Of a stretch of 64,000 nt of DNA, positions 1 through 64,000 are shown piece after piece. Position numbers and translations under genes: made by a program. The DNA is from an uncultured virus (IMG/VR IMGVR_UViG_2700989659_000001). Lineage: Duplodnaviria > Heunggongvirae > Uroviricota > Caudoviricetes. Position 1 is the stretch's first letter. Each line of letters opens with the position of its first letter. Below the pieces are notes generated by a model. That model did not search any database. It was not told where the DNA came from and worked only from the letters and a program-made list of their open reading frames with translations. The stretch is taken from the IMG/VR virus record IMGVR_UViG_2700989659_000001. The stretch is one strand, 5' to 3'.

Positions 1-2313
1 TTATTTTATTGGTTTAGGTAACTTTGAAATAAAACTTGAATATCCTCCTGAATAGTAAATCAAATTCAAACTGCTGTATTTCTCCATGTTTTTTAAATCA
101 TCAAATTCAAAATCGCCTAACTTATTCTTAAATTTATCAAAGTCTTTTTCGTTTGTTCCGGTTAAAAACATAAATGATGATCCTGCTCCTATTAATGTAT
201 CTAATAAGATATCTATTTGATTTGTATACTGGCAACTAAATATAAATTTGCAACCAAATTTTCTTGTCTGAGGTAATATATCATCATTGGCCAACATTTT
301 CATTGCTGTCTCAGTTTGAAATACCTCATCTATAAATATATGTGTTGGCTTAGGTCTTTTGTGTAATGAACCTCTTATTTCTGTTGCTATCCATATTTTA
401 CTTAATAGAAAAGTAGTTATAACATTTTTTGCATGCTTTTTAAAGCTATCCTGCTTCATTTTTACTATTATTACTTTACCTTTTTCTAATTCATCTACAA
501 AGTTAACATTATTAGATCCATCTTTATTAAACATGTACTTAAGTTTAAAATCACTTCTTAATAAGGATATCCTATCAAGTATTCCTTCTATCTTACTTTC
601 TTTTGTACCTACTATTTCAGGTGTAGGGTTCTCTTTTGTTGGCTTAGAATATTCATGAAGAGCTTCCATGTCGTCAACTTCTTCTTTTAAATACTCTTTA
701 TCTTTTTCATTTAACCTATTTAGATATTCTATCCTACCTTTATGGTTTTCTAGACATCTAATTACTTCTTTTATAGAATTTTCTCCAGTACTAAAAACTA
801 TTGTAGCAGCAGAACTTAAATATCTTCTCATTCTAGATTGTAATGGTTGATATGGGTTAACTGCATCCACAAATTCAACTATTTGTTGGCTCTGTAAATT
901 TGCTAACTCACTCCTTTTAAAAGAATCCATCTCTTTAGTAATATTCAATTCATTAAAGGCAAATCCTTGAATATCACTTTCTTTAGTAAGGTCTAATATA
1001 ATTACTTTTTCTTTGGGTAAATAACTAATAATCTCATCTGACATTTCACAATTTTTAATGAAATCAATTGCTACTCCACCCTCTTCTCTCAAACTAACAA
1101 ATTTATAATAATTAGCTCCAAACGTAGACTTGCCTGCACCCTGTGCTCCAACCATTACAAGAGGTAAACTTCCTTTATCATAACTATCTTCTATAAAAGA
1201 TTTAACTTTAGTTCCTCTATATGTTACTAAACCTAATTCGATATACCCTTTTTGTAATTCTTCAGGAACCTTAGACTCTTCTACATTAATAGATTTCATT
1301 TTGAATTGTTTTATTAATTCATATCCTGGTATCTGTAAAAAATTTTTGCATTCATCAACGCTACAAAGACTAGTATCTATTTTATAATTATAATCCTTCA
1401 ACTCGAATTTTCTATTAGTCTTCTTATATAGTAATTCATTATCTTCTCTTAATACATTGTAGCTTTGGCATACACTCAACGCATTGTTTACTTTTCTAAT
1501 TCTGTTGCTACTATCAGATATAACCGCTATTTGAGTTGCTATTACATTAGAATTCTTTTTTAAAATAGTACTGTTTGACAATACTGCTTTTTCTTCAAAG
1601 GCAACCATAATTTTTTTATATAAATTCTCATTTTCATGATCTGAATTCCCTAAAAAATCTCCTATCACAGACAAGAAACAATCTAGCGTTCCAACAACTA
1701 TTCCTAGAAATATTTTAAGCCCATAGTCAAAAGTTATTTTCTTCTCTAATGGTTTTTTATCTTCAAATTTCTTAAGCATGGTATCGTATTTTTCTTTCCA
1801 TCCAAATTGAGAACATGGCATAAAGTTATAGGCTATAGCTACTCTATCATCATCTTTTATTATATCTATTACATTGAGAATATTATTTAAAGGTTCGTTG
1901 GTTCTTTTGTCTACTTTTAAACTTAATGAATCATCCTTTTTATATCCCAATTGATAAGTAATTTTATTATCTGTAAATTTAGGTATATCCTCCATTTCTT
2001 CTACTGTTGCTTTATCCCATATTTCTTTTATCTTTTCTAATATTATTTCTTTATATAATGTAGGTACTAAAAAATAAAAACTCGAATTATTTTTAGTTAT
2101 ATCTATAATGTAGCTAATTTTGTATTCAGCTTCTATGAATACCTTTTTCTGTTCTCTGTGCACTCTTTTAATAATATTTTTATACGTATCTGACATAGAT
2201 TTAGCAATATCACTACTATTGCAGTTTCGAATACTTTTGTGTGGGATTATCTTAAGGTACACATATACTGGATGAATTATTTCAAAGTACTTACTTAATG
2301 CTAATGATTTCAT
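1..2313 (-). CDS. VirD4/TraG-VirB4-like (FtsK/HerA superfamily) P-loop ATPase
   Basis: Walker A GAQGAGKST, Walker B IFIDE, RKFG..FSCQ motif; 770 aa. Confidence 0.7.
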   Translation of the reverse strand: MKSLALSKYFEIIHPVYVYLKIIPHKSIRNCNSSDIAKSMSDTYKNIIKRVHREQKKVFIEAEYKISYIIDITKNNSSFYFLVPTLYKEIILEKIKEIWDKATVEEMEDIPKFTDNKITYQLGYKKDDSLSLKVDKRTNEPLNNILNVIDIIKDDDRVAIAYNFMPCSQFGWKEKYDTMLKKFEDKKPLEKKITFDYGLKIFLGIVVGTLDCFLSVIGDFLGNSDHENENLYKKIMVAFEEKAVLSNSTILKKNSNVIATQIAVISDSSNRIRKVNNALSVCQSYNVLREDNELLYKKTNRKFELKDYNYKIDTSLCSVDECKNFLQIPGYELIKQFKMKSINVEESKVPEELQKGYIELGLVTYRGTKVKSFIEDSYDKGSLPLVMVGAQGAGKSTFGANYYKFVSLREEGGVAIDFIKNCEMSDEIISYLPKEKVIILDLTKESDIQGFAFNELNITKEMDSFKRSELANLQSQQIVEFVDAVNPYQPLQSRMRRYLSSAATIVFSTGENSIKEVIRCLENHKGRIEYLNRLNEKDKEYLKEEVDDMEALHEYSKPTKENPTPEIVGTKESKIEGILDRISLLRSDFKLKYMFNKDGSNNVNFVDELEKGKVIIVKMKQDSFKKHAKNVITTFLLSKIWIATEIRGSLHKRPKPTHIFIDEVFQTETAMKMLANDDILPQTRKFGCKFIFSCQYTNQIDILLDTLIGAGSSFMFLTGTNEKDFDKFKNKLGDFEFDDLKNMEKYSSLNLIYYSGGYSSFISKLPKPIK

Positions 2314-2507
2314 TTGACCGCCGCCTTAAAACATTGTAATAGGAAATATATTATCATACTAGCAGGTACAGCCTTGCCTGCCTTCTTCAATCCACCAATA
2401 TACAATATTAAAGCTATCATGGATATAATCACACATGGATAATAACTTTTATCGGCTATTTGAGTTACTGTACTTTTACATATCCAATCAAAAAAATCTT
2501 TTACCAT
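2310..2507 (-). CDS. Small two-TM membrane protein coupled to the ATPase
   Basis: GGAG RBS, hydrophobic 65 aa, ATGA overlap with the ATPase start. Confidence 0.7.
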   Translation of the reverse strand: MVKDFFDWICKSTVTQIADKSYYPCVIISMIALILYIGGLKKAGKAVPASMIIYFLLQCFKAAVK

Positions 2508-2524
2508 AATGTATTAACTCCTTT

Positions 2525-2929
2525 TTAAAATACTTTTTCTATTTGATCAAAGATCCATGTAATAATATATAAACTTGCATACAATAAAGAATATTTTATT
2601 ACTATCTGGCCTATTTCTGATGCACTTCCACCTTTTTTCATTCCACTTCTTATAATTTCTACACTTGCACAAATAATTGCTATCCATCTTCCTCCTTTTC
2701 TAATATAGCTTAAGAATGTAGCTCCTAGATCATCTATTCCATCGGAGTTGACAGCATGTACAATTGTAGGATGATTAGCTATAAAAAAAGCTACTGCTAT
2801 TCCTATTACAAATTGTCTTTCAAATTCCTTACTATTTCTAATCCCTAAGTTCTCTAATTTAATATCTAATGTAGTTTTACTTCCATATTTCCATTCTAAA
2901 TACTGGTCATGGTTCATTACTAATTTCAT
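2525..2929 (-). CDS. Membrane protein, VirB2/TrbC pilin-like layout
   Basis: AGGAG RBS; leader ending VHA followed by two hydrophobic helices. Confidence 0.45.
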   Translation of the reverse strand: MKLVMNHDQYLEWKYGSKTTLDIKLENLGIRNSKEFERQFVIGIAVAFFIANHPTIVHAVNSDGIDDLGATFLSYIRKGGRWIAIICASVEIIRSGMKKGGSASEIGQIVIKYSLLYASLYIITWIFDQIEKVF

Positions 2930-2948
2930 AAATTCTCCTTTCCAAAAT

Positions 2949-2977
2949 GTATAAAAGATAAAATTAAGGCCATACTA
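2949..2977 (+). promoter_or_regulatory. SigG-like promoter GTATA-N17-CATACTA
   Basis: Matches the forespore SigG consensus, upstream of the 3006 peptide. Confidence 0.55.
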
Positions 2978-3005
2978 AACAAATAAAATTTAACGAGGTG
3001 ATTAT

Positions 3006-3083
3006 ATGACAATACCATTTGCAATTGCAGCTGGATACGTTATTGCATACGGAGTTGCTTGTGTTGCAGTTTATTTCGGATAA
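3006..3083 (+). CDS. 25-aa hydrophobic peptide MTIPFAIAAGYVIAYGVACVAVYFG
   Basis: GAGGTG RBS, own promoter and terminator; absent from ORF track. Confidence 0.65.
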   Translation: MTIPFAIAAGYVIAYGVACVAVYFG

Positions 3084-3164
3084 TTCACTGAAATTAAGAA
3101 TATTTCCGACTTCTAATTGCATATACTTAGAGTGTAACTCGTTACGCTATAAGTAATTTAGCCT

Positions 3165-3195
3165 AAGTCTATCCTTTTACTGGATGGACTTTTTT
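3165..3195 (+). terminator. Intrinsic terminator
   Basis: AAGTCTATCC/GGATGGACTT stem + T-run. Confidence 0.7.
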
Positions 3196-3205
3196 CATGT
3201 TAAAA

Positions 3206-3370
3206 TTAACATTTATCTTTTCTTTTATATTTCTCAGGCAAATATATTTCTCCAAGTATTTGTTTTATTTCATTTCCTCTATCTTCTAACTCGTATAATT
3301 TCTTATATAATTCTATTTCCTTTGTAGATGTGGTTTTGAAACTTAATGGTATTACTAAAGGCTTATCCAT
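3206..3370 (-). CDS. 54-aa protein, possibly ribbon-helix-helix-like
   Basis: AAGGAG RBS; MDKPLVIPLSFKTTSTKEIELYKKL... Confidence 0.6.
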   Translation of the reverse strand: MDKPLVIPLSFKTTSTKEIELYKKLYELEDRGNEIKQILGEIYLPEKYKRKDKC

Positions 3371-3488
3371 CTCTTAGCTCCTTTTTAATTAATCTTTAGT
3401 TAATATATATTCAAGTTCCTTATAAAAATTACTAAATATTATATTTTATTAATTATTTTTATATAAAAATAAAGAGAATGGAAATTTA

Positions 3489-3722
3489 CTAAAATCCATT
3501 CTCTTTTTCTAAATAAACTATTTCATCAATTTTTAAATTTAATTTATTAGATATTTTCAATACCATTTCAAGACTTGGTTGATTACTGTTATTTTCCCAC
3601 TTATTATAACTAACTTGAGAAACTCCAATATAATCAGCAAAATCTTTTTGCTTTTTATATCCCAACTGAAGCCTTATTTCTAGTAATTTATTTTTTACCC
3701 CCACAATACCACCTCTATACAA
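3489..3722 (-). CDS. XRE/Cro-type HTH regulator (true start probably a GTG near 3703)
   Basis: QKDFADYIGVSQVSYNKWENN..QPSL. Confidence 0.85.
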   Translation of the reverse strand: MYRGGIVGVKNKLLEIRLQLGYKKQKDFADYIGVSQVSYNKWENNSNQPSLEMVLKISNKLNLKIDEIVYLEKENGF

Positions 3723-3909
3723 TTGTAAAATAATTACAAGTAATTATCAATAAATAAAATATAATAAAAGATTATATTTTTTGATGCATAATTTAAAGCA
3801 TTCTACAAATAATATAATTGCTCAAATATAGAAATTTAAATACTTAAACGGAGAAAAGAAATGGCACTTACTGAGTCTCCTGGTTATCTCTCTTCATATT
3901 TAACCGTAA

Positions 3910-4071
3910 TCAATTTTCTCTATTTCTATCTGCTCGCCTTCTCATTTCATTCACTATTAACTTGTCTAATTCTTGGCTTATTTTTAAAACCTCTTGTGAC
4001 TCCTTCCCATACTGTAAAATATGCACATGTAGTCTTTTCCTTAGTATTTCTATATTGTTTTTATCTTCCAT
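3910..4071 (-). CDS. Spo0E-family aspartyl-phosphate phosphatase-like protein, 53 aa
   Basis: AGGAG RBS; IEILRKRL...EVLKISQELDKLI contains the SQELD signature; absent from ORF track. Confidence 0.8.
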   Translation of the reverse strand: MEDKNNIEILRKRLHVHILQYGKESQEVLKISQELDKLIVNEMRRRADRNREN

Positions 4072-4407
4072 AAGTTGTCTCCTAAATATAATAAGAAATA
4101 ATTCATCACTCTTTGAATTTTAAAATTCATTTCTTTTCTATGATTATAACATGAAACACCTATATCTGCTGAACGCATTTCAGACAATTTCTCCCTATAT
4201 TCCCTATATTCATGCTGTTATTATCGTATTATTTATTGTAGAACAGCATATGAGATGAAGAAATAAAAAAGACAAGTTAAACATTAAATATTTCAGATAA
4301 ATCTTTGTCACATTAAATATAAAGATTATCTTTTAAATAAAAATTGAGAATTATATCGAAATTTGCTAGTATATATTTATATAAACTAACTAAGGAGGAA
4401 TTAACAT

Positions 4408-4620
4408 ATGAATAAGCCTAGTTCTTTGGGAAAGACTATTAAATTTATTAGAGTAGCTAACAATATCGATAGGAATAAATTAAGTAGATTAACTGGAATT
4501 GACAACCTGGCATTGTATGAGATTGAATGTGGTTATATACAGACTCTTAACGATAGTGATATAGAAAAGATAGCAAATGCCTTAGGTGTAAGTTCAGATA
4601 TATTAAAACGTAAAATGTAA
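4408..4620 (+). CDS. XRE-family HTH regulator
   Basis: AAGGAGG RBS; LSRLTGI...LYEIECG...IANALGVS. Confidence 0.85.
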   Translation: MNKPSSLGKTIKFIRVANNIDRNKLSRLTGIDNLALYEIECGYIQTLNDSDIEKIANALGVSSDILKRKM

Positions 4621-5334
4621 ATAAAATAACTCAATAAATACAAATAGCAACAAGCAAAAAACTCTTGCCTGCTGCCATTGACATATAGATATATTAAAAT
4701 ACTTACATTTATATTTTACCATTATACTACAATAAAGTAAATACCGACAAAAAAATGCAACCAAATTAATGATTGCACTTTTATTTATTATATGTTTTAA
4801 GGGTTTTATGGTATATAAGCATATAAATAGTTTATCATGAAACTAAATGCAAAAACAAGTAACTATTACTCTAAATAATATTATTCCCTTGATTTTTAGG
4901 AACTGCCTATGCTATACTAATTATGCAAAATGGACTGGCGGTGACTTAAGTTACTGCCTTTTTATTTTCTTAGTAATCAATGTATATAATTCTAATATTA
5001 TACTAATAATATAACTGCTCCATTCTATGGATTTAAACACAAAATAGGGATAGCTTTACTGTCATGCACCTGATTCTTTTGCTATCTCTATTTTTGTTAA
5101 AAAAATAAAAGGCAGACCAAGTATTTCTACCTAATCTGCCTTATGTAAAGGTACTGGTTTATGCTTCTAGCATTATTATAATATAATATTAATAGAAAAT
5201 ATTCCACTTCTATCAAATTTATCTCAAATAAAAAAATACAGCCAACTTAATGGCTGCATTTTGATTTGTATGTACTTTTGGCTTTTTCAATGGATCGCTA
5301 TCATTTTATCACATTTTTATAAAAAATCCAATTA

Positions 5335-5484
5335 TCATTTATCAATTAATTCATTCTTAACATATTCATTAATAGTATCTTCTTCACCTTTGAATATTTC
5401 TGCTAAGTATAATATTGTTTCCTGTTCTCCTTCCGGAAGGTCTCTTATTGTATCTTTGATTGTATCTATAGTTACATCTTTCAT
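5335..5484 (-). CDS. 49-aa acidic hypothetical protein
   Basis: GGTGGTG RBS; MKDVTIDTIKDTIRDLPEGEQE... Confidence 0.6.
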   Translation of the reverse strand: MKDVTIDTIKDTIRDLPEGEQETILYLAEIFKGEEDTINEYVKNELIDK

Positions 5485-5707
5485 AAAATAAAATCACCAC
5501 CTTGATGTTATTATGAGATATTATATTACATTAATCCAAAATAATCCATAGTATAAATAATGGAAATTTGCTAATGCTATAAATGCTAATCTTTTATAGC
5601 TTGGCAGGTTGCCATAAGACAGTAAATTAATTAATAGTTTGCTGTCTTTTGTTCCATATAATAAGTTGTTTATCATATATATTACACTTTTAATACTGAT
5701 AAAACTA

Positions 5708-5911
5708 TTATTCTATAATCAACATAGTTTCATCAGTATTAAAAATAATATCTTTCATAAATGCAAAAATAATTGTTTTTCTGTATTCACATGCAATTTC
5801 ATTTATTAAATTTATTTCTTCATCTGTTAATCTGCTCTTATAAACCATTATAGTTTTATAATCACTTTCTATAATAGCCGTAATTATTTTTCTTACATAT
5901 AAGTTATACAT
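5708..5911 (-). CDS. Hypothetical protein, 67 aa
   Basis: AAGGAG RBS. Confidence 0.65.
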   Translation of the reverse strand: MYNLYVRKIITAIIESDYKTIMVYKSRLTDEEINLINEIACEYRKTIIFAFMKDIIFNTDETMLIIE

Positions 5912-6650
5912 TTCTATATTTCTCCTTTTACTATCCTAATAGTTTATCAAATTTCATCCTATTTTATTACTAAAATTTGATTTGATATGAAAAATATTAA
6001 TTGTTAACTAAAATGTAAGATTTCCCTATATAAAATCAATATACTTTGTTCTTTTTCACTATAACTATTAATATAATAATAGTGGTTGGGTATTCTTGGT
6101 CCGTATATATGCATATATACTTAAAGGGATTGTATTTTTTGTATGATCCCTATCTCTATTGAAAATTATAGCCACTTACAAAACTATAAATTTTTATTTC
6201 TGTAACATTCCTTTTTCCTCTACAATATATTAATTAATATAACCGGCATTTTCTCCATGTCGTGTTAGTACTTTATGTGTATTAACAAAAAATATATCAC
6301 CTTTCGTTTTCATAAAAAAGCGGCAGTTAGAAACCTCTTTACTGCTGCCTTTTTATATAACTTAACATAAAGGGAACAAGGGGAATAAAGATTCCTCTCT
6401 ACTCCCCTTATACTAGAATTATTTAATGAGAACTCAACTTGCTTTTTTTATTAATTGCCTCAATTACATTATAACACCCATTAACAAAAAATGTAAAGTT
6501 TAATTTATACTTTATTTACATAATTTTTCTAATAATATATCCGATAATTATCGCCCTCATCTTATCATCTTCTCATTAGGTTCTAATATATTAGTTATAT
6601 AGATATATTTCTTTAATAGGCAATTAATATCTTGATAAGTGAATTGCGCA

Positions 6651-7742
6651 TTAATTTTTATCATTGTTAAATAGCACTACTTTATTCCTTCCAATGTTTT
6701 TTGCTTGATATAATGCAATATCAGCATTTTCAAGTAAATTATCAATTTGGCTTGTCAGTTTAGGGTATGATGATATTCCAATTGAAATTGTAATTTTGAT
6801 TGCTTCATTATCTGAAATATAAAAATTATTATTTTGGACAGTATTCCTTAATCTTTCTGCAATTTTAAAAGCTCTAGAATCTGAACAATCTAGTAATATT
6901 ATAGAAAACTCCTCTCCACCCATTCTCGATATCACATCATATGTTCTACATGTGTTAATAAGAATCTCAGCTAATCCTTTTAAAATAATATCACCTGAAT
7001 TATGACCATAATTATCATTTACTTTTTTAAAATAATCTATATCTATAAGTAACATAGATAGCTCTTCTTCTTTACGTATTGCCAACTGAGAAATATTATT
7101 AAAACTATCATCAAATTGCCTTACATTATTCAAACCGGTTAAATAATCTTTTGTTGCTTCATTTTTTAATCTTTGATAAATCTTGATTGTCTCAATTATG
7201 TAATCTAAGTACTTAATTGAAAAATAAGATATTATTAAATATCCAGAAATGAACATTGTCAATGTTTGAAATATTAATATTACATTTTTTAATGCTATGA
7301 ATGATGAAATAACTGATACTATAATAAGAAGAATCATAGAATAAATATACTTTCTTCTTTTTGATGATTTTAATAGAGAAATAATTCCAAATCCAACTCC
7401 TATAAATAATGAGCATATTAATCCAATTATTGACGAGTTAGAGACTCCTAAAAAGAAAAATCGAAAAGCGCCTATAATAATAGAAGCAATAACTGAAGGT
7501 ATTAAACCAACATAGAGAGCTGATAATAAAATTGGTATATATCGAAAATCAATGATTGTGTCATGTGTAATTTGCACACTATTCATCAACAATATTACTC
7601 CTAATATACCACTGAAAAATCCAAAAGCAACTTTATCATTTAATGATGAATTGCAAAAAATATTTTTTTCCTTAAAAAAATTCTGACCAATACTCATAAA
7701 CGCTATTAATATACATGCATTCTGAAAAAAACTCAACACCAT
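6651..7742 (-). CDS. Diguanylate cyclase with 5TM-LYT-type sensor
   Basis: N-terminal TMs with DFRYIP; DYLTGL, DID.FK, RxxD I-site, GGEEF. Confidence 0.92.
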   Translation of the reverse strand: MVLSFFQNACILIAFMSIGQNFFKEKNIFCNSSLNDKVAFGFFSGILGVILLMNSVQITHDTIIDFRYIPILLSALYVGLIPSVIASIIIGAFRFFFLGVSNSSIIGLICSLFIGVGFGIISLLKSSKRRKYIYSMILLIIVSVISSFIALKNVILIFQTLTMFISGYLIISYFSIKYLDYIIETIKIYQRLKNEATKDYLTGLNNVRQFDDSFNNISQLAIRKEEELSMLLIDIDYFKKVNDNYGHNSGDIILKGLAEILINTCRTYDVISRMGGEEFSIILLDCSDSRAFKIAERLRNTVQNNNFYISDNEAIKITISIGISSYPKLTSQIDNLLENADIALYQAKNIGRNKVVLFNNDKN

Positions 7743-7947
7743 TATTACTCTCCTTCTTTCTTCTTTGATACTAAGTTAACCTAAATATATATAATAGCAA
7801 AGCGTATTTCGCCAATTTTCTACATTTAAGTATTTACTCAATTATAGCACATCATATAAAACTAATTATAGAAAATAAGCAATACTTGAATTTGTTATAA
7901 CTGGTGTTCATATTTTTTCTGAATCTTTCGTGCACTAATATTAAGGA

Positions 7948-9048
7948 ATGTTATTAAATTTTAATGCCATACTAAATATGAAAGGTGGCTTTGAAATGAA
8001 AATATTCAAAACTCTATTCTTATTTTTTATTGTAATTATAGTAACTATCATGTCAATATCTTATACTAAAATACATGCTAATTCACAAGTTGTTCCACAA
8101 AAACAAATTAAAACAGCTGTATTATTATTTAGTTTTGATGATCCTTATATTTCTTTAGTCCGTAAAGGACTAGAAGAAATTCAAAATAAAAATACCAGTA
8201 GTGTCGACTTTACATTTTATGATGGCAAAAGAAATCAGAACATACAAAATGCTCTTTTAGATTCGGTTCTTCAAAGTGATTATAATCTTTTGCTAATAAA
8301 CTTAGTCGATTTAGATCAAAGTACAGTCGAATCAGTTATCTACAAAGCAAAACAAAAAAACATTCCACTAATCTTATTTAATACAGTACCATTTGAAACA
8401 ATTCCTATTAAATCTTATAGTAAAGCCCTAGTTATATCTACCGATGCTATTCAATCAGGTGTTTTGCAAGGCGATCTCATTATAAATGAATGGAATTCAA
8501 ACAAAAATGATATTGATAGAAATGGCGATAATGCATTACAATATATTCTGCTAAAGGGTCCAAACAATATTACAGTAACAAATGCAAGAAGTTTATATTC
8601 TATTTCAACCATTAATAAATCTGGAATAAAAACTCAAGAAATTCTATCTAAAACTTGTAATTGGGATGAGAACTGTGCAGAAGATTCTATTAAACTACTA
8701 TTTTTAAGCTATGGAAAAAATATAGAAGCGATAATTTCAAATAATGATGCTATGGCCATAGGCGCTGTTAATTCATTACAATCATATGGTTATAATAAAG
8801 GAGATAAATCAAAATATATTCCAGTTTTCGGGATTGACGGAATACCAGAAGCTATAGATTTAATTGATAGAGGCATTATGTCTGGTACTGTATCACAAGA
8901 TCCAAATCAAACAGCTGAAGCCCTTTATGTTGTAGGAATGAATTTAGCTAATAATTTAAACCCGCTTCAAGGTACAAATTATAAATTTGATGAAACTGGA
9001 GTTACAATTAATATGCCTTATCATGAATATGAGCCACAGAAGCAGTAG
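7948..9048 (+). CDS. MglB-like sugar ABC substrate-binding protein (start probably 7996)
   Basis: IEAIISNNDAMAIGA, GIDG, GTVSQD. Confidence 0.85.
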   Translation: MLLNFNAILNMKGGFEMKIFKTLFLFFIVIIVTIMSISYTKIHANSQVVPQKQIKTAVLLFSFDDPYISLVRKGLEEIQNKNTSSVDFTFYDGKRNQNIQNALLDSVLQSDYNLLLINLVDLDQSTVESVIYKAKQKNIPLILFNTVPFETIPIKSYSKALVISTDAIQSGVLQGDLIINEWNSNKNDIDRNGDNALQYILLKGPNNITVTNARSLYSISTINKSGIKTQEILSKTCNWDENCAEDSIKLLFLSYGKNIEAIISNNDAMAIGAVNSLQSYGYNKGDKSKYIPVFGIDGIPEAIDLIDRGIMSGTVSQDPNQTAEALYVVGMNLANNLNPLQGTNYKFDETGVTINMPYHEYEPQKQ

Positions 9049-9168
9049 TTGGATTGCTCCTAGCCACTAATTTTTATTTACATCCTTTAATCTTAACTAT
9101 ACAAACTAAATTTAATCTTTAGAAGAAAATCATATTATTAAATAAAATACCCTACATGGAGGATTATA

Positions 9169-10212
9169 ATGTGGATATTGAAGAAAGTATTAATTATAGT
9201 ACTGTTAATGAATATTACAGTAAAACTCACTAAAATTAGCACGTTTTATAGTCTAAATTTAAATAATAAAAATATAACCAATATTGCTGTGTTATTATAT
9301 ACGTTTGATCCATTTATGTCATCACTTAAACAAAGCCTAGAAACTATCCAAAAGGATAATGATGATAAAATCAAAGTTACTTTTTTTGATGGAAAAAACA
9401 ATATAGCACTCCAAAATGAAACAATAGATTCTATTTCTAAAAATGATTTCGATTTAATTTTAGCAAACTTAGCTGATGTAAGTGAAAACTTTGTTGAAGA
9501 TATTATTTTTAAGGTTAAATCTAAGAATATTCCAATAGTTTTTTTGGATGTAGATCCGAAAGTAGTGTCCAAAGTTTCTAAATATTATGATAAAGCTGCT
9601 TTTATATTGGCAAATTCTGATTTAGCTGGCACTGTTCAAGGTAAAATTCTCGTTAATCTATGGAATACTAATAAAAGTGCACTAGATAAAAATAATGATA
9701 ATGTTCTACAATATATTCTATTACATGGTGAAGCTGATAATCCTGTCGCAATCGACAGAACAAAATATGCTATTTCAACAATTAATAACTCAGGGATAAA
9801 TACAGAACAACTAGCATTTGTAAATGCCAATTGGCTCAAGACTTTATCTAAAGATTCTATTGAATCATTATTCTTTAGATACGATGATAAAATTGAAGCA
9901 ATAATTTCAAACAATGATGATATGGCAATCGGGGCAGTTGAGGCACTTCAAAAATATGGCTATAATAAAGGTGAAAAATCAAAAAATATAGCTATTGTTG
10001 GAATCGATGGAATTCCCGAAGCAAAATCTCTAATTGATAAAGGATTTATGACTGGTACTGTTATTCAAGACCCGAAAATTTTAGCAGAAGTGTTCTATAA
10101 TGTTGGAATGAATTTAGTTAATAATTTAAGTCCTACAGAAAATACAAACTATAATGTTGTTGATGGAGAAATTATAGTTCCATTCCCTTACGAAGAATAT
10201 ATAAAAAAATGA
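9169..10212 (+). CDS. MglB-like sugar ABC substrate-binding protein (paralog)
   Basis: IEAIISNNDDMAIGA, GIDG, GTVIQD. Confidence 0.85.
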   Translation: MWILKKVLIIVLLMNITVKLTKISTFYSLNLNNKNITNIAVLLYTFDPFMSSLKQSLETIQKDNDDKIKVTFFDGKNNIALQNETIDSISKNDFDLILANLADVSENFVEDIIFKVKSKNIPIVFLDVDPKVVSKVSKYYDKAAFILANSDLAGTVQGKILVNLWNTNKSALDKNNDNVLQYILLHGEADNPVAIDRTKYAISTINNSGINTEQLAFVNANWLKTLSKDSIESLFFRYDDKIEAIISNNDDMAIGAVEALQKYGYNKGEKSKNIAIVGIDGIPEAKSLIDKGFMTGTVIQDPKILAEVFYNVGMNLVNNLSPTENTNYNVVDGEIIVPFPYEEYIKK

Positions 10213-10292
10213 ATCATTTTAATATAATTGTGATGGATTTCTTTGCTCATTCAAAAAGTACTTTGACGCAACAAGTTAATTGGAATATTCCA

Positions 10293-10437
10293 GTAACATT
10301 TTCCAAATTCCATAATATATTAAAGTGATATAAGCAATTATATTATCGTATATTTTTCTATTCCTCAAAAAGTTTTCATGATCTAACCTCATTAAATATT
10401 CTAAAAAGGCAGTAGTTGGATTGCTCCTAGCTACTGC
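10293..10437 (+). repeat. ~145-bp direct repeat, copy 1
   Basis: Near-identical to 11525-11667; ends in GCAGTAGTTGGATTGCTCCTAGCTACTGC hairpin. Confidence 0.9.
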
Positions 10438-10459
10438 TGACATATATTAGCGCTTTAAT

Positions 10460-11299
10460 TTACACAATATTATTCTTATCTAATCCATTTTCTTTAAGAA
10501 TTGCGTACATCGTTCCATCTGCTTTCATCTCATCAATCTTTTCATTTAGTACGTTTAGTAGCGTATTATCATTTTTTCTAATAGCTATTCCTATATTCCC
10601 TATTAGCTCCGGGCTATAATCATCTAGCGTCTTTAAAAAAAGATTCGTATGATCTTTTAAAGCTTTGTTTACAACAAGTGAATCTGCTATACCAGCATCT
10701 ATTTTCCCATTGTTTATTGAATTTAGCAATTCAGATATGCTTTGAAAAATTTCTATGTCTTTTATTAATCCAGCAGTCTTCCATTTTTGAGCTAATTCTA
10801 AGTATACAGTTCCTTTTTCTACTCCAACTACTGCATTTTTTAAATCATCTTTGAAATTAATTTTTGATGCCTTTGGAACTATAACTACCTCTGTTTCCGC
10901 ATATAATGGGTGAGTAAATGATACTTCTTTCTCCCTCTCTGGAATTATATACATTCCACCAGATGCTATATCTATATTTTCGTCAGTTTTTAATCCTTGT
11001 AATAATTCTGAAAACACTGTGCTTTTAAAATCAACTTTATTAATTTTAAGCCTATTTGAAATTTCATTTATTATATCTGCGTCAATGCCTCTTACCTTTT
11101 GAGTGTTAATATCCAAAAAATAGAATGGTGGATCACTTGAAGCAGCTGCAACAGTAAGAGTTCCTTTTTCTTTTATAGTTTGCAATCTATCTTTTTCAAT
11201 TAAATTATCAACTCTTACAACTTCATTAATGTTTACAGTAAACCCAATTATCCTGCAAATGAAATTTACTATAACAATCAAAGCAACTATTTTCTTCAT
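10460..11299 (-). CDS. Polar amino-acid ABC substrate-binding protein (family 3)
   Basis: GTLTVA...PPF...GIDADI...VSFTHP...KADGT. Confidence 0.88.
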   Translation of the reverse strand: MKKIVALIVIVNFICRIIGFTVNINEVVRVDNLIEKDRLQTIKEKGTLTVAAASSDPPFYFLDINTQKVRGIDADIINEISNRLKINKVDFKSTVFSELLQGLKTDENIDIASGGMYIIPEREKEVSFTHPLYAETEVVIVPKASKINFKDDLKNAVVGVEKGTVYLELAQKWKTAGLIKDIEIFQSISELLNSINNGKIDAGIADSLVVNKALKDHTNLFLKTLDDYSPELIGNIGIAIRKNDNTLLNVLNEKIDEMKADGTMYAILKENGLDKNNIV

Positions 11300-11524
11300 A
11301 ACTAAAATTTTCCTCCTGAATAGGCTATTTTAATGTTAGTTTCTCTAGCAAACTTTAGATTATTCATATTTTTTAAATACTTTTTTTGCTTGTTTATATT
11401 ATAGAATTTTAAATACTCATATAAGTATACATTAATAATTTTTAAACATTTCTATATTGATAGTAAAAATTTTTCTAGAAATACCTTTTATTATTACTTA
11501 ATTCTATAAGATCATTTCTTTGAA

Positions 11525-11667
11525 GTAACATTTTTCAAAACGCCATAATATATTAAAGTGATATAAGCAATTATATTATCGATTTCTCCATCACTCAAAA
11601 AGTTTTCATGATCTAACCTCATTAAATATTCTAAAAAAGCAGTAGTTGGATTATTCCTAGCTACTGC
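11525..11667 (+). repeat. ~145-bp direct repeat, copy 2
   Basis: Near-identical to 10293-10437. Confidence 0.9.
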
Positions 11668-11719
11668 CACTACTTGAATATTATATTAATTATGATAGTA
11701 TATGTAAGGAGGTGCTTTT

Positions 11720-12262
11720 ATGGGACAAGAAATTAAAATTCCAGCTAAATTAAGTATAAAAAACATATATTCTTTATTTATTTACTATTTCATACTATTA
11801 ATCTTAACTGTGTTAAATACAATATATATATTGTATATCCATTATTTAAATTTATCAAATGATACGAATTTTACAGAAAATTTCAACAATATTTTATCGG
11901 GGTGTATTTCTTTTTCTATTTGTGCAAGTTGTATATATTATATTCGTAAATTATACAAGCTTTCTCTAGCAAATAGGATTGAAATTTTTTCTACTAATAA
12001 TGCAGATTTGATACATATAGGAACACTTTGCTATTTTATTATAAGACCATGGTTTGCAGGAGTGTTTAGTATTATATTATTTTTAGGGTTAAATAGTGGT
12101 ATTCTTATTGTAAGTGGTAATAATAATTCAACAAATAAATTAATGGATTTATACATATTCCTGAGTTTCTTTGTGGGATTTTCTAGTGGAAAGTTTCTAC
12201 ATTACATAGAAAATAAATCTGGAGATATTATTGACTCATTTTCAAATTCCAAATCTGAATAA
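11720..12262 (+). CDS. Four-TM membrane protein of unknown function
   Basis: AAGGAGG RBS; four hydrophobic segments. Confidence 0.75.
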   Translation: MGQEIKIPAKLSIKNIYSLFIYYFILLILTVLNTIYILYIHYLNLSNDTNFTENFNNILSGCISFSICASCIYYIRKLYKLSLANRIEIFSTNNADLIHIGTLCYFIIRPWFAGVFSIILFLGLNSGILIVSGNNNSTNKLMDLYIFLSFFVGFSSGKFLHYIENKSGDIIDSFSNSKSE

Positions 12263-12264
12263 GC

Positions 12265-12300
12265 AAAAAACTCAGATTAAAAAATGAATCTGAGTTTTTT
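12265..12300. terminator. Bidirectional terminator
   Basis: AAAAAACTCAGATT/AATCTGAGTTTTTT between convergent genes. Confidence 0.85.
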
Positions 12301-12306
12301 GTTCTC

Positions 12307-13293
12307 TTAAGTCTCAAACCTTATGCCTAAGTCTGTATATATAGGCCTTAATAAATCATCAGTTAATGGCCAATCCATTTGAACTTGAACGGGATATTTT
12401 TTAACTAGATAATATAGCAATATAACAATTGATTGCCGAAATAATAGCTTGTTAGTATATTTTGCATTAATTTGTTCTTTCATAAATTGAAAATATTCAT
12501 CAACAAACTTTTTAAATTCATCATGTTCAATTTCTTGGATTAAGGTATGATAAGAATTTATTATCAAATCCTGAATTCTACTATTATCCTCCGGATTCTT
12601 TATCTCTAAGTATTTCTGTTTTATTATCGGAAGTAAATTATTTGATTTTAAATTATTTAAATTAATCATGGCATCACTTACCTCCTTAAAAATTCCATCT
12701 GTGGTTTCAATCATTGCCATACTTCTTGCAACTAACCTTTGAACATTAGCTTCAACTTGCTGCTTTGGCTTATACACAGTATCATGAGTTAATTCGCTAT
12801 ATGCATGTTGCAACAAAGTTCTGATTTGTATCTCACATGTTACATCCTTTTCAATAGTAATATTATTTACAGTTCTTATTTTATTATTCGTAACTACATA
12901 ATGAACTGATTGATAATCGAAAAAAGTAGGTTTTTCCTCTCTCTCTTTTTCAAAATCCCTATCTTTAGATGATATCCATTCATCAGATTTTTCAACAATA
13001 TCCTTTATTATATTTATATCTTCTAATAATAATACTACAAACCTTATACCAACTTTATCAGTAATATCATGTAATGGATTTGAATAATTTTTTCCCCTAT
13101 AAAAAGCTTTTTCTAAGATTGAAGCATTACCTTTTAATCTTACTTGTGGCTTTATTTTTAAAAAAAGCTCTACATCAAATCCTTTTTCATTAATTTTTTT
13201 AACTATATAATTATTAACATAATTCCCCCATTCGTTTATCATTGGTTTAATTTTCTCATATTCTTCTAAAAAATTTTCCTCTTTATTAATCAT
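12307..13293 (-). CDS. RelA/SpoT-family small alarmone synthetase with C-terminal helical extension, no hydrolase domain
   Basis: RLK..S..EK, DKVGIR, YQSVH, EIQIRT..QH...ELTHD..YK. Confidence 0.9.
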   Translation of the reverse strand: MINKEENFLEEYEKIKPMINEWGNYVNNYIVKKINEKGFDVELFLKIKPQVRLKGNASILEKAFYRGKNYSNPLHDITDKVGIRFVVLLLEDINIIKDIVEKSDEWISSKDRDFEKEREEKPTFFDYQSVHYVVTNNKIRTVNNITIEKDVTCEIQIRTLLQHAYSELTHDTVYKPKQQVEANVQRLVARSMAMIETTDGIFKEVSDAMINLNNLKSNNLLPIIKQKYLEIKNPEDNSRIQDLIINSYHTLIQEIEHDEFKKFVDEYFQFMKEQINAKYTNKLLFRQSIVILLYYLVKKYPVQVQMDWPLTDDLLRPIYTDLGIRFET

Positions 13294-14348
13294 TGTTGAT
13301 ATTTAATCTTTCCATTAATTTCAATTTTAGTTATATCATTATTATCTGATGGAAGTATTTTTATTAATTTACTAAACTCTTCTGATGGACCTATAATACT
13401 AATTTCATTAGAAAATTTTATTTTCCGTTGTTTTAGTCTAGTTTCTAAATATTGCGTATCTTTATTTATAGATGTCGCTGGTATTTTTTTATCAATCATG
13501 AAAGTGCTATATGAATCTCTAAATTCCCTTTTCAATGAATTGTTACTAAAATCATCTATGCTTATAGTCGCATTAACATTTGATTTTATATATGAATACA
13601 ATTCTAAATTTAAATCTAGTTTTTCTTCATCTGGAAGCTCTAATGAATTTATGAATTCTTTTGATCCTTCATAAAAATGCTGAGTTAGTAATTTACTGTT
13701 ATTCTTAAAATCACAACCTAGGAATAAGTCGTAAAAATAAGTTGCAGCATCTTTCGTTTCTGTCTTCTTCATATTATGATCATATACAAAAATTGTATAC
13801 TTATCTGCTAAATTATTTGAGTTTTGATTGTCCTCTATGAAAACTGCAATTTTATAAAGTTTTTGCTCTGGTGTAAGTAAAAGATCCGATAAATATTTTA
13901 AAACTTCATTTTGCCCATCTATTTTAGTAGTTGTAAAACCACTGTGCAAATCTGCCTTAATTATACCGCATATACGTTTATTATTTAATCCTATCGTACC
14001 TTCAAAAATTAATACAATTCCACCTGGTATACGCCTAGATGATTGGGCTTTTGCTAATTTGTATGTAATCTTTTTTGAATTTTCGATGAATGTATTTTCA
14101 TCACTTCTTATTGATTCATCCACACATTTTACACAGCTTCCTTCTGAAATATCAATTATCCCCATTTCTAAACTGTTTGACTTATTACCGATAGCATTTA
14201 TTACCCTTTCCTTAAGAACTTCAATACCATCAGTATCTAATACAGACAACGATTTACTATATAATGGCTCTACTAATTCTTTATCAATATTTCTTTTGAA
14301 TATTTTATGAATAATAACTCTTTCTATTTTTAAATTTATGAATTCCAT
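13290..14348 (-). CDS. NA37/YejK(NdpA)-family nucleoid-associated protein
   Basis: IERVIIHKI N-terminus, GG..L, IIK, LYKIA, YF..FLG motifs; 352 aa. Confidence 0.75.
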   Translation of the reverse strand: MEFINLKIERVIIHKIFKRNIDKELVEPLYSKSLSVLDTDGIEVLKERVINAIGNKSNSLEMGIIDISEGSCVKCVDESIRSDENTFIENSKKITYKLAKAQSSRRIPGGIVLIFEGTIGLNNKRICGIIKADLHSGFTTTKIDGQNEVLKYLSDLLLTPEQKLYKIAVFIEDNQNSNNLADKYTIFVYDHNMKKTETKDAATYFYDLFLGCDFKNNSKLLTQHFYEGSKEFINSLELPDEEKLDLNLELYSYIKSNVNATISIDDFSNNSLKREFRDSYSTFMIDKKIPATSINKDTQYLETRLKQRKIKFSNEISIIGPSEEFSKLIKILPSDNNDITKIEINGKIKYQQ

Positions 14349-14585
14349 TTTAACCCTCCATCAATTTTATTTATATAATATAAAAATTATGCTATAATAG
14401 AGGTATCTTAATAGAACTCTATTATAGCTAAGAACTCACGAGATTACCGTCTCATATGTGAGTTCTTTTTATTGGTTGTATTTACATAATACTACAGTTT
14501 GTACAAGTTTTCCACAAAATAAAAATAAAGGGTAACAAACAATATTTCTACTGCCTACCACCCTAAAATTTATATCTCTTAGCTA

Positions 14586-14744
14586 TTATATTTTCCCCAA
14601 ATTTTTAATCAAATTTTGTAATACATCAGTCAATCCATACTTAACTATTAAATATGATCCATACCCTACAATGACTGCTCCTATAATTACAACTATATAA
14701 AAAAGTATTCTGTTAATTATGTACTTAACCATTCTTATAATCAT
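14586..14744 (-). CDS. 52-aa single-TM protein
   Basis: GGAGAGG RBS, hydrophobic core, own terminator at 14529-14564. Confidence 0.6.
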   Translation of the reverse strand: MIIRMVKYIINRILFYIVVIIGAVIVGYGSYLIVKYGLTDVLQNLIKNLGKI

Positions 14745-14870
14745 AAAATCCTCTCCCTCTAAGATTTTGCTTTATGGTTATATTACTATATTATGTAATT
14801 TAAGTCAAAAAAATAAAGGCACAGGATTACTCCCATACCCTAAGAACTCTAATTTAACCTTTAATCTTTT

Positions 14871-15131
14871 CTATGATATTTCTTCTATAGCTAATAATCT
14901 TGGAGAATTCCCTTGCTGAATTTTAATATATACCTTAGCCATCTTCATTTGTAAATCCTCTATAATTGTTTTTACTTTACATATAAAATAATAATCTTCT
15001 ATACCATTTGTAACTAAAGCTATAGGTTTAAAATTCCATCCTTTAATCCCATTTAATGCTTTATGTAATATTTTTTTATCTTCTTTAGTAATTTTATTTC
15101 TGATTTCCAATTCGTCATTTTCCTTTTTCAT
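14871..15131 (-). CDS. Hypothetical protein, 86 aa
   Basis: GGGAG RBS; flanked by a 26-bp direct repeat. Confidence 0.7.
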   Translation of the reverse strand: MKKENDELEIRNKITKEDKKILHKALNGIKGWNFKPIALVTNGIEDYYFICKVKTIIEDLQMKMAKVYIKIQQGNSPRLLAIEEIS

Positions 15132-15272
15132 AATACCAACTCCCTTTATACTAATTATATTACAATTAGTTTTTGTCAGCTGTTTGTCAAATATGTTAAC
15201 CTTTTCTTAAAAATTTCTTAATAAAAAATTAAGGGCACAGAATTACTCCCATACCCTAAAACTATTTTTACC

Positions 15273-16880
15273 TTATGCATTTTTTATTTTATCAAGTGGA
15301 AAATACTTTCCTGGACACTCTGAACTTCCTTTTTCTCTATGCCCATATACTGGCATATTGCCATACTTATTCCATAGATAAGCCTTCAATTGGCACCACG
15401 AATTATATTGAGCTTCTGGCATTTGCGTCCTTGTATCATAATTACCTTCAAAGGCTATACCAAGTGAATTAGTGTTAGCTCCCTGACAATGAGCACCAAT
15501 TGCATTATCTGGTCTGCCTTTATAGACACTACCGTCTAATCTAATATAATAATGATATCCAATACCTGCCCATCCATTTTCATTTTTATGCATATTGTGA
15601 ATCATTTCAACAGTCCAGTTAGATCCTTCTGCTTCTATATGATGAACAATTGATATAGAAGGATTGTTTGTCATGTTCATACTTCCAAAATCAAGGCCTA
15701 CATCTATACAATTGAATGTTGTATTTTTTATCCATGCTCCATTAGAATCAAAGCTATAATTTTTACCATCTATAAGTATTGTGCAATTTACATAGCAATA
15801 CCCCTTATCTATGTCTAGATAGTACCAATTAGTATCTGTGTCCTGATACCATCCCGTCAGCATAATTCCATCATTGCCTACTCTATACCATTTACCTTTC
15901 CAAGATATCCATTTATCTACTACCATTGCACAAGTTTCAGATTCTAAATAGTACCATTTGTTTTTATACTGTATCCAATCTCCATCTATTGCATATCCTT
16001 CATTATTAAAGTAATACCAGGATTCCTTAATTTGTTTCCAGCATTCTTCATAATAGGTATTACCATCTTCTGAATACCACCATCCTTTATCATTTTTATT
16101 CCATCCAACCTTATAAATCTCAACTTCTGGAACCTTAACATTTTTTATATCTTCCAATACCCATAGCTCTTTAATAATATTAGAATCTATATCTAGATAA
16201 TATTTCCCTTTGTCACCATTCCAATCTCCCCAGCTATTAATTAAAATTAGTGAACCTTCTTTATATCCAATACAAAGCATAGCATGAGAACCTTGTTTAC
16301 TACCATTAGGAATATTGGGTATAATCCCTTTATTAGTATTGGCCTCGTAGAAATTATCGTAAACGTAGCAAGTTAGCAGTATTGGTTTTTGATATTTAAC
16401 CAGGTATTCTTTTATGTCTTCTGTAGATAAATATATGTAAGCTAAGGATTTATGATCGTCAGCCTCATCTAACAATTTTTTTTTATTGTATTTATCTAAT
16501 GTTGTAACTATGGATGGATATTCTTCATTTACTGGAAAAGATGTTTTTTTGCAATCTCCAAATTTAACAAGATTCCTCAAAGCTTCTCTAGTAACCATCC
16601 CAGTTCCTTTATAGTCATTTTCTTGTCTATTAGCATAGATAAACCCAACTGAATACATATCATTACTACTTACTGCATCTATATATGATTTCATTTCACT
16701 TAATGCATGTGCAACACAGCTTCCCACTTGACCTTGACACAATATTGGATAATCATAGTCCAATATAAATTCCTCCAGAATATCTATTTTTTCACTTGAA
16801 CTTGAAATCATTGAGTAATCATAATCTCTTAAATCTACAGGCGAATCTATTACGCCTAATATATAATTTTTATCATCCAT
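15273..16880 (-). CDS. Endolysin: papain-like C1 peptidase + choline-binding-type repeats + Amidase_2/PGRP domain
   Basis: QGQVGSC, GSHAM, LINSWG; WYY repeats; HH..GWAGIGYHY..GAHC..GHRE..CPG. Confidence 0.85.
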   Translation of the reverse strand: MDDKNYILGVIDSPVDLRDYDYSMISSSSEKIDILEEFILDYDYPILCQGQVGSCVAHALSEMKSYIDAVSSNDMYSVGFIYANRQENDYKGTGMVTREALRNLVKFGDCKKTSFPVNEEYPSIVTTLDKYNKKKLLDEADDHKSLAYIYLSTEDIKEYLVKYQKPILLTCYVYDNFYEANTNKGIIPNIPNGSKQGSHAMLCIGYKEGSLILINSWGDWNGDKGKYYLDIDSNIIKELWVLEDIKNVKVPEVEIYKVGWNKNDKGWWYSEDGNTYYEECWKQIKESWYYFNNEGYAIDGDWIQYKNKWYYLESETCAMVVDKWISWKGKWYRVGNDGIMLTGWYQDTDTNWYYLDIDKGYCYVNCTILIDGKNYSFDSNGAWIKNTTFNCIDVGLDFGSMNMTNNPSISIVHHIEAEGSNWTVEMIHNMHKNENGWAGIGYHYYIRLDGSVYKGRPDNAIGAHCQGANTNSLGIAFEGNYDTRTQMPEAQYNSWCQLKAYLWNKYGNMPVYGHREKGSSECPGKYFPLDKIKNA

Positions 16881-16935
16881 CTATATCATTTCCTCTCTAT
16901 AAAAATAAAAGAGCAGCCATTAGGCCACTCTAAAA

Positions 16936-17391
16936 TTAAGCTGTTACTTGCGCTGCATCTTGTGTTATTGGTGTAATAATTAAAGCCTGAACTTTGCTTA
17001 ATTGATCGGTTAATGCTGCTAATTCAGCTTTCAAATTAGTGTTATCATCTTGTAGCTGTTTAAGTAAAATAGAATCATCAACTACTGCAGCTTTAGTTTG
17101 ATTTACTTCTCCTGCTATCGCTTGCCTTATTTCTGCAATATCACCTGCGCTCAACTCAGGGAATTTAGTTATTAACAACTTATCAAACATTTCTGCTTTA
17201 CTTGCAAGTTTTTCTTCTATAGTCTTTGAAATTCTGAAATGTTCATCTACTATGTTCCAAACTTGCTTAGCAGCTGTGATATAATTTTTATTCTTCAGAA
17301 TTTGCTCTTCAACTCCACTTTTAATTAATTTACTTTCTAATACCTTGATTATTAATTTTAATGCTGTTCTTATCATTTTACATTCCTCCAA
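16936..17391 (-). CDS. Lysis-module protein, possibly holin-associated
   Basis: Lies between the XhlA-like gene and the lysin. Confidence 0.5.
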   Translation of the reverse strand: MEECKMIRTALKLIIKVLESKLIKSGVEEQILKNKNYITAAKQVWNIVDEHFRISKTIEEKLASKAEMFDKLLITKFPELSAGDIAEIRQAIAGEVNQTKAAVVDDSILLKQLQDDNTNLKAELAALTDQLSKVQALIITPITQDAAQVTA

Positions 17392-17628
17392 TTATTTATT
17401 AAATATTCCTGTTTGAACTGCATAAAAAAAGAAGCTAACTAAAGCTCCTCCAATTGCAGTTATAAACCACTTCATCATACTGGTTAAGTTTTTAAGATTT
17501 TCACATAGGTTCTTAAGCTCTGTCTTTAGTTCTCTTCCATCTTGTTCAAGCTTATCTAATCTATCTCCATGATTATTAAGCCTTTTGTCATGAGTTTCTA
17601 TTTCATGTCTAATTAATTCTTCATTCAT
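17392..17628 (-). CDS. xhlA: XhlA-family holin/hemolysin
   Basis: Coiled coil + C-terminal TM (KWFITAIGGALVSFFF). Confidence 0.8.
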   Translation of the reverse strand: MNEELIRHEIETHDKRLNNHGDRLDKLEQDGRELKTELKNLCENLKNLTSMMKWFITAIGGALVSFFFYAVQTGIFNK

Positions 17629-17754
17629 ATATTACTTCCTTCCTTATTTATTTGAAATAAAAGCATAAAATTCAGAAAATATTCTAAACTTTATGCTTTT
17701 TAAAGGTTTTTTTGTATTATTATAGAAATTAAAGTTATTAGGGAGGTGATTAAA

Positions 17755-17895
17755 ATGCCAACTAATAATGGGAATAATTCCAATTCATCTAAATCTATTC
17801 CAAAAAGCAGTCCTAAACCACCTAGAACTAGTGTGAGAGATGGTTCTGGTAATAAAGATACTACTAGGTTAGATGAACTTTTTAAAAGGCACTAA
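17755..17895 (+). CDS. 46-aa low-complexity peptide
   Basis: GGAGGTG RBS; MPTNNGNNSNSSKSIPKSSPKPPR...; absent from ORF track. Confidence 0.65.
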   Translation: MPTNNGNNSNSSKSIPKSSPKPPRTSVRDGSGNKDTTRLDELFKRH

Positions 17896-18530
17896 TTACT
17901 TATGTTATTCGGGAGTTTGCTTTCATCGAAATAATACTCCTGAATAACTAAATTATTTTTATAATCTACGTATTCCCTTTTTATTTCTTTAAAGCAATCT
18001 GAATATTTAATCATATCATCTACGTGAATAAGAACTAGATCTCTTTCTGACTTACCATCTAAATCCCAATGCTTTACAAAACCTTGAGCAATAACTTTAT
18101 TATTTTTTAAAACTTTAACTGGTACTTCTTTATTTTCCTTGAAGAAATCTTCCCAAGGATTTAAAGAATTCGTTTTTTCTGACTCTCCGACTTTGATTCT
18201 AAGCCAATTTATTATATTAATTTTTGCTTTATACTCAATAAAAATAACACTCAAGCTCACTACACCAGTTGTAAAGATAGTTAGTAATGTGTATTTGAGC
18301 ACAAATTTCAGACTTTTAAATAATAGAAATAATTGTTCCAATTCCGTATGTCTAAACACATATACAAGTACTATAAGATTTAGAATCAATACTGGAACGC
18401 TATAAATTAAAGATATTATTGTTTTCTCTGCATCACTTTTAATTTCTTTAACTGAAATAACTTCTTCTTTTATTTTTCTTACAAAAAAACCTGGTATAAC
18501 CATCAACAATAATGCTATAAAATTTTCCAT
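17892..18530 (-). CDS. Three-TM moron protein, DUF6338-like
   Basis: LLMVIPGF start, NPWEDFF, QGFV motifs. Confidence 0.6.
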   Translation of the reverse strand: MENFIALLLMVIPGFFVRKIKEEVISVKEIKSDAEKTIISLIYSVPVLILNLIVLVYVFRHTELEQLFLLFKSLKFVLKYTLLTIFTTGVVSLSVIFIEYKAKINIINWLRIKVGESEKTNSLNPWEDFFKENKEVPVKVLKNNKVIAQGFVKHWDLDGKSERDLVLIHVDDMIKYSDCFKEIKREYVDYKNNLVIQEYYFDESKLPNNISN

Positions 18531-18666
18531 AACCTCACCTCTATATATTTAAATTCTCTATAATAACATCTATTTCCTTTCAACAAATTAAATTTATAAA
18601 AATAAGCAACAAAATACCTAATTGGTTCTATCTATTGTCTTTATTTAACTAGTACACCCTTGTTTC

Positions 18667-18840
18667 CTATGATGCACTACTTTCTGTAGTTGTATCTTCC
18701 ATAGCTCCCATATCTACAAGGACTAATTTTACCTGTTCTTGTAAATCCAAAAGATTAGGAACATCCTTATATTCGTAAGTGCCTCCTACGATTAATGTAA
18801 CCCATACTTTTACGCATCCACTGTTTTTATTAAATTGCAT
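18667..18840 (-). CDS. Small tail-fibre-associated protein (XkdX/CD1375-like)
   Basis: AGGAG RBS before ATG 18840; LIVGGTY..DVP. Confidence 0.6.
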   Translation of the reverse strand: MQFNKNSGCVKVWVTLIVGGTYEYKDVPNLLDLQEQVKLVLVDMGAMEDTTTESSAS

Positions 18841-18874
18841 TCTAAACACTCTCCTTAAAATTAAATTTATTGTA

Positions 18875-19159
18875 CTAAGCATTAGTAGTTTCCATAGTTG
18901 CTACTATGCTTGTTAATTCTGCATTTGCTTGCGTTAAACTCGCTACCTGCTCTTGTAATTTCTCTATATCTGTTTTAGGTATATCTTCAAAATTTGGAAC
19001 ATTTGGAGCTTTAGTTGTATCTATACTAGTCACTCTTTGTCCAACTGGAATTTCCACTTCTAAATAATTAATACCACCTTCTGGTACTCTATATGGAGCA
19101 TTAAATGTTAAAATTATATATCCTGTATTATCATAAATTACTAGTGTTTTCAATTTCAT
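18875..19159 (-). CDS. Tail fibre assembly/XkdW-like protein
   Basis: LVIYDNTG start, C-terminal coiled coil, follows fibre gene. Confidence 0.6.
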   Translation of the reverse strand: MKLKTLVIYDNTGYIILTFNAPYRVPEGGINYLEVEIPVGQRVTSIDTTKAPNVPNFEDIPKTDIEKLQEQVASLTQANAELTSIVATMETTNA

Positions 19160-19174
19160 CTCTCCTTTTTATTT

Positions 19175-20158
19175 TTAGTATCCTATTGCAACCCAATACA
19201 TAGTACCATTATTGCAATACATAGGTATGTTGCTAGTTCTAAAAGTTGTTTGTCCAATATTCCCAGCTCCATTACTTAAATAATAAGTACTTAAATTCAA
19301 ATTTGAAGAACCCCAATAACTATAAATATTTGGTTCGTAAACAATCCACGCAACGACCGTAAAACTTTGTGTTGGCAATGTGAAGTTTATTCCCCTTGTA
19401 GTACTTACATCAAAATTTAATGAACCATTTGCAGTTTTTAATCCTTTTACTGACCCAATGACTCCAAATATCGATTTATTTAAGAGTATGTTATCAGGTG
19501 TTAAATTCAAGTCACCTTTAATTATTTGATCTCCACTTAAATATTGTCCTGCTGGTATTACTTGCTGTGATGTACTAGGATTTATTGTTGTTCCAGCTTT
19601 TGTTGGAATACTTTGAGTTACTTTTCCAGTTCCATCATGATATCCTTTAGGAATTGTATAAGAACCATTTATAGACAACGACTGAATTATAGCTCCATTA
19701 TTAGGCATTGTTCCGACTAATCCTGTATCATTATCATTACTGAATTTTTTAGTTGCTAGTACATGAGAAACATCTGCGTCACCCTCCGCACTAGCTTTGA
19801 TAAAAAAACAATCACCAGTTGAGTTATACCAAACTGTATACGCCTTTCCTGCTATTAAGTTTGGTGATGATATTGTTCCTGGTTTATATAATTTTTTACC
19901 ATTTATAGTTGTTGCAGCTCCCCCATTGTTTGCACTTGCTATAAAAGTTATTGGATATCCATTTACTAACGTTCCTTTGATTGCAATTGTTATTGCCGTA
20001 GTAGATCCGCCTGCTGTTTGATACACCATATCTGACAAGTGCGTATCATGTTCTTTCATTACAGAATCAATTTTTGTAAAGTTATCTACAAAATCCTGCC
20101 TTTTAACATTGTCAGTTCCTTCAAATAATTTGAGTCCATAATTACTTGATGTTTGCAT
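19175..20158 (-). CDS. Tail fibre protein
   Basis: NYGLKL..DNFTKID anchor; GTMPNNG, IPKGYHDGTG fibre motifs. Confidence 0.8.
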   Translation of the reverse strand: MQTSSNYGLKLFEGTDNVKRQDFVDNFTKIDSVMKEHDTHLSDMVYQTAGGSTTAITIAIKGTLVNGYPITFIASANNGGAATTINGKKLYKPGTISSPNLIAGKAYTVWYNSTGDCFFIKASAEGDADVSHVLATKKFSNDNDTGLVGTMPNNGAIIQSLSINGSYTIPKGYHDGTGKVTQSIPTKAGTTINPSTSQQVIPAGQYLSGDQIIKGDLNLTPDNILLNKSIFGVIGSVKGLKTANGSLNFDVSTTRGINFTLPTQSFTVVAWIVYEPNIYSYWGSSNLNLSTYYLSNGAGNIGQTTFRTSNIPMYCNNGTMYWVAIGY

Positions 20159-20171
20159 TTAATCATCCTCC

Positions 20172-20786
20172 TTAATCGTATATTTCTAAATCATCCCACT
20201 TAATGATTTCAGCATTGTTATATGATAAATTTTTACTGTCTAAATAATCCCAAGATGTATAAGTATACTTAAATACATATCCTAAGTGAGCCGGCTTAAT
20301 ATCCTCTAGCATATTAATAAATGCCTGCATATTACGTGGAATCCCTTTAACTCCTATAAACTGGATAGTAAATGTATAAGGTGCTGTATTTTCAATCACA
20401 TCAACTTCTCCGCCAGAAAAAGTTTCAGCTACGTTTTTAATCATCTGTTTAGTTGTAGTTCCTTGTCCTTTTTTCTTGACTTTTACTATTTCTCTTCTTT
20501 GCTCATAACTTAAGGCTAAGTTAGTTTCAATTCCATACCTTTCTTCCCAATAAATAAGCCCCCATGTAGCTGTATCTATTCTTAGTTGTTTTTTTACATC
20601 ATCAGCATAATATAAGAGACTCCCTATTTCTGTACCTTGTACATCATAGGAAGCCTTCATTTCTGGAATTTCAATAACAAAGGGAGGCACATATTTTGTT
20701 AAATCAATCTTGTACTTGTTTATATCTTCTGGTGTTGGTATATTATCTGCATACTTTACTACGCCATATTGATTTGATCCATACAT
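20172..20786 (-). CDS. Baseplate wedge YmfQ/DUF2313 (XkdU-like)
   Basis: TATWGL..WE...RR...IKPAHL. Confidence 0.88.
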   Translation of the reverse strand: MYGSNQYGVVKYADNIPTPEDINKYKIDLTKYVPPFVIEIPEMKASYDVQGTEIGSLLYYADDVKKQLRIDTATWGLIYWEERYGIETNLALSYEQRREIVKVKKKGQGTTTKQMIKNVAETFSGGEVDVIENTAPYTFTIQFIGVKGIPRNMQAFINMLEDIKPAHLGYVFKYTYTSWDYLDSKNLSYNNAEIIKWDDLEIYD

Positions 20787-20787
20787 A

Positions 20788-22827
20788 CTACACCCCCTCT
20801 AAATCATTCCATGTCATACCTTTTTTTACATAGGTACTATTAATTTGTTTTCCATCTGAATCCTGTATAGCTCTAGTAGAAAGCATATCTATTGATGCTA
20901 TTGTTGCTTCTATATATCCCGATGGAAGTGCAGTTATTGTTGACGATTTCCATGTTATAGATGTACCTGTCATATAATCGCCTTTACTAAATCCAACTAT
21001 ATCTATAGAATCATACGCTTCTGATTTTTGTATATATAAATCCCATGTACTTGTAGTTGATTTAACTATATAGACTCCTATATTACCTATTTTATTGATA
21101 TACGCTAGTGTTGGATCTGAACTATTCATACTATTGAACTTAATAATTATTTGTCCATATCTATCTCGTTGTCTAACATCAAATGATATAGGTTGATTTT
21201 GATAATTACCAGTTATTTTTATTTGAGCTATATACATAAAACCAGTGGTTCCACCACCACTATTAGAATTAATAATAGAAATGCCTTGATTAAACAAAGT
21301 TCTTCCTGTTACTATTCCACCTGATAATGATAGGTTAGTATCATCATTAATTGTTATATCACTACTACCATCAAAATTAACACCATTTATTTTTCTTGCA
21401 GTAGACAATTTTTCTGCCCTATCTACTACTCCATTATTATTAGTATCATATACGCTTTTAAGCATATCACCATATCCCGCAGTAGATATTTCATCTTTAG
21501 TTGCAAATTTTGAATTTGCTTCTGATTCTGTATAATATCTATCATCATGTGTATGAGGCTTAGGAGCTTGATTATTAATACCCGAGCTATCAAGCGTAGC
21601 CACTCCATTAGCAGCTCCCATTTCACTTCTTTTTACTTGAGGGTCATTAGTTACATTACCCAATCCAACATCAGTTTTAGTTGTGCCATGTGGATTAGTT
21701 CCACTTGGATGTGTGTAAACTGTTTTTTCAGCGCCATCTATCTTTATATTTCCATTAGTTGTACTTACTTCAACTTTGTTAGCATTACTGCTAATCCCGT
21801 CAATTTTGCCTTTATAGTTATTATCAAAATCATTTGTAGATAAACTTTTTCCAGCTATTTTATCTAACTTATTACTCACGGTATTCCATAAGTTTCTTTC
21901 ATCACTTGTAATATGCTTAATGGTGTCACTAATGTGAGTATAAGCAGCATTCCAATATCCAATTAATGTTGCTGTTATTCCATCTATTACAGATTTATTT
22001 CCATGCTCATGCTTCTTATTATTTGTATCTGCTAAATTTGCTTTTTCTGTATCTGTATAATCATTGGTGCTAAGTCCCTTTCCTGAAACTTTATCAACTT
22101 TACCAGCTAACATTGTAGTCATAGTCGTAGCAAAATTAGGATCATTTCCAAGCGCATCTGCGATTTCTTTAAATGTATCTAAAACATTAGGAGCGTTATT
22201 TATTAATTCTGATATCTTTTGTAATACTTCATCCTTTGTATAAACTTTATCTTTTGTATATCTATTAGCTAATTCTGTATCTATAGAACTTTCTTTAGCT
22301 TTAGCTCTGTTTATCTCCGAATCTAGATTAGTCGTTAAGATAGATTCAGTATTTTTTGCTCTATAAATCTCAGAATTCAAGTTAATTGTTAACGTATTTT
22401 CTGAACTCTTTGCTCTTGATGTTTCTGTATTTAAATTGTCAGTTAGCACTTTTTCAGCATTAGTAGCTCTATTAATTTCATCATTAAGATTTTTTTGAGT
22501 GTCATTAACAGCATCTTGAAGATTGTTAATATCTTCTGCCTCTATTTGATCTCCTGAAGTCTCATAACTTATATATAAAGGCGATATGCTACTAAATATC
22601 CTTATTATAGTTTTCCAAGGAGTCATACTTGGCGTTGAAGTTGAGTAAGAATCAATTTTATCTCCTGTCAATTTACTTCCGGTATATACATTAAGGGTTG
22701 TGATATTTACATTATCATGTTCAAGTTCTTTTTCGTATACTCCATTTACAGGATAAACAGTTTCTTCTATAACATAAGTATGACCCTCTACTCTATTAAG
22801 CTTTTCATTAAATTTACTTACATCCAA
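20788..22827 (-). CDS. Second tail fibre/appendage protein
   Basis: 18-aa coiled-coil repeats, LDTFKEIADALGNDPNF, NPHGTTKTDVGLGNV, ARKING.FDG. Confidence 0.75.
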   Translation of the reverse strand: MDVSKFNEKLNRVEGHTYVIEETVYPVNGVYEKELEHDNVNITTLNVYTGSKLTGDKIDSYSTSTPSMTPWKTIIRIFSSISPLYISYETSGDQIEAEDINNLQDAVNDTQKNLNDEINRATNAEKVLTDNLNTETSRAKSSENTLTINLNSEIYRAKNTESILTTNLDSEINRAKAKESSIDTELANRYTKDKVYTKDEVLQKISELINNAPNVLDTFKEIADALGNDPNFATTMTTMLAGKVDKVSGKGLSTNDYTDTEKANLADTNNKKHEHGNKSVIDGITATLIGYWNAAYTHISDTIKHITSDERNLWNTVSNKLDKIAGKSLSTNDFDNNYKGKIDGISSNANKVEVSTTNGNIKIDGAEKTVYTHPSGTNPHGTTKTDVGLGNVTNDPQVKRSEMGAANGVATLDSSGINNQAPKPHTHDDRYYTESEANSKFATKDEISTAGYGDMLKSVYDTNNNGVVDRAEKLSTARKINGVNFDGSSDITINDDTNLSLSGGIVTGRTLFNQGISIINSNSGGGTTGFMYIAQIKITGNYQNQPISFDVRQRDRYGQIIIKFNSMNSSDPTLAYINKIGNIGVYIVKSTTSTWDLYIQKSEAYDSIDIVGFSKGDYMTGTSITWKSSTITALPSGYIEATIASIDMLSTRAIQDSDGKQINSTYVKKGMTWNDLEGV

Positions 22828-23940
22828 CTACATCACCCCTAAATTTACAGTCCCAAGAACCGCAATTTCTTCATCTGCAAGACTTATATTAGATGTTAAT
22901 CCATTAATTTTTAAATCAGCATGATCTACTACACCAGTTACACCAAAAAGCAAATTTCCTGCCTTTGCTATACTTACATAGTTGCTAGTAGTATTTGTAG
23001 AATCAAAAGAAATTTCTTTTAAATACTTATCAATGGAATTACTAAATTCTTTCTGAGCAGTACCTAAGTTATATCCTTTCACTAATTGTACATTAGCTGT
23101 CACATTAATAGCCTTTTCAACTGCACTTACAACCGTCAATGTTCCTGATAAAACTGGTCTTACAGAATCTATATAGTTATAAACCCTTTGAATAAGTTCA
23201 GCTGTAGCTGCATGTTTATTTACATCTGTGATCACTACTTTTACATTCCCATTTCCATTCCATGTTGGGATACATTTAGCAGCTCCAACTCCGCTAACTT
23301 CTTTAGCCCACATCTCATAGTGATATTTATTACCACTAGTTATTGGCTTTCTATCTTTTTCTAGTATCCTTTGTCTATAACTTTCATTATCCTCTTTATC
23401 TACGCCCTTTTGGACTATTTCTATATTTGAAACACTAGAAATTCCATTTAGAGATTTAGCTAATATTTTAACTTCTCCTATAGCTACATTCCCTATAATA
23501 CCTGCTATTGTACACTTTGCATTCACCGTAGCTTCACCACTTGAATCTATAGTAACTGCATCTAAAACACTAAACTCAATTGATGCATTTTCTTCTGTAG
23601 CTTCTGTACAAACTATTCTACCTTTTTCTATTTGAGTTCCCTCTGCACCGATAAATAACATCTTTTGTATTGCATAATCAGCATCATTTCTTTTAACCCC
23701 TGATTCTTCACCACAATAATCCAAGTCATCATCATTAGCTGTTTGTGGAAACCTTGAATATAAAATTTTCTTAAGTGCTATATTTTTAGCTCTTGCTATT
23801 TCCTTAGCTGATGGACTTGTTGAATTCCAAAACATATCACCTTCAATAGTTGAAATATTCTCTGGCGCTTCAGCAATCATCCTAGCATGAATATCATCTG
23901 CACTTTCTGTTATAAAATCTGGAAGAATTAAATCCCCCAT
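22828..23940 (-). CDS. Baseplate J/gp47 family (XkdT-like)
   Basis: E....YRQR...SGN..Y..WA..V.GV...P..NGNG.V. Confidence 0.9.
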   Translation of the reverse strand: MGDLILPDFITESADDIHARMIAEAPENISTIEGDMFWNSTSPSAKEIARAKNIALKKILYSRFPQTANDDDLDYCGEESGVKRNDADYAIQKMLFIGAEGTQIEKGRIVCTEATEENASIEFSVLDAVTIDSSGEATVNAKCTIAGIIGNVAIGEVKILAKSLNGISSVSNIEIVQKGVDKEDNESYRQRILEKDRKPITSGNKYHYEMWAKEVSGVGAAKCIPTWNGNGNVKVVITDVNKHAATAELIQRVYNYIDSVRPVLSGTLTVVSAVEKAINVTANVQLVKGYNLGTAQKEFSNSIDKYLKEISFDSTNTTSNYVSIAKAGNLLFGVTGVVDHADLKINGLTSNISLADEEIAVLGTVNLGVM

Positions 23941-23944
23941 TTAA

Positions 23945-24385
23945 TCACCCCACTTTTTCTGAATTTGAAAGAACTTTACTTTGCCCACTTGTATCTGTGA
24001 CTTCGTAGGTATAATAAACTTCACCATTTTCCCATATAAATACAAAATTATCTATACTTGCAGTCATTTGATGAACCATTAGTGTCTCTGTAGTAACTCT
24101 TTTAATTTCTAATTCCATGGCTTTTTGATCTATCATTTTACCTATAATGTCTCTACCGAACTTACTTGTGTAAGCTCTATACCTATATCTAGCAGTCATC
24201 ATAGCTAACTGACACCATTGAATATAAGTTTCATAGGCATCAAGTATCTTTATTGTCCCATCAGGATTTTTAATAAATTCCATAGTATCAAAATCAATCG
24301 CATATGATCCTTTGAATTCAGTAGTTAATGAAGAATTGCCTAAGTTAGTTGACTCTAAACTTCCATTTGGAAATAAATCAGCCAT
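23945..24385 (-). CDS. XkdS/DUF2634-like baseplate protein
   Basis: QW..LAM.T.RY.Y.AY...FG. Confidence 0.8.
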   Translation of the reverse strand: MADLFPNGSLESTNLGNSSLTTEFKGSYAIDFDTMEFIKNPDGTIKILDAYETYIQWCQLAMMTARYRYRAYTSKFGRDIIGKMIDQKAMELEIKRVTTETLMVHQMTASIDNFVFIWENGEVYYTYEVTDTSGQSKVLSNSEKVG

Positions 24386-24725
24386 TTGAAATCACCCTTC
24401 CTATAACCACATTGTCAGCTCCAAACTGAGCAACTAAAACTTTATCTCCTATATTTAATCTTCTAAGATTACTAGGTGTTTTAATTTCATGAGAATGGCT
24501 TGGATCACCTGCTGATTCTGTGGAATAGTTATCTTCCGATTTTAAATAATCTAAGACCATGTAATCCGTAAATTCATGTTTAAAATTGTCTAGCTTAAGG
24601 CCAGTTTCCGTTATACTTCCTAACGTAAGTCCAGTTCCTTCTATAACTCCCCTAATAGTTCCATGTGTGTTACTATCCATTATTCTTTTAATTTCATTAA
24701 ATACATCTCCATCATTGTTACTCAC
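24378..24725 (-). CDS. XkdR/DUF2577-like spike protein
   Basis: HSHEI, LNIGDKVLV...VVIGR. Confidence 0.75.
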   Translation of the reverse strand: MSNNDGDVFNEIKRIMDSNTHGTIRGVIEGTGLTLGSITETGLKLDNFKHEFTDYMVLDYLKSEDNYSTESAGDPSHSHEIKTPSNLRRLNIGDKVLVAQFGADNVVIGRVISNG

Positions 24726-25734
24726 TATAGAATTTCCTCCTTACATCATCAATTTTCATAACAGTCAACGTCATTTTTCCTCCTGAACCTAAATTATGAG
24801 TTATATCAGTTATAATAACTTCTTCATCATAAATGCTGACTTTATCTCCACTTCTTAAAATATTTATATCTTTACAGCAAGTAACTGTTTTGCTTGATTC
24901 ACCGGACGAAAAAAGACAATTAGCTTTAGCTTGTGCTTTAGCATAATCGTCTACTTTATCATCATCTACTATTTTTTGTAGTGTTCCATAAGTTTCAGTA
25001 TCTTTTTTAAATACTCCTATAATCGGAGATAATACAAGCTCTTTCTCATCTGAACTACTAGAACTATCAGACTTGCTTTTTCTACCTTTTTTCTTTGTAT
25101 CTTCTTTTCCAAGCACTTTAACTTGAGTTACTGCACCATCTAAGCTATCTTTTTCTTCTAAATCTTCAATGATATTATCTAATTTATAAATAGTTTCATT
25201 TGCTCCAATCTTAATTATATCTAAGCTAGTATTCATTCTTAGTTTATAAAGATCTCCACCTTTTTGAGCTGTCTCTTTTAAGTCTTTCTTTATCATTCCA
25301 TACAAAGACTCTTTTCTTTTATCTTTAGCTAATCCAGTTCCAGTCTCTATAAGATTACCTATAGGTATTCCCCAATCATCACAAATTATCTTAGTCCTTT
25401 GTGACGCTGTCTGTCCATCACTCCACAAGTATTCATCCTCAGACTCTTCAATAACAACTGTTCTCTCTTTGCCTGTTATTGTGATTTTCTTAGATTTTTT
25501 ATTTTTATTTATCTCCCAAATAATTCCGTTAAAAACTTGAGTATAAGATCCACTACTAAACTCATTATCAAAAAGCTCTATAGAATCCCCTTTATTAATA
25601 CCTATACTTTCTAATTCTTGAGTTTCTATGAGAGATATATTTAATGTATAAGCTATTCCATCTATAGCTTCTTTAAGTGTTACAGACTCACTTAATATTT
25701 GTATTTTATATTTATTTTTTAAAACAAGTTCCAT
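24718..25734 (-). CDS. XkdQ-like baseplate hub
   Basis: Position; TQVKVLG, YGTLQKI. Confidence 0.8.
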   Translation of the reverse strand: MELVLKNKYKIQILSESVTLKEAIDGIAYTLNISLIETQELESIGINKGDSIELFDNEFSSGSYTQVFNGIIWEINKNKKSKKITITGKERTVVIEESEDEYLWSDGQTASQRTKIICDDWGIPIGNLIETGTGLAKDKRKESLYGMIKKDLKETAQKGGDLYKLRMNTSLDIIKIGANETIYKLDNIIEDLEEKDSLDGAVTQVKVLGKEDTKKKGRKSKSDSSSSSDEKELVLSPIIGVFKKDTETYGTLQKIVDDDKVDDYAKAQAKANCLFSSGESSKTVTCCKDINILRSGDKVSIYDEEVIITDITHNLGSGGKMTLTVMKIDDVRRKFYSE

Positions 25735-25738
25735 ACAA

Positions 25739-26425
25739 TCACACCTTTGTTACATAATCTAAGCATACATAACCTCCATGATCACCAAAATATGTGTCGG
25801 CCCAATTACCATATTGCCTGAATATCGTTAATTCTTCTCCATTATAAACAGTTCCAATAATATTATTATCAGTTCCTGGCCCATCTCTTACATTCAATGC
25901 ACTTGCAGTTACTTTAACCACATCTCCATCTACATATTGACCCGAATTATTATCTGCCCTATTATCCTGAAGCCCACCTGAATAAGAACTTGAAGAGTTG
26001 TTTACTGTTTCAATTTTCAATTCCCTATAAGTCCTGAAAGTAATACTAAAGTAAATAGCATCTACCTCTCCACCTCGTACTTCTGTTTCAAACTTACTTA
26101 TATTAACTAATTCATTTATATTTAAATCCGTTATTATAAGCCGAACTGGTATATCTGCATCTATCCAAAACTGAATTGTATTAACATAATCAATAGGCAG
26201 CATATTTGGAACATACCTACAATAGGACTCATATTCTTTTGGGAATAATGAATTAAAACTTATTTCTCTTATTTTGCTTCCCTTTTGAGAAATATCAACT
26301 TCTCCAAAATCTATAATATCTGCAGTTATATATTTTTTCTCTTTAGGATTAGATAACTTATCTAGTGGATTAACAGGAAACTGCAAAGTATAATTTTTTG
26401 ATTCATCCTTTAAATATACATCCAA
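25739..26425 (-). CDS. XkdP-like tube initiator with C-terminal SH3b domain
   Basis: FPVNP, ISFNSLFP; ALNVRDGPGT...GYV. Confidence 0.8.
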   Translation of the reverse strand: MDVYLKDESKNYTLQFPVNPLDKLSNPKEKKYITADIIDFGEVDISQKGSKIREISFNSLFPKEYESYCRYVPNMLPIDYVNTIQFWIDADIPVRLIITDLNINELVNISKFETEVRGGEVDAIYFSITFRTYRELKIETVNNSSSSYSGGLQDNRADNNSGQYVDGDVVKVTASALNVRDGPGTDNNIIGTVYNGEELTIFRQYGNWADTYFGDHGGYVCLDYVTKV

Positions 26426-26521
26426 TTAACCAGCTCCTCTACCTTGTGTATAGTCCTTTCCATTATTTTAAGCATAAGAAAAAGCACCTAGTTTTCCTAA
26501 ATGCTTTCTTTATCTTTAAAT

Positions 26522-27460
26522 TTAATTTTTTAGGCTTGGCAATATCCATACATTACTAGCCTTATCCACTATTTGATTACCAAGTATAGTCTGTTTTTTC
26601 ACTAATTTTATTAGTTCTTTATTTAATGTAAAAGAAATTACTTTGCCTTCTGATCCATCTTCCATATCAGCTACGGCCCAATAATTTATTGTATCAAACT
26701 GATCTCCACCTTGATTTAATATTAAATCTTCCACATTAAATCCGTTTTGATCTATTGTAGTCTTATTACTTATACTAGGTTTTATTTTGAATTTTATAGT
26801 TAAACTCTTTTCTAGTTTATTAGCTTCTAAAATATTCCCAAATTTAGCTTTATATTGTGATAAAACATCTTGATTAGAACTATTTACTAAATCCTTATTG
26901 TGTTCATCAACTTTTGATTGGAAAACATCTTTAATAATCTCACCATTTTCCACAATTAAGATATGTGGCAATTTATCTGATTCAGATATTGTATTATTTA
27001 ATATAATTCTTATTCCCATACTTATATTTGAATACTTTGCTTGATCTTCTTTAAGAGTATTATATAAGTCCATATTACTTCTAACAATATCATCCCAATT
27101 CAAAGATTGCTTTATCTTATTTTTCCCTTCATCATCTGAATTAATATAAGAATTTAGCAAGTCATCAATATTTTCAATTGTTATTCCATAGTTAGTAATA
27201 TAAATTGTATCTGAAGATTTATCATATGTAACTTTTGAATTGTCAAATTTCTCTGTTATAGTTTTTGTTACGAACTCAGTATATTCTTTTTTAGAATCTT
27301 CTTCATCTTCTTTTTTTAATTCCAGTTCATTAACAACTGCCTTATTAGAATTTTGATTTATTTTCTTTTTATCAAAGCAAATGTTCCAATATACTAGTCC
27401 AGCAATAGTTATTATACCAATTACATATACCACTATCTTAATAACTTTATTCTTTTTCAT
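26522..27460 (-). CDS. Membrane-anchored moron protein (start 27460 rather than 27496)
   Basis: GGGGGAG RBS, N-terminal TM, own promoter and terminator. Confidence 0.7.
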   Translation of the reverse strand: MKKNKVIKIVVYVIGIITIAGLVYWNICFDKKKINQNSNKAVVNELELKKEDEEDSKKEYTEFVTKTITEKFDNSKVTYDKSSDTIYITNYGITIENIDDLLNSYINSDDEGKNKIKQSLNWDDIVRSNMDLYNTLKEDQAKYSNISMGIRIILNNTISESDKLPHILIVENGEIIKDVFQSKVDEHNKDLVNSSNQDVLSQYKAKFGNILEANKLEKSLTIKFKIKPSISNKTTIDQNGFNVEDLILNQGGDQFDTINYWAVADMEDGSEGKVISFTLNKELIKLVKKQTILGNQIVDKASNVWILPSLKN

Positions 27461-27631
27461 AAAACTCCCCCTTTTATACCAAAGTATACCATACAATTAT
27501 CTATTTTTTAATAAGAGTATAATTTTTTGATTCGTCTTTTAAATATACATCCAATATCTCAGCTCCATTCCCAAATTAGTTATAAAATAAAAACACTCAT
27601 ACAAAGAGTGTTTTTGCTACAATTTATTTAA

Positions 27632-28162
27632 TTATTTTGAAAATCCAAGTCGCTCCATTTCATTCCTTACTTTTGAGATATTTTCTTCTGATTTTTTTGT
27701 AAATTCAGAATAAGTATTTAAATTTCCGTTTTTAAAAGCATCCAATCCATTCCTGCTATTTTCAACGGCACCAATAGAGTTATCTATAATGATTCTCAAA
27801 CTGTCATCATATATTTTACCGGAAGAATTTTCTTTGTGCAGCTCTTCTAATACTTTATCATATTGGATGAGCTCTTCATCAATTATATTTTTGTTATTTA
27901 TATCATATAATTGATTCAAATTTCCTATTTTTTTCAAAATACCAACTATTTTTGATGCTTCATTATCCCTTAATTCTTGTCTCGTATAAATAGTATACCC
28001 TTTTACTTTGGCAACAGTTTTCTCTGCATAACTTAGATCTTCATATGCTTTTTGTCCATTGTATCCCTCAATTTTTTTACAGTTCTGATTAAACACTATT
28101 CCAATTACTACAAGTAGCAGAATTACTGCCACTAATATAATTCTCTTATTTTTTGTCATCAT
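27632..28162 (-). CDS. Membrane-anchored moron protein
   Basis: N-terminal TM, own promoter and terminator. Confidence 0.7.
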   Translation of the reverse strand: MMTKNKRIILVAVILLLVVIGIVFNQNCKKIEGYNGQKAYEDLSYAEKTVAKVKGYTIYTRQELRDNEASKIVGILKKIGNLNQLYDINNKNIIDEELIQYDKVLEELHKENSSGKIYDDSLRIIIDNSIGAVENSRNGLDAFKNGNLNTYSEFTKKSEENISKVRNEMERLGFSK

Positions 28163-28198
28163 ATTCCCCCTTTATACCAAAGTATACCATAAAATTAT

Positions 28199-31100
28199 TT
28201 ATTTTTTAATATTTTTAAGAGCTTCTTTAAGTTTTCTCCCCACTTCACAGGTTACTTCTACAATTAATTTTTCAACATCTTGATTCCCGCCATTAACTTG
28301 TACATCAACTTGAATAGAATTTCCATTTCCGCCAACAACTTGTACTTGTTGTGGTTGAGCTAACTTATATTGTCCTTGCTTAATTTGGAACGGTTCGTTG
28401 TCTTGTTTATTTCTGTTTTTAAATAAATTGACAGTTTGACTATTATTTAAAACTTTTTCTCCACCTTTAAAATTATAGAGCCTTCTTCCTAATACTAATT
28501 CCATTCCACGTTCTCCAACTGAATTTATTCCGGATGATGCATTATCTGTCCCATTATAATGTTGTGGTATATTCTTTATAACTTCTGATGCTGCATTTAC
28601 CACACTATTTACTGCACCACTCCCTAATCCTTGACCAAGACTAGTTGCTACACCTGATATTACAGTATCAATTGTTATTGTTTTAGAATTTGGTATCGAA
28701 TTGACAGAGCTTGTAACTTGATCCAACCTAGTTATCACTCCGTTAGCATTGCTCGTTATTTGAACCGGAGTACCATTTAAATCTAATATTCCTGTCACTG
28801 TACCATCTTCTGCAGTTTGAACATTTTGTAATTCGCCAATTAGAGTACCCGTACTGTTTATAACTTGATCAGTGTTGGTATTAAGCATAGCATGATCGTT
28901 AGCTAATTGTTGTACAACTGACCCTGTATTACTATATTCATTTTGTAATGAAAGTAGTTTCTCCTTTTGTTCATCAGAATGCGCTCCAATATCTCCGTTA
29001 GCTCCATTTAATACGCCTCTTATCTTACCCGTTGTTTCATCAACACTTACATAGAGAGTTTCTAAATCCTTAGTTGTATCATTTCTTAAAGCATAAACTC
29101 CACTCTTAGTAATATCTGATAAACCAGAATGCGATTTTATAATCTTATCCATTTTATTTTGAGATTTCATTTCTCCATCATTAAGTTTTGCACCTGTATC
29201 TTCATTAATCATTCCCCTTGCTTTTGGATAAGCATTATATAGTGTTTTTAAATCAGATTCCCATGCATCTTCTGCTTGCTTCAACGCTTCATCTCTAGCT
29301 GTTTTGTTTTCATCTATTGCTTTTTGAAAATTTGTTTTATCTGCATCAGATAGGTTTTTATCATTGTCTAAATGATATTGAGATGTTGTAATAGTTTTAT
29401 CATATTTAGCTTTTGTTTCATCTATAGAATCTTGATGCTCTTTTGCCCTTTCTTTAATCAACTCCGCTGCGCTATCAATTCCAGTTATTCTCTCCGTTTT
29501 ACTTAAAAATTTACTCTTTGCATAAGCTTGTTCCCCAGCATTTTCAGCATTTGCATATTCAAGTTTTACTGATTGCAATTCAGCTAATTTTAATTTCACT
29601 CTTTTCATATCAGCATCCAATATCTCACCATGGTCTTGAATTGCTTGATCTCCTATTTTATAAATTTCGTCTCTAATTTCAAGTTCTTTGTTAACTCCTT
29701 CTTCGAAATAACTGCCTAAATAGCTCATAACACCTTTTTCAGAATCGCTAACTGTTCCATCTAGACTAAATGTTTTTTGAAATTCACTTGTTATATCAGA
29801 TTGTTTTTGCCTTATGGCATTAACCCCATCATAAACATAGTCATTTACCCATGCTTTAAATTTGTTATTATCACCTTCGGTAAATTTATCATCTAAAACC
29901 AGACTATTTATATCCATTTCGATTTTCAACAAACTTTTTGATGCATCTTGAGCACCTTTTTTGAAACTATCTGAAATACCTTCTCCAAAGCGATCATAGA
30001 TAAGACCTGCAGCAATCATTTCTTTCTTTGACATATTTATATGACCATTTAATGCATTCATTACTTTTTCCATAGGCCCTAATTCTTCTGTAGTTGTTGT
30101 AACACTCTTCTTCATAAGATTATTTTCTGCAACTACAGCCGTTCCAACAAGTGCAACTGATGCAGCTATAGCAAGACCTGCCGGAGTAAATATCGCAGGT
30201 AATAATCTGCCCATTAAACCTAATTTTGAAATTTCTCCTGCTGCTCCTGCTACTTCTGTAGATACTTTAGCTCCTTTGAATATTCCCACTAAACTGCTAA
30301 TTCCTGAAAATCCATCCTTTATTGTTCCTATTACACTTAAAGTTGTAAATGCAACACCCAATCCGATTATTGTTTCTGCCAGTGCTTTAATTTCTTCAGT
30401 ATGTTTACTTGCGTAATCAACCATTTCAACAATCTTATCTGTAATTGCTGGCATTTTACCAGTTAGCCACGTTACAAATTGCTTAGCATATGGTGCTAAT
30501 TTCTCACCTAAAGTAATTTGCATATGTTCAACTGCTGCTTTAAGTTTAATCCATTGGCCATATAAATTATCTAGTTTAGTATCAGCCATTTTTTGTGCAG
30601 CTCCATTAGCATCTTTAAGCTGCTGACTTAATTCACTAAGACTTTTGCCTCCTTGATTCATTAAAGCAAGTACTCCAGACATAGATTCTGTTCCAAATAT
30701 AGTAGAAATAACATCTGCTCTTTGCTGACTTGTTAATTTACCTAAAGAACCGTTTAAATTATCTACAACTCCACTTAAAGGCTTCATATTGCCAGCACTA
30801 TCAAAAGCATTAATTCCATACTTTTTCATTAATCCCAAAGCTTCCTTGGTTGGGCTTGCAAGTCTCGCCATTGTCTGCCTTAAAACAGTACCAGCTTGAG
30901 ATCCTTTTATGTTTGCATTACTTAACAATCCACTTGCAGCAGCTGTATCCTCTAAACTTATTCCTAAGGCTTGAGATACTGGTGCAACATATTTCATGGT
31001 CTCGCCCAAATCTGATACATCAGAGTTTGTAGCACTAGCTGATAAAGCTAATACATCTGCTACATGACCTGATTGACTAGCATTTATATTAAAAGCTCTC

Positions 31101-32017
31101 AACGTTCCTGATGCTATATCTGTAGCTGATGCTAAATCAAGGTCACCTGCACTTGCAAGATTTAATAGACCGGGTAATGCACTAATTGTTTCATTGACAC
31201 TAAACCCCGCCTGCCCTAATAATTCTTCGGCTTCGGTTACATGTCTAGCACTCCATGCAGTTGTAGAACCAAACTTTTTAGCTGCAGTATCTAACTGCTC
31301 CATTTGTGAATTACTTGCGTTAGTTACTGCCTTGACATTAGATAATCCCTTTTCATATTCTGAGTAAGTTTTTATCGATGTGCCAAGGCCCATTCCCCCT
31401 GCGGCAATTACTCCTGCAGTTCCAATAGCTATTACTTTTTTAGCTCCTGTCTTAATCCATCCATTGATCTTATTTTCTATTTTATTAATGGTACTGGTTG
31501 CTTTATCATCTGCTTCTATCTTTACTTTCACTTTCTTTTTATTCAGTTTTTCCGCACTTGATTCAGTTGCTTTAATCGACTTCTCAGCATTTCCTTCTGC
31601 ATTTACTTTAGCTTTTACTTCTTTTCTATTCAGCTTTTCTGCACTAGTTTCAGTCGCCTTAATTACCTTTTCAGCATTCCCCTCTGCATTTACTTTAGTC
31701 TTTACATCTTTATCATTTAATTTCTCTGCCTTGGATGATACTTTTTTAATGACATCACTTGCACTATCTTCCGCCTCTATCTTAGTTTTAGCAGTAGTTC
31801 TATTGAGTTTCTCTGCTTTGGACTGTATCTTGTCAATAGTTGATGATGCCTTGTCATTAAGTTTTGCACTTGGACTAGCATTCAGTTTATCTAAAGCCTT
31901 TGTTTTCTTCTCTATTTGCTGAGTCATTTTTTCAACTGCAGTAAGCTTACTTTTTGATTCCGAATCTCCTGAAACTCCAATTTTTATATCAAGCCTGTAT
32001 ACTTCTTTCTTAGCCAG
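28199..32017 (-). CDS. Tail tape measure protein (TP901-type core), probable CTG start
   Basis: TMP core motifs; AGGAGG precedes in-frame CTG at 32017. Confidence 0.88.
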   Translation of the reverse strand: MAKKEVYRLDIKIGVSGDSESKSKLTAVEKMTQQIEKKTKALDKLNASPSAKLNDKASSTIDKIQSKAEKLNRTTAKTKIEAEDSASDVIKKVSSKAEKLNDKDVKTKVNAEGNAEKVIKATETSAEKLNRKEVKAKVNAEGNAEKSIKATESSAEKLNKKKVKVKIEADDKATSTINKIENKINGWIKTGAKKVIAIGTAGVIAAGGMGLGTSIKTYSEYEKGLSNVKAVTNASNSQMEQLDTAAKKFGSTTAWSARHVTEAEELLGQAGFSVNETISALPGLLNLASAGDLDLASATDIASGTLRAFNINASQSGHVADVLALSASATNSDVSDLGETMKYVAPVSQALGISLEDTAAASGLLSNANIKGSQAGTVLRQTMARLASPTKEALGLMKKYGINAFDSAGNMKPLSGVVDNLNGSLGKLTSQQRADVISTIFGTESMSGVLALMNQGGKSLSELSQQLKDANGAAQKMADTKLDNLYGQWIKLKAAVEHMQITLGEKLAPYAKQFVTWLTGKMPAITDKIVEMVDYASKHTEEIKALAETIIGLGVAFTTLSVIGTIKDGFSGISSLVGIFKGAKVSTEVAGAAGEISKLGLMGRLLPAIFTPAGLAIAASVALVGTAVVAENNLMKKSVTTTTEELGPMEKVMNALNGHINMSKKEMIAAGLIYDRFGEGISDSFKKGAQDASKSLLKIEMDINSLVLDDKFTEGDNNKFKAWVNDYVYDGVNAIRQKQSDITSEFQKTFSLDGTVSDSEKGVMSYLGSYFEEGVNKELEIRDEIYKIGDQAIQDHGEILDADMKRVKLKLAELQSVKLEYANAENAGEQAYAKSKFLSKTERITGIDSAAELIKERAKEHQDSIDETKAKYDKTITTSQYHLDNDKNLSDADKTNFQKAIDENKTARDEALKQAEDAWESDLKTLYNAYPKARGMINEDTGAKLNDGEMKSQNKMDKIIKSHSGLSDITKSGVYALRNDTTKDLETLYVSVDETTGKIRGVLNGANGDIGAHSDEQKEKLLSLQNEYSNTGSVVQQLANDHAMLNTNTDQVINSTGTLIGELQNVQTAEDGTVTGILDLNGTPVQITSNANGVITRLDQVTSSVNSIPNSKTITIDTVISGVATSLGQGLGSGAVNSVVNAASEVIKNIPQHYNGTDNASSGINSVGERGMELVLGRRLYNFKGGEKVLNNSQTVNLFKNRNKQDNEPFQIKQGQYKLAQPQQVQVVGGNGNSIQVDVQVNGGNQDVEKLIVEVTCEVGRKLKEALKNIKK

Positions 32018-32019
32018 AA

Positions 32020-32202
32020 TTATCGCCTCCTAGCTTTCGAGTTAGGTTTTTTATTAGTCTGTTCTACCTCATACGAAGAAAAAGCTAAGATTAATCTCTT
32101 AGCCATATCATTTCTTTCTACTCCATAAAACTCGTCAGGACAGATATTATGCATTGAGAACAAATTATACAATGCAGTTATATCTCCGCCCCAACTTATT
32201 AG
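32020..32202 (-). CDS. Tail chaperone -1 frameshift extension (gpGT-like)
   Basis: Open -1 frame after A AAA AAC slippery site (32202-32208). Confidence 0.75.
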   Translation of the reverse strand, partial: LISWGGDITALYNLFSMHNICPDEFYGVERNDMAKRLILAFSSYEVEQTNKKPNSKARRR

Positions 32203-32630
32203 TTTTTTATATCTTCTTTTTCCTCTAGCTCATCATTAAAGCCGCTTAATTCAAGTACTTTATTTGCTAAGAATGATATTTCACCTGCTAAAAGTTTTTT
32301 TCTTATATATGCCTTACCATCACTAAGCTTAAGTGCTTCTATTAACTTTGGATTATCCCAATTAAAGTTAGTTGTAGCTCCTATAATAAGTGCTGCATCA
32401 AAATCAGCATCATTTAGTTTAGTTTCAGTTTTCCCTCTTAATTTTCTTCTAGTTGTGCATTCTTCTTTTATTCCACTAATTTCTTTTTCAGTTAAGCCTT
32501 TAAGTTGTAGCTCTATTCCTAACCTTGGCATTTGTATAGTAGCTGTAGGAACATCATGTGTCTCAAGTAGTTTTGCTAATATATCCTCTTCTTTCATTGC
32601 TAATACTTCGTCTTTTTCATTTTTCTTCAT
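32199..32630 (-). CDS. Tail assembly chaperone (XkdN-like)
   Basis: LLAGE...VLELSGF; between tube and TMP. Confidence 0.85.
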   Translation of the reverse strand: MKKNEKDEVLAMKEEDILAKLLETHDVPTATIQMPRLGIELQLKGLTEKEISGIKEECTTRRKLRGKTETKLNDADFDAALIIGATTNFNWDNPKLIEALKLSDGKAYIRKKLLAGEISFLANKVLELSGFNDELEEKEDIKN

Positions 32631-32700
32631 AATAAAATTCCTCCTAAAATTAAATATATAATAATTGCAAGGTACAATGCCCCTTGCTTGGCCTTTTTTC

Positions 32701-33117
32701 TTATTCAGCTTCTATTGGGTCTACAAGTTCGTATCCACTAAATACAAATGGTGTTTCTGTTTCACAGATATCACCAGCTTTAAAGTTAACTAAGCTAACT
32801 TTACTAGCTTTACAATTTTTTAATCTAATTCTTTCAGCCCCATAAGCTTCTGGATCATCTAGCTCTGTAAGTAATTCAAATTTCTTAAAGCCCTGTTTAA
32901 TCATATCTGATGTAACTTTATATCCTTTTATAGTTCCTGAGCCTTTTTTAGCTCCAGCTTTATTATCTTCCCATTCACTTCCGCATGTAATAATTGATTT
33001 CATATCTGTTTCAACATCAGCAGTACACTCACTAACATTGTTATGCCATTTGCCATCAAGATAAATTTTTCCATAAGTTCCTGAGCAAACTCTGCTTGCA
33101 TCTAATACATCACTCAT
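32701..33117 (-). CDS. Tail tube protein (XkdM-like)
   Basis: GTYG, LDDPEAYGAER. Confidence 0.9.
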   Translation of the reverse strand: MSDVLDASRVCSGTYGKIYLDGKWHNNVSECTADVETDMKSIITCGSEWEDNKAGAKKGSGTIKGYKVTSDMIKQGFKKFELLTELDDPEAYGAERIRLKNCKASKVSLVNFKAGDICETETPFVFSGYELVDPIEAE

Positions 33118-33136
33118 TTATATCACCTTACCTTTC

Positions 33137-34579
33137 TTATTTTGTAACATTTCCAGTACCATAAACTCTTTTAATAACATCAAGATAAGTAGCATCCCAT
33201 TTCCAGAAAAGTTCATCTGATTTAGCAGTTGCTTGTAATTCTGTATCAATTTCAACTGTAAAATCATCTTTAATTACACCAGCTGCAACTAATGTTTCAA
33301 AGTACTGCTTTAAAGCTATAATTATTAATGCTCTGCCAGTATCATCATTGGTAGTCTTACCATTAAAGTCTTTTCTTTTAAGTGATGTATCACCATCTAC
33401 CGCATTCATAAACTTTATTGCTCTTATACTTCCAAATACCTCTGTCTTATCATCTGTATAATTCTTAAAGGTATTAACATCATCAACTACAATAACATCA
33501 TCAGCATCTTTAGATAATACTAATGTTCCTGCTGATAATGCAGCTGCAGTATCTGTTTTATTCAATCTAGGTTGTATATCATCAAAGATAGTAACCGCAT
33601 TACATATACTATCTTTTAATCCTGCTGCTGTTGCTAACGCTGCTATATACACTGCTACCTCTGCACTCGTATATGTATTTCCATCATAAGTAGCACTTGT
33701 AGCAAATACATTAACTATATCTTCATGATTAAACTCTTTTGACCTGCTATTAGCCTGTTCTAATGAATAATTGCTTTGTGGTCCACCTACAAAAGCAATT
33801 ATATTTGTTCCTTCTTCTTTATTTTTAATTACCCAAGCCTTTACACTTGCTTGAAGTGATTGATCTGAAACTCCATCTAATGTGAATCCATCCATGCCAT
33901 ATCCTTCAAATGCGCTCATTGCATCTAAATAATGTTCGTTTGTTATTCCGGCTGTACCATCATTTCCACCTGTTAAAGCTTGATTTGCTACATTACCTAT
34001 TGTTCCCGTAGCTCCTGAAACTTTAGTTGCAACGAGGTATTCATTTTCTATATTTGAATTAATAGCAGCCATTATTTCATCTATAGCTCCACTTATAGCA
34101 CTCATAGAAAATAATTGAGTTGCTCCCTCATATAATATAAAGTCTACCTTAGATGAATCAGCTATATTGCTTCTAATCGTAACATTAAACTTTCTTGTAG
34201 TTGGATACTTACTCTCAAGTTTAATTGCATCTGCAGGTGTTGATGCATTATTCTTAAGTGTTAAAGTAGCAGTCTTTTGTGATCCATCTACAAGCCTATA
34301 AAATAAAACTGCTTTAGGTTGGCCAAGTAAAGCTAATTTTCCTAATCTATATGCAGTATAATCAGGATCTTCTCCAAATGTTTTCTTTAATGTGTTTTCT
34401 GACGTTGATGTTACAGTTATAGCTGTAACAGTATTAACAGGCCCCCAATTAGCTTTAACCGGCATAGCTAAAACACCATGGATGCCTGTACCAATTCTTT
34501 CTTGTGCCTTATTCTTAAATCTGTTATACCACCCTGGTATCGTTGGTTTGTTTTTTTCATCCCAGTTACCTGTTGCCAT
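33137..34579 (-). CDS. Tail sheath protein (XkdK-like)
   Basis: PGWY, ANWGP, LTGGNDG, DVNT. Confidence 0.92.
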   Translation of the reverse strand: MATGNWDEKNKPTIPGWYNRFKNKAQERIGTGIHGVLAMPVKANWGPVNTVTAITVTSTSENTLKKTFGEDPDYTAYRLGKLALLGQPKAVLFYRLVDGSQKTATLTLKNNASTPADAIKLESKYPTTRKFNVTIRSNIADSSKVDFILYEGATQLFSMSAISGAIDEIMAAINSNIENEYLVATKVSGATGTIGNVANQALTGGNDGTAGITNEHYLDAMSAFEGYGMDGFTLDGVSDQSLQASVKAWVIKNKEEGTNIIAFVGGPQSNYSLEQANSRSKEFNHEDIVNVFATSATYDGNTYTSAEVAVYIAALATAAGLKDSICNAVTIFDDIQPRLNKTDTAAALSAGTLVLSKDADDVIVVDDVNTFKNYTDDKTEVFGSIRAIKFMNAVDGDTSLKRKDFNGKTTNDDTGRALIIIALKQYFETLVAAGVIKDDFTVEIDTELQATAKSDELFWKWDATYLDVIKRVYGTGNVTK

Positions 34580-34911
34580 TATTCAACCTTCTTTCCTAAA
34601 AACTCTTTAACAATTGTTTCAAATTCTGTTTTTGTAAGCTTAGATTTTTCATAACTAAATAAAGCACCTGCAACTACTTCTTTCTTGTAGCCAAGTGCTT
34701 CGCTATTATCTACAAACTCTTGTATTGAGTATGTTGGTTCATTATTTACTGTCGTTTGACTCGCCACTACGGTTTCCTCCTTAGTATCAGACTCTTCTTT
34801 AGATTGATTTTGTTCATTATCTGCTGCAGCATTATATGGCTCTGAATTTATATTATTATTTTCATCAGAAATTTCTGAAACATTCGCTTCGATATCCTCC
34901 ACAAATATCAC
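34579..34911 (-). CDS. Small acidic neck/tail protein
   Basis: Position before sheath; VAGAL..EFLGKKV. Confidence 0.6.
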   Translation of the reverse strand: MIFVEDIEANVSEISDENNNINSEPYNAAADNEQNQSKEESDTKEETVVASQTTVNNEPTYSIQEFVDNSEALGYKKEVVAGALFSYEKSKLTKTEFETIVKEFLGKKVE

Positions 34912-35738
34912 TCCTTATTTAAATTGCCTCTACTATTAATCTTATTTATAGTAGGACTTTCATTAATTTGTATCATTCTTCTTCTAAAAAATTTCGCTGT
35001 TAATTGTCCCTTAGATAACATATCAGCTTCTCTATCTTCATCTATGCTTTCTAATGTCAGATATCTTCTATCAGCTAAATCTAAAGGTATTTTCAAATCA
35101 GAAACAAGTCTATTTTCTATGTCCTCTAATAATTTATTAATTTCATTTTTATTATTACTAGCGATATGACATATAAGTGTTTTGCTTTCTTTTATTACAG
35201 CATTAGTTTCTCTTTCTTTACCAGAGCCCTTAACTCTCCAAAGAATTGAAGGCACTTCAAAATTCTTTTTCCAGTTATTTAAATACACTGTATAATCTAT
35301 AATCTTCTTAGTATACTCACTTAAAGCATCAAGCCACGAATCAGTATTAACTTCATCTTCCTCATGCAGCGCTATAACAGTAAATTTTAATCCTCTAGCT
35401 ATAGCGTTCCATTCTTCATCTATAATATCTTGTCCTATTGCTTCTTCAAACTTACATGTGAAAGTTTCATTTGCTTCTACATCAGATATCACTTGCATAT
35501 GCAGCGCTTTAATGACCTTTTCAGATAATGCATCTAGATTCTTAAACGTAGTTTTCTTTTCATATAGCCATATTTCTATAGTTCTTTTAAATCCAATAAC
35601 TTCTCCATTGTCATTATCTGAACCTTGAAGTATTACTGCATAAGGTTTTAATGTATCCATGTTTGGTACTGTAGGCTCATAACAATCTTTAAGATCTGTA
35701 ACTAAATCTATTAGATGCTGTCTAATTCCTGCTCTCAT
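34908..35738 (-). CDS. Tail terminator/completion protein
   Basis: Position in neck cluster. Confidence 0.6.
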   Translation of the reverse strand: MRAGIRQHLIDLVTDLKDCYEPTVPNMDTLKPYAVILQGSDNDNGEVIGFKRTIEIWLYEKKTTFKNLDALSEKVIKALHMQVISDVEANETFTCKFEEAIGQDIIDEEWNAIARGLKFTVIALHEEDEVNTDSWLDALSEYTKKIIDYTVYLNNWKKNFEVPSILWRVKGSGKERETNAVIKESKTLICHIASNNKNEINKLLEDIENRLVSDLKIPLDLADRRYLTLESIDEDREADMLSKGQLTAKFFRRRMIQINESPTINKINSRGNLNKE

Positions 35739-35745
35739 TTAATAT

Positions 35746-36150
35746 TTAATCACTCCAATAATCTATAATAGTATTTTTTATTCTTTCTTTATTAGCTAGC
35801 ATTGTATTTTCTATAGTATGGAATCCCTTAGTACCTGGGTGCTTGACCTCTTTCACGGGATGTGCTGCACCTTTCCAGTACAAAGCTTTTTTATTTTTGG
35901 GTCTTATAATATGTGGTTTAGTTCCTTCTTCAAGATATTCTCCATATTGAACTCCATGTGAAACATATATAGTATACTCATTATTAGATGCCTCTACATT
36001 ACTATGAATAGCCTGCCTTGCATGAGCTGTTCTATCTTTCCATTTTGCATTTGTTTTTACTTCTGTTTCTAAAGTATTAGCCCAGTTATCACAAAGAGCA
36101 TACATCCCAGCTGCTTTTCTTTGAATATAATCCATAGCTTTAAAACCCAT
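35746..36150 (-). CDS. HK97 gp10-like neck protein
   Basis: W.DRT..AR, YG.YLE.GT, HPGT. Confidence 0.8.
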   Translation of the reverse strand: MGFKAMDYIQRKAAGMYALCDNWANTLETEVKTNAKWKDRTAHARQAIHSNVEASNNEYTIYVSHGVQYGEYLEEGTKPHIIRPKNKKALYWKGAAHPVKEVKHPGTKGFHTIENTMLANKERIKNTIIDYWSD

Positions 36151-36163
36151 ATAAAAAACCTCC

Positions 36164-36541
36164 TCAGCTTATTTTTTCCAAATCTACTTGATAACCACAT
36201 AATTCACCTTTAATTGCCTGTGGATACACTGCTATCATTTTCATATGACCATATATACTATCGAATTCAATAGCATTTTGCGGATCAACTTCTAGATTAG
36301 CTTCACAATCTGCCAACATGCCATAACTTTTAGATTTATAAGCTGTTCCTATAGTACCTGAGGATATCTCTATATTACTTTTCCGTTGTTGATATATTCT
36401 AACTGTGAGATCATATTCTTTTTCTTCTTCGTCGAAATACCCATCCTTTAAAACTTTAACTACCTGCTTAATTTTGATATCAGTAGGATTAAGACTAATA
36501 CTTTTTAAAATATCAGCCTTTCTTCTTTCAGCAGTAATTAT
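36164..36541 (-). CDS. Head-closure-like protein, 125 aa, with ATA start
   Basis: GAGGT RBS then ATA ATT ACT GCT...; open frame fills the operon gap; absent from ORF track. Confidence 0.7.
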   Translation of the reverse strand: MITAERRKADILKSISLNPTDIKIKQVVKVLKDGYFDEEEKEYDLTVRIYQQRKSNIEISSGTIGTAYKSKSYGMLADCEANLEVDPQNAIEFDSIYGHMKMIAVYPQAIKGELCGYQVDLEKIS

Positions 36542-36870
36542 ATATTTACCTCAGTATCAAGCCCTAATATAATGCTTCCACATTGATTTACACACATAGA
36601 CTTATATCTATCTGCATTTTTATATGCAACTGTTACTAAGTCTTTTATATTAGCACTTGTATAGCTTTCTTCACCTGTTTTATACTCTGTTATTTTTCCT
36701 ACTGAATTTTCATACATGGTAGCTTTCAATATCCAACCTTGACTTGCAGCACAATAAACACAATCCTCTTCAATTAATAGCATATCTATTTCATCATCTG
36801 TAAATGAATTTTTTTCCTTATCATTCAACAACAATCTTAATTTAATTCTTGTAATTTCTGTAGGTGTCAT
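36538..36870 (-). CDS. Head-tail adaptor
   Basis: LRLLL.D...FTDDEI; follows capsid gene. Confidence 0.7.
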   Translation of the reverse strand: MTPTEITRIKLRLLLNDKEKNSFTDDEIDMLLIEEDCVYCAASQGWILKATMYENSVGKITEYKTGEESYTSANIKDLVTVAYKNADRYKSMCVNQCGSIILGLDTEVNI

Positions 36871-36898
36871 ATTACTCCACCACCTTATATAAATAATC

Positions 36899-37936
36899 CT
36901 ACTTAAAAGTTATTTCTTGAACATTTTCATCTATTGCAGCATATACACCTCTATATGCATATCCAACTATTTGCTCTTCAACTAATCTTGAAAGATCTCC
37001 AGCAGCAGCTTCAACCTCAAGTTCTTGTTTTAATAATTCTTTAAATCCTCGTCTAGGTCTTATTAAATAGGCTTTTCCCTGTTCTACTCCTGGATATGAA
37101 TAATCTTTCTTTCCGACAGTTATTTCCCATCCATCATAATATATTATAGAATCTATACCACTAACTGCAGGATAAGTAGTTCCGTTAATTTGATATCCTC
37201 CTTTAAGAGCCATTTCTATGTTGTCCTTATCCATACTTGAAGCTAACAATATTGTTCCTGGCCTTTTTTTAGTTCTGCTATCGCTTAAGGCTTTGTTGAA
37301 TGTTCTATAGTATCTTACCCAAACATCATCCTCTGCACTTCCTTGATAAGTCGTTTTATTATCAACCTTGTAATTATATTTTATAATTGGAGATAAATAC
37401 ATATGGTTAAGTAAAGCATTATATGCTTCTCCCATAGCCTTATTTAAGAGTTCCACTGAAAAACTATCATTAAAGTCTTTCATTTCCTTTGTATATTCGA
37501 ATCCTGCCGTATAAGTCATAATTCTTGCAACTGGACCATGTTCTGCCTGTAAAGAACCAAATTTAACTTCTTGGCCTTCCATATGCTCCGAAAATACAAC
37601 TGTTCCATATAGTGCCCACTTAGCATCAATAACCTTAGGCATATTAGGATCGGATAGTAACTCATATATAGGTTTATAAAGTAAAGGAACTTGTTCTCTC
37701 CCAAGCTCTACATCAAGAACTACCTTTCTTAATAAATCTTTATATTGAGCTAAACTTCCACTTCTGAGCATTTCTCCTATAGGCCTAGTAAGCTCAAATG
37801 TTTCCATTTCTCCATTAACTATTTTCTTATCAACTTCAAATTCTTGTCCATTTAATATAAATGGAACTTTAGTTTCAACGGTTTGATTTCTTCTTGAATT
37901 TTTTAAAGTTTCTACGCTGTAAATCTGTACTGACAT
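36899..37936 (-). CDS. Major capsid protein
   Basis: Size and position after scaffold and decoration genes. Confidence 0.75.
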   Translation of the reverse strand: MSVQIYSVETLKNSRRNQTVETKVPFILNGQEFEVDKKIVNGEMETFELTRPIGEMLRSGSLAQYKDLLRKVVLDVELGREQVPLLYKPIYELLSDPNMPKVIDAKWALYGTVVFSEHMEGQEVKFGSLQAEHGPVARIMTYTAGFEYTKEMKDFNDSFSVELLNKAMGEAYNALLNHMYLSPIIKYNYKVDNKTTYQGSAEDDVWVRYYRTFNKALSDSRTKKRPGTILLASSMDKDNIEMALKGGYQINGTTYPAVSGIDSIIYYDGWEITVGKKDYSYPGVEQGKAYLIRPRRGFKELLKQELEVEAAAGDLSRLVEEQIVGYAYRGVYAAIDENVQEITFK

Positions 37937-37962
37937 ATTTTATAATCACTCCTTCAAATTTT

Positions 37963-38340
37963 CTAGACTTGTGGTCCTAGTATGAACCAAATTACATTAT
38001 TAGAATCTTTAGCTACTGTAACTCTTCCAACTTTTCTATTTGTCCCTTCTGTTTCTGTTAAAGCTTTAAGATTAGCATCATAATAAATAATTGTTCCTGA
38101 TGCAAAAGCTTCTTCAGTATTTATTTGATCAGTTTCATATTCAGCCTGCTCAATGCTTAAAATTACCTCTTCTCCAACTTCTGCTGACTGAACTGCCATC
38201 CCAAAAAATCCGCCTATTGAATAAAACTTGCCTTCTTCTACTCCTTCAGACGTTGTAACTCTTACTGATTTACCATCACTTATTTTGCAACCTGCAATAG
38301 TTTCTAACGTTGTTGGTACTGGTTGTCCTTTATATGCCAT
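37963..38340 (-). CDS. Head decoration/cement protein (DUF2190-like)
   Basis: FFGMAV, F..G..IYYD, KVG. Confidence 0.7.
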   Translation of the reverse strand: MAYKGQPVPTTLETIAGCKISDGKSVRVTTSEGVEEGKFYSIGGFFGMAVQSAEVGEEVILSIEQAEYETDQINTEEAFASGTIIYYDANLKALTETEGTNRKVGRVTVAKDSNNVIWFILGPQV

Positions 38341-38358
38341 TATTAATTCCTCCTTCTA

Positions 38359-39774
38359 TTAAATACTTGCTCTTTTTACTTTTAATGTTGATTTTGTGTT
38401 ATCTCCATCCCTTGGAGTTGCAATTCCTGCTGGTATATCAACATGATTGCCAGAAATTAAATTTTTTACAAAATCATCTGCCAATATAGTATCAATCTCT
38501 CCGGCTATAATTTCCTTAGTAGCGCCTTCTTTCACTTTAAGCATTTTCTTAACTAAACCTTGAGCTATTTCTCCGACTACTTTTTCATTAATTACCTCAT
38601 CAATTGTTTTATCAAAATCATTTTTCCTGCTATTCTCTATAGCTTCACCTGCTTTTTTAGCAACTTCTACTATGTCCATTTCACCATTAACATTTAAAAC
38701 CTCTTTTACCTTTTTTAAAGTGTCTTGTGCTTCAACTGCTATTTTAATATCTTCCATTTCTCCAGCTATTTTATCTGTTGTAAGCCCCATCTCTCCTAAT
38801 ACTTGTGAATATGTTACCTCTCCTGTTTGAAGTAATCCTTTAAGTTTTTTCATTATCTCTGCAAAATTCATATCTTCATTCCCTCCTTGATTCATTTCTC
38901 CTGTAGTTACAGGTTCGTATATTCTTCTTTCTGTAACTTCTGTCTTATCTCCTAAAGTAACTTGGTTGTTATCTATAGTAAATGGAATACTATATAACTT
39001 AGTAGGCAAGTTCTGTTGTTCGTGCTCAACTATAGCCGTACTATCATCATATTTAACACCTCTAATCCAGACATAACTTCCATTACCATTAGCGTTAAAA
39101 TGAGCTTTGGCTGCTTCTCTTAAATCTTCCTTAAGCTTTTCAAATGTACCATCTAATTGTTCACCTTCTGCATGCTCATCAAAATCCTCCATTTCCATAG
39201 CTACAATCTTGGTGGGCATTCCTGGCCTATGTAGCGGCGTCCAATCTATAGACAACGGATTATATCCTACTACATCCATTTCACCCTTTGCTCCCTTTTT
39301 AAGTTTAGGATATCCAAATATGCTTACCTCTTTTATCCTACCTGTTCGTATCCACCTTTTTAGATTTGTTGCATCTGCATCTACTAAACCTCTAAAATAA
39401 GCTTTATTATCTTTCATTTCAGCTCCTATCCAGTGTGTAGCTGGTGGAACAAATTCTGTGCTTATATTTTCTGCTTTTTGATGCCCTAAAAATCCATTAA
39501 GAGTATTTGAATTAGTGTAATTAACAATATCTTGTAAACTTTTAGCAGTATAATTCCACCCTCTTTTACTTTTAGTTGCTGGTATTTCAACAACCACTTC
39601 CAAAGGGTCCTTATCCATTGCTTTCATCGTATCTAAATCTACTCCTTGAGCTAGTGGAATATCTGCTGGCTTTATTGAAGATATGACAGCATTTACAGAA
39701 TCCATTTCTCCATAAGTTTCTGACATTTCGCCAACTGCCTTTTTTATATACATTTTTACTTCACCACCTTTCAA
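38359..39774 (-). CDS. Prohead protease/scaffold fusion
   Basis: GFLGH, EVSI, SIDW..PG; helical C-terminus. Confidence 0.65.
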   Translation of the reverse strand: MKGGEVKMYIKKAVGEMSETYGEMDSVNAVISSIKPADIPLAQGVDLDTMKAMDKDPLEVVVEIPATKSKRGWNYTAKSLQDIVNYTNSNTLNGFLGHQKAENISTEFVPPATHWIGAEMKDNKAYFRGLVDADATNLKRWIRTGRIKEVSIFGYPKLKKGAKGEMDVVGYNPLSIDWTPLHRPGMPTKIVAMEMEDFDEHAEGEQLDGTFEKLKEDLREAAKAHFNANGNGSYVWIRGVKYDDSTAIVEHEQQNLPTKLYSIPFTIDNNQVTLGDKTEVTERRIYEPVTTGEMNQGGNEDMNFAEIMKKLKGLLQTGEVTYSQVLGEMGLTTDKIAGEMEDIKIAVEAQDTLKKVKEVLNVNGEMDIVEVAKKAGEAIENSRKNDFDKTIDEVINEKVVGEIAQGLVKKMLKVKEGATKEIIAGEIDTILADDFVKNLISGNHVDIPAGIATPRDGDNTKSTLKVKRASI

Positions 39775-39882
39775 AAATAAAAAGTCTTATTTCCTAGACC
39801 TTAAATTACAATAATTTACTTAATTATTTATATTATGTTAAAATATTATTAGAGCCTGTACTATATTATGAGGTGATAAACT

Positions 39883-40095
39883 ATGGCAAGAAAAAGAATA
39901 ACAGTGACTCAAGAAACAAATACAGGCAGAAATACAAAATTTCATGACAATTACACTGGAACCAATATGACTAGGCCTCAATTTGTTAATCAAATTCAAT
40001 CCGGTAATTATAATAACTATCATGTTCGAAAAATAAATGGAGTTAAGACTCCTGTTTCTAATCCGGATGGAAGTACCAATAACAATTTAGGGTAA
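39883..40095 (+). CDS. DUF3892-like small moron protein
   Basis: GAGGTG RBS; SNPDG...NNL C-terminus. Confidence 0.65.
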   Translation: MARKRITVTQETNTGRNTKFHDNYTGTNMTRPQFVNQIQSGNYNNYHVRKINGVKTPVSNPDGSTNNNLG

Positions 40096-40100
40096 AACTA

Positions 40101-40232
40101 TTATTTTTGTACAGGCTCTATTATCACCTTATAATCATCTTTTTCTACTATTTCCTTATCAGTTATTATTGCAACAACTTCATTATCTTTAGCTATTATT
40201 ATACTTCCAATTTCATTCTCTCCTATTTTCAT
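40101..40232 (-). CDS. Small hypothetical protein
   Basis: GGAGG RBS before ATG near 40232. Confidence 0.55.
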   Translation of the reverse strand: MKIGENEIGSIIIAKDNEVVAIITDKEIVEKDDYKVIIEPVQK

Positions 40233-40338
40233 AATTCTTAATCCTCCATATTTAAATATAAAAATAAGCCTTATAGTAGTTACTAAATACCCACACCTCT
40301 TCACGGCATCTTCATTCACTCTAAATTTATAAGACTTA

Positions 40339-40725
40339 TTAATTATCTTTTCTATTGTTCAGTGCTTCTTTCATTCGTTTCCCAACTTCTTCAATTAATT
40401 CTTCATGTCCAACACCTCCTTTAGTAAATATCTGAGCGTTATCTCTAATAACCTGATGGAATCCTATTGCTAGTCCATCGACAATATCTTCTTCATCAGC
40501 CTTTTCTAAATCTAAGCCTCTTTCTCTAACGATTCCATGTATTAATTCATGTAAGAAAGTTTGTTCTTGTCCTTGCTTATCCTGTATTGAACTATCTATA
40601 TTAATTTTATGATACTCGAAGTCAATCTTACCTTTACATTGATCTGTATTTAGAACTATTGTTTTATCTTCAATAAATATTTCATAATCAACGCTTCCTA
40701 TTCTTACTTTGCTTGGTATTTCCAT
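40339..40725 (-). CDS. HExxH zinc metallopeptidase-like protein
   Basis: TFLHELIHG...EEDIV. Confidence 0.7.
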   Translation of the reverse strand: MEIPSKVRIGSVDYEIFIEDKTIVLNTDQCKGKIDFEYHKINIDSSIQDKQGQEQTFLHELIHGIVRERGLDLEKADEEDIVDGLAIGFHQVIRDNAQIFTKGGVGHEELIEEVGKRMKEALNNRKDN

Positions 40726-40740
40726 GAATATTCCCTCCTC

Positions 40741-41433
40741 TTAAAACATACTTAATTGTTCAAATTTATTCAGCATTATAAATCTTGAACATACATTAAT
40801 TGCATTTATAATCTTATCATTGTCACCTGTTGACGCATCTTCCCATTTATCATAATGTAGTTGAGCAAATACCATATCTTTAACACCTTCAACATAGTCA
40901 CTATTATCTCCAACTATATTTTTTATCATCTTGTTATAATCTAATTTTCTTTTATGGCAAGGATGAAATTGCCTTTTTGCTTCTTCTGTAGCTCTCTTAA
41001 AATCTGCTAACGTTTCTTTTAATTCTCTGATTTCTTCTTCTGCTGATATTAATTGTTGTTCTTGTTTCAACCTTTTATTTTCATTTTCAAGTTTATTTAT
41101 ATATTCTATAGTTTTATATCTTACTAATGCAGATTCACTGTTTAGCATTTGTAACATTCCATCACGTCTTAATTCATAACACGGTTGTCGTTTATTTTGA
41201 GAATTAACATATGAGGACGGCAAAATATTTTGCTCTCCTTCCAAACCTAATGAGTGTAATGTTTCTAATTCCTTTTCTATTTTTGCTAAAAATGACTTAT
41301 GTTGCAACTCGATATATTCCTTTTCTGTTCTTTCACTCTCAAGTTTTCTAAAATCGTTTATAATATCAACTAGCTCTACACTTGAGATTCTTAATTCTTT
41401 ATCATTTCCAATGTTTAATAATTCTTTTTCCAT
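40741..41433 (-). CDS. Rha-family phage regulator
   Basis: SSVELV, SYVNSQNKRQPCYEL, YINKLE. Confidence 0.8.
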   Translation of the reverse strand: MEKELLNIGNDKELRISSVELVDIINDFRKLESERTEKEYIELQHKSFLAKIEKELETLHSLGLEGEQNILPSSYVNSQNKRQPCYELRRDGMLQMLNSESALVRYKTIEYINKLENENKRLKQEQQLISAEEEIRELKETLADFKRATEEAKRQFHPCHKRKLDYNKMIKNIVGDNSDYVEGVKDMVFAQLHYDKWEDASTGDNDKIINAINVCSRFIMLNKFEQLSMF

Positions 41434-41677
41434 TTCTATTCCTACCTTCCTTATTTAGCTTAAAATAAAAAAGATAGGTGGGGACTTCTTTAATCCCAAA
41501 TCCTATCTTGAACATAAAAATAACATCTATTTTATAGATGTTTCTAACTTATGTTGATTTCGCAAAAACTTTATTTAGCGAAATAACTATTCATATTTTA
41601 TTGATTTTCAATATATTTTCCCATGATTTTTAGCACTTTTATTCATTTATGCACTAATTTTTGCATTTTTATACTTA

Positions 41678-42694
41678 CTACTTTTGTATATTATTCATTT
41701 TCTTATAGGTATTTTGATACCAATCTTCGATTCCTGGTTCACTTGTTGGATCAGAATCCCATCTTTTTAGTCTTTGAACAAAATCTTCTGACTTTTCATT
41801 TACTGTAGTTGTTATGCATAAGCAATTACAATGGAACGGATACAACGGTGCTTCATCTATAGGGTAAACCCCTATTCCTAATCCATGTTTATCAGTACCA
41901 GTAATATCATCACATATATCTGGTTTTGGATGTGACGCTGAAAGTATATACTTAACTCCTCTACAGCTTGGGCTAATCTTTGCAGCTGATAAAGTTGCTT
42001 CGCCAAAAGCTGATGTCATTTCTGTCCTAGCAAGTCTTAAGGCCTCATAACTCACATCACTAGGTACTCTATTTCCCATTCTAGCCATCATATTGGGATA
42101 TTCTGCCGCCAATGTTTTTTTCTTTTTTAACACATATTGCTCTAACGCTTTTGCAGTTTTAGTACAATCTTGACCTTCTGCGACTGCTGCTCGAATTATA
42201 TCAGTCATATTCTGTCTGTATTTTCTAGATTTAGACCATATCCTGTCTGAAAGATACAATCCGTCTTGAGTTCTGCTCCATATAGCTTCTACTGCCTTTT
42301 CATTCATCCTAAAGTATATATTCTTTACATCAGATGTAACTATTTTACTTATTTCAGCCTTTTCTACAATATCTATTGTAATTGCTTTAGAATACCCCAC
42401 AGCAGCAGCTACGTTTTCTTTAGTATACTTTTCGAAATTAATGGTAAGCTGTCCATTCAATGCATCTTCTGTTTCTTTTAAAGCACCATATATTTGTTGT
42501 AATCTTTTTTTGTCTATAGGAGAAAGTCCTCCCTTTTTCAATTCCTTAGATATATTTTTAGTAAGTTTTATATACAGCTCCCTGATCTGTAAATCTTGTC
42601 TTAATCGTAAATCTATAAACTTTTTTCTAGCTTGCAATGCCCATGTTTTGTAATCTCCTGCTATTGATTTCAATTCATCAATTTCTTTACTCAT
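41678..42694 (-). CDS. Minor head protein (MuF/SPP1 gp7-like)
   Basis: LSDRIW, RLARTE, PFHCNCLC. Confidence 0.85.
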   Translation of the reverse strand: MSKEIDELKSIAGDYKTWALQARKKFIDLRLRQDLQIRELYIKLTKNISKELKKGGLSPIDKKRLQQIYGALKETEDALNGQLTINFEKYTKENVAAAVGYSKAITIDIVEKAEISKIVTSDVKNIYFRMNEKAVEAIWSRTQDGLYLSDRIWSKSRKYRQNMTDIIRAAVAEGQDCTKTAKALEQYVLKKKKTLAAEYPNMMARMGNRVPSDVSYEALRLARTEMTSAFGEATLSAAKISPSCRGVKYILSASHPKPDICDDITGTDKHGLGIGVYPIDEAPLYPFHCNCLCITTTVNEKSEDFVQRLKRWDSDPTSEPGIEDWYQNTYKKMNNIQK

Positions 42695-44186
42695 CTTTAT
42701 TAACCCTGCCTATTTCATCATCGATTTCCTTACTTTCATTTTCCAATCCTCCGGCATCATCAAGCCTATATCTTAACATCTTAGTCTTTATTATCTTTTC
42801 TCTTTCTCCTATTATCTCTGGATCATCGCTTATATAGTCACCCATTGTATCAATGTACTTAGATAAAAAGTTTACTGCAGCTTCTTCACTAATAAAATTT
42901 CCATCTAAAGCCTTATTTAGAGCATTGCATACTTTTTCAAGTGTTTCTGCAAGTTCCTTATCATCTTTAGAATTAACTTCATCCCATCCCAAAGTAACAC
43001 TATAAGACGTAAAATTAACACCTGCAGATTTAGCTGACATAACCAAAACCATTCTAGCTAGTGTCTGCCACTGTTCTGTAAACTGTTCTCTTTTACGCCT
43101 TATTTTATTAACCATTATTGGCATTTGTTCTTTTACACTAGCCAATGCGCTTGGAGTATGTACACCAAATATAAATTCTGGTGTTTCTGACACATCAACT
43201 ATACAATAAAACAAAAGCTTTAATAATATCTGAGCATCTCCTGTAGCACTATTAACTTCTATAAATGAAGCATCTTCTCCATCAGTTAAGAATAATATTT
43301 CATGACCATCAAGATTTACTTTACCTCCATCTTTCGCAAATTTTACTGGATCATCTACACCAAAGTTATTTCTTAAAAATCCTGCTACATCTTTAAGCTT
43401 TATTTTAAGCTTAGGTGTGCTATGCATTTTACTTCCTTTGAGTGCATGCATCATAACATCATGATAAGCTTTTAAAAGTGGTTCTATAGGTTCAATATCT
43501 GACTGTCCAAACTTCATGGTTTCATCTGGTTCATTCTTAAAATGTACTATAGGAACAAACCCCCATGGATTTTGTGTTTCACCTGGCTCCATTCCTTCTG
43601 GAATATCCCCATCAACTTCAATGATCCTATTTTCTGCAGTTATAACTTGTCTGATCTTAGCTTTCTTTTTATTGCCTTCTAAATCTGTCCACTCTTGTTC
43701 ACTTTTTAAGACATATGCTATAGGTTCTTTAGTTGTTGAATCTAAAATTATATCATCTACTTCTTCAGGAGGAATTATATTGTACATTAGCATTACTGGT
43801 TTATCTGGATACAAAGGATTTTCTTTTTCTTCTCTGGTAATCCATATATAACAATCGCCTAATTTTAAAGCATTACTATGAGTTCTTAACATTCTTGAAG
43901 TATTTTCTAATATAAAATCGTCTAATATAGGCTGTGCATTTTCATCTTCAGTAATGAAATGCGGCACTCCCATAAAACCGACTGTGCTATTTATAATCGG
44001 CTTTACAAATGAAGCTCCTAATTTATATCCATCTTTTGCATTCTTATAAAGATCTCTAGCAATTTCATAATCAACTTTACTTGAGTTTAAAGCATACATT
44101 CCACCATTAGAACCGCCTTCTACTCTCATCATTTCTCCGCTAGGCTTTTTTTTAAATAAATTGCTAATAAAAGATTTTACCCCCAT
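42687..44186 (-). CDS. Portal protein (SPP1-like)
   Basis: NPWGFVPIVHFKN..GQSDIE; follows TerL. Confidence 0.88.
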   Translation of the reverse strand: MGVKSFISNLFKKKPSGEMMRVEGGSNGGMYALNSSKVDYEIARDLYKNAKDGYKLGASFVKPIINSTVGFMGVPHFITEDENAQPILDDFILENTSRMLRTHSNALKLGDCYIWITREEKENPLYPDKPVMLMYNIIPPEEVDDIILDSTTKEPIAYVLKSEQEWTDLEGNKKKAKIRQVITAENRIIEVDGDIPEGMEPGETQNPWGFVPIVHFKNEPDETMKFGQSDIEPIEPLLKAYHDVMMHALKGSKMHSTPKLKIKLKDVAGFLRNNFGVDDPVKFAKDGGKVNLDGHEILFLTDGEDASFIEVNSATGDAQILLKLLFYCIVDVSETPEFIFGVHTPSALASVKEQMPIMVNKIRRKREQFTEQWQTLARMVLVMSAKSAGVNFTSYSVTLGWDEVNSKDDKELAETLEKVCNALNKALDGNFISEEAAVNFLSKYIDTMGDYISDDPEIIGEREKIIKTKMLRYRLDDAGGLENESKEIDDEIGRVNKDE

Positions 44187-45595
44187 ATTCTCCCTCCTTT
44201 CAGTAAAGATAAATCGCTGTTACTATTTTCAGCAAAGGAGTATATAACTGCATCTGCTCTATCTGGTGATTCACCAATTCTTTTTTTCATTTCTTTTTTA
44301 CTTTCTATTTGTATTTTACCTTTTGAATCTACACTATATTTTCTGTTAGATAATTGTTTTATTAATTTATCATCATTAGGGAGTTGAACAGTTGATTCCT
44401 TACCTTGTAAATAGCAACTTAAATTATTGTCTAATTCTCCTCTCATAACATCCCACATTTCTGATGCTTTGTTATAATACTTATCTTTTTCAATAGCGCT
44501 AGAGCCATTTTGTATAGGTATTATTTCATAATTTAATCTTTCTTGTGCCACTACTTCTTTTAATCTATCTGTAACACCTGCACCCAATCCATCATCATCA
44601 GTTTTTATTTTGACTCTATTAATCTGAGGATATTCGCTTTTAAACTCATCAACTGCTCTTAATATCCGTCCTGAGGTTTCCATTGTGCTTTGCTTCGAAT
44701 AAGTTAATAAATTAAATACCTTCCCACCAATTCTTGGAGCTATTATAGTTTCATCATCACCGTATCTAGCTATATCTGCCCCTATGTTTAATATGTAGTC
44801 ATTAGATATATTAACTTCTCTTGTAGTAGCCATTTCAGCTGCTTCTAATGATATCAAAGAATCACTTTCGCCTTTAGGAAATTCTCCTAGTACTCTAACT
44901 CTCCAAGGATCAGAGCCTTCGTGATATTTCCTTCTTAACATTTCTATATTGTCTTTACTGGTTCTTGGACTGTCTAGTGAAGATACTTTAAATGTTTTAT
45001 ATAAATCTCTATCCCTATTATGACTATCATAAAAAGTTCCTGAGGTTCTTGTTGGGTTCCCACACATAAGCAGCTTATTTTCATATCCAGTTAATGTTCC
45101 CAATATAGCTTCCATAATAGGATCAGCTACACCTGATGCTTCATCAACTACGAATAACATGTAATCTTCGTGGAAGCCTTGCATATTCTCAGGTCTAGTA
45201 GCAGTCTTAGCAGTAGCCCACCAACGCTCACTATAGCCTTTCATATAGATTTTAGTTTTAGTCCATTCTAATAGATTCTCTATTTTACTACTGGCTAACC
45301 ACTTAGATATTTCAGCCCATAGTACATCATAAAGCTGCTGTCTAGTTGGAGCTGTTGCAATAACTTTAGGAAATGGCCTAGTACATAAATACCAGGTAAC
45401 AACTATACTCTCTAATCCAGTTTTCCCCACACCTTGGCCAGAACGCACACTAACTTTAGGACTTTGAGCTAAAGCCATTAGTACCTCACTTTGCCATTTG
45501 TCAGCGTGAAAATTCATCATATCCTCTGCGAACCATACCGGATTATCCCAATATGTATCTAGTAAAGTTATTAATGATTTATCCATTATTATCAC
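44177..45595 (-). CDS. terL: Terminase large subunit
   Basis: SGQGVGKT, VVDEA, GNPT, GADIARYGDD, SPDRADA. Confidence 0.93.
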   Translation of the reverse strand: MIIMDKSLITLLDTYWDNPVWFAEDMMNFHADKWQSEVLMALAQSPKVSVRSGQGVGKTGLESIVVTWYLCTRPFPKVIATAPTRQQLYDVLWAEISKWLASSKIENLLEWTKTKIYMKGYSERWWATAKTATRPENMQGFHEDYMLFVVDEASGVADPIMEAILGTLTGYENKLLMCGNPTRTSGTFYDSHNRDRDLYKTFKVSSLDSPRTSKDNIEMLRRKYHEGSDPWRVRVLGEFPKGESDSLISLEAAEMATTREVNISNDYILNIGADIARYGDDETIIAPRIGGKVFNLLTYSKQSTMETSGRILRAVDEFKSEYPQINRVKIKTDDDGLGAGVTDRLKEVVAQERLNYEIIPIQNGSSAIEKDKYYNKASEMWDVMRGELDNNLSCYLQGKESTVQLPNDDKLIKQLSNRKYSVDSKGKIQIESKKEMKKRIGESPDRADAVIYSFAENSNSDLSLLKGGRIWG

Positions 45596-46517
45596 GTCTC
45601 TTTGCTGCTATTTCTTGTATTGTTTCTGCCCATGACTTAGCTGTATCATCCTTGCCACTTCCTTTAGCATTTTCTATGTCAAGTTGAAGTTTCATATTCT
45701 GGAGCTTCTTGTATTCTAAATCAAGTTTAATTCTCTCTTCATCTGATAATAAATTACTTAACTTAGCTAACGTATCCATAGCTTTCATTTTATCTGCTAA
45801 TTTAAACCTTATTCCGTCCTTTCCTTCTGATACCTCAGTTATTAACCTTGTATCAACTCCTATGCTATCTTTTAAATCAACATAACTATATTCTTTTATC
45901 TTCTGCTCACCAGTATTAGGATCAATAATTGGTATATATTTACCGTCTTTATTCTTGACCCATTGTGGTACTTGTTTCTTACCAAATTCTAAATAATCAC
46001 CCATATCTGAAAATGCCATATCTTTATATTGCTGAATCAATCCTCTTTTAAGAAATTCTTTATTTAATTCTGCTTCCATTAATCTATCAATCTGTTCTCT
46101 TATCTTAGGATTTCTTAGGAGTCTACACCCTTCCACCATTGCAGTTTCATAAGTGCAAGTATATGCTTTCAAATATGCTTTAGTCGCATTCATTCTTTTA
46201 GCATATATAACACAAAAAAGCCTTTGCTTATCATTTAATTCAGTATTTTCTAATACCTCTTTAATTTCATCAGCAATAGGCTCTTGATTACTCTTCTTTT
46301 TAGTTTTTTTACTGGTATTTTTATTTGTTGTACAACATTTATTTTTTTGTTGTACAACATTAGAATTGTTATCCCATTTATCTCTTTGCTTCCATACTGC
46401 AATCTTCTTTTCGTCTTCATTCAGTATGCTTGCAATCTCTCTATTTGTTATATTACCTTTATGCTCTTTATATATTTCAAAAGCTTTATCCCTTGCTGGA
46501 CTTCTTTGTTTAGCCAT
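45579..46517 (-). CDS. terS: Terminase small subunit
   Basis: N-terminal HTH; LNDKQRLFC..Y...NATKAY; DKMKA. Confidence 0.88.
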   Translation of the reverse strand: MAKQRSPARDKAFEIYKEHKGNITNREIASILNEDEKKIAVWKQRDKWDNNSNVVQQKNKCCTTNKNTSKKTKKKSNQEPIADEIKEVLENTELNDKQRLFCVIYAKRMNATKAYLKAYTCTYETAMVEGCRLLRNPKIREQIDRLMEAELNKEFLKRGLIQQYKDMAFSDMGDYLEFGKKQVPQWVKNKDGKYIPIIDPNTGEQKIKEYSYVDLKDSIGVDTRLITEVSEGKDGIRFKLADKMKAMDTLAKLSNLLSDEERIKLDLEYKKLQNMKLQLDIENAKGSGKDDTAKSWAETIQEIAAKRRDNNG

Positions 46518-46534
46518 ATCTCATCGTCACCACC

Positions 46535-46729
46535 TCACCTCTTCTTATAATTATTTTTAAAACATTCTTCTATGTCATTTGATCTGTATATATAATAATA
46601 TGTATCTATAGTTTCACAACTCTTTAAATTTCTACATGATCTACATTCTATTGGAGATTTAGCACATACAACTATTCCTTTGTTAAACTTTATGTTTAGT
46701 TTTAGTTTCTTTCTTTTAGGCTTATCCAT
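46535..46729 (-). CDS. Cys-containing hypothetical protein
   Basis: AGGAG RBS; CRSC motif. Confidence 0.6.
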   Translation of the reverse strand: MDKPKRKKLKLNIKFNKGIVVCAKSPIECRSCRNLKSCETIDTYYYIYRSNDIEECFKNNYKKR

Positions 46730-46789
46730 ACTAAATCTCCTTTCTGTTTTATTGCATGAAAAAGAACCCTATTGTTAGAGTTCCAATCC

Positions 46790-47023
46790 TTATTTTTTTA
46801 GTAATCGCGTTGCAATCCTATCAAATTCATCTTTGAAATAATTATTAAATTTTTCTTGAATTGCTATTATTGGCGTTCCTTCTTCTAGACATTCTATTGC
46901 AATTCTATTTTTTGCATTTTGTTCTGCTAATAATGTTACAATAGCAAATATGACATAATTAGAGTCTGCTTCACTATAAGCTTTTGTATACCTTACAACT
47001 AAGTCCTCATTTATTATAATCAC
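46790..47023 (-). CDS. Hypothetical moron protein
   Basis: GGGTG RBS/start; own terminator. Confidence 0.55.
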   Translation of the reverse strand: MIIINEDLVVRYTKAYSEADSNYVIFAIVTLLAEQNAKNRIAIECLEEGTPIIAIQEKFNNYFKDEFDRIATRLLKK

Positions 47024-47352
47024 CCCTTTTATATAACTAATTATACAAAAAGAAGTAAATCCCTTCTATATTTTACAAATACATAAAGCTAAGTCAGTAG
47101 ATGCTCTATATTAAATTCATGGAGCGATTAACTTCCTTTCATAATATATTCTTTGTTTCTACTGACTTATAAGCATAATAAAATACCTCGTATCGTCTAC
47201 TCATCTCTCAGGTGTAAACCTAAGACTTCAACTTTACAAGGTATTTTTATGATATAAAAGGGTATTGAGAATTTATGGGAGGTTATACGGTCTTGCCTGT
47301 CCATAACCTTAATCCAATAACTGCGTTTAGGGGTACGCTTTGCTGGATTTAT

Positions 47353-47700
47353 TTAAACTATGCATTTATTTTCATTTACTAGCCTCCTGGGTGTATCCCA
47401 AGTGACTGCTCCTGATACTTTTCTATTTAATACTATGTCTCCATTAGGTAATGTTTTATATACGGACCTATTCTTTAATATAAATGATCTATCACTAATA
47501 TACCTATTAGCCTCATAATTAGTTGCTTTAATTTCTTCTTTTCTTTGGAGAACAGCAATTTCATGTTTGTGCTTTAAATCTCCAAAATTTCTTTGAATGC
47601 ACTTTCTTACTGCTTCAACTTCTGAAGAAAGTTTTTTTGCTATCTCCACAGCATTATATCCATTAATATAAAATGCTTTTATCTTTTCTTTATCAAGCAA
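47353..47700 (-). CDS. HTH DNA-binding protein
   Basis: GYNAVEIAKKL....EAVRK. Confidence 0.65.
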   Translation of the reverse strand: MLDKEKIKAFYINGYNAVEIAKKLSSEVEAVRKCIQRNFGDLKHKHEIAVLQRKEEIKATNYEANRYISDRSFILKNRSVYKTLPNGDIVLNRKVSGAVTWDTPRRLVNENKCIV

Positions 47701-47774
47701 CTAAATCACCTCATTTTGGATATAGTCCACCCATACCATTTAGCTGGACATTTTTTATCTTTCTCTTTATCTTT

Positions 47775-47834
47775 ATTATATTCTTCCATTTAATCATTGC
47801 CTAGATGACATTTTAGGGACATTAAGGGGACATT
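47775..47834 (-). promoter_or_regulatory. Late promoter with three activator-type repeats
   Basis: GACATT at 47807, 47818, 47829 (11-bp period); TATAAT on minus strand at 47775-47780. Confidence 0.6.
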
Positions 47835-48034
47835 CTCAATTCCTTTTCTAATCGCTTCACATGTCTTTCAGATATACCTATCATTTTAGCTGCCTTTATT
47901 TGTGTATATCCTTTTACAAACCTTAAATACTTTATTTTATCTTTAGTTCTATTAAGCTTATTTACATACGCTATGTCCTTTTCTTCGTCTGATATAGATA
48001 AATCTAATTCTTTCTTGATCTTCTCCATATTCAT
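47822..48034 (-). CDS. Sigma region-4-like HTH late activator
   Basis: LRFVKGYTQ..AA..IGISERHV.R. Confidence 0.7.
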   Translation of the reverse strand: MNMEKIKKELDLSISDEEKDIAYVNKLNRTKDKIKYLRFVKGYTQIKAAKMIGISERHVKRLEKELRMSP

Positions 48035-48042
48035 AACTTCAC

Positions 48043-48369
48043 CTACTTATCAACTTTTTTAAAATTCATTCCAGACGATAGAACAGAACTTTTCCAGCAT
48101 CTCCAACATCCATTCATACAACTCACATTATTTTCTGGCATATTATATGAATGTGGACAATCTAATTTTAACGTTGCCACATTAAGAAAATCATCTTCTG
48201 TATTCTCCTCAATAAATGCCCTTATTTCTTTTATTTTCTTTACGGATTCTTTTTCTTCAAAATTCGCGCATACTCTTTTATCTAAATATATATAAGTCAT
48301 AGTGCAAGCTTCGTCTTCATTGCTCTTACAATCAGTCATATTACATTTAAATATTGTTGCTCTCCTCAT
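48043..48369 (-). CDS. Cys-rich hypothetical protein
   Basis: Two Cys clusters. Confidence 0.6.
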   Translation of the reverse strand: MRRATIFKCNMTDCKSNEDEACTMTYIYLDKRVCANFEEKESVKKIKEIRAFIEENTEDDFLNVATLKLDCPHSYNMPENNVSCMNGCWRCWKSSVLSSGMNFKKVDK

Positions 48370-48377
48370 AACTTCAC

Positions 48378-48848
48378 CTACCTAACTAATTTTAAAACTT
48401 CTGTTATTTCTCCAAGCATCATATAAAACTGCCTTATTTGATCTTTTCTAAAATTCTCTAAATCACTCTCATTTTTAATTAATTCATCTCCGACTTTTAC
48501 TGCACAATCTACAACTTCATATTCTCCATACTCGCCTTCAAATTTTCCAGAAATCATTTTTAGATTTGTCTTTTTAAATACTTCCTGTTCATCTACATTA
48601 ATAGATTTAACATCATGTGGAATTATAATTTCTTTCTTTTCCTCTTCCTGATATTTAACTTCTATCTTATTTTCCTCTTTTGGTTTACAATTCTTACTTC
48701 TTGTAAATTCTCCTTTCCATTGATAGTAATAAATATCTGCTGATTTTTCAGTTCCTAAAAATTTTTCACGAATATCTTTTAATAGCTCTTGCTTTTCTTT
48801 CCCCATATTTTCAGTTAGGTATTTCTTTATTTGATCTAATTTACTCAT
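48378..48848 (-). CDS. Hypothetical phage protein
   Basis: GGAGG RBS, operon context. Confidence 0.7.
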   Translation of the reverse strand: MSKLDQIKKYLTENMGKEKQELLKDIREKFLGTEKSADIYYYQWKGEFTRSKNCKPKEENKIEVKYQEEEKKEIIIPHDVKSINVDEQEVFKKTNLKMISGKFEGEYGEYEVVDCAVKVGDELIKNESDLENFRKDQIRQFYMMLGEITEVLKLVR

Positions 48849-49183
48849 TAATATTTACCTCCTGTAATATCATCTTTAGCCTTACCCCAAACCATTCTAG
48901 CCGTAAGATAAGCATTATCTATCATCTTTAATATTTGTGCTACTCTATCCTTTAACGCTGGATTTTTAGCTATACCTCTACTTTCACCAGTTCTTATATT
49001 AAATAAAATTGTGCTCCATCTGTCATATTGTCTAAGAGCTTTTTTATGAAGCGTATAAGCTTTTGAATAATCATTGTCTTTCAATATGTCTATTTCATCC
49101 ATAAGGTTATTAAAATTATTAAGGTCCTCAGTTTCTATAAATTTACTGTTTAATTCATTCATAAGATCCCTCCACTTCTTCAA
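48848..49183 (-). CDS. Hypothetical phage protein
   Basis: Operon context. Confidence 0.65.
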   Translation of the reverse strand: MKKWRDLMNELNSKFIETEDLNNFNNLMDEIDILKDNDYSKAYTLHKKALRQYDRWSTILFNIRTGESRGIAKNPALKDRVAQILKMIDNAYLTARMVWGKAKDDITGGKY

Positions 49184-49652
49184 AGAATCTTTTTAAATCA
49201 TATCTCCACCTAGTCCTGTTTTTAGCTCCTGATACCTCAATCCCATTCTCTTCGCACCATGTAAAAGGAAATGACTTTCTATCTGACATCTCCATATATT
49301 CTTTAATTTTCTTTGCTTCAATAGCAAATGTCTTTTGCATATCTCTAAAGTTAAACAAAAAATAAGTTTTGATTTTAGGGTGATTTATTCCAGACATTTG
49401 TTTTATTTGGTTTTCCCTTATACAATCAAATGAAATACGTACACCTGCATGAGATTTTAATTCTAATAGTATAAGGTTTTCTATAGTCATTATCATGAAG
49501 TCACATATATTTTTAGCTTGAAATCTTACATTTTCGTTCTTAGATCCACTAAAATTTGCAGTACCATCTTTGAATCTATATATAAAACAATCTTCTGGAA
49601 CTGATCTTTTAATATCTTCTTCAAATAATTTACCAGGATTCTTCTTTACCAT
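49155..49652 (-). CDS. recU: RecU-family Holliday junction resolvase
   Basis: GKLFE, CDF, LELKS, I..NQ. Confidence 0.8.
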   Translation of the reverse strand: MVKKNPGKLFEEDIKRSVPEDCFIYRFKDGTANFSGSKNENVRFQAKNICDFMIMTIENLILLELKSHAGVRISFDCIRENQIKQMSGINHPKIKTYFLFNFRDMQKTFAIEAKKIKEYMEMSDRKSFPFTWCEENGIEVSGAKNRTRWRYDLKRFFEEVEGSYE

Positions 49653-49738
49653 ATTGTCCTCCTTTTATTTGTAATTGATAGTCATATGAGAATGAAATCT
49701 TAGTGACGTGACATGATAACATCCTCATATTTAGTTTT

Positions 49739-50476
49739 TTATTTTTCTATCCTTTCAAATTCTATTACCCATACCCATGGATTAAGGCTCCATTTATAAT
49801 CCTTTGTTGTACTATCCCATAACTCTCGGAAAGCATCTTCTGCTAATGGAGGAAATTCTTCTCTTATTCCTTCTTTTTTTATCTGTTCTTCTGTAATATC
49901 TTGAATTCTTTCAACTCTTACATCAGTAACTTTTAGAAATATCCTGGCTGCTTCTTTTGGCATAAATAATGATGGTTGCCATCCATTTTTATAAGCATAT
50001 TTAATTAAATCTTCATACCGATCACTAGATAAGATAACTTCTTTTAATCTTTCATTTGGCTCTGCTTTAAATAAAAACTTAGCTTTTTTATCAGAATTAC
50101 TCATGCTCTGCATCATCCAAGTTTCTCTTACATAAAGAATATCTCCTGGTAAATATGGAGCCTTTATTCTTTCCTTTATCTCAACGCTTTTTATATCATT
50201 TATATTTCCATTTCCAAATGAAACATAATTAAAATTAACTCCGTCATTTGAACAGCTTCCTATAATATTTAACTCTTGTACATTACCTTTAACTATTCTT
50301 CTTGTAGTTAGCTTTCTACCTTCTAAAATAGCTTTAACCATTTCTGTATTGAATAGAATCGGTTTTTCCAAATTTCTCACCCTTTCCTTATTAATCTCAA
50401 TTTGTAATTGCTCTACCCGTATTTCCCCTTTACAGAGTTTTCTCCAGTTTCTATTGTTAGTTTTAAGATATCTCAT
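49739..50476 (-). CDS. ASCH-like conserved phage protein (alternative TTG start at 50371)
   Basis: MVKAILEGRK..TRR, GDILYVRETW, PS.FMP..AARI, NPWVWVIEF. Confidence 0.75.
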   Translation of the reverse strand: MRYLKTNNRNWRKLCKGEIRVEQLQIEINKERVRNLEKPILFNTEMVKAILEGRKLTTRRIVKGNVQELNIIGSCSNDGVNFNYVSFGNGNINDIKSVEIKERIKAPYLPGDILYVRETWMMQSMSNSDKKAKFLFKAEPNERLKEVILSSDRYEDLIKYAYKNGWQPSLFMPKEAARIFLKVTDVRVERIQDITEEQIKKEGIREEFPPLAEDAFRELWDSTTKDYKWSLNPWVWVIEFERIEK

Positions 50477-50502
50477 AAAATTACCTTCTTTAAAAACTCT
50501 AG

Positions 50503-51539
50503 TTACTTTTCTATATAGTTAATAACATTCTTAATTACCATGTTTATAGTTCCATCACCATTTGGCACTATTTCAAATTTACTAGAATCATGATAAACAT
50601 CTTCGTTGATGTACAAGTCTATCTGCTTATCTATATTAAGCCTTGTCCTCTTTAGTTTCTTTTCTACCCAAGTCTTGTCCACTAACACCTCATCGTTTAA
50701 TCCTTGTTGTTTTATATAGCTTGTAAAGTCTTCTCGCATTTGTGGATCTTCTACAAACAATATCTCTGAAAATTCATCTATATTTATTGTATCTTCTTCT
50801 TTTAACTTAGTTTTATAGTGCTTCTAATCTCTTCGGCTTTTACTGCATCATCCGTAATATTTTTTCTGGTCCAGTTCTCAGCTGCCTTTACAAAAGTTTT
50901 AGTCATATCTCTTTCATTAGTTACTATGCTTGCACCTAAAAATGTATTTATAAAGTAATTGGCTCCATATTCATCCTCTTTACTGATTTTTTGCTTATCT
51001 AGAACCATTAAATTGTATCTTTCATCTTCTTTAATTGGTTTAATGAACGCAGCCTTTTGTATTTTTTGACCTCTACCTGGAAGCCCTGCTGCTTGTGGTA
51101 CAATTCCAACTCCTACTTTTTTATCTATGAATTGGACTTCATGAGTAAAGTTTTTAACATAATCTAATTTAAGTATCGCAATCATAGGGCCTTGATCTGT
51201 AGTTATTGATGCGACTATTAAATCCGCACTTGGAATATTAACATTGCCTAACATTATCATGAATAATTGCTTAGCTAACTCTTTAGATGCATTTATTAAA
51301 TTACCATCTATTCCTTTTAGGTAATCTTGAGTTAATTCTTTAACTATACTTCTTTCTTGATTGAACTTTGCATATCTAAGCTCTTCGTCTTTTAAACATT
51401 TTTCAATATGCTTGTATAAAAACATATACGTATCTTCATCTAATTCCAAACTATATTCATTTAATATTGCTTCCCCTCCATTGCTATCTAGTACATGGAT
51501 TACAGCTTCATTAATATTAATTTCATTAACATATTCCAT
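50503..51539 (-). pseudogene. NA37/YejK-family protein split by a 1-nt frameshift
   Basis: Adding one A to the A4 run at 50811-50814 joins the 245-aa and 85-aa ORFs. Confidence 0.75.
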
Positions 51540-51551
51540 TGTTTATCCCTC

Positions 51552-52223
51552 CTAAGCTATTTTTCTTACACATTTGTAATAAAAGGCTGCATGTTGGCCA
51601 TTCCAAACTACATTTAAAGTTTCACCGTTGTTATAAATACTTACTATTTTTCCTTTATAAGTTTCTTTGGCATATTCAAATTCAACTGTATCACCTATAT
51701 TCAGGCATTCATCTCTTACTTCTTCATTTACATTTAGTAGTACAACTTCAACCTCTTTGTATACTGGCTTCTGTTCCCATTCTATTACCCATCCGCGAGG
51801 CGTTATAACTGTAGTTTTATCACCAGGTATTATTATGTTTGCATCGCCCTTACGCTTTATATATCTATCCGGCTTCATCTCTTCTAACTTTCTAAGTTGT
51901 ATTTCATTTACTGTTTTATCATTATTAGCAATAAGTATTTCATCTGCTGGCAATAGACCTACATCTATACCTAAATCAAATTCATGCACGCCTTGTCCAT
52001 TAAAATACTTTGTCTTGTCTTCTAATTCAACAAGCAATGCCCCCGAAACAGTTTTTATGATTCTATTACAGCTTTCTTTATAGAGATTTATTATCTTCTG
52101 GAAGTGATCTTCTTTTATCTCTTGTTTTTCAATGATAACTTTTTCTTTAGGCTTGATAATAGCTTCATTAACTGGCATGTTAAATAAATCAATTTGCCCA
52201 TCTAAGACAATTGTTTTCTTCAA
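51552..52223 (-). CDS. Hypothetical phage protein
   Basis: AAGGTG RBS; GQIDLF N-terminus. Confidence 0.7.
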   Translation of the reverse strand: MKKTIVLDGQIDLFNMPVNEAIIKPKEKVIIEKQEIKEDHFQKIINLYKESCNRIIKTVSGALLVELEDKTKYFNGQGVHEFDLGIDVGLLPADEILIANNDKTVNEIQLRKLEEMKPDRYIKRKGDANIIIPGDKTTVITPRGWVIEWEQKPVYKEVEVVLLNVNEEVRDECLNIGDTVEFEYAKETYKGKIVSIYNNGETLNVVWNGQHAAFYYKCVRKIA

Positions 52224-52363
52224 TGATTATTTCACCTTCTTTTTCAATTGAATTTCATATGATAATATAGTTTTATAAAAGCGGTAGTTCTAACTGTATT
52301 CATATTATCATTCTATTAATCATAGTATCTATTAATTAATATTATTGTTAGGATGATGTAATA

Positions 52364-52597
52364 ATGGCATCTATGGATAATATAGATCCAGAAGATTTAT
52401 TAGTTTTGATTACTTCACTCTCTACTTCACTTTCAAAAAATAAAACTACTGCTGAAATTAATTTGCTCGGAAAATTTTTTTCATCAGTAGGACGCTCAAT
52501 GTTGGCTATTGCTTCTGAGGAAAATAATTTACATTCCACAGAAAATGTATCAACTTCATCCGAATCTATACCGGAAAATAATACTAGTTCTAGCTGA
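52364..52597 (+). CDS. DUF6774-like small protein (moron)
   Basis: EINLLG.FF..VG..M..IA. Confidence 0.6.
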   Translation: MASMDNIDPEDLLVLITSLSTSLSKNKTTAEINLLGKFFSSVGRSMLAIASEENNLHSTENVSTSSESIPENNTSSS

Positions 52598-52625
52598 TTA
52601 GTATTAAGCTCTTCTAAGTAAGAGC

Positions 52626-52841
52626 TTATTTTTTGTTATATATTTCTTTTAGCATTTGATTTAATTTTATAATTGTCTCTTTATTTTCAGCTAAAATACT
52701 TTCTTGCTTTTTCTGTTCTTCTTTACATACATTATCAAGATTAGCTCCTTTTGATTTAAAGAATTTAATATTATCCTCTAATCTAAGATTCTCGTTTTTT
52801 AGAATAAACTTAAAATGTTTAATTTCTTTTTCATTTAGCAT
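52626..52841 (-). CDS. Hypothetical coiled-coil protein
   Basis: AAGGA RBS. Confidence 0.6.
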   Translation of the reverse strand: MLNEKEIKHFKFILKNENLRLEDNIKFFKSKGANLDNVCKEEQKKQESILAENKETIIKLNQMLKEIYNKK

Positions 52842-52931
52842 AAATATTTTCCTTTCTAAAATGAATATTTTTTTCTATACTCCATATATTAATTTTGACT
52901 AATTATTTGGATATTATTTGACTTATGAAGG

Positions 52932-53261
52932 GTGGCCAATCCAGTGAAAAAATCTATTATTGTATTTTCTATTTTTTTCTTTCTATTATTCACTATTAAC
53001 ATTGTAAATATATATGCCCAAACAAAAACATACTCACAAGGTTTTTATACGCTGAAAGACCTTGCTCTATACGAAAATAATGTTTACACAATTCAAAATA
53101 TCCAACCCTATGCAGATGGACTTTTAATTATTACTGACTCTAATCAAACTATACAACAAGTTATACGAATACCGCCCAACTCTATCAAATATTCTTTAAT
53201 ACCTCTTAAAAGTGATTACAAATTAATAATATCTGGTAACATTCTTTTAACATTTATTTAA
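52932..53261 (+). CDS. Secreted protein, paralog 1
   Basis: Signal peptide; YSQGFY..DL, QQVIR, L.PL..DY. Confidence 0.7.
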   Translation: MANPVKKSIIVFSIFFFLLFTINIVNIYAQTKTYSQGFYTLKDLALYENNVYTIQNIQPYADGLLIITDSNQTIQQVIRIPPNSIKYSLIPLKSDYKLIISGNILLTFI

Positions 53262-53309
53262 TAAGTTCACATAATAAATTCGACTCTTTATTTGTGAGAT
53301 AATTTTATT

Positions 53310-53648
53310 ATGAAAGGTTGTTTATTAATGAAAAAATTTGCTCTTATATTTTCTATTTTTTTACTCATATCTCTAAACTTTAATACAATATCAGCAGTAG
53401 CTCAAACCGAAACTTTTTCTGAAGGAATATATACCATAAATGATTTAAAATTGCTTGCAAATGTTCCGTATAAAGTTCGAAATGTTTCAGGTGGTAAAGC
53501 TTTTATTAGTATACTTAATGACGATTTAGTATTAGAACAATCTATACGTTTTGAAGAAAACTCATTACAATACGTCTTAAATCCTATGCAATATGACTAT
53601 AAGATTGTAATACTAGGTACTGGTCAATTATCATTTTCTGGAATTTAA
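53310..53648 (+). CDS. Secreted protein, paralog 2
   Basis: Signal peptide; FSEGIY..DL, EQSIR, L.PM..DY. Confidence 0.7.
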   Translation: MKGCLLMKKFALIFSIFLLISLNFNTISAVAQTETFSEGIYTINDLKLLANVPYKVRNVSGGKAFISILNDDLVLEQSIRFEENSLQYVLNPMQYDYKIVILGTGQLSFSGI

Positions 53649-53855
53649 TATCATTGTAGATTATTAATATTTTCTATAATTTAGTATATGATACTAGTAG
53701 TATGAATTAAACTATTTGAATACTTATTTAAAAATTACACATAATATAATTAGTTATTGATTATATTATTATTTAAAAAATCCATTGTATGCCCTTTAAT
53801 CGGGGCATATTTTGCGTTTAATCTACAGAACTGCTTGGCACTTTAGTATGATATA

Positions 53856-53990
53856 TTAATATTCCCCTTCTGATTCTGCCATCCAACAGATTCCATAACG
53901 TCCATCATCACTTATTCTTGTACACTGTCCTTTGCAATTATCAATACAATTAGTGTCTTTGCAATCTGATCTTTCTTTTTCAATTTCCAT
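53856..53990 (-). CDS. Small Cys-containing protein
   Basis: AAGGTG RBS before MEIEKERSDC. Confidence 0.5.
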   Translation of the reverse strand: MEIEKERSDCKDTNCIDNCKGQCTRISDDGRYGICWMAESEGEY

Positions 53991-54120
53991 GTTCTCACCT
54001 TCAATTAACAGTTTATCTAATTTTAGAATTGTGCAATAAAAAAACCGCAAATTCATCTCTGAATAATGCGGTATTAAATATATTATTGATTTATTTCCGG
54101 AATAATTATTCTATAATAAG

Positions 54121-54207
54121 TTAACAACACCAGTTGCTCCATCTACAGCAGCATTTCCTACAACGGCAACATCTACAGCAACATTTACAGCATCTGCAAC
54201 ATGACAT
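54121..54207 (-). CDS. 28-aa Cys-rich peptide MSCCRCCKCCCRCCRCRKCCCRWSNWCC
   Basis: GGGGAG RBS, promoter-like motif, terminator at 54038-54074. Confidence 0.75.
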   Translation of the reverse strand: MSCCRCCKCCCRCCRCRKCCCRWSNWCC

Positions 54208-54373
54208 ATTAATCTCCCCTTTTCTTTTGTATGTTATAGTATATTCACAATACTTTATAAGCGTTACATTTCATAAGGTTTTATTTGAAAACTTATGAAA
54301 GTGTTTTTTTATACCGCATTATTCAATTTTCAAAGATCAATTTAATTTATAAAATATTAGTATTACAAACTTA

Positions 54374-54547
54374 TTAAATTCTCTTAAAAACCACTTCCTC
54401 AGAATTTTTTACAGAATTTAATAAGTCATATAACTTTATTGATTCACCTGTTTCTTCTTCTACAAGCCATATTGTGACTTCTTCTTCTAAAGCTTTCTTT
54501 AATACACTATCAATTATTTCTCCTATTCCATTGTAATTTGACACCAC
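54374..54547 (-). CDS. 57-aa hypothetical protein
   Basis: AAGGAGG RBS, GTG start. Confidence 0.6.
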   Translation of the reverse strand: MVSNYNGIGEIIDSVLKKALEEEVTIWLVEEETGESIKLYDLLNSVKNSEEVVFKRI

Positions 54548-54608
54548 AAAACCTCCTTATTTTTGATACACAATATCTACAAAATACTTACCATATTAGA
54601 ATTCTGAC

Positions 54609-54797
54609 TTATATTTGGCTTTGCATAGTAATTTCTAACTCCTCTTTATTTGCTGCAATATCAATGATGTAATATTCTCCATAGTCTTTCAAATCAGAAT
54701 AATTAGGATAAAATTCTTCACCACTATCATGATGGTTTATCCTTAAAATTTGACATGTTTTTATCTGTGCTAAAATATCCTTTAATTTTAAATCCAC
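54609..54797 (-). CDS. Hypothetical protein
   Basis: GAAGG RBS, GTG start. Confidence 0.6.
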   Translation of the reverse strand: MDLKLKDILAQIKTCQILRINHHDSGEEFYPNYSDLKDYGEYYIIDIAANKEELEITMQSQI

Positions 54798-54931
54798 TCT
54801 TTATACCTTCTTTCTTCTCAAAATTACTAGTATTACTAATGATTAATTACTCCTTCAATCTCTATTCGACTATTTATGTTGTAAATTGGTAAATTAGGTT
54901 TTAAAATTTATTTATAAGAGGAGGTGTTAAA

Positions 54932-55192
54932 ATGAAAATAAGTGAGTGGAGTCTCTTTCTTACTGATGAACAAGTGAATACTTCTATTGAGAAATTCTTT
55001 GAACGACCAATAATTATATCTAATCCTATAAATTCACATGAAATGCTTGAATTATATACCAAAATCATTAATAACAACGATATAAATAACCGATCAAAGC
55101 TTTTTTATTTAGATCAATTTGAAGATTTAATCATTGATAGTAGAATTACAACTACTGAAGATTTAATTAAATATACAGATTCACTATTCTAA
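54932..55192 (+). CDS. Hypothetical moron protein
   Basis: GGAGGTG RBS; terminator ~55206-55240. Confidence 0.65.
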   Translation: MKISEWSLFLTDEQVNTSIEKFFERPIIISNPINSHEMLELYTKIINNNDINNRSKLFYLDQFEDLIIDSRITTTEDLIKYTDSLF

Positions 55193-55331
55193 ATATATTA
55201 CCTATCGGGCATTCTTTTTAAAATTAATGCCCTTTTTATTAAACTTATATTAATTTAAACGCTTCCCCCTGTGGTTCGTAATGTATATATTTTCTTAATG
55301 ATATTTTTATCATCTTTCACTCCTGTAATTA

Positions 55332-56306
55332 TTAGACTATAAGCTTATTAAGTTCCTTAAGCTCTGCTACTAAATTATTTATATTTTCTTTTTCTATGGT
55401 TATAGTTCCGGTTTTAAGCTTTAAATCTATATGGTTTTCTTTTATTTCATATTCCCCTATGGATCCTTTATAAAGTTTCACCAATTGTAATATTGGCTTT
55501 TCTTCTATTACGCTGCTTTCTTCAATGCTTTCCTTAATTTGTTTATGCCCTTGATAATTCTTCGCATACTTTCTTATATCCCATACATCTAGATAACTTT
55601 TTATGGTACTTAAGTTTATTCCGTATTTTTGTGCTATTTCATTTAGGGCCACCTTATTAGTGCCATATCTTTTTATGTGCGCAAGTAGCTCTTCCTTACT
55701 TAGTTTCTGAACTGGCATACTATCATCACCTTCCATTATATTTTTAATTTTATTCAGAGAATCTTTATATTTTCTTGATACACTTGTAGAACTTATATTT
55801 AGAGTTTTTGAAACTTCGACTTGAGTTTTGTTCTGAAATGCTACTAACTCCACTATTGTTTTATTTATCGGTTCTAATTTGTCTATTGCTGCTTTAAGAT
55901 TTTCGCATTCAATGTTTGTAAGAGCTATATCCTCATAATCATTATCATCATGTATTCCTTCAATAAATTCCGTTTCATTATCTTGATTATTATTTATAAC
56001 TTTATTTAGACTGGTAATTACAATGTGCTGGCTTTTATCAGATTTATAATTTCTATTTAATTCATTATTTATAATCATGGTGGCAAATGTTGTAAATAAC
56101 ACTTTCTTATTTATGTCATAGGCGTTGTAGGCTTTTATAAGTCCAATAAAACCTATCTGTTTTAAATCCTCAATCTCATATCTTATTGTCCATCTTTTGC
56201 ATAAGTTATAAACTAATCCCGAGAATTTCTCGCATACTTCTTTTGATGTTAAATTTTCAGTCCTATTTTTAAACTTTATAAGTCTCTTTACAACATTAGA
56301 TCCCAC
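55332..56306 (-). CDS. Sigma-70 family factor (SigF/G-like regions 2 and 4) with extra C-terminal domain
   Basis: EDLKQIGFIGLIKAY..YD....F.TFA; KTQ.EV...L.IS...VSR. Confidence 0.8.
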   Translation of the reverse strand: MGSNVVKRLIKFKNRTENLTSKEVCEKFSGLVYNLCKRWTIRYEIEDLKQIGFIGLIKAYNAYDINKKVLFTTFATMIINNELNRNYKSDKSQHIVITSLNKVINNNQDNETEFIEGIHDDNDYEDIALTNIECENLKAAIDKLEPINKTIVELVAFQNKTQVEVSKTLNISSTSVSRKYKDSLNKIKNIMEGDDSMPVQKLSKEELLAHIKRYGTNKVALNEIAQKYGINLSTIKSYLDVWDIRKYAKNYQGHKQIKESIEESSVIEEKPILQLVKLYKGSIGEYEIKENHIDLKLKTGTITIEKENINNLVAELKELNKLIV

Positions 56307-56330
56307 ATGTAATCACCTCGATTCTAATAA

Positions 56331-57368
56331 TTATTTTCTTATTATTGGTAATACTAAATCTTTCTTATTTTCATAATCAGTTATGGTGATTGGGCTTGCT
56401 ACATTACTCATGCACAATGTTGCATCTCCCTTATAGTTTCTTAAGGTCTCGAGCATGTATTTAGCATTTACTGCTATATCTAAATCACTTCCATCTATAC
56501 GGCACTTGAAATATTTCTTATATCTAATTCCCTGTACTCTTGTCACTAGATATGATCCATTGCTGTTAAAATTAAAATTTACTATTTGTGAATACGAATT
56601 TAGTTTAGTTATTTGCTTACAGATATCCGCTAATTCTAAAGCATTCAATGTTACTCTTGTAGTATCTTGATTAGGAAACAAACTTTCATAATTTATGAAT
56701 TTCAATTTATCACCTTTTTTATCTCTTGGCCTTTTGCACATTATTGATACCCAACTGAAACAAATTTTTATATAATTATCATCATGGTATATTGTGGCTA
56801 TATCATTTTTGGAAAAATTTCTAAGTAACTTTACAATCTGATAAGGTATTAATATTGGTTCGCATGTTATATTCTCTTTATTACTTCTAACACTCATTCT
56901 GTAGCCATCTAACGCAACTATATTATTCTTATCAATATATAAACACTGAAGTGCTGGCCTAGCTTCATCTTTAGCTATTGCATACTTACATTCAACCAAC
57001 TTATTAAAATTAGGTATATTGATACATTCTTCATTGTGTATATCAATGGGAATTATACTCATAGTTCCAGGATCAAGTTTTATTTCCTGATCTTCTGTTT
57101 TGATAACATTGTTCTCTATAACTAAACTTGTTTTCTTTGGTAATAATGCAAATACTTCTTGTGGTATTGCTAACTCTCCATCTTCTTTTTCACTATTGTA
57201 AGGCTCTATTATTTCAACCTGGTATTCATTTAATTCTGATTCTGCTAATAGCTTGATTGAACCACCCTTTACAATCACTTGATATTTACCATCTTTAACA
57301 AGCTTAGATAATAGCAATAATGATTCACTATTTACTATTGCTTTCATTCTCCAACCTCCGAAATTCAA
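56331..57368 (-). CDS. DNA polymerase III beta-clamp-like protein (start probably 57347)
   Basis: AI.KDEARP.L, VALDGYRM, F.NYE.L.P, I.VN.KY. Confidence 0.8.
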   Translation of the reverse strand: MNFGGWRMKAIVNSESLLLLSKLVKDGKYQVIVKGGSIKLLAESELNEYQVEIIEPYNSEKEDGELAIPQEVFALLPKKTSLVIENNVIKTEDQEIKLDPGTMSIIPIDIHNEECINIPNFNKLVECKYAIAKDEARPALQCLYIDKNNIVALDGYRMSVRSNKENITCEPILIPYQIVKLLRNFSKNDIATIYHDDNYIKICFSWVSIMCKRPRDKKGDKLKFINYESLFPNQDTTRVTLNALELADICKQITKLNSYSQIVNFNFNSNGSYLVTRVQGIRYKKYFKCRIDGSDLDIAVNAKYMLETLRNYKGDATLCMSNVASPITITDYENKKDLVLPIIRK

Positions 57369-57369
57369 T

Positions 57370-57771
57370 TTATATATCTAGCTCTAAAATTTCATCCTCT
57401 GTGACCTTCTTATCCGCCATACATTTGATAATCACATCTTCTCTAGCATATTTACCGTTATGCATTATCAAACTGCTCAATAGCCTATCTAGTGGCTTGT
57501 TCTTAATCTCTAGAATCTCTTTTATTTCTTCTCTTGTTAGATATTCTTTTAAAAAATGTGTTTCTAAGTAGTTCTGGAATTGAAGTTTGTACTTAAGATA
57601 CAATCTCCTGTTAAAATGAACTCCTGTTTTATGATCTCTATGGTGTGCATAACAAAGATATACAAAGTTATGCTTACAATCCTCTAAAGGTTTAAGCTGC
57701 TTTCGTGAAATTATATGGTGTAATTCTACTCCATAGCTTGTACCACATTCATTACAATACTTTTCACTCAT
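57370..57771 (-). CDS. HNH-like zinc-binding nuclease
   Basis: CNEC...HHI...N...LC..HH....GVH. Confidence 0.65.
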   Translation of the reverse strand: MSEKYCNECGTSYGVELHHIISRKQLKPLEDCKHNFVYLCYAHHRDHKTGVHFNRRLYLKYKLQFQNYLETHFLKEYLTREEIKEILEIKNKPLDRLLSSLIMHNGKYAREDVIIKCMADKKVTEDEILELDI

Positions 57772-58322
57772 ACTCTCACCTTCTCACAGTCCATAAAGAC
57801 TAATCGTATCTTTTTAGAGATTTCTCTTTTTATTCTTGATACTTGATTTTGAGATGTATTTATCATTTTAGCTATCTCTTTTTGAGTACAATCATTTACG
57901 AAATACAAATTAAATACTTGTTTTTCTCTTGTATTAAGTTTTTCTATAGCTTCCCTTAGATTTGCCCCTGTAATGAAATCATCCTCAAAGCTGTTTATTC
58001 CAATCCGGCCCTCTAAATTTCCACAATCATATTCAGCTTCATAGGATAAGAACTTATATTTATGAGGAACACCTCTATTTTCATTAAACTGTTTATCACG
58101 AGATATAAAATTCAGTAATGCACCTCTTACTGATGGAATAGCATACGAAGAAAATTTAATGTCCTTAGTTTCATCAAAGCTCTTTCCTGCTTTTACTAAT
58201 GCTAAATATGCAACTTGAACTACGTCTTGAAATTCATATTTCCAATTTATTTTAGGATATATTCTCTTAGCTTCTGTGTAAGCTAACCCCATGTGCTCTG
58301 TTATATCAATCATCTTCATCAC
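57768..58322 (-). CDS. Sigma-70 family factor (SigF/G-like)
   Basis: D..Q.....LVKA...FD.....FSSYA; TQKEIA....SQ.QVSR. Confidence 0.85.
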   Translation of the reverse strand: MMKMIDITEHMGLAYTEAKRIYPKINWKYEFQDVVQVAYLALVKAGKSFDETKDIKFSSYAIPSVRGALLNFISRDKQFNENRGVPHKYKFLSYEAEYDCGNLEGRIGINSFEDDFITGANLREAIEKLNTREKQVFNLYFVNDCTQKEIAKMINTSQNQVSRIKREISKKIRLVFMDCEKVRV

Positions 58323-58473
58323 CTCTTACATTCTTAATAATTTGGTTAGGTCCATCTAATCTATTACTTTGAGCTTGTCTTAATGCTGCTTCTATAGTTA
58401 ATACTCCAGTTGGATCATTAAGCTTAATTTCTGCTGTCTCTTTTGCTATTTCAAGCTTTTTCTTATCTAACAT
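58306..58473 (-). CDS. 55-aa hypothetical protein
   Basis: AAGGAG RBS; fills operon gap. Confidence 0.6.
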   Translation of the reverse strand: MLDKKKLEIAKETAEIKLNDPTGVLTIEAALRQAQSNRLDGPNQIIKNVRGDEDD

Positions 58474-59216
58474 GTATCGTTATCTCCTTCTTCAATAGTC
58501 TCAACAATCGCATTTTTTCCAGTTAAAATTGAGATAACTTTTAAATATCCGCCATTTTCAATAGCAGTTCTTTTTACAGGTTCCTTTACCTTAAGAGTTA
58601 GTAATTGCTCATTTTCTTCTATCACAGAATCTTCAAACCACATTTGATACGTTATTTTTCCAAACTGATTAAATATAGCCTCATGAATCGGAGTAGGGAA
58701 AGAGAATTCATAAGTTGTTTTTTCTAATTCTCTATCATTGTTTTCATTATTTATATTCTTATCATTCTTGTTAGTTGTTACCTCTTTGTTACCTGTTTGT
58801 TGGCTGTTTGTTACCTCTTTGTTAGTGCTTTGTTGGTCGTTTGTTAGTTCTTTGTTAGGTTGTTTGTTACCTTCGTCTTTCGAACCTTGGTAACTCCCCC
58901 AATTTACTATAGTTATAAGCCTTCCTGTCTTTGTTACCTCTTGTGTTAAAAATTCGTATTTTTCGAATTTTGTTAATGCACTTCTAACGTTTTGTATAGA
59001 AATTCCTTTGCCAGACTTCTCACAAATGCTCTCAAGTGAAGTTACTAACATACCTGGTTCAGCTCTAAATTGTTTCCCCTTCCACTCCCATTCTCTTCCA
59101 GAGTGATTGGCTATTCCTAGAAGGGTGATAAGAATAACTTTTTGCTCTGGAGTTGAATTTAGCCAGATAGCTTTCTTAAATAATTGTCTATGAAGTTTGA
59201 ACCACCCTTCTTCCAT
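58467..59216 (-). CDS. Phage replication initiator
   Basis: GWFKLHR, winged-helix-like N-terminus, internal iterons. Confidence 0.85.
   Translation of the reverse strand: MEEGWFKLHRQLFKKAIWLNSTPEQKVILITLLGIANHSGREWEWKGKQFRAEPGMLVTSLESICEKSGKGISIQNVRSALTKFEKYEFLTQEVTKTGRLITIVNWGSYQGSKDEGNKQPNKELTNDQQSTNKEVTNSQQTGNKEVTTNKNDKNINNENNDRELEKTTYEFSFPTPIHEAIFNQFGKITYQMWFEDSVIEENEQLLTLKVKEPVKRTAIENGGYLKVISILTGKNAIVETIEEGDNDTC
58768..58875. repeat. Iteron cluster, probable phage origin
   Basis: Repeated TTGTTA/TTGTTG units incl. TGTTACCTCTTTGTTA twice, next to an AT-rich tract. Confidence 0.75.
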
Positions 59217-59227
59217 TTAATCAACTC

Positions 59228-60130
59228 CTAATTCTGTACTTTGCCTTGGTCATTAACTGTATAAGTAAAGCCACCATTTTTTAGTAATCCAGTTAGCTTT
59301 CTCATGTTTTCAAAATTGGCCACTACCTTTAAGTCATAAAAGTATAGTTGTTCATTTTTAACCTCTTTTGACTCTGCAGATTTAATCTCACTTACTGTAG
59401 CTACCGGATTATTTATTGGTTCCTGTTTTATTTCTTGAGATACTTCAATATTTTTAGGTTTCTCTGCCTCTCTTATCATTGCAGCTCTTTTATTAATTTC
59501 TTGAATTATCTTTACTGCTGGATAATTCATATCAATTAAATTTTGAAAATCTTTAAGATTTAAAGGTGTATTTATAGTTTCGTTTGCAGTCTTTATGGTT
59601 CCTTGAAGAACTTGCAACATGCTAAGCTCTCTATCCTGCTCTTGATCTAGCATTAAAGCTCTTTGTTCTATATCCTCCTTAATGCTCTTAAGGCTTCCAG
59701 TAAGGGTTAAATATTTATCTAATACATTTAACTTCTTAGCATACTTCTCACTTAAATTATGAGTCTGTACACTTTCTGCAATGTACTCTAATGCTTTGAC
59801 TCTCTTTTCTTCCCTACGCTTATTGTCAAATATTGAAATTCCTTCTTTGATTGGATTTTCCACCTCAATAATTAACTTTTTAAGTTCCTTGCAATTACAT
59901 TCAAACGTAGTAACTGGAACTAAAATTTCTTTTTTAATTGTCTTCCTGTAGATATCTATTTTATTTCTAAGACCTGCCAATTCTTTCTGAGTAGCTTTAC
60001 AATCCTTTAGGCTTTCTTCTATTACTACAATTCCCTTATACTTTTCCATTGAAACTATTAAAGATTGTTTTACTTCCTCAAAGTTAGTTTTTATTATTGG
60101 CAACTCTTTATTAACTTCTAAATCTTTCAT
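59228..60130 (-). CDS. DUF1351-family protein
   Basis: NFEE.K, A.L.....D..RK..KK; adjacent to ERF. Confidence 0.75.
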   Translation of the reverse strand: MKDLEVNKELPIIKTNFEEVKQSLIVSMEKYKGIVVIEESLKDCKATQKELAGLRNKIDIYRKTIKKEILVPVTTFECNCKELKKLIIEVENPIKEGISIFDNKRREEKRVKALEYIAESVQTHNLSEKYAKKLNVLDKYLTLTGSLKSIKEDIEQRALMLDQEQDRELSMLQVLQGTIKTANETINTPLNLKDFQNLIDMNYPAVKIIQEINKRAAMIREAEKPKNIEVSQEIKQEPINNPVATVSEIKSAESKEVKNEQLYFYDLKVVANFENMRKLTGLLKNGGFTYTVNDQGKVQN

Positions 60131-60142
60131 ATCACTACACTC

Positions 60143-60799
60143 CTATAAACTTAATTCTTCTGGAATACCATTTTGTTTCTTTTCTGCTTTTTCTTTTTCA
60201 ATCTGCTTTTGCTTATCTCTCAATTTTTTCATACAAATAGCTAAGTTTTTATTTTTTATATCTTCAACTTTACTTGCATTCAGTTCTTCCAAAAATTCGG
60301 CTTCATTTATCCCAGTTTCTTTAATAAGTTTTTTAATAACTGTTATGGCTGCCTTATCTATTTTTATATCTCCTTCATTAAGTGGAGCTTTATCAAGTCC
60401 TAAACCTTCAATTGTATCTGCGTCACTTATTTCGAATGCATCAAAATATAAATATCTTTTTACTTGTGTCCTAGTTCCTCCTAAATTCTGCATTTCATTA
60501 AGTTCAGGAACTGAAGATATTTCAACCGGAAAATCAAAAGGTATTTTACTTTTAGGATCATCATTGTCTATAATATCTAAAAACGCTTTGTCTCTAGTAA
60601 ATCTAAATTTAGTAGTTATTCCTTTTTGATGGCATAGAATTGTAACATGTGGTAAAAAATCTTCTAATTGAAAATATTCATATTTTAAGGATCCGTTAGA
60701 ATTAAACACTTTTCCACTTTTAGTAAGCTTTTTTTTAGTTAATTCCTGTCTAACTTCATCTAATTTTTTGTATATATTTAAACTAACTTTTTCACTCAT
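60143..60799 (-). CDS. ERF-family ssDNA annealing protein
   Basis: K.G.....KY.YF.L.D, Q.LG...T..KRY....F.I.D. Confidence 0.8.
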   Translation of the reverse strand: MSEKVSLNIYKKLDEVRQELTKKKLTKSGKVFNSNGSLKYEYFQLEDFLPHVTILCHQKGITTKFRFTRDKAFLDIIDNDDPKSKIPFDFPVEISSVPELNEMQNLGGTRTQVKRYLYFDAFEISDADTIEGLGLDKAPLNEGDIKIDKAAITVIKKLIKETGINEAEFLEELNASKVEDIKNKNLAICMKKLRDKQKQIEKEKAEKKQNGIPEELSL

Positions 60800-60811
60800 T
60801 TAATACCCTCC

Positions 60812-61015
60812 CTATTTCTCTATATATGATGCACTATAGTCATGAACTTCAATAGAAGTTAAAATCATACTATGAAGCTCATCATAATTATTTCTTAATT
60901 CCTCAGCAAGCTCACTATCTGGTAAAGCATTCACTATATCATTTATAAGTGAACTTACTGTAGCTGCTTTCTGTTCAAATTGCCTAAGGTTCACTTTCAA
61001 TTTGCATTCCTCCAC
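60812..61015 (-). CDS. Hypothetical protein
   Basis: Operon context. Confidence 0.55.
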   Translation of the reverse strand: MEECKLKVNLRQFEQKAATVSSLINDIVNALPDSELAEELRNNYDELHSMILTSIEVHDYSASYIEK

Positions 61016-61180
61016 TTCTGTGTTATAATTTAGTTGATTTATTTACTATGCTGCTTTGGACCACTTTGGTCGGTGTCCTCAGTAGCTTTTTTATTTATCC
61101 CCCTACACCATGGACATTTATATCCATCCTTAGGTACTTGAGCTTTTATGCTTATATTCCAGACCAATCCACATTTACAC

Positions 61181-61384
61181 CTAGCAACCATAAATCATCA
61201 TCCTTTGCTTATGGGCTATTAACGGGTCTAGCTTTTGACTTAATTTAACTGTTTCATCTGCTGTAAGATTGGGATTATTATCAATGCTTGTCTCCATTTC
61301 TGCCTTAGCTTTTTCTATTGCCCGGTCAAGCTCTTCCATAGTTTCTTCTTTCGTTCCATTACAATAGATCATAAAACCTTGCAT
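61181..61384 (-). CDS. Spo0E-like protein
   Basis: GGAGG RBS; IE..K.EM...ETVKLSQKLD.LI. Confidence 0.7.
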   Translation of the reverse strand: MQGFMIYCNGTKEETMEELDRAIEKAKAEMETSIDNNPNLTADETVKLSQKLDPLIAHKQRMMIYGC

Positions 61385-61539
61385 TTTAAATCCTCCTGTA
61401 TTTCTGATTCACTAAATTTGTTTTGCTGATAATTAAGCGAATCTAAATTTCTACAAATATACTTATCTTCGTATTGGTCGTATATTTCAACTTCCCAATT
61501 TTCTCCTTTGTGATTGAATACTGTTCCTGATTCAATCAA
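61369..61539 (-). CDS. 56-aa hypothetical protein
   Basis: AAGGAGG RBS, TTG start. Confidence 0.55.
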   Translation of the reverse strand: MIESGTVFNHKGENWEVEIYDQYEDKYICRNLDSLNYQQNKFSESEIQEDLKCKVL

Positions 61540-61584
61540 GTTTAATTCCTCCTTTTACTTTTTCTTTCAACATATGGTAGAATA

Positions 61585-62055
61585 TTGTTGAAAGGGGGTA
61601 TTTTTATGTCTAATTTTTTATGGAATTTAAATATTGAAGTTATATCATGTGGTTGGGAATCCGTTTATCAATCTGCATTAAAAGAATGTCCTAATGGTAA
61701 GATTGAAGAAATAATCCTTTCAGATTCTTCCGGAATTCATACTGAAAAATGTATTTATGATCCTATCAAATGTAGAAAGCTAATCATAGAAACATTTAAT
61801 TCTTTAAAATCTAAAGCAATTGAACTATACGTTAATAGATTTAATGAGGATTTTAAAGAGTGTTGTAATAAATTAATCCATATAGATATTACATTGTACA
61901 ATCTATTAAGAGAATGGACTTATACAAATGATGTTTTCAGTAATGATGATTTCCAACCGGAAAATATTATAAAAATTATTGATAATAATCAGACTGATTC
62001 ATATTTTGAAAATTGTGATTCGAAATTTGATTCGTTGAAATTTATTAATCTTTAA
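61585..62055 (+). CDS. Hypothetical moron protein (start probably 61606)
   Basis: GGGGG RBS, own promoter. Confidence 0.65.
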   Translation: MLKGGIFMSNFLWNLNIEVISCGWESVYQSALKECPNGKIEEIILSDSSGIHTEKCIYDPIKCRKLIIETFNSLKSKAIELYVNRFNEDFKECCNKLIHIDITLYNLLREWTYTNDVFSNDDFQPENIIKIIDNNQTDSYFENCDSKFDSLKFINL

Positions 62056-62632
62056 TCATTATTTTTGGATTTACTATATACCCATTAATAAACTTAAATA
62101 ATTTATCAGTGTTTATATTGGTACTTCCACCTTTTCTTAAATTTTTAACCTCTTGAATTGAAATTCCCAGTTGTTCGGAGATTAAATTAAGTCCATTGTT
62201 CCGAACTGCATTATCTAGAATAATTTTCAAAAAATTATCTGAGCTTTCAAATTTATGATTTTGAAGATTGTTCCAAATTAATTCTTCTGGCTGCTCTTGA
62301 ACTGGTACTTCTTGAGCAGTTCTTACTGGAATCCCTATCTCATCTCTAACCAATCTAATTTGACTATCTGTAATAATTACTGCACAATGCGGGTCCTGAT
62401 TTTTCTTAAGATAATTAGCTACTGGTGTACAAGCTTCTTCTAGTAATCTCATTTCATATTCCTTCTTAGAAATACTAGGTTCAAATCCACAATCTTTATG
62501 GTCGGTTAATTCCAATACCTTCTTAATAATCCTTATACTATCATCCACATATGATTCAACCTGGTCGTTTTCAGTTATATCTATACATCTAAGATTTACG
62601 AGAACCTCTTCTAATGCTTTTTTATAGCTCAT
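62045..62632 (-). CDS. Hypothetical protein with C-terminal HTH
   Basis: AGGAGG RBS; ISEQLGIS..EV. Confidence 0.65.
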   Translation of the reverse strand: MSYKKALEEVLVNLRCIDITENDQVESYVDDSIRIIKKVLELTDHKDCGFEPSISKKEYEMRLLEEACTPVANYLKKNQDPHCAVIITDSQIRLVRDEIGIPVRTAQEVPVQEQPEELIWNNLQNHKFESSDNFLKIILDNAVRNNGLNLISEQLGISIQEVKNLRKGGSTNINTDKLFKFINGYIVNPKIMIKD

Positions 62633-62668
62633 TTTTGTGTTCCTCCTACAATATTTTTGTTATGTTAA

Positions 62669-63370
62669 TTAGCTTGGACTATTACATCCTTTAATCATTA
62701 ACTCCAATTCTCGATTTGGCTTCCAATTAATTATTGTTTGTTTACCTAAGTCAAAATCTTTTATAGCAGTATCCTTATAAGACGCTACATTAAGTGAAGC
62801 CTCATAGTCGTTCCAGCATTGTCTAAAAGCTTTCTTCCCTAGTTCTTTATAGGCCGGAGCTTCTTTACCTCCTAAAATAGCTATGACTTTACTATTAACT
62901 AAGTCACATAAAACTTTTTGCTTTCCAGTTTCGATTGTCATTCTCTCTTCTATAACTGTTACCCTATTATCTAATTCAACCGTTCTTTCATCTATCGCAA
63001 ATATTGCCTGAAGTTCCTTAGATAGTTTAGGCATTTGTACCTTAGGCTTAAAATAGCTTTCTTCTAACGTCTCATATACTTCCCAGGCTTCATCCGTATC
63101 AAGAATTTTTGCATGCCTTGCTGCTCCTCTATCTGTCCAAAGTATTAATTCACTAGCAAATTTAAGGTTACCTTCTAAATGAAGGTTGGCTTTAAACTCT
63201 TTTAATTCATCACCTGTTAATCTGTAATAATGTTTCCCTTTTGTAAATCTTCCTTCATTTCTTTTGAAATTTTGTTGAATTATTTTATCATCAGTTCCAA
63301 ACTCATCAGCTAAAACTTTAGTTAAAATAATTCTTTGATTTTTAAATTCTAATGGCATTAATTTATTCAT
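62669..63370 (-). CDS. ORF6N/ORF6C antirepressor-like protein
   Basis: I.QNF.RN..RF..GKHY, LWT.RGA.RHAK.LDTD.AW. Confidence 0.88.
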   Translation of the reverse strand: MNKLMPLEFKNQRIILTKVLADEFGTDDKIIQQNFKRNEGRFTKGKHYYRLTGDELKEFKANLHLEGNLKFASELILWTDRGAARHAKILDTDEAWEVYETLEESYFKPKVQMPKLSKELQAIFAIDERTVELDNRVTVIEERMTIETGKQKVLCDLVNSKVIAILGGKEAPAYKELGKKAFRQCWNDYEASLNVASYKDTAIKDFDLGKQTIINWKPNRELELMIKGCNSPS

Positions 63371-63436
63371 AGATTGTCCTCCTCTTCTATTTAATAAAGG
63401 TTTTTACATTATTTTGTAGAATATACCACTTGAAAG

Positions 63437-63829
63437 GTGGTGATACCTATGCATCTAAATATTGATTGTGTTCGCGATATACTTCTAACAGTTGAAAATA
63501 ATGAATTTGGCAATCATTTTAAACTAACTAAATTGTGTGAAAAAATTCCTAACTATACTCAAGATGAAATTCATTATGCCTGTCTTAAGTTATACGAAGG
63601 TGAATATCTCGATTTGAATACACTAAATATAATTGATCAAACCATGCCTACTATTAAATCAATTAATGATTTAACGTTCCAAGGTCATGAATTTTTAGAA
63701 AATATTAAAAGCACTTCAAATTGGGATAAAGTTAAAAATGGTTGCAAAACAGTTGGTTCTTTTTCTCTTCCTGTTATACGAACTATTGCTACACAACTAA
63801 TAACCGAAGCTATTAAGAAAGTTTTTTAA
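63437..63829 (+). CDS. DUF2513/YjcQ-family protein
   Basis: DCVRDILL, LT..GHEFL.NI. Confidence 0.8.
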   Translation: MVIPMHLNIDCVRDILLTVENNEFGNHFKLTKLCEKIPNYTQDEIHYACLKLYEGEYLDLNTLNIIDQTMPTIKSINDLTFQGHEFLENIKSTSNWDKVKNGCKTVGSFSLPVIRTIATQLITEAIKKVF

Positions 63830-63998
63830 ATTTCAATTTTAACTTAAAGCTATTAAATGAGTTTTCAGCACACCATTTGATAGCTTTCTTAATTTCGTCG
63901 TCTGTAGGTGCTTTCATATTATTCTCTTCCATATAACGAATCATTCCAGCTAGTCCATAAAAATACGATATCCATTTAACCACTGCCAATATAGCTAC
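63813..63998 (-). CDS. 3' part of a small membrane protein running off the window
   Basis: Open frame VAILAVVKW...KLS*. Confidence 0.45.
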   Translation of the reverse strand, partial: VAILAVVKWISYFYGLAGMIRYMEENNMKAPTDDEIKKAIKWCAENSFNSFKLKLKFKKLS

Positions 63999-64000
63999 TG

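Follow-up and report, generated by a model that had tools for sequence, protein, structure and literature searches.

A YejK/NA37 protein paired with a small alarmone synthetase: a probable type I PANGU-like module within or bordering a Clostridium-type prophage

Operons that join a nucleoid-associated protein (NAP) of the NA37 family to a GRel synthetase were named type I PANGU in April 2026 (Li et al., bioRxiv 10.64898/2026.04.06.716658), the NAP being called Pag1A and the synthetase Pag1B or GRel. This source is a single preprint, not peer reviewed. Of about a dozen NAP operons in that work, only four gave E. coli protection; the canonical tested systems are PANGU-Ff, PANGU-Pa and PANGU-Ec, and the genes of an operon are by definition less than 40 bp apart. 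According to the preprint, the DNA-bound Pag1A is freed when the phage degrades the host chromosome and binds the C-terminal domain of Pag1B, pppGpp is made and infection is aborted. The NAP binds as a dimer, two for one synthetase, and the synthetase on its own is an inactive tetramer. Pag1A is described as an activator: Pag1B alone was inactive in vitro, neither gene was toxic alone, and defence needed both. The substrates are ATP and GTP, GDP or GMP, the products are pppGpp, ppGpp and pGpp, and labelling of tRNA was not observed. Also, a G-loop residue, Y129, is essential in Pag1B of F. futtsuensis, the C-terminal domain, called DMK, is described as an acidic DNA mimic, and the P. aeruginosa pair measures 40.6 and 37.5 kDa (Li et al.).

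Other described proteins share one half of this arrangement. The small synthetases RelQ/SAS1 and RelP/SAS2 (PDB 5DEC, 5DED, 5F2V, 2BE3, 6EWZ) make (p)ppGpp, count about 210-230 amino acids and have neither a C-terminal domain nor a NAP partner. RelQ is a homotetramer. In this respect it resembles the inactive Pag1B as reported in the preprint. The toxins FaRel, FaRel2 and PhRel carry a RelA/SpoT synthetase domain as well and are growth-arresting effectors encoded beside a small partner gene; they are toxic alone, are neutralised by an antitoxin, and make (pp)pApp or modify tRNA. CapRel(SJ46), a fused toxSAS toxin-antitoxin from a Salmonella prophage (PDB 7ZTB), is a RelA/SpoT-type effector of abortive infection with a C-terminal regulatory domain; it is a single polypeptide, auto-inhibited in cis, whose signal is a phage capsid protein and whose activity is the pyrophosphorylation of tRNA. 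On the side of the NAP, E. coli YejK (PDB 9BE2) is a chromosomal member of the NA37 family.

The gene pair and its two products

The window, that is the whole stretch of 64,000 nucleotides analysed here, contains on its minus strand a pag1A-like gene at 13290..14348 (352 aa, 40.4 kDa), followed by a pag1B-like gene at 12307..13293 (328 aa, 39.1 kDa), both present in the list of open reading frames and both assigned on the basis of Pfam, PHROG and a structural model. The plus strand reads TCAT at 13290-13293, which is ATGA on the minus strand; the stop of the first gene therefore overlaps the start of the second, as the original prediction had claimed. This overlap suggests translational coupling of the NA37 gene and the synthetase gene, and overlaps of -4 or -1 are common to most related loci.

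The product of the first gene is a YejK/NA37-type NAP. It matched NA37 of Pfam (PF04245, E 4.8e-18, residues 12-321) and phrog_1974 of PHROG, a full-length family (E 6.7e-52). Its AlphaFold2 model has a pLDDT of 85, and a fold search of the PDB with this model gave E. coli YejK (9be2, E 8.6e-10) as the sole significant match. A search of the PDB with the single sequence gave no match, and a profile search of the PDB sequences reached YejK only at E 0.08. The two proteins thus have a fold and a Pfam family in common, with 15% identity in the structural alignment. The identity of YejK equivalog could not be retained (NCBIfam PRK00378, NF001557, 29.4 bits for a cut-off of 341). Unlike E. coli YejK, the window NAP is encoded on mobile DNA, in one operon with a putative effector. 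We propose, by analogy with Pag1A, that it may be a DNA-bound sensor and activator.

The product of the second gene is a small alarmone synthetase (SAS), for which we propose, on the same grounds, the role of effector of the pair. It matched RelA_SpoT of Pfam (PF04607, E 1e-15, residues 52-178) and, over its full length, phrog_32462 (E 3.1e-65). Pfam revealed RelA_SpoT only, in agreement with the predicted absence of a hydrolase domain. In the model (mean pLDDT 89), the synthetase domain extends to about residue 175 and is followed by a long helix (182-216) and an all-helical domain (221-321), which correspond to the helical tail of about 130 residues noticed beforehand. Residues Y127, H131, E154, Q156, H163 and D171 are invariant in the 25 aligned relatives, and Y127 of the G-loop aligns with the tyrosine of the RelQ motif GYRSYH. 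As judged from the alignments, the additional C-terminal domain is conserved as well.

The catalytic domain is best matched by RelQ/SAS1 and RelP/SAS2, in sequence as in fold. The best PDB folds for the model were RelQ/SAS1 (E 2e-9, TM by target 0.75-0.79) and also RelP, whereas the toxSAS enzymes came behind, with E 7.8e-5 for CapRel and 6e-3 for FaRel2; the domain thus does not group with toxSAS. Similarly, a sequence search of the PDB retrieved RelQ and RelP at E 1.5e-10 to 4e-4, and no toxSAS chain up to E 1. Nevertheless, the window SAS differs from RelQ and RelP by its length of 328 aa, its C-terminal domain and its NAP partner, and the identity of a housekeeping RelQ/YjbM was rejected, as it scored 47.2 bits for a cut-off of 320 (NCBIfam YjbM, NF053588) and has the extra conserved domain. 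The match to CapRel is weak, with an rmsd of 21 Å over the whole chain, and here a separate, putatively DNA-binding activator is encoded upstream instead of a domain of the same polypeptide.

Compared with type I PANGU, the pair shows the same organization. The genes are on the same strand with a 4-nt overlap, the NA37 gene comes first, and the NAP combines the Pfam NA37 domain with the YejK fold, as a YejK-like Pag1A does. In the model, the SAS displays the Pag1B architecture: the SYNTH domain is N-terminal and is joined by an alpha-helical linker to a C-terminal domain. Y127 corresponds to Y129 of F. futtsuensis, an equivalence based on position and motif. The sizes, 40.4 and 39.1 kDa here for 40.6 and 37.5 kDa in P. 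aeruginosa, are also close, and the SAS of about 330 aa, the wide spread across phyla including Bacillota, and the co-inheritance of both genes are features in common with the systems described in the preprint. The C-terminal residues 201-328 have a net charge of -2 and a pI of 5.7 (family median -4, with 4 of 25 relatives neutral or basic), so that this domain is weakly acidic compared with the acidic DNA mimic described for PANGU. Full-length homologues were found in a Pseudomonas sp. pair, with 37% identity for the NAP (E 2e-81) and 41% for the SAS (E 2e-77); the window pair is thus about 37-41% identical to proteobacterial pairs. Sequence and fold searches of the PDB gave no PANGU chain.

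We consider it likely that the window pair is a type I PANGU-like module. This assignment draws on the modelled architecture together with the homology to pairs of Pseudomonas and E. coli, which themselves bear no system name. The pair therefore belongs to a known type of system. The original prediction had presented it as an undescribed one, but the NA37-SAS pairing already bears the name type I PANGU in the preprint (Li et al.); with the class named and its mechanism worked out, the window pair opens no new class.

Conservation and distribution of the pair

We examined 160 loci encoding relatives of the SAS, of which 80 were retained from 594 confirmed genome stretches and another 80 from 109 confirmed stretches of viral origin. 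An NA37 gene was located directly upstream of the SAS relative, on the same strand, in 151 of the 160 loci (gap of -50 to +19). Two further loci have an upstream NA37 gene outside the adjacency threshold, one due to the choice of ORF start (L001) and one in which both genes look broken (L154), and 3 end before any upstream DNA. Only 4 loci had room upstream and no NAP. All of them are among the five weakest SAS matches, the fifth of which (L158) has an adjacent NAP. Also, the pairwise distances of NAP and SAS were strongly correlated across 138 pairs (r = 0.93, reached by none of 500 Mantel permutations), which indicates that both proteins are co-inherited. The neighbourhood survey that had been suggested as a check thus came out in favour of a conserved pairing, and the association of NA37 with SAS is not due to chance. 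No universal third component emerged from the downstream genes of 117 loci, which formed many small clusters and 72 singletons; the 23 members of the largest cluster all belong to viral contigs of a single related group.

In E. coli, 4 of the 5426 complete genomes carry a pair annotated as 'nucleoid-associated protein' and 'GTP pyrophosphokinase', a full-length homologue of the window pair. On the viral side, SAS relatives are encoded by 109 stretches of IMG/VR. Among 15 near relatives examined, the pair is located behind an endolysin in 5 (L081-L084, L103), beside repressor or integrase genes in 6 loci, five of them independent (L086, L090, L093 with its duplicate L037, L105, L001), and ahead of the small terminase in one (L100). 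Carriage of the pair by prophages is thus recurrent. GenBank phages gave no match to the NAP protein or to the operon DNA, and three partial matches to the SAS, none of which reaches 80% coverage.

Transcription signals and prophage context

The operon is preceded by a leader/promoter region (14349..14480, minus strand), recognized by its fold, an inverted repeat and a consensus match. Folded, these 132 nt 5' of the start codon form two hairpins side by side (-35.4 kcal/mol, z -5.76, 0/200 shuffles as good), the first at about 14430-14467 and the second formed by the palindrome 14391-14428 (inverted repeat I23), inside which TATAAT-like hexamers were found. A GGAGGG ribosome-binding site lies at about 14355-14360, and minus-strand positions 14514-14486 resemble a promoter, in agreement with the consensus at 9 of 12 positions, a consensus match only. 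The hairpins may act as an operator or attenuator. At the other end, right behind the SAS stop codon, a hairpin at 12265..12300 made of an A-run, a stem and a T-run (z -5.58, 0/200 shuffles) has the form of a bidirectional intrinsic terminator common to the operon and to a convergent gene at 11720..12262. The structured leader and the terminator announced by the original prediction were therefore both recovered. Upstream, another terminator-like hairpin (14529..14564, minus strand, a 16-pair stem followed by a T-run) closes the preceding unit of small ORFs and is predicted to insulate the operon from late phage transcription. In all, the stretch from the lysin over two small ORFs to the operon is divided by three terminator-like hairpins, and 5 terminator-like sites were found for 0.5 expected. 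No Rfam family was detected in 9000-15500 (E up to 0.1) or in 2800-6800 (gathering threshold). An own leader and bracketing terminators fit the expectation for a moron expressed in the lysogen.

The pair comes after the lysin, as had been noticed. The late operon ends, upstream of the pair, with the prophage endolysin gene (15273..16880, minus strand), which has choline-binding repeats and a match to Amidase_2 of Pfam (E 3e-20); a holin-like gene (phrog_1193) is found at 17392..17628. Beyond the lysis genes, the tail, head and packaging genes form a full set as far as about 46.5 kb, and the early genes continue to about 63 kb. Another NA37 gene lies in the early region; it is of the canonical type known from C. 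difficile phages and has an apparent frameshift at 50.80-50.82 kb. As part of the explanation that we favour, the operon is probably an independently transcribed moron at the lysin-distal end of a tailed prophage of about 50 kb in a Clostridium-like host. Its location in or at the edge of such a prophage, behind the lysin, distinguishes the window copy from the described PANGU systems; the word prophage is absent from the main text of the preprint (Li et al.).

The operon may lie inside the prophage or just at its edge. A provirus record (G001) coincides exactly with 18887-64000 of the window, continues 4.6 kb past it and ends at 18887; this record also omits the lysis genes and is thus uninformative as to whether the operon belongs to the prophage. 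The left end showed neither an att repeat nor a split target gene, and no direct repeat above chance linked the far end to 9-19 kb. At this far end, a large serine recombinase gene lies beside a 5'-truncated Mn-catalase gene. The N-terminal fragment of the catalase was absent, on the plus strand, from 41 of the 68 small ORFs in 11.3-19 kb, those outside the coding stretch of lysin and holin that contains the other 27, and from 54 of the 56 ORFs of 1-11.3 kb; a scan for catalase motifs, in itself unreliable, was also blank. PADLOC 2023 recognized no known defence gene among four neighbour genes. For the SAS, it gave a weak partial match (E 5.8e-9) to PDC-S33, a different single-gene candidate.

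Possible function and alternative readings

The whole locus is likely, in our view, to serve abortive infection as a type I PANGU-like module, which the prophage carries as a moron. The mechanism that we propose is carried over from the characterised relatives, and at the window locus it is by this analogy that binding, activation, product, trigger and phenotype are deduced. In the lysogen, the YejK-like protein would be made together with the SAS and be kept on chromosomal DNA as a dimer, and the SAS would be present in the cytoplasm as an inactive oligomer. A superinfecting lytic phage would degrade the chromosome and free the DNA-binding protein, which would then bind the helical C-terminal domain of the SAS, two NAP for one SAS, and break up the inactive oligomer. 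The synthetase domain would move pyrophosphate from ATP onto GTP, GDP or GMP. Nucleotide depletion and (pp)pGpp would halt transcription and translation, so that the incoming phage would be blocked and the prophage would shield the lysogen population.

The pair had been read beforehand as a toxin-antitoxin with NA37 as sensor or antitoxin. The gene order, an upstream gene and then the enzyme with a 4-nt overlap, resembles that of many toxin-antitoxin operons, toxSAS systems and the prophage-borne CapRel are established, and the strict co-inheritance of the pair would suit such a system as well. We nevertheless judge improbable a classical type II toxSAS, in which the SAS would be intrinsically toxic, the NA37 protein a labile antitoxin, and the toxin freed by phage shut-off, as the synthetase domain of the window is nearer to RelQ and RelP than to any solved toxSAS and NA37 is not known to be an antitoxin domain. 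Also, in the characterised NA37 and GRel systems, none of the constructs was toxic, and Pag1A is required for the activity of Pag1B (Li et al.). By analogy with these relatives, which are non-toxic singly and in which Pag1A activates Pag1B, the antitoxin role has probably to be abandoned. The same probably applies to the predicted production of (pp)pApp or pyrophosphorylation of tRNA, since the described enzyme makes (pp)pGpp with no tRNA labelling reported and the window SAS is nearest to RelQ and RelP. What stands of that reading is the two-gene NA37-SAS unit in a prophage accessory slot and, very probably, its anti-phage function with the NA37 protein as infection sensor.

The proximity of the synthetase domain to the housekeeping RelQ and RelP could also suggest a physiological or lysogeny-control module, which would tune the stringent response, growth or sporulation, or sense DNA damage for induction. 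The five independent relatives located beside repressors or integrases and the palindrome across the putative promoter, which suggests regulation, are consistent with this; but the SAS fails the RelQ equivalog and carries the extra conserved C-terminal domain, the pair is scattered over many phyla and mobile contexts as a defence gene would be, and the preprint reports that relatives block phages. Such a role thus seems quite improbable. We regard as very improbable a device of phage offence or takeover, expressed in the phage's own lytic cycle to shut down host synthesis or to compete late with other phages: the pair follows the lysis cassette directly and points the same way as the late operon, but it is separated from the lysin by three terminator-like hairpins and has its own leader, relatives are also found away from late genes, and halting transcription and translation late would harm the phage itself.

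If the locus is indeed PANGU-like, full-length relatives of a pairing described in Proteobacteria occur, always as strict pairs, in prophages of the Clostridium type, where the moron slot behind the lysin is a frequent location. This would extend defence by NA37 and synthetase to Gram-positive anaerobes and to competition of phage against phage. The module is compact and naturally insulated, and would suit a test of genome-integrity sensing by a displaced nucleoid protein outside E. coli. A broader hypothesis, which we hold to be rather unlikely, is that temperate phages, in addition to chromosomal defence islands, are a main vehicle of type I PANGU, which would act as a superinfection-exclusion moron set off when the lysogen's chromosome is shredded by a rival phage, that phage NAPs, such as the product of the second NA37 gene in the early region, are evolutionary sources, modulators or decoys of the PANGU sensor, and that the convergent membrane protein is a possible third, lineage-specific component. 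If this were true, phage NAPs might keep the effector silent during the phage's own induction or counter PANGU in a new host.

The convergent gene (11720..12262, plus strand) was recognized as an ORF for a membrane protein of 180 aa with about four hydrophobic helices. Its product gave only noise in Pfam at E up to 5, no SLATT match, and unnamed clusters only in the protein atlas. Homologues are found in convergent orientation 1-36 bp past the SAS gene in 3 of the 160 loci (L082, L084, L103), which points weakly to a possible accessory or cassette partner.

Layout of the operon and its two proteins

The pair lies on the minus strand and consists of a gene for an NA37/YejK-like protein (NAP; 13290..14348, 352 aa) and a gene for a small alarmone synthetase (SAS; 12307..13293, 328 aa), both taken from the ORF listing, with an ATGA overlap read from the sequence (13290-13293). 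The 132 nt upstream of the NAP gene form a leader of two adjacent hairpins (z = -5.76; 0/200 shuffles equally stable), the second of which was recovered by inverted-repeat search as a palindrome at 14391-14428, and the operon ends in a hairpin with an A-run and a T-run at its sides (12265-12300, z = -5.58). ORFs, sequence, folding and Pfam matches confirmed the overlapping genes, structured leader, terminator and post-lysin place of the original prediction. The feature is real and well delimited and very probably functional.

The NAP matched Pfam NA37 (PF04245, E = 4.8e-18) and the SAS matched RelA_SpoT (PF04607, E = 1e-15, residues 52-178), with no hydrolase domain found in the SAS by Pfam search. 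Full-length matches to PHROG families were obtained for both (SAS, phrog_32462, E = 3e-65; NAP, phrog_1974, E = 7e-52). The NCBIfam scores were far below the cut-offs (SAS against YjbM/RelQ, 47 bits for a cut-off of 320; NAP against YejK, 29 bits for 341), therefore neither protein is the housekeeping equivalog.

Escherichia coli YejK (9be2, E = 8.6e-10) was the sole significant PDB fold match of the NAP model (pLDDT 85). In the SAS model (pLDDT 89), the synthetase domain extends to about residue 175 and is followed by a helix of 35 residues (182-216) and then by a helical domain (221-321), in agreement with the helical tail already predicted. Its best fold matches were RelQ/SAS1 (E = 2e-9, TM by target 0.75-0.79) and then RelP, whereas those to the toxic synthetases CapRel (7.8e-5) and FaRel2 (6e-3) were much weaker, and a PDB sequence search agreed with this ranking. 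Y127, invariant among relatives, lines up with the G-loop tyrosine of RelQ. Sequence and model thus fit a (p)ppGpp-making rather than a tRNA-modifying enzyme. The SAS C-terminal domain is only weakly acidic, with a net charge of -2 and a pI of 5.7 (family median charge -4, some members being neutral or basic).

Conservation of the pair

A total of 1346 SAS relatives were retained at E ≤ 0.001 out of 2804 candidates, nearly all of 320-335 aa and hosted by Clostridium, Mesorhizobium, Leptospira, Chloroflexota, Thermodesulfobacteriota and others. An alignment of 25 relatives showed that the catalytic residues, as well as the C-terminal positions Q287, W308, P309 and G323, are invariant or nearly so. 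From 594 confirmed genome stretches and 109 confirmed IMG/VR stretches, the 80 best of each set were taken as loci encoding SAS relatives, and the ORFs of these 160 loci were searched by jackhmmer seeded with the window's NAP. The conserved pairing was borne out by this survey, as an NA37 gene was immediately upstream on the same strand in 151/160 loci, with gaps of -50 to +19 (the -46 values result from greedy start-codon choice). Two further loci have an upstream NA37 gene that missed the adjacency threshold (L001 through a start-choice artefact, and L154 with two apparently broken genes), and three have less than 450 bp of upstream DNA. Only L156, L157, L159 and L160 have upstream room yet no NAP; all four rank within the bottom five of the synthetase matches, of which the remaining one, L158, does have an adjoining NAP. 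Pairwise distances of NAP and SAS were correlated over 138 complete pairs (r = 0.93; 0/500 permutations as high), indicating that they are inherited together as a unit, which is not by itself physical co-evolution. No general third gene was found among the downstream neighbours of 117 loci, which formed many small clusters.

Genomic settings were inspected in 15 near relatives, for which 79 of 105 neighbouring ORFs were scanned. The pair follows an endolysin in five (L081, L082, L083, L084, L103), adjoins repressor, Sie-like or integrase genes in six (L086, L090, L093, L037, L105, L001; L037, identical in sequence to L093, was counted without its own scan) and precedes the small terminase in one (L100). 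The neighbours in L087, L019 and L035 are transposase-like or without clear family. In the related provirus L083, a gene for a 774-aa methyltransferase-like protein (L083:4474-6795; phrog_2713 / phrog_13671) lies between endolysin and pair, suggesting that this post-endolysin slot also serves a second cargo of defence type. Among 50,697 GenBank phage records, the NAP had no match and the SAS three partial matches, and no isolated phage carrying the pair was found.

Relation to type I PANGU

The original prediction regarded the pair as a candidate undescribed system, a view outdated since 6 April 2026, when Li et al. described PANGU, bicistronic anti-phage operons built on a YejK-like NAP (bioRxiv 10.64898/2026.04.06.716658). 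According to this preprint, type I combines Pag1A (the NAP) with Pag1B, a synthetase from the GRel subfamily, which had not been explored before, the genes being named "NA37 and gRel" in its Methods; type I ("Cluster 1") is reported in more than five phyla, PANGU being found mostly in Bacillota and Pseudomonadota. Our literature search found no second account of such a pair, and the 2020 toxSAS paper (PMC7229694) is silent in its main text on both GRel and NA37/YejK.

Several features bring the window's pair close to this type. The predicted domain order of the SAS is that published for Pag1B, in which a SYNTH domain at the N-terminus is followed by a helical linker and a C-terminal "DMK" domain. 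In Pag1B, the DMK domain is described as acidic and Y129 is reported to be essential. The computed masses (NAP 40.4 kDa, SAS 39.1 kDa) are near those given for the Pseudomonas aeruginosa pair (40.6 and 37.5 kDa). A Pseudomonas sp. pair could be aligned end to end (SAS 41% identical, E = 2e-77; NAP 37%, E = 2e-81), and a Klebsiella operon copy used as query had matches, with the annotation "nucleoid-associated protein | GTP pyrophosphokinase", in 4 of 5426 complete E. coli genomes. Based on the published description, we interpret the locus as an abortive-infection module resembling type I PANGU; by this analogy, it belongs since April 2026 to a named and mechanistically described kind.

Two roles can be considered for the NA37 protein. 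As an antitoxin, the role offered by the original prediction along with that of sensor, it would hold a toxSAS-like enzyme making (pp)pApp or modifying tRNA. This is probably wrong on both counts. Pag1B by itself is described as an inactive tetramer whose C-terminal domain is bound by a Pag1A dimer (KD 9.4 nM; 2:1 complex by cryo-EM), and this binding switches on a reaction that turns ATP and GTP/GDP/GMP into AMP and (pp)pGpp. Defence against T4 or Bas34 is reported to require both proteins, all constructs are given as non-toxic and tRNA labelling as absent (bioRxiv 10.64898/2026.04.06.716658); the nearest folds of the window's SAS are also RelQ and RelP. The preprint further places Pag1A on long DNA and off the nucleoid once T4 EndoII begins genome degradation. 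The role of activator is thus preferred. At this locus, the parts list and its conservation come from our data, and the steps of the mechanism are transferred from the preprint. The NAP would be kept on the host chromosome until a phage degrades it; the freed NAP would bind the SAS C-terminal domain, the SAS oligomer would fall apart, and the enzyme would make (pp)pGpp while depleting ATP and GTP, together leading to cell arrest.

The preprint's main text nowhere uses the word "prophage". What our data add to the published picture is the pair in a prophage setting, behind a lysis cassette, insulated by terminators and with PHROG families.

Lysis genes, prophage and neighbouring elements

Terminators insulate the pair behind the lysis cassette. 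Going upstream from the operon, we observed a terminator-like hairpin (14564-14529, minus strand), a 52-aa ORF, a terminator, an 86-aa ORF, a terminator and the endolysin (15273..16880; Amidase_2 and choline-binding repeats by Pfam). The two 37-nt terminator hairpins after the 86-aa ORF and the lysin (14807-14843 and 15223-15259; repeat D3) are near-identical, which gives the impression that small cassettes, each bounded by a terminator, were added one after another behind the lysis genes.

PHROG matches revealed a complete tailed prophage between roughly 17 and 63 kb, with holin, tail fibre, baseplate, tape measure, sheath, portal and terminases, as well as sigma-like regulators, a DnaD-like loader, Erf and an anti-repressor. 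A provirus record of the same sequence is identical to 18887-64000 and continues 4.6 kb past the window; its boundary call at 18887 excludes the holin, the lysin and the pair. The far end beyond the window (L164, G001:C1:1-4700) carries a 558-aa large serine recombinase adjoining a 5'-truncated Mn-catalase gene without its first ~66 profile positions, and an IrrE-like/HTH pair. The catalase gene is a likely integration target; no att repeat was found between this end and the window's left side, nor was the missing N-terminal piece among the scanned ORFs left of or around the operon and lysin. The 11.7-14.3 kb region, at the lysin end, may lie formally inside the prophage.

The gene convergent to the operon (11720-12262, plus strand) has its terminator in common with the SAS gene and encodes a membrane protein of 180 aa with some four hydrophobic helices. 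Pfam, SLATT and PADLOC gave no family for this protein. It recurs at the same place in 3/160 loci (L082:8979-9536, L084:8965-9576, L103:5912-6517), whose SAS are only 40-45% identical yet show the same convergent arrangement.

The prophage early region contains a second NA37 gene, of the canonical type (50503-51539, minus strand; Pfam E = 1e-53; phrog_1974, E = 2e-99). This gene matches the canonical family much more strongly than the operon's NAP, to which its similarity is marginal (25% over 51 residues). It is frameshifted near 50.80-50.82 kb into pieces of 245 aa (Pfam NA37 positions 1-231, E = 1e-53) and 106 aa (positions 229-324, E = 1e-16), and is similar to the "nucleoid-associated protein" found in C. 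difficile phages, phiMMP02 and CDKM15 among them (23 GenBank records).

Elsewhere in the window, a ~140-nt non-coding element without Rfam match occurs in two copies (10299-10437 and 11532-11667, 92-94% identical) bracketing a substrate-binding-protein gene (10460..11299), and the small ORFs called across them are probably spurious. The 3.7 kb at 2930-6650 contain no ORF of at least 90 aa and matched nothing in Rfam at gathering score, the sole ORF being a 71-aa HTH ORF (4405-4617, plus strand). Two sigma-factor-like proteins (phrog_351) are encoded in the early or middle region (55332-56306 and 57768-58322, minus strand).
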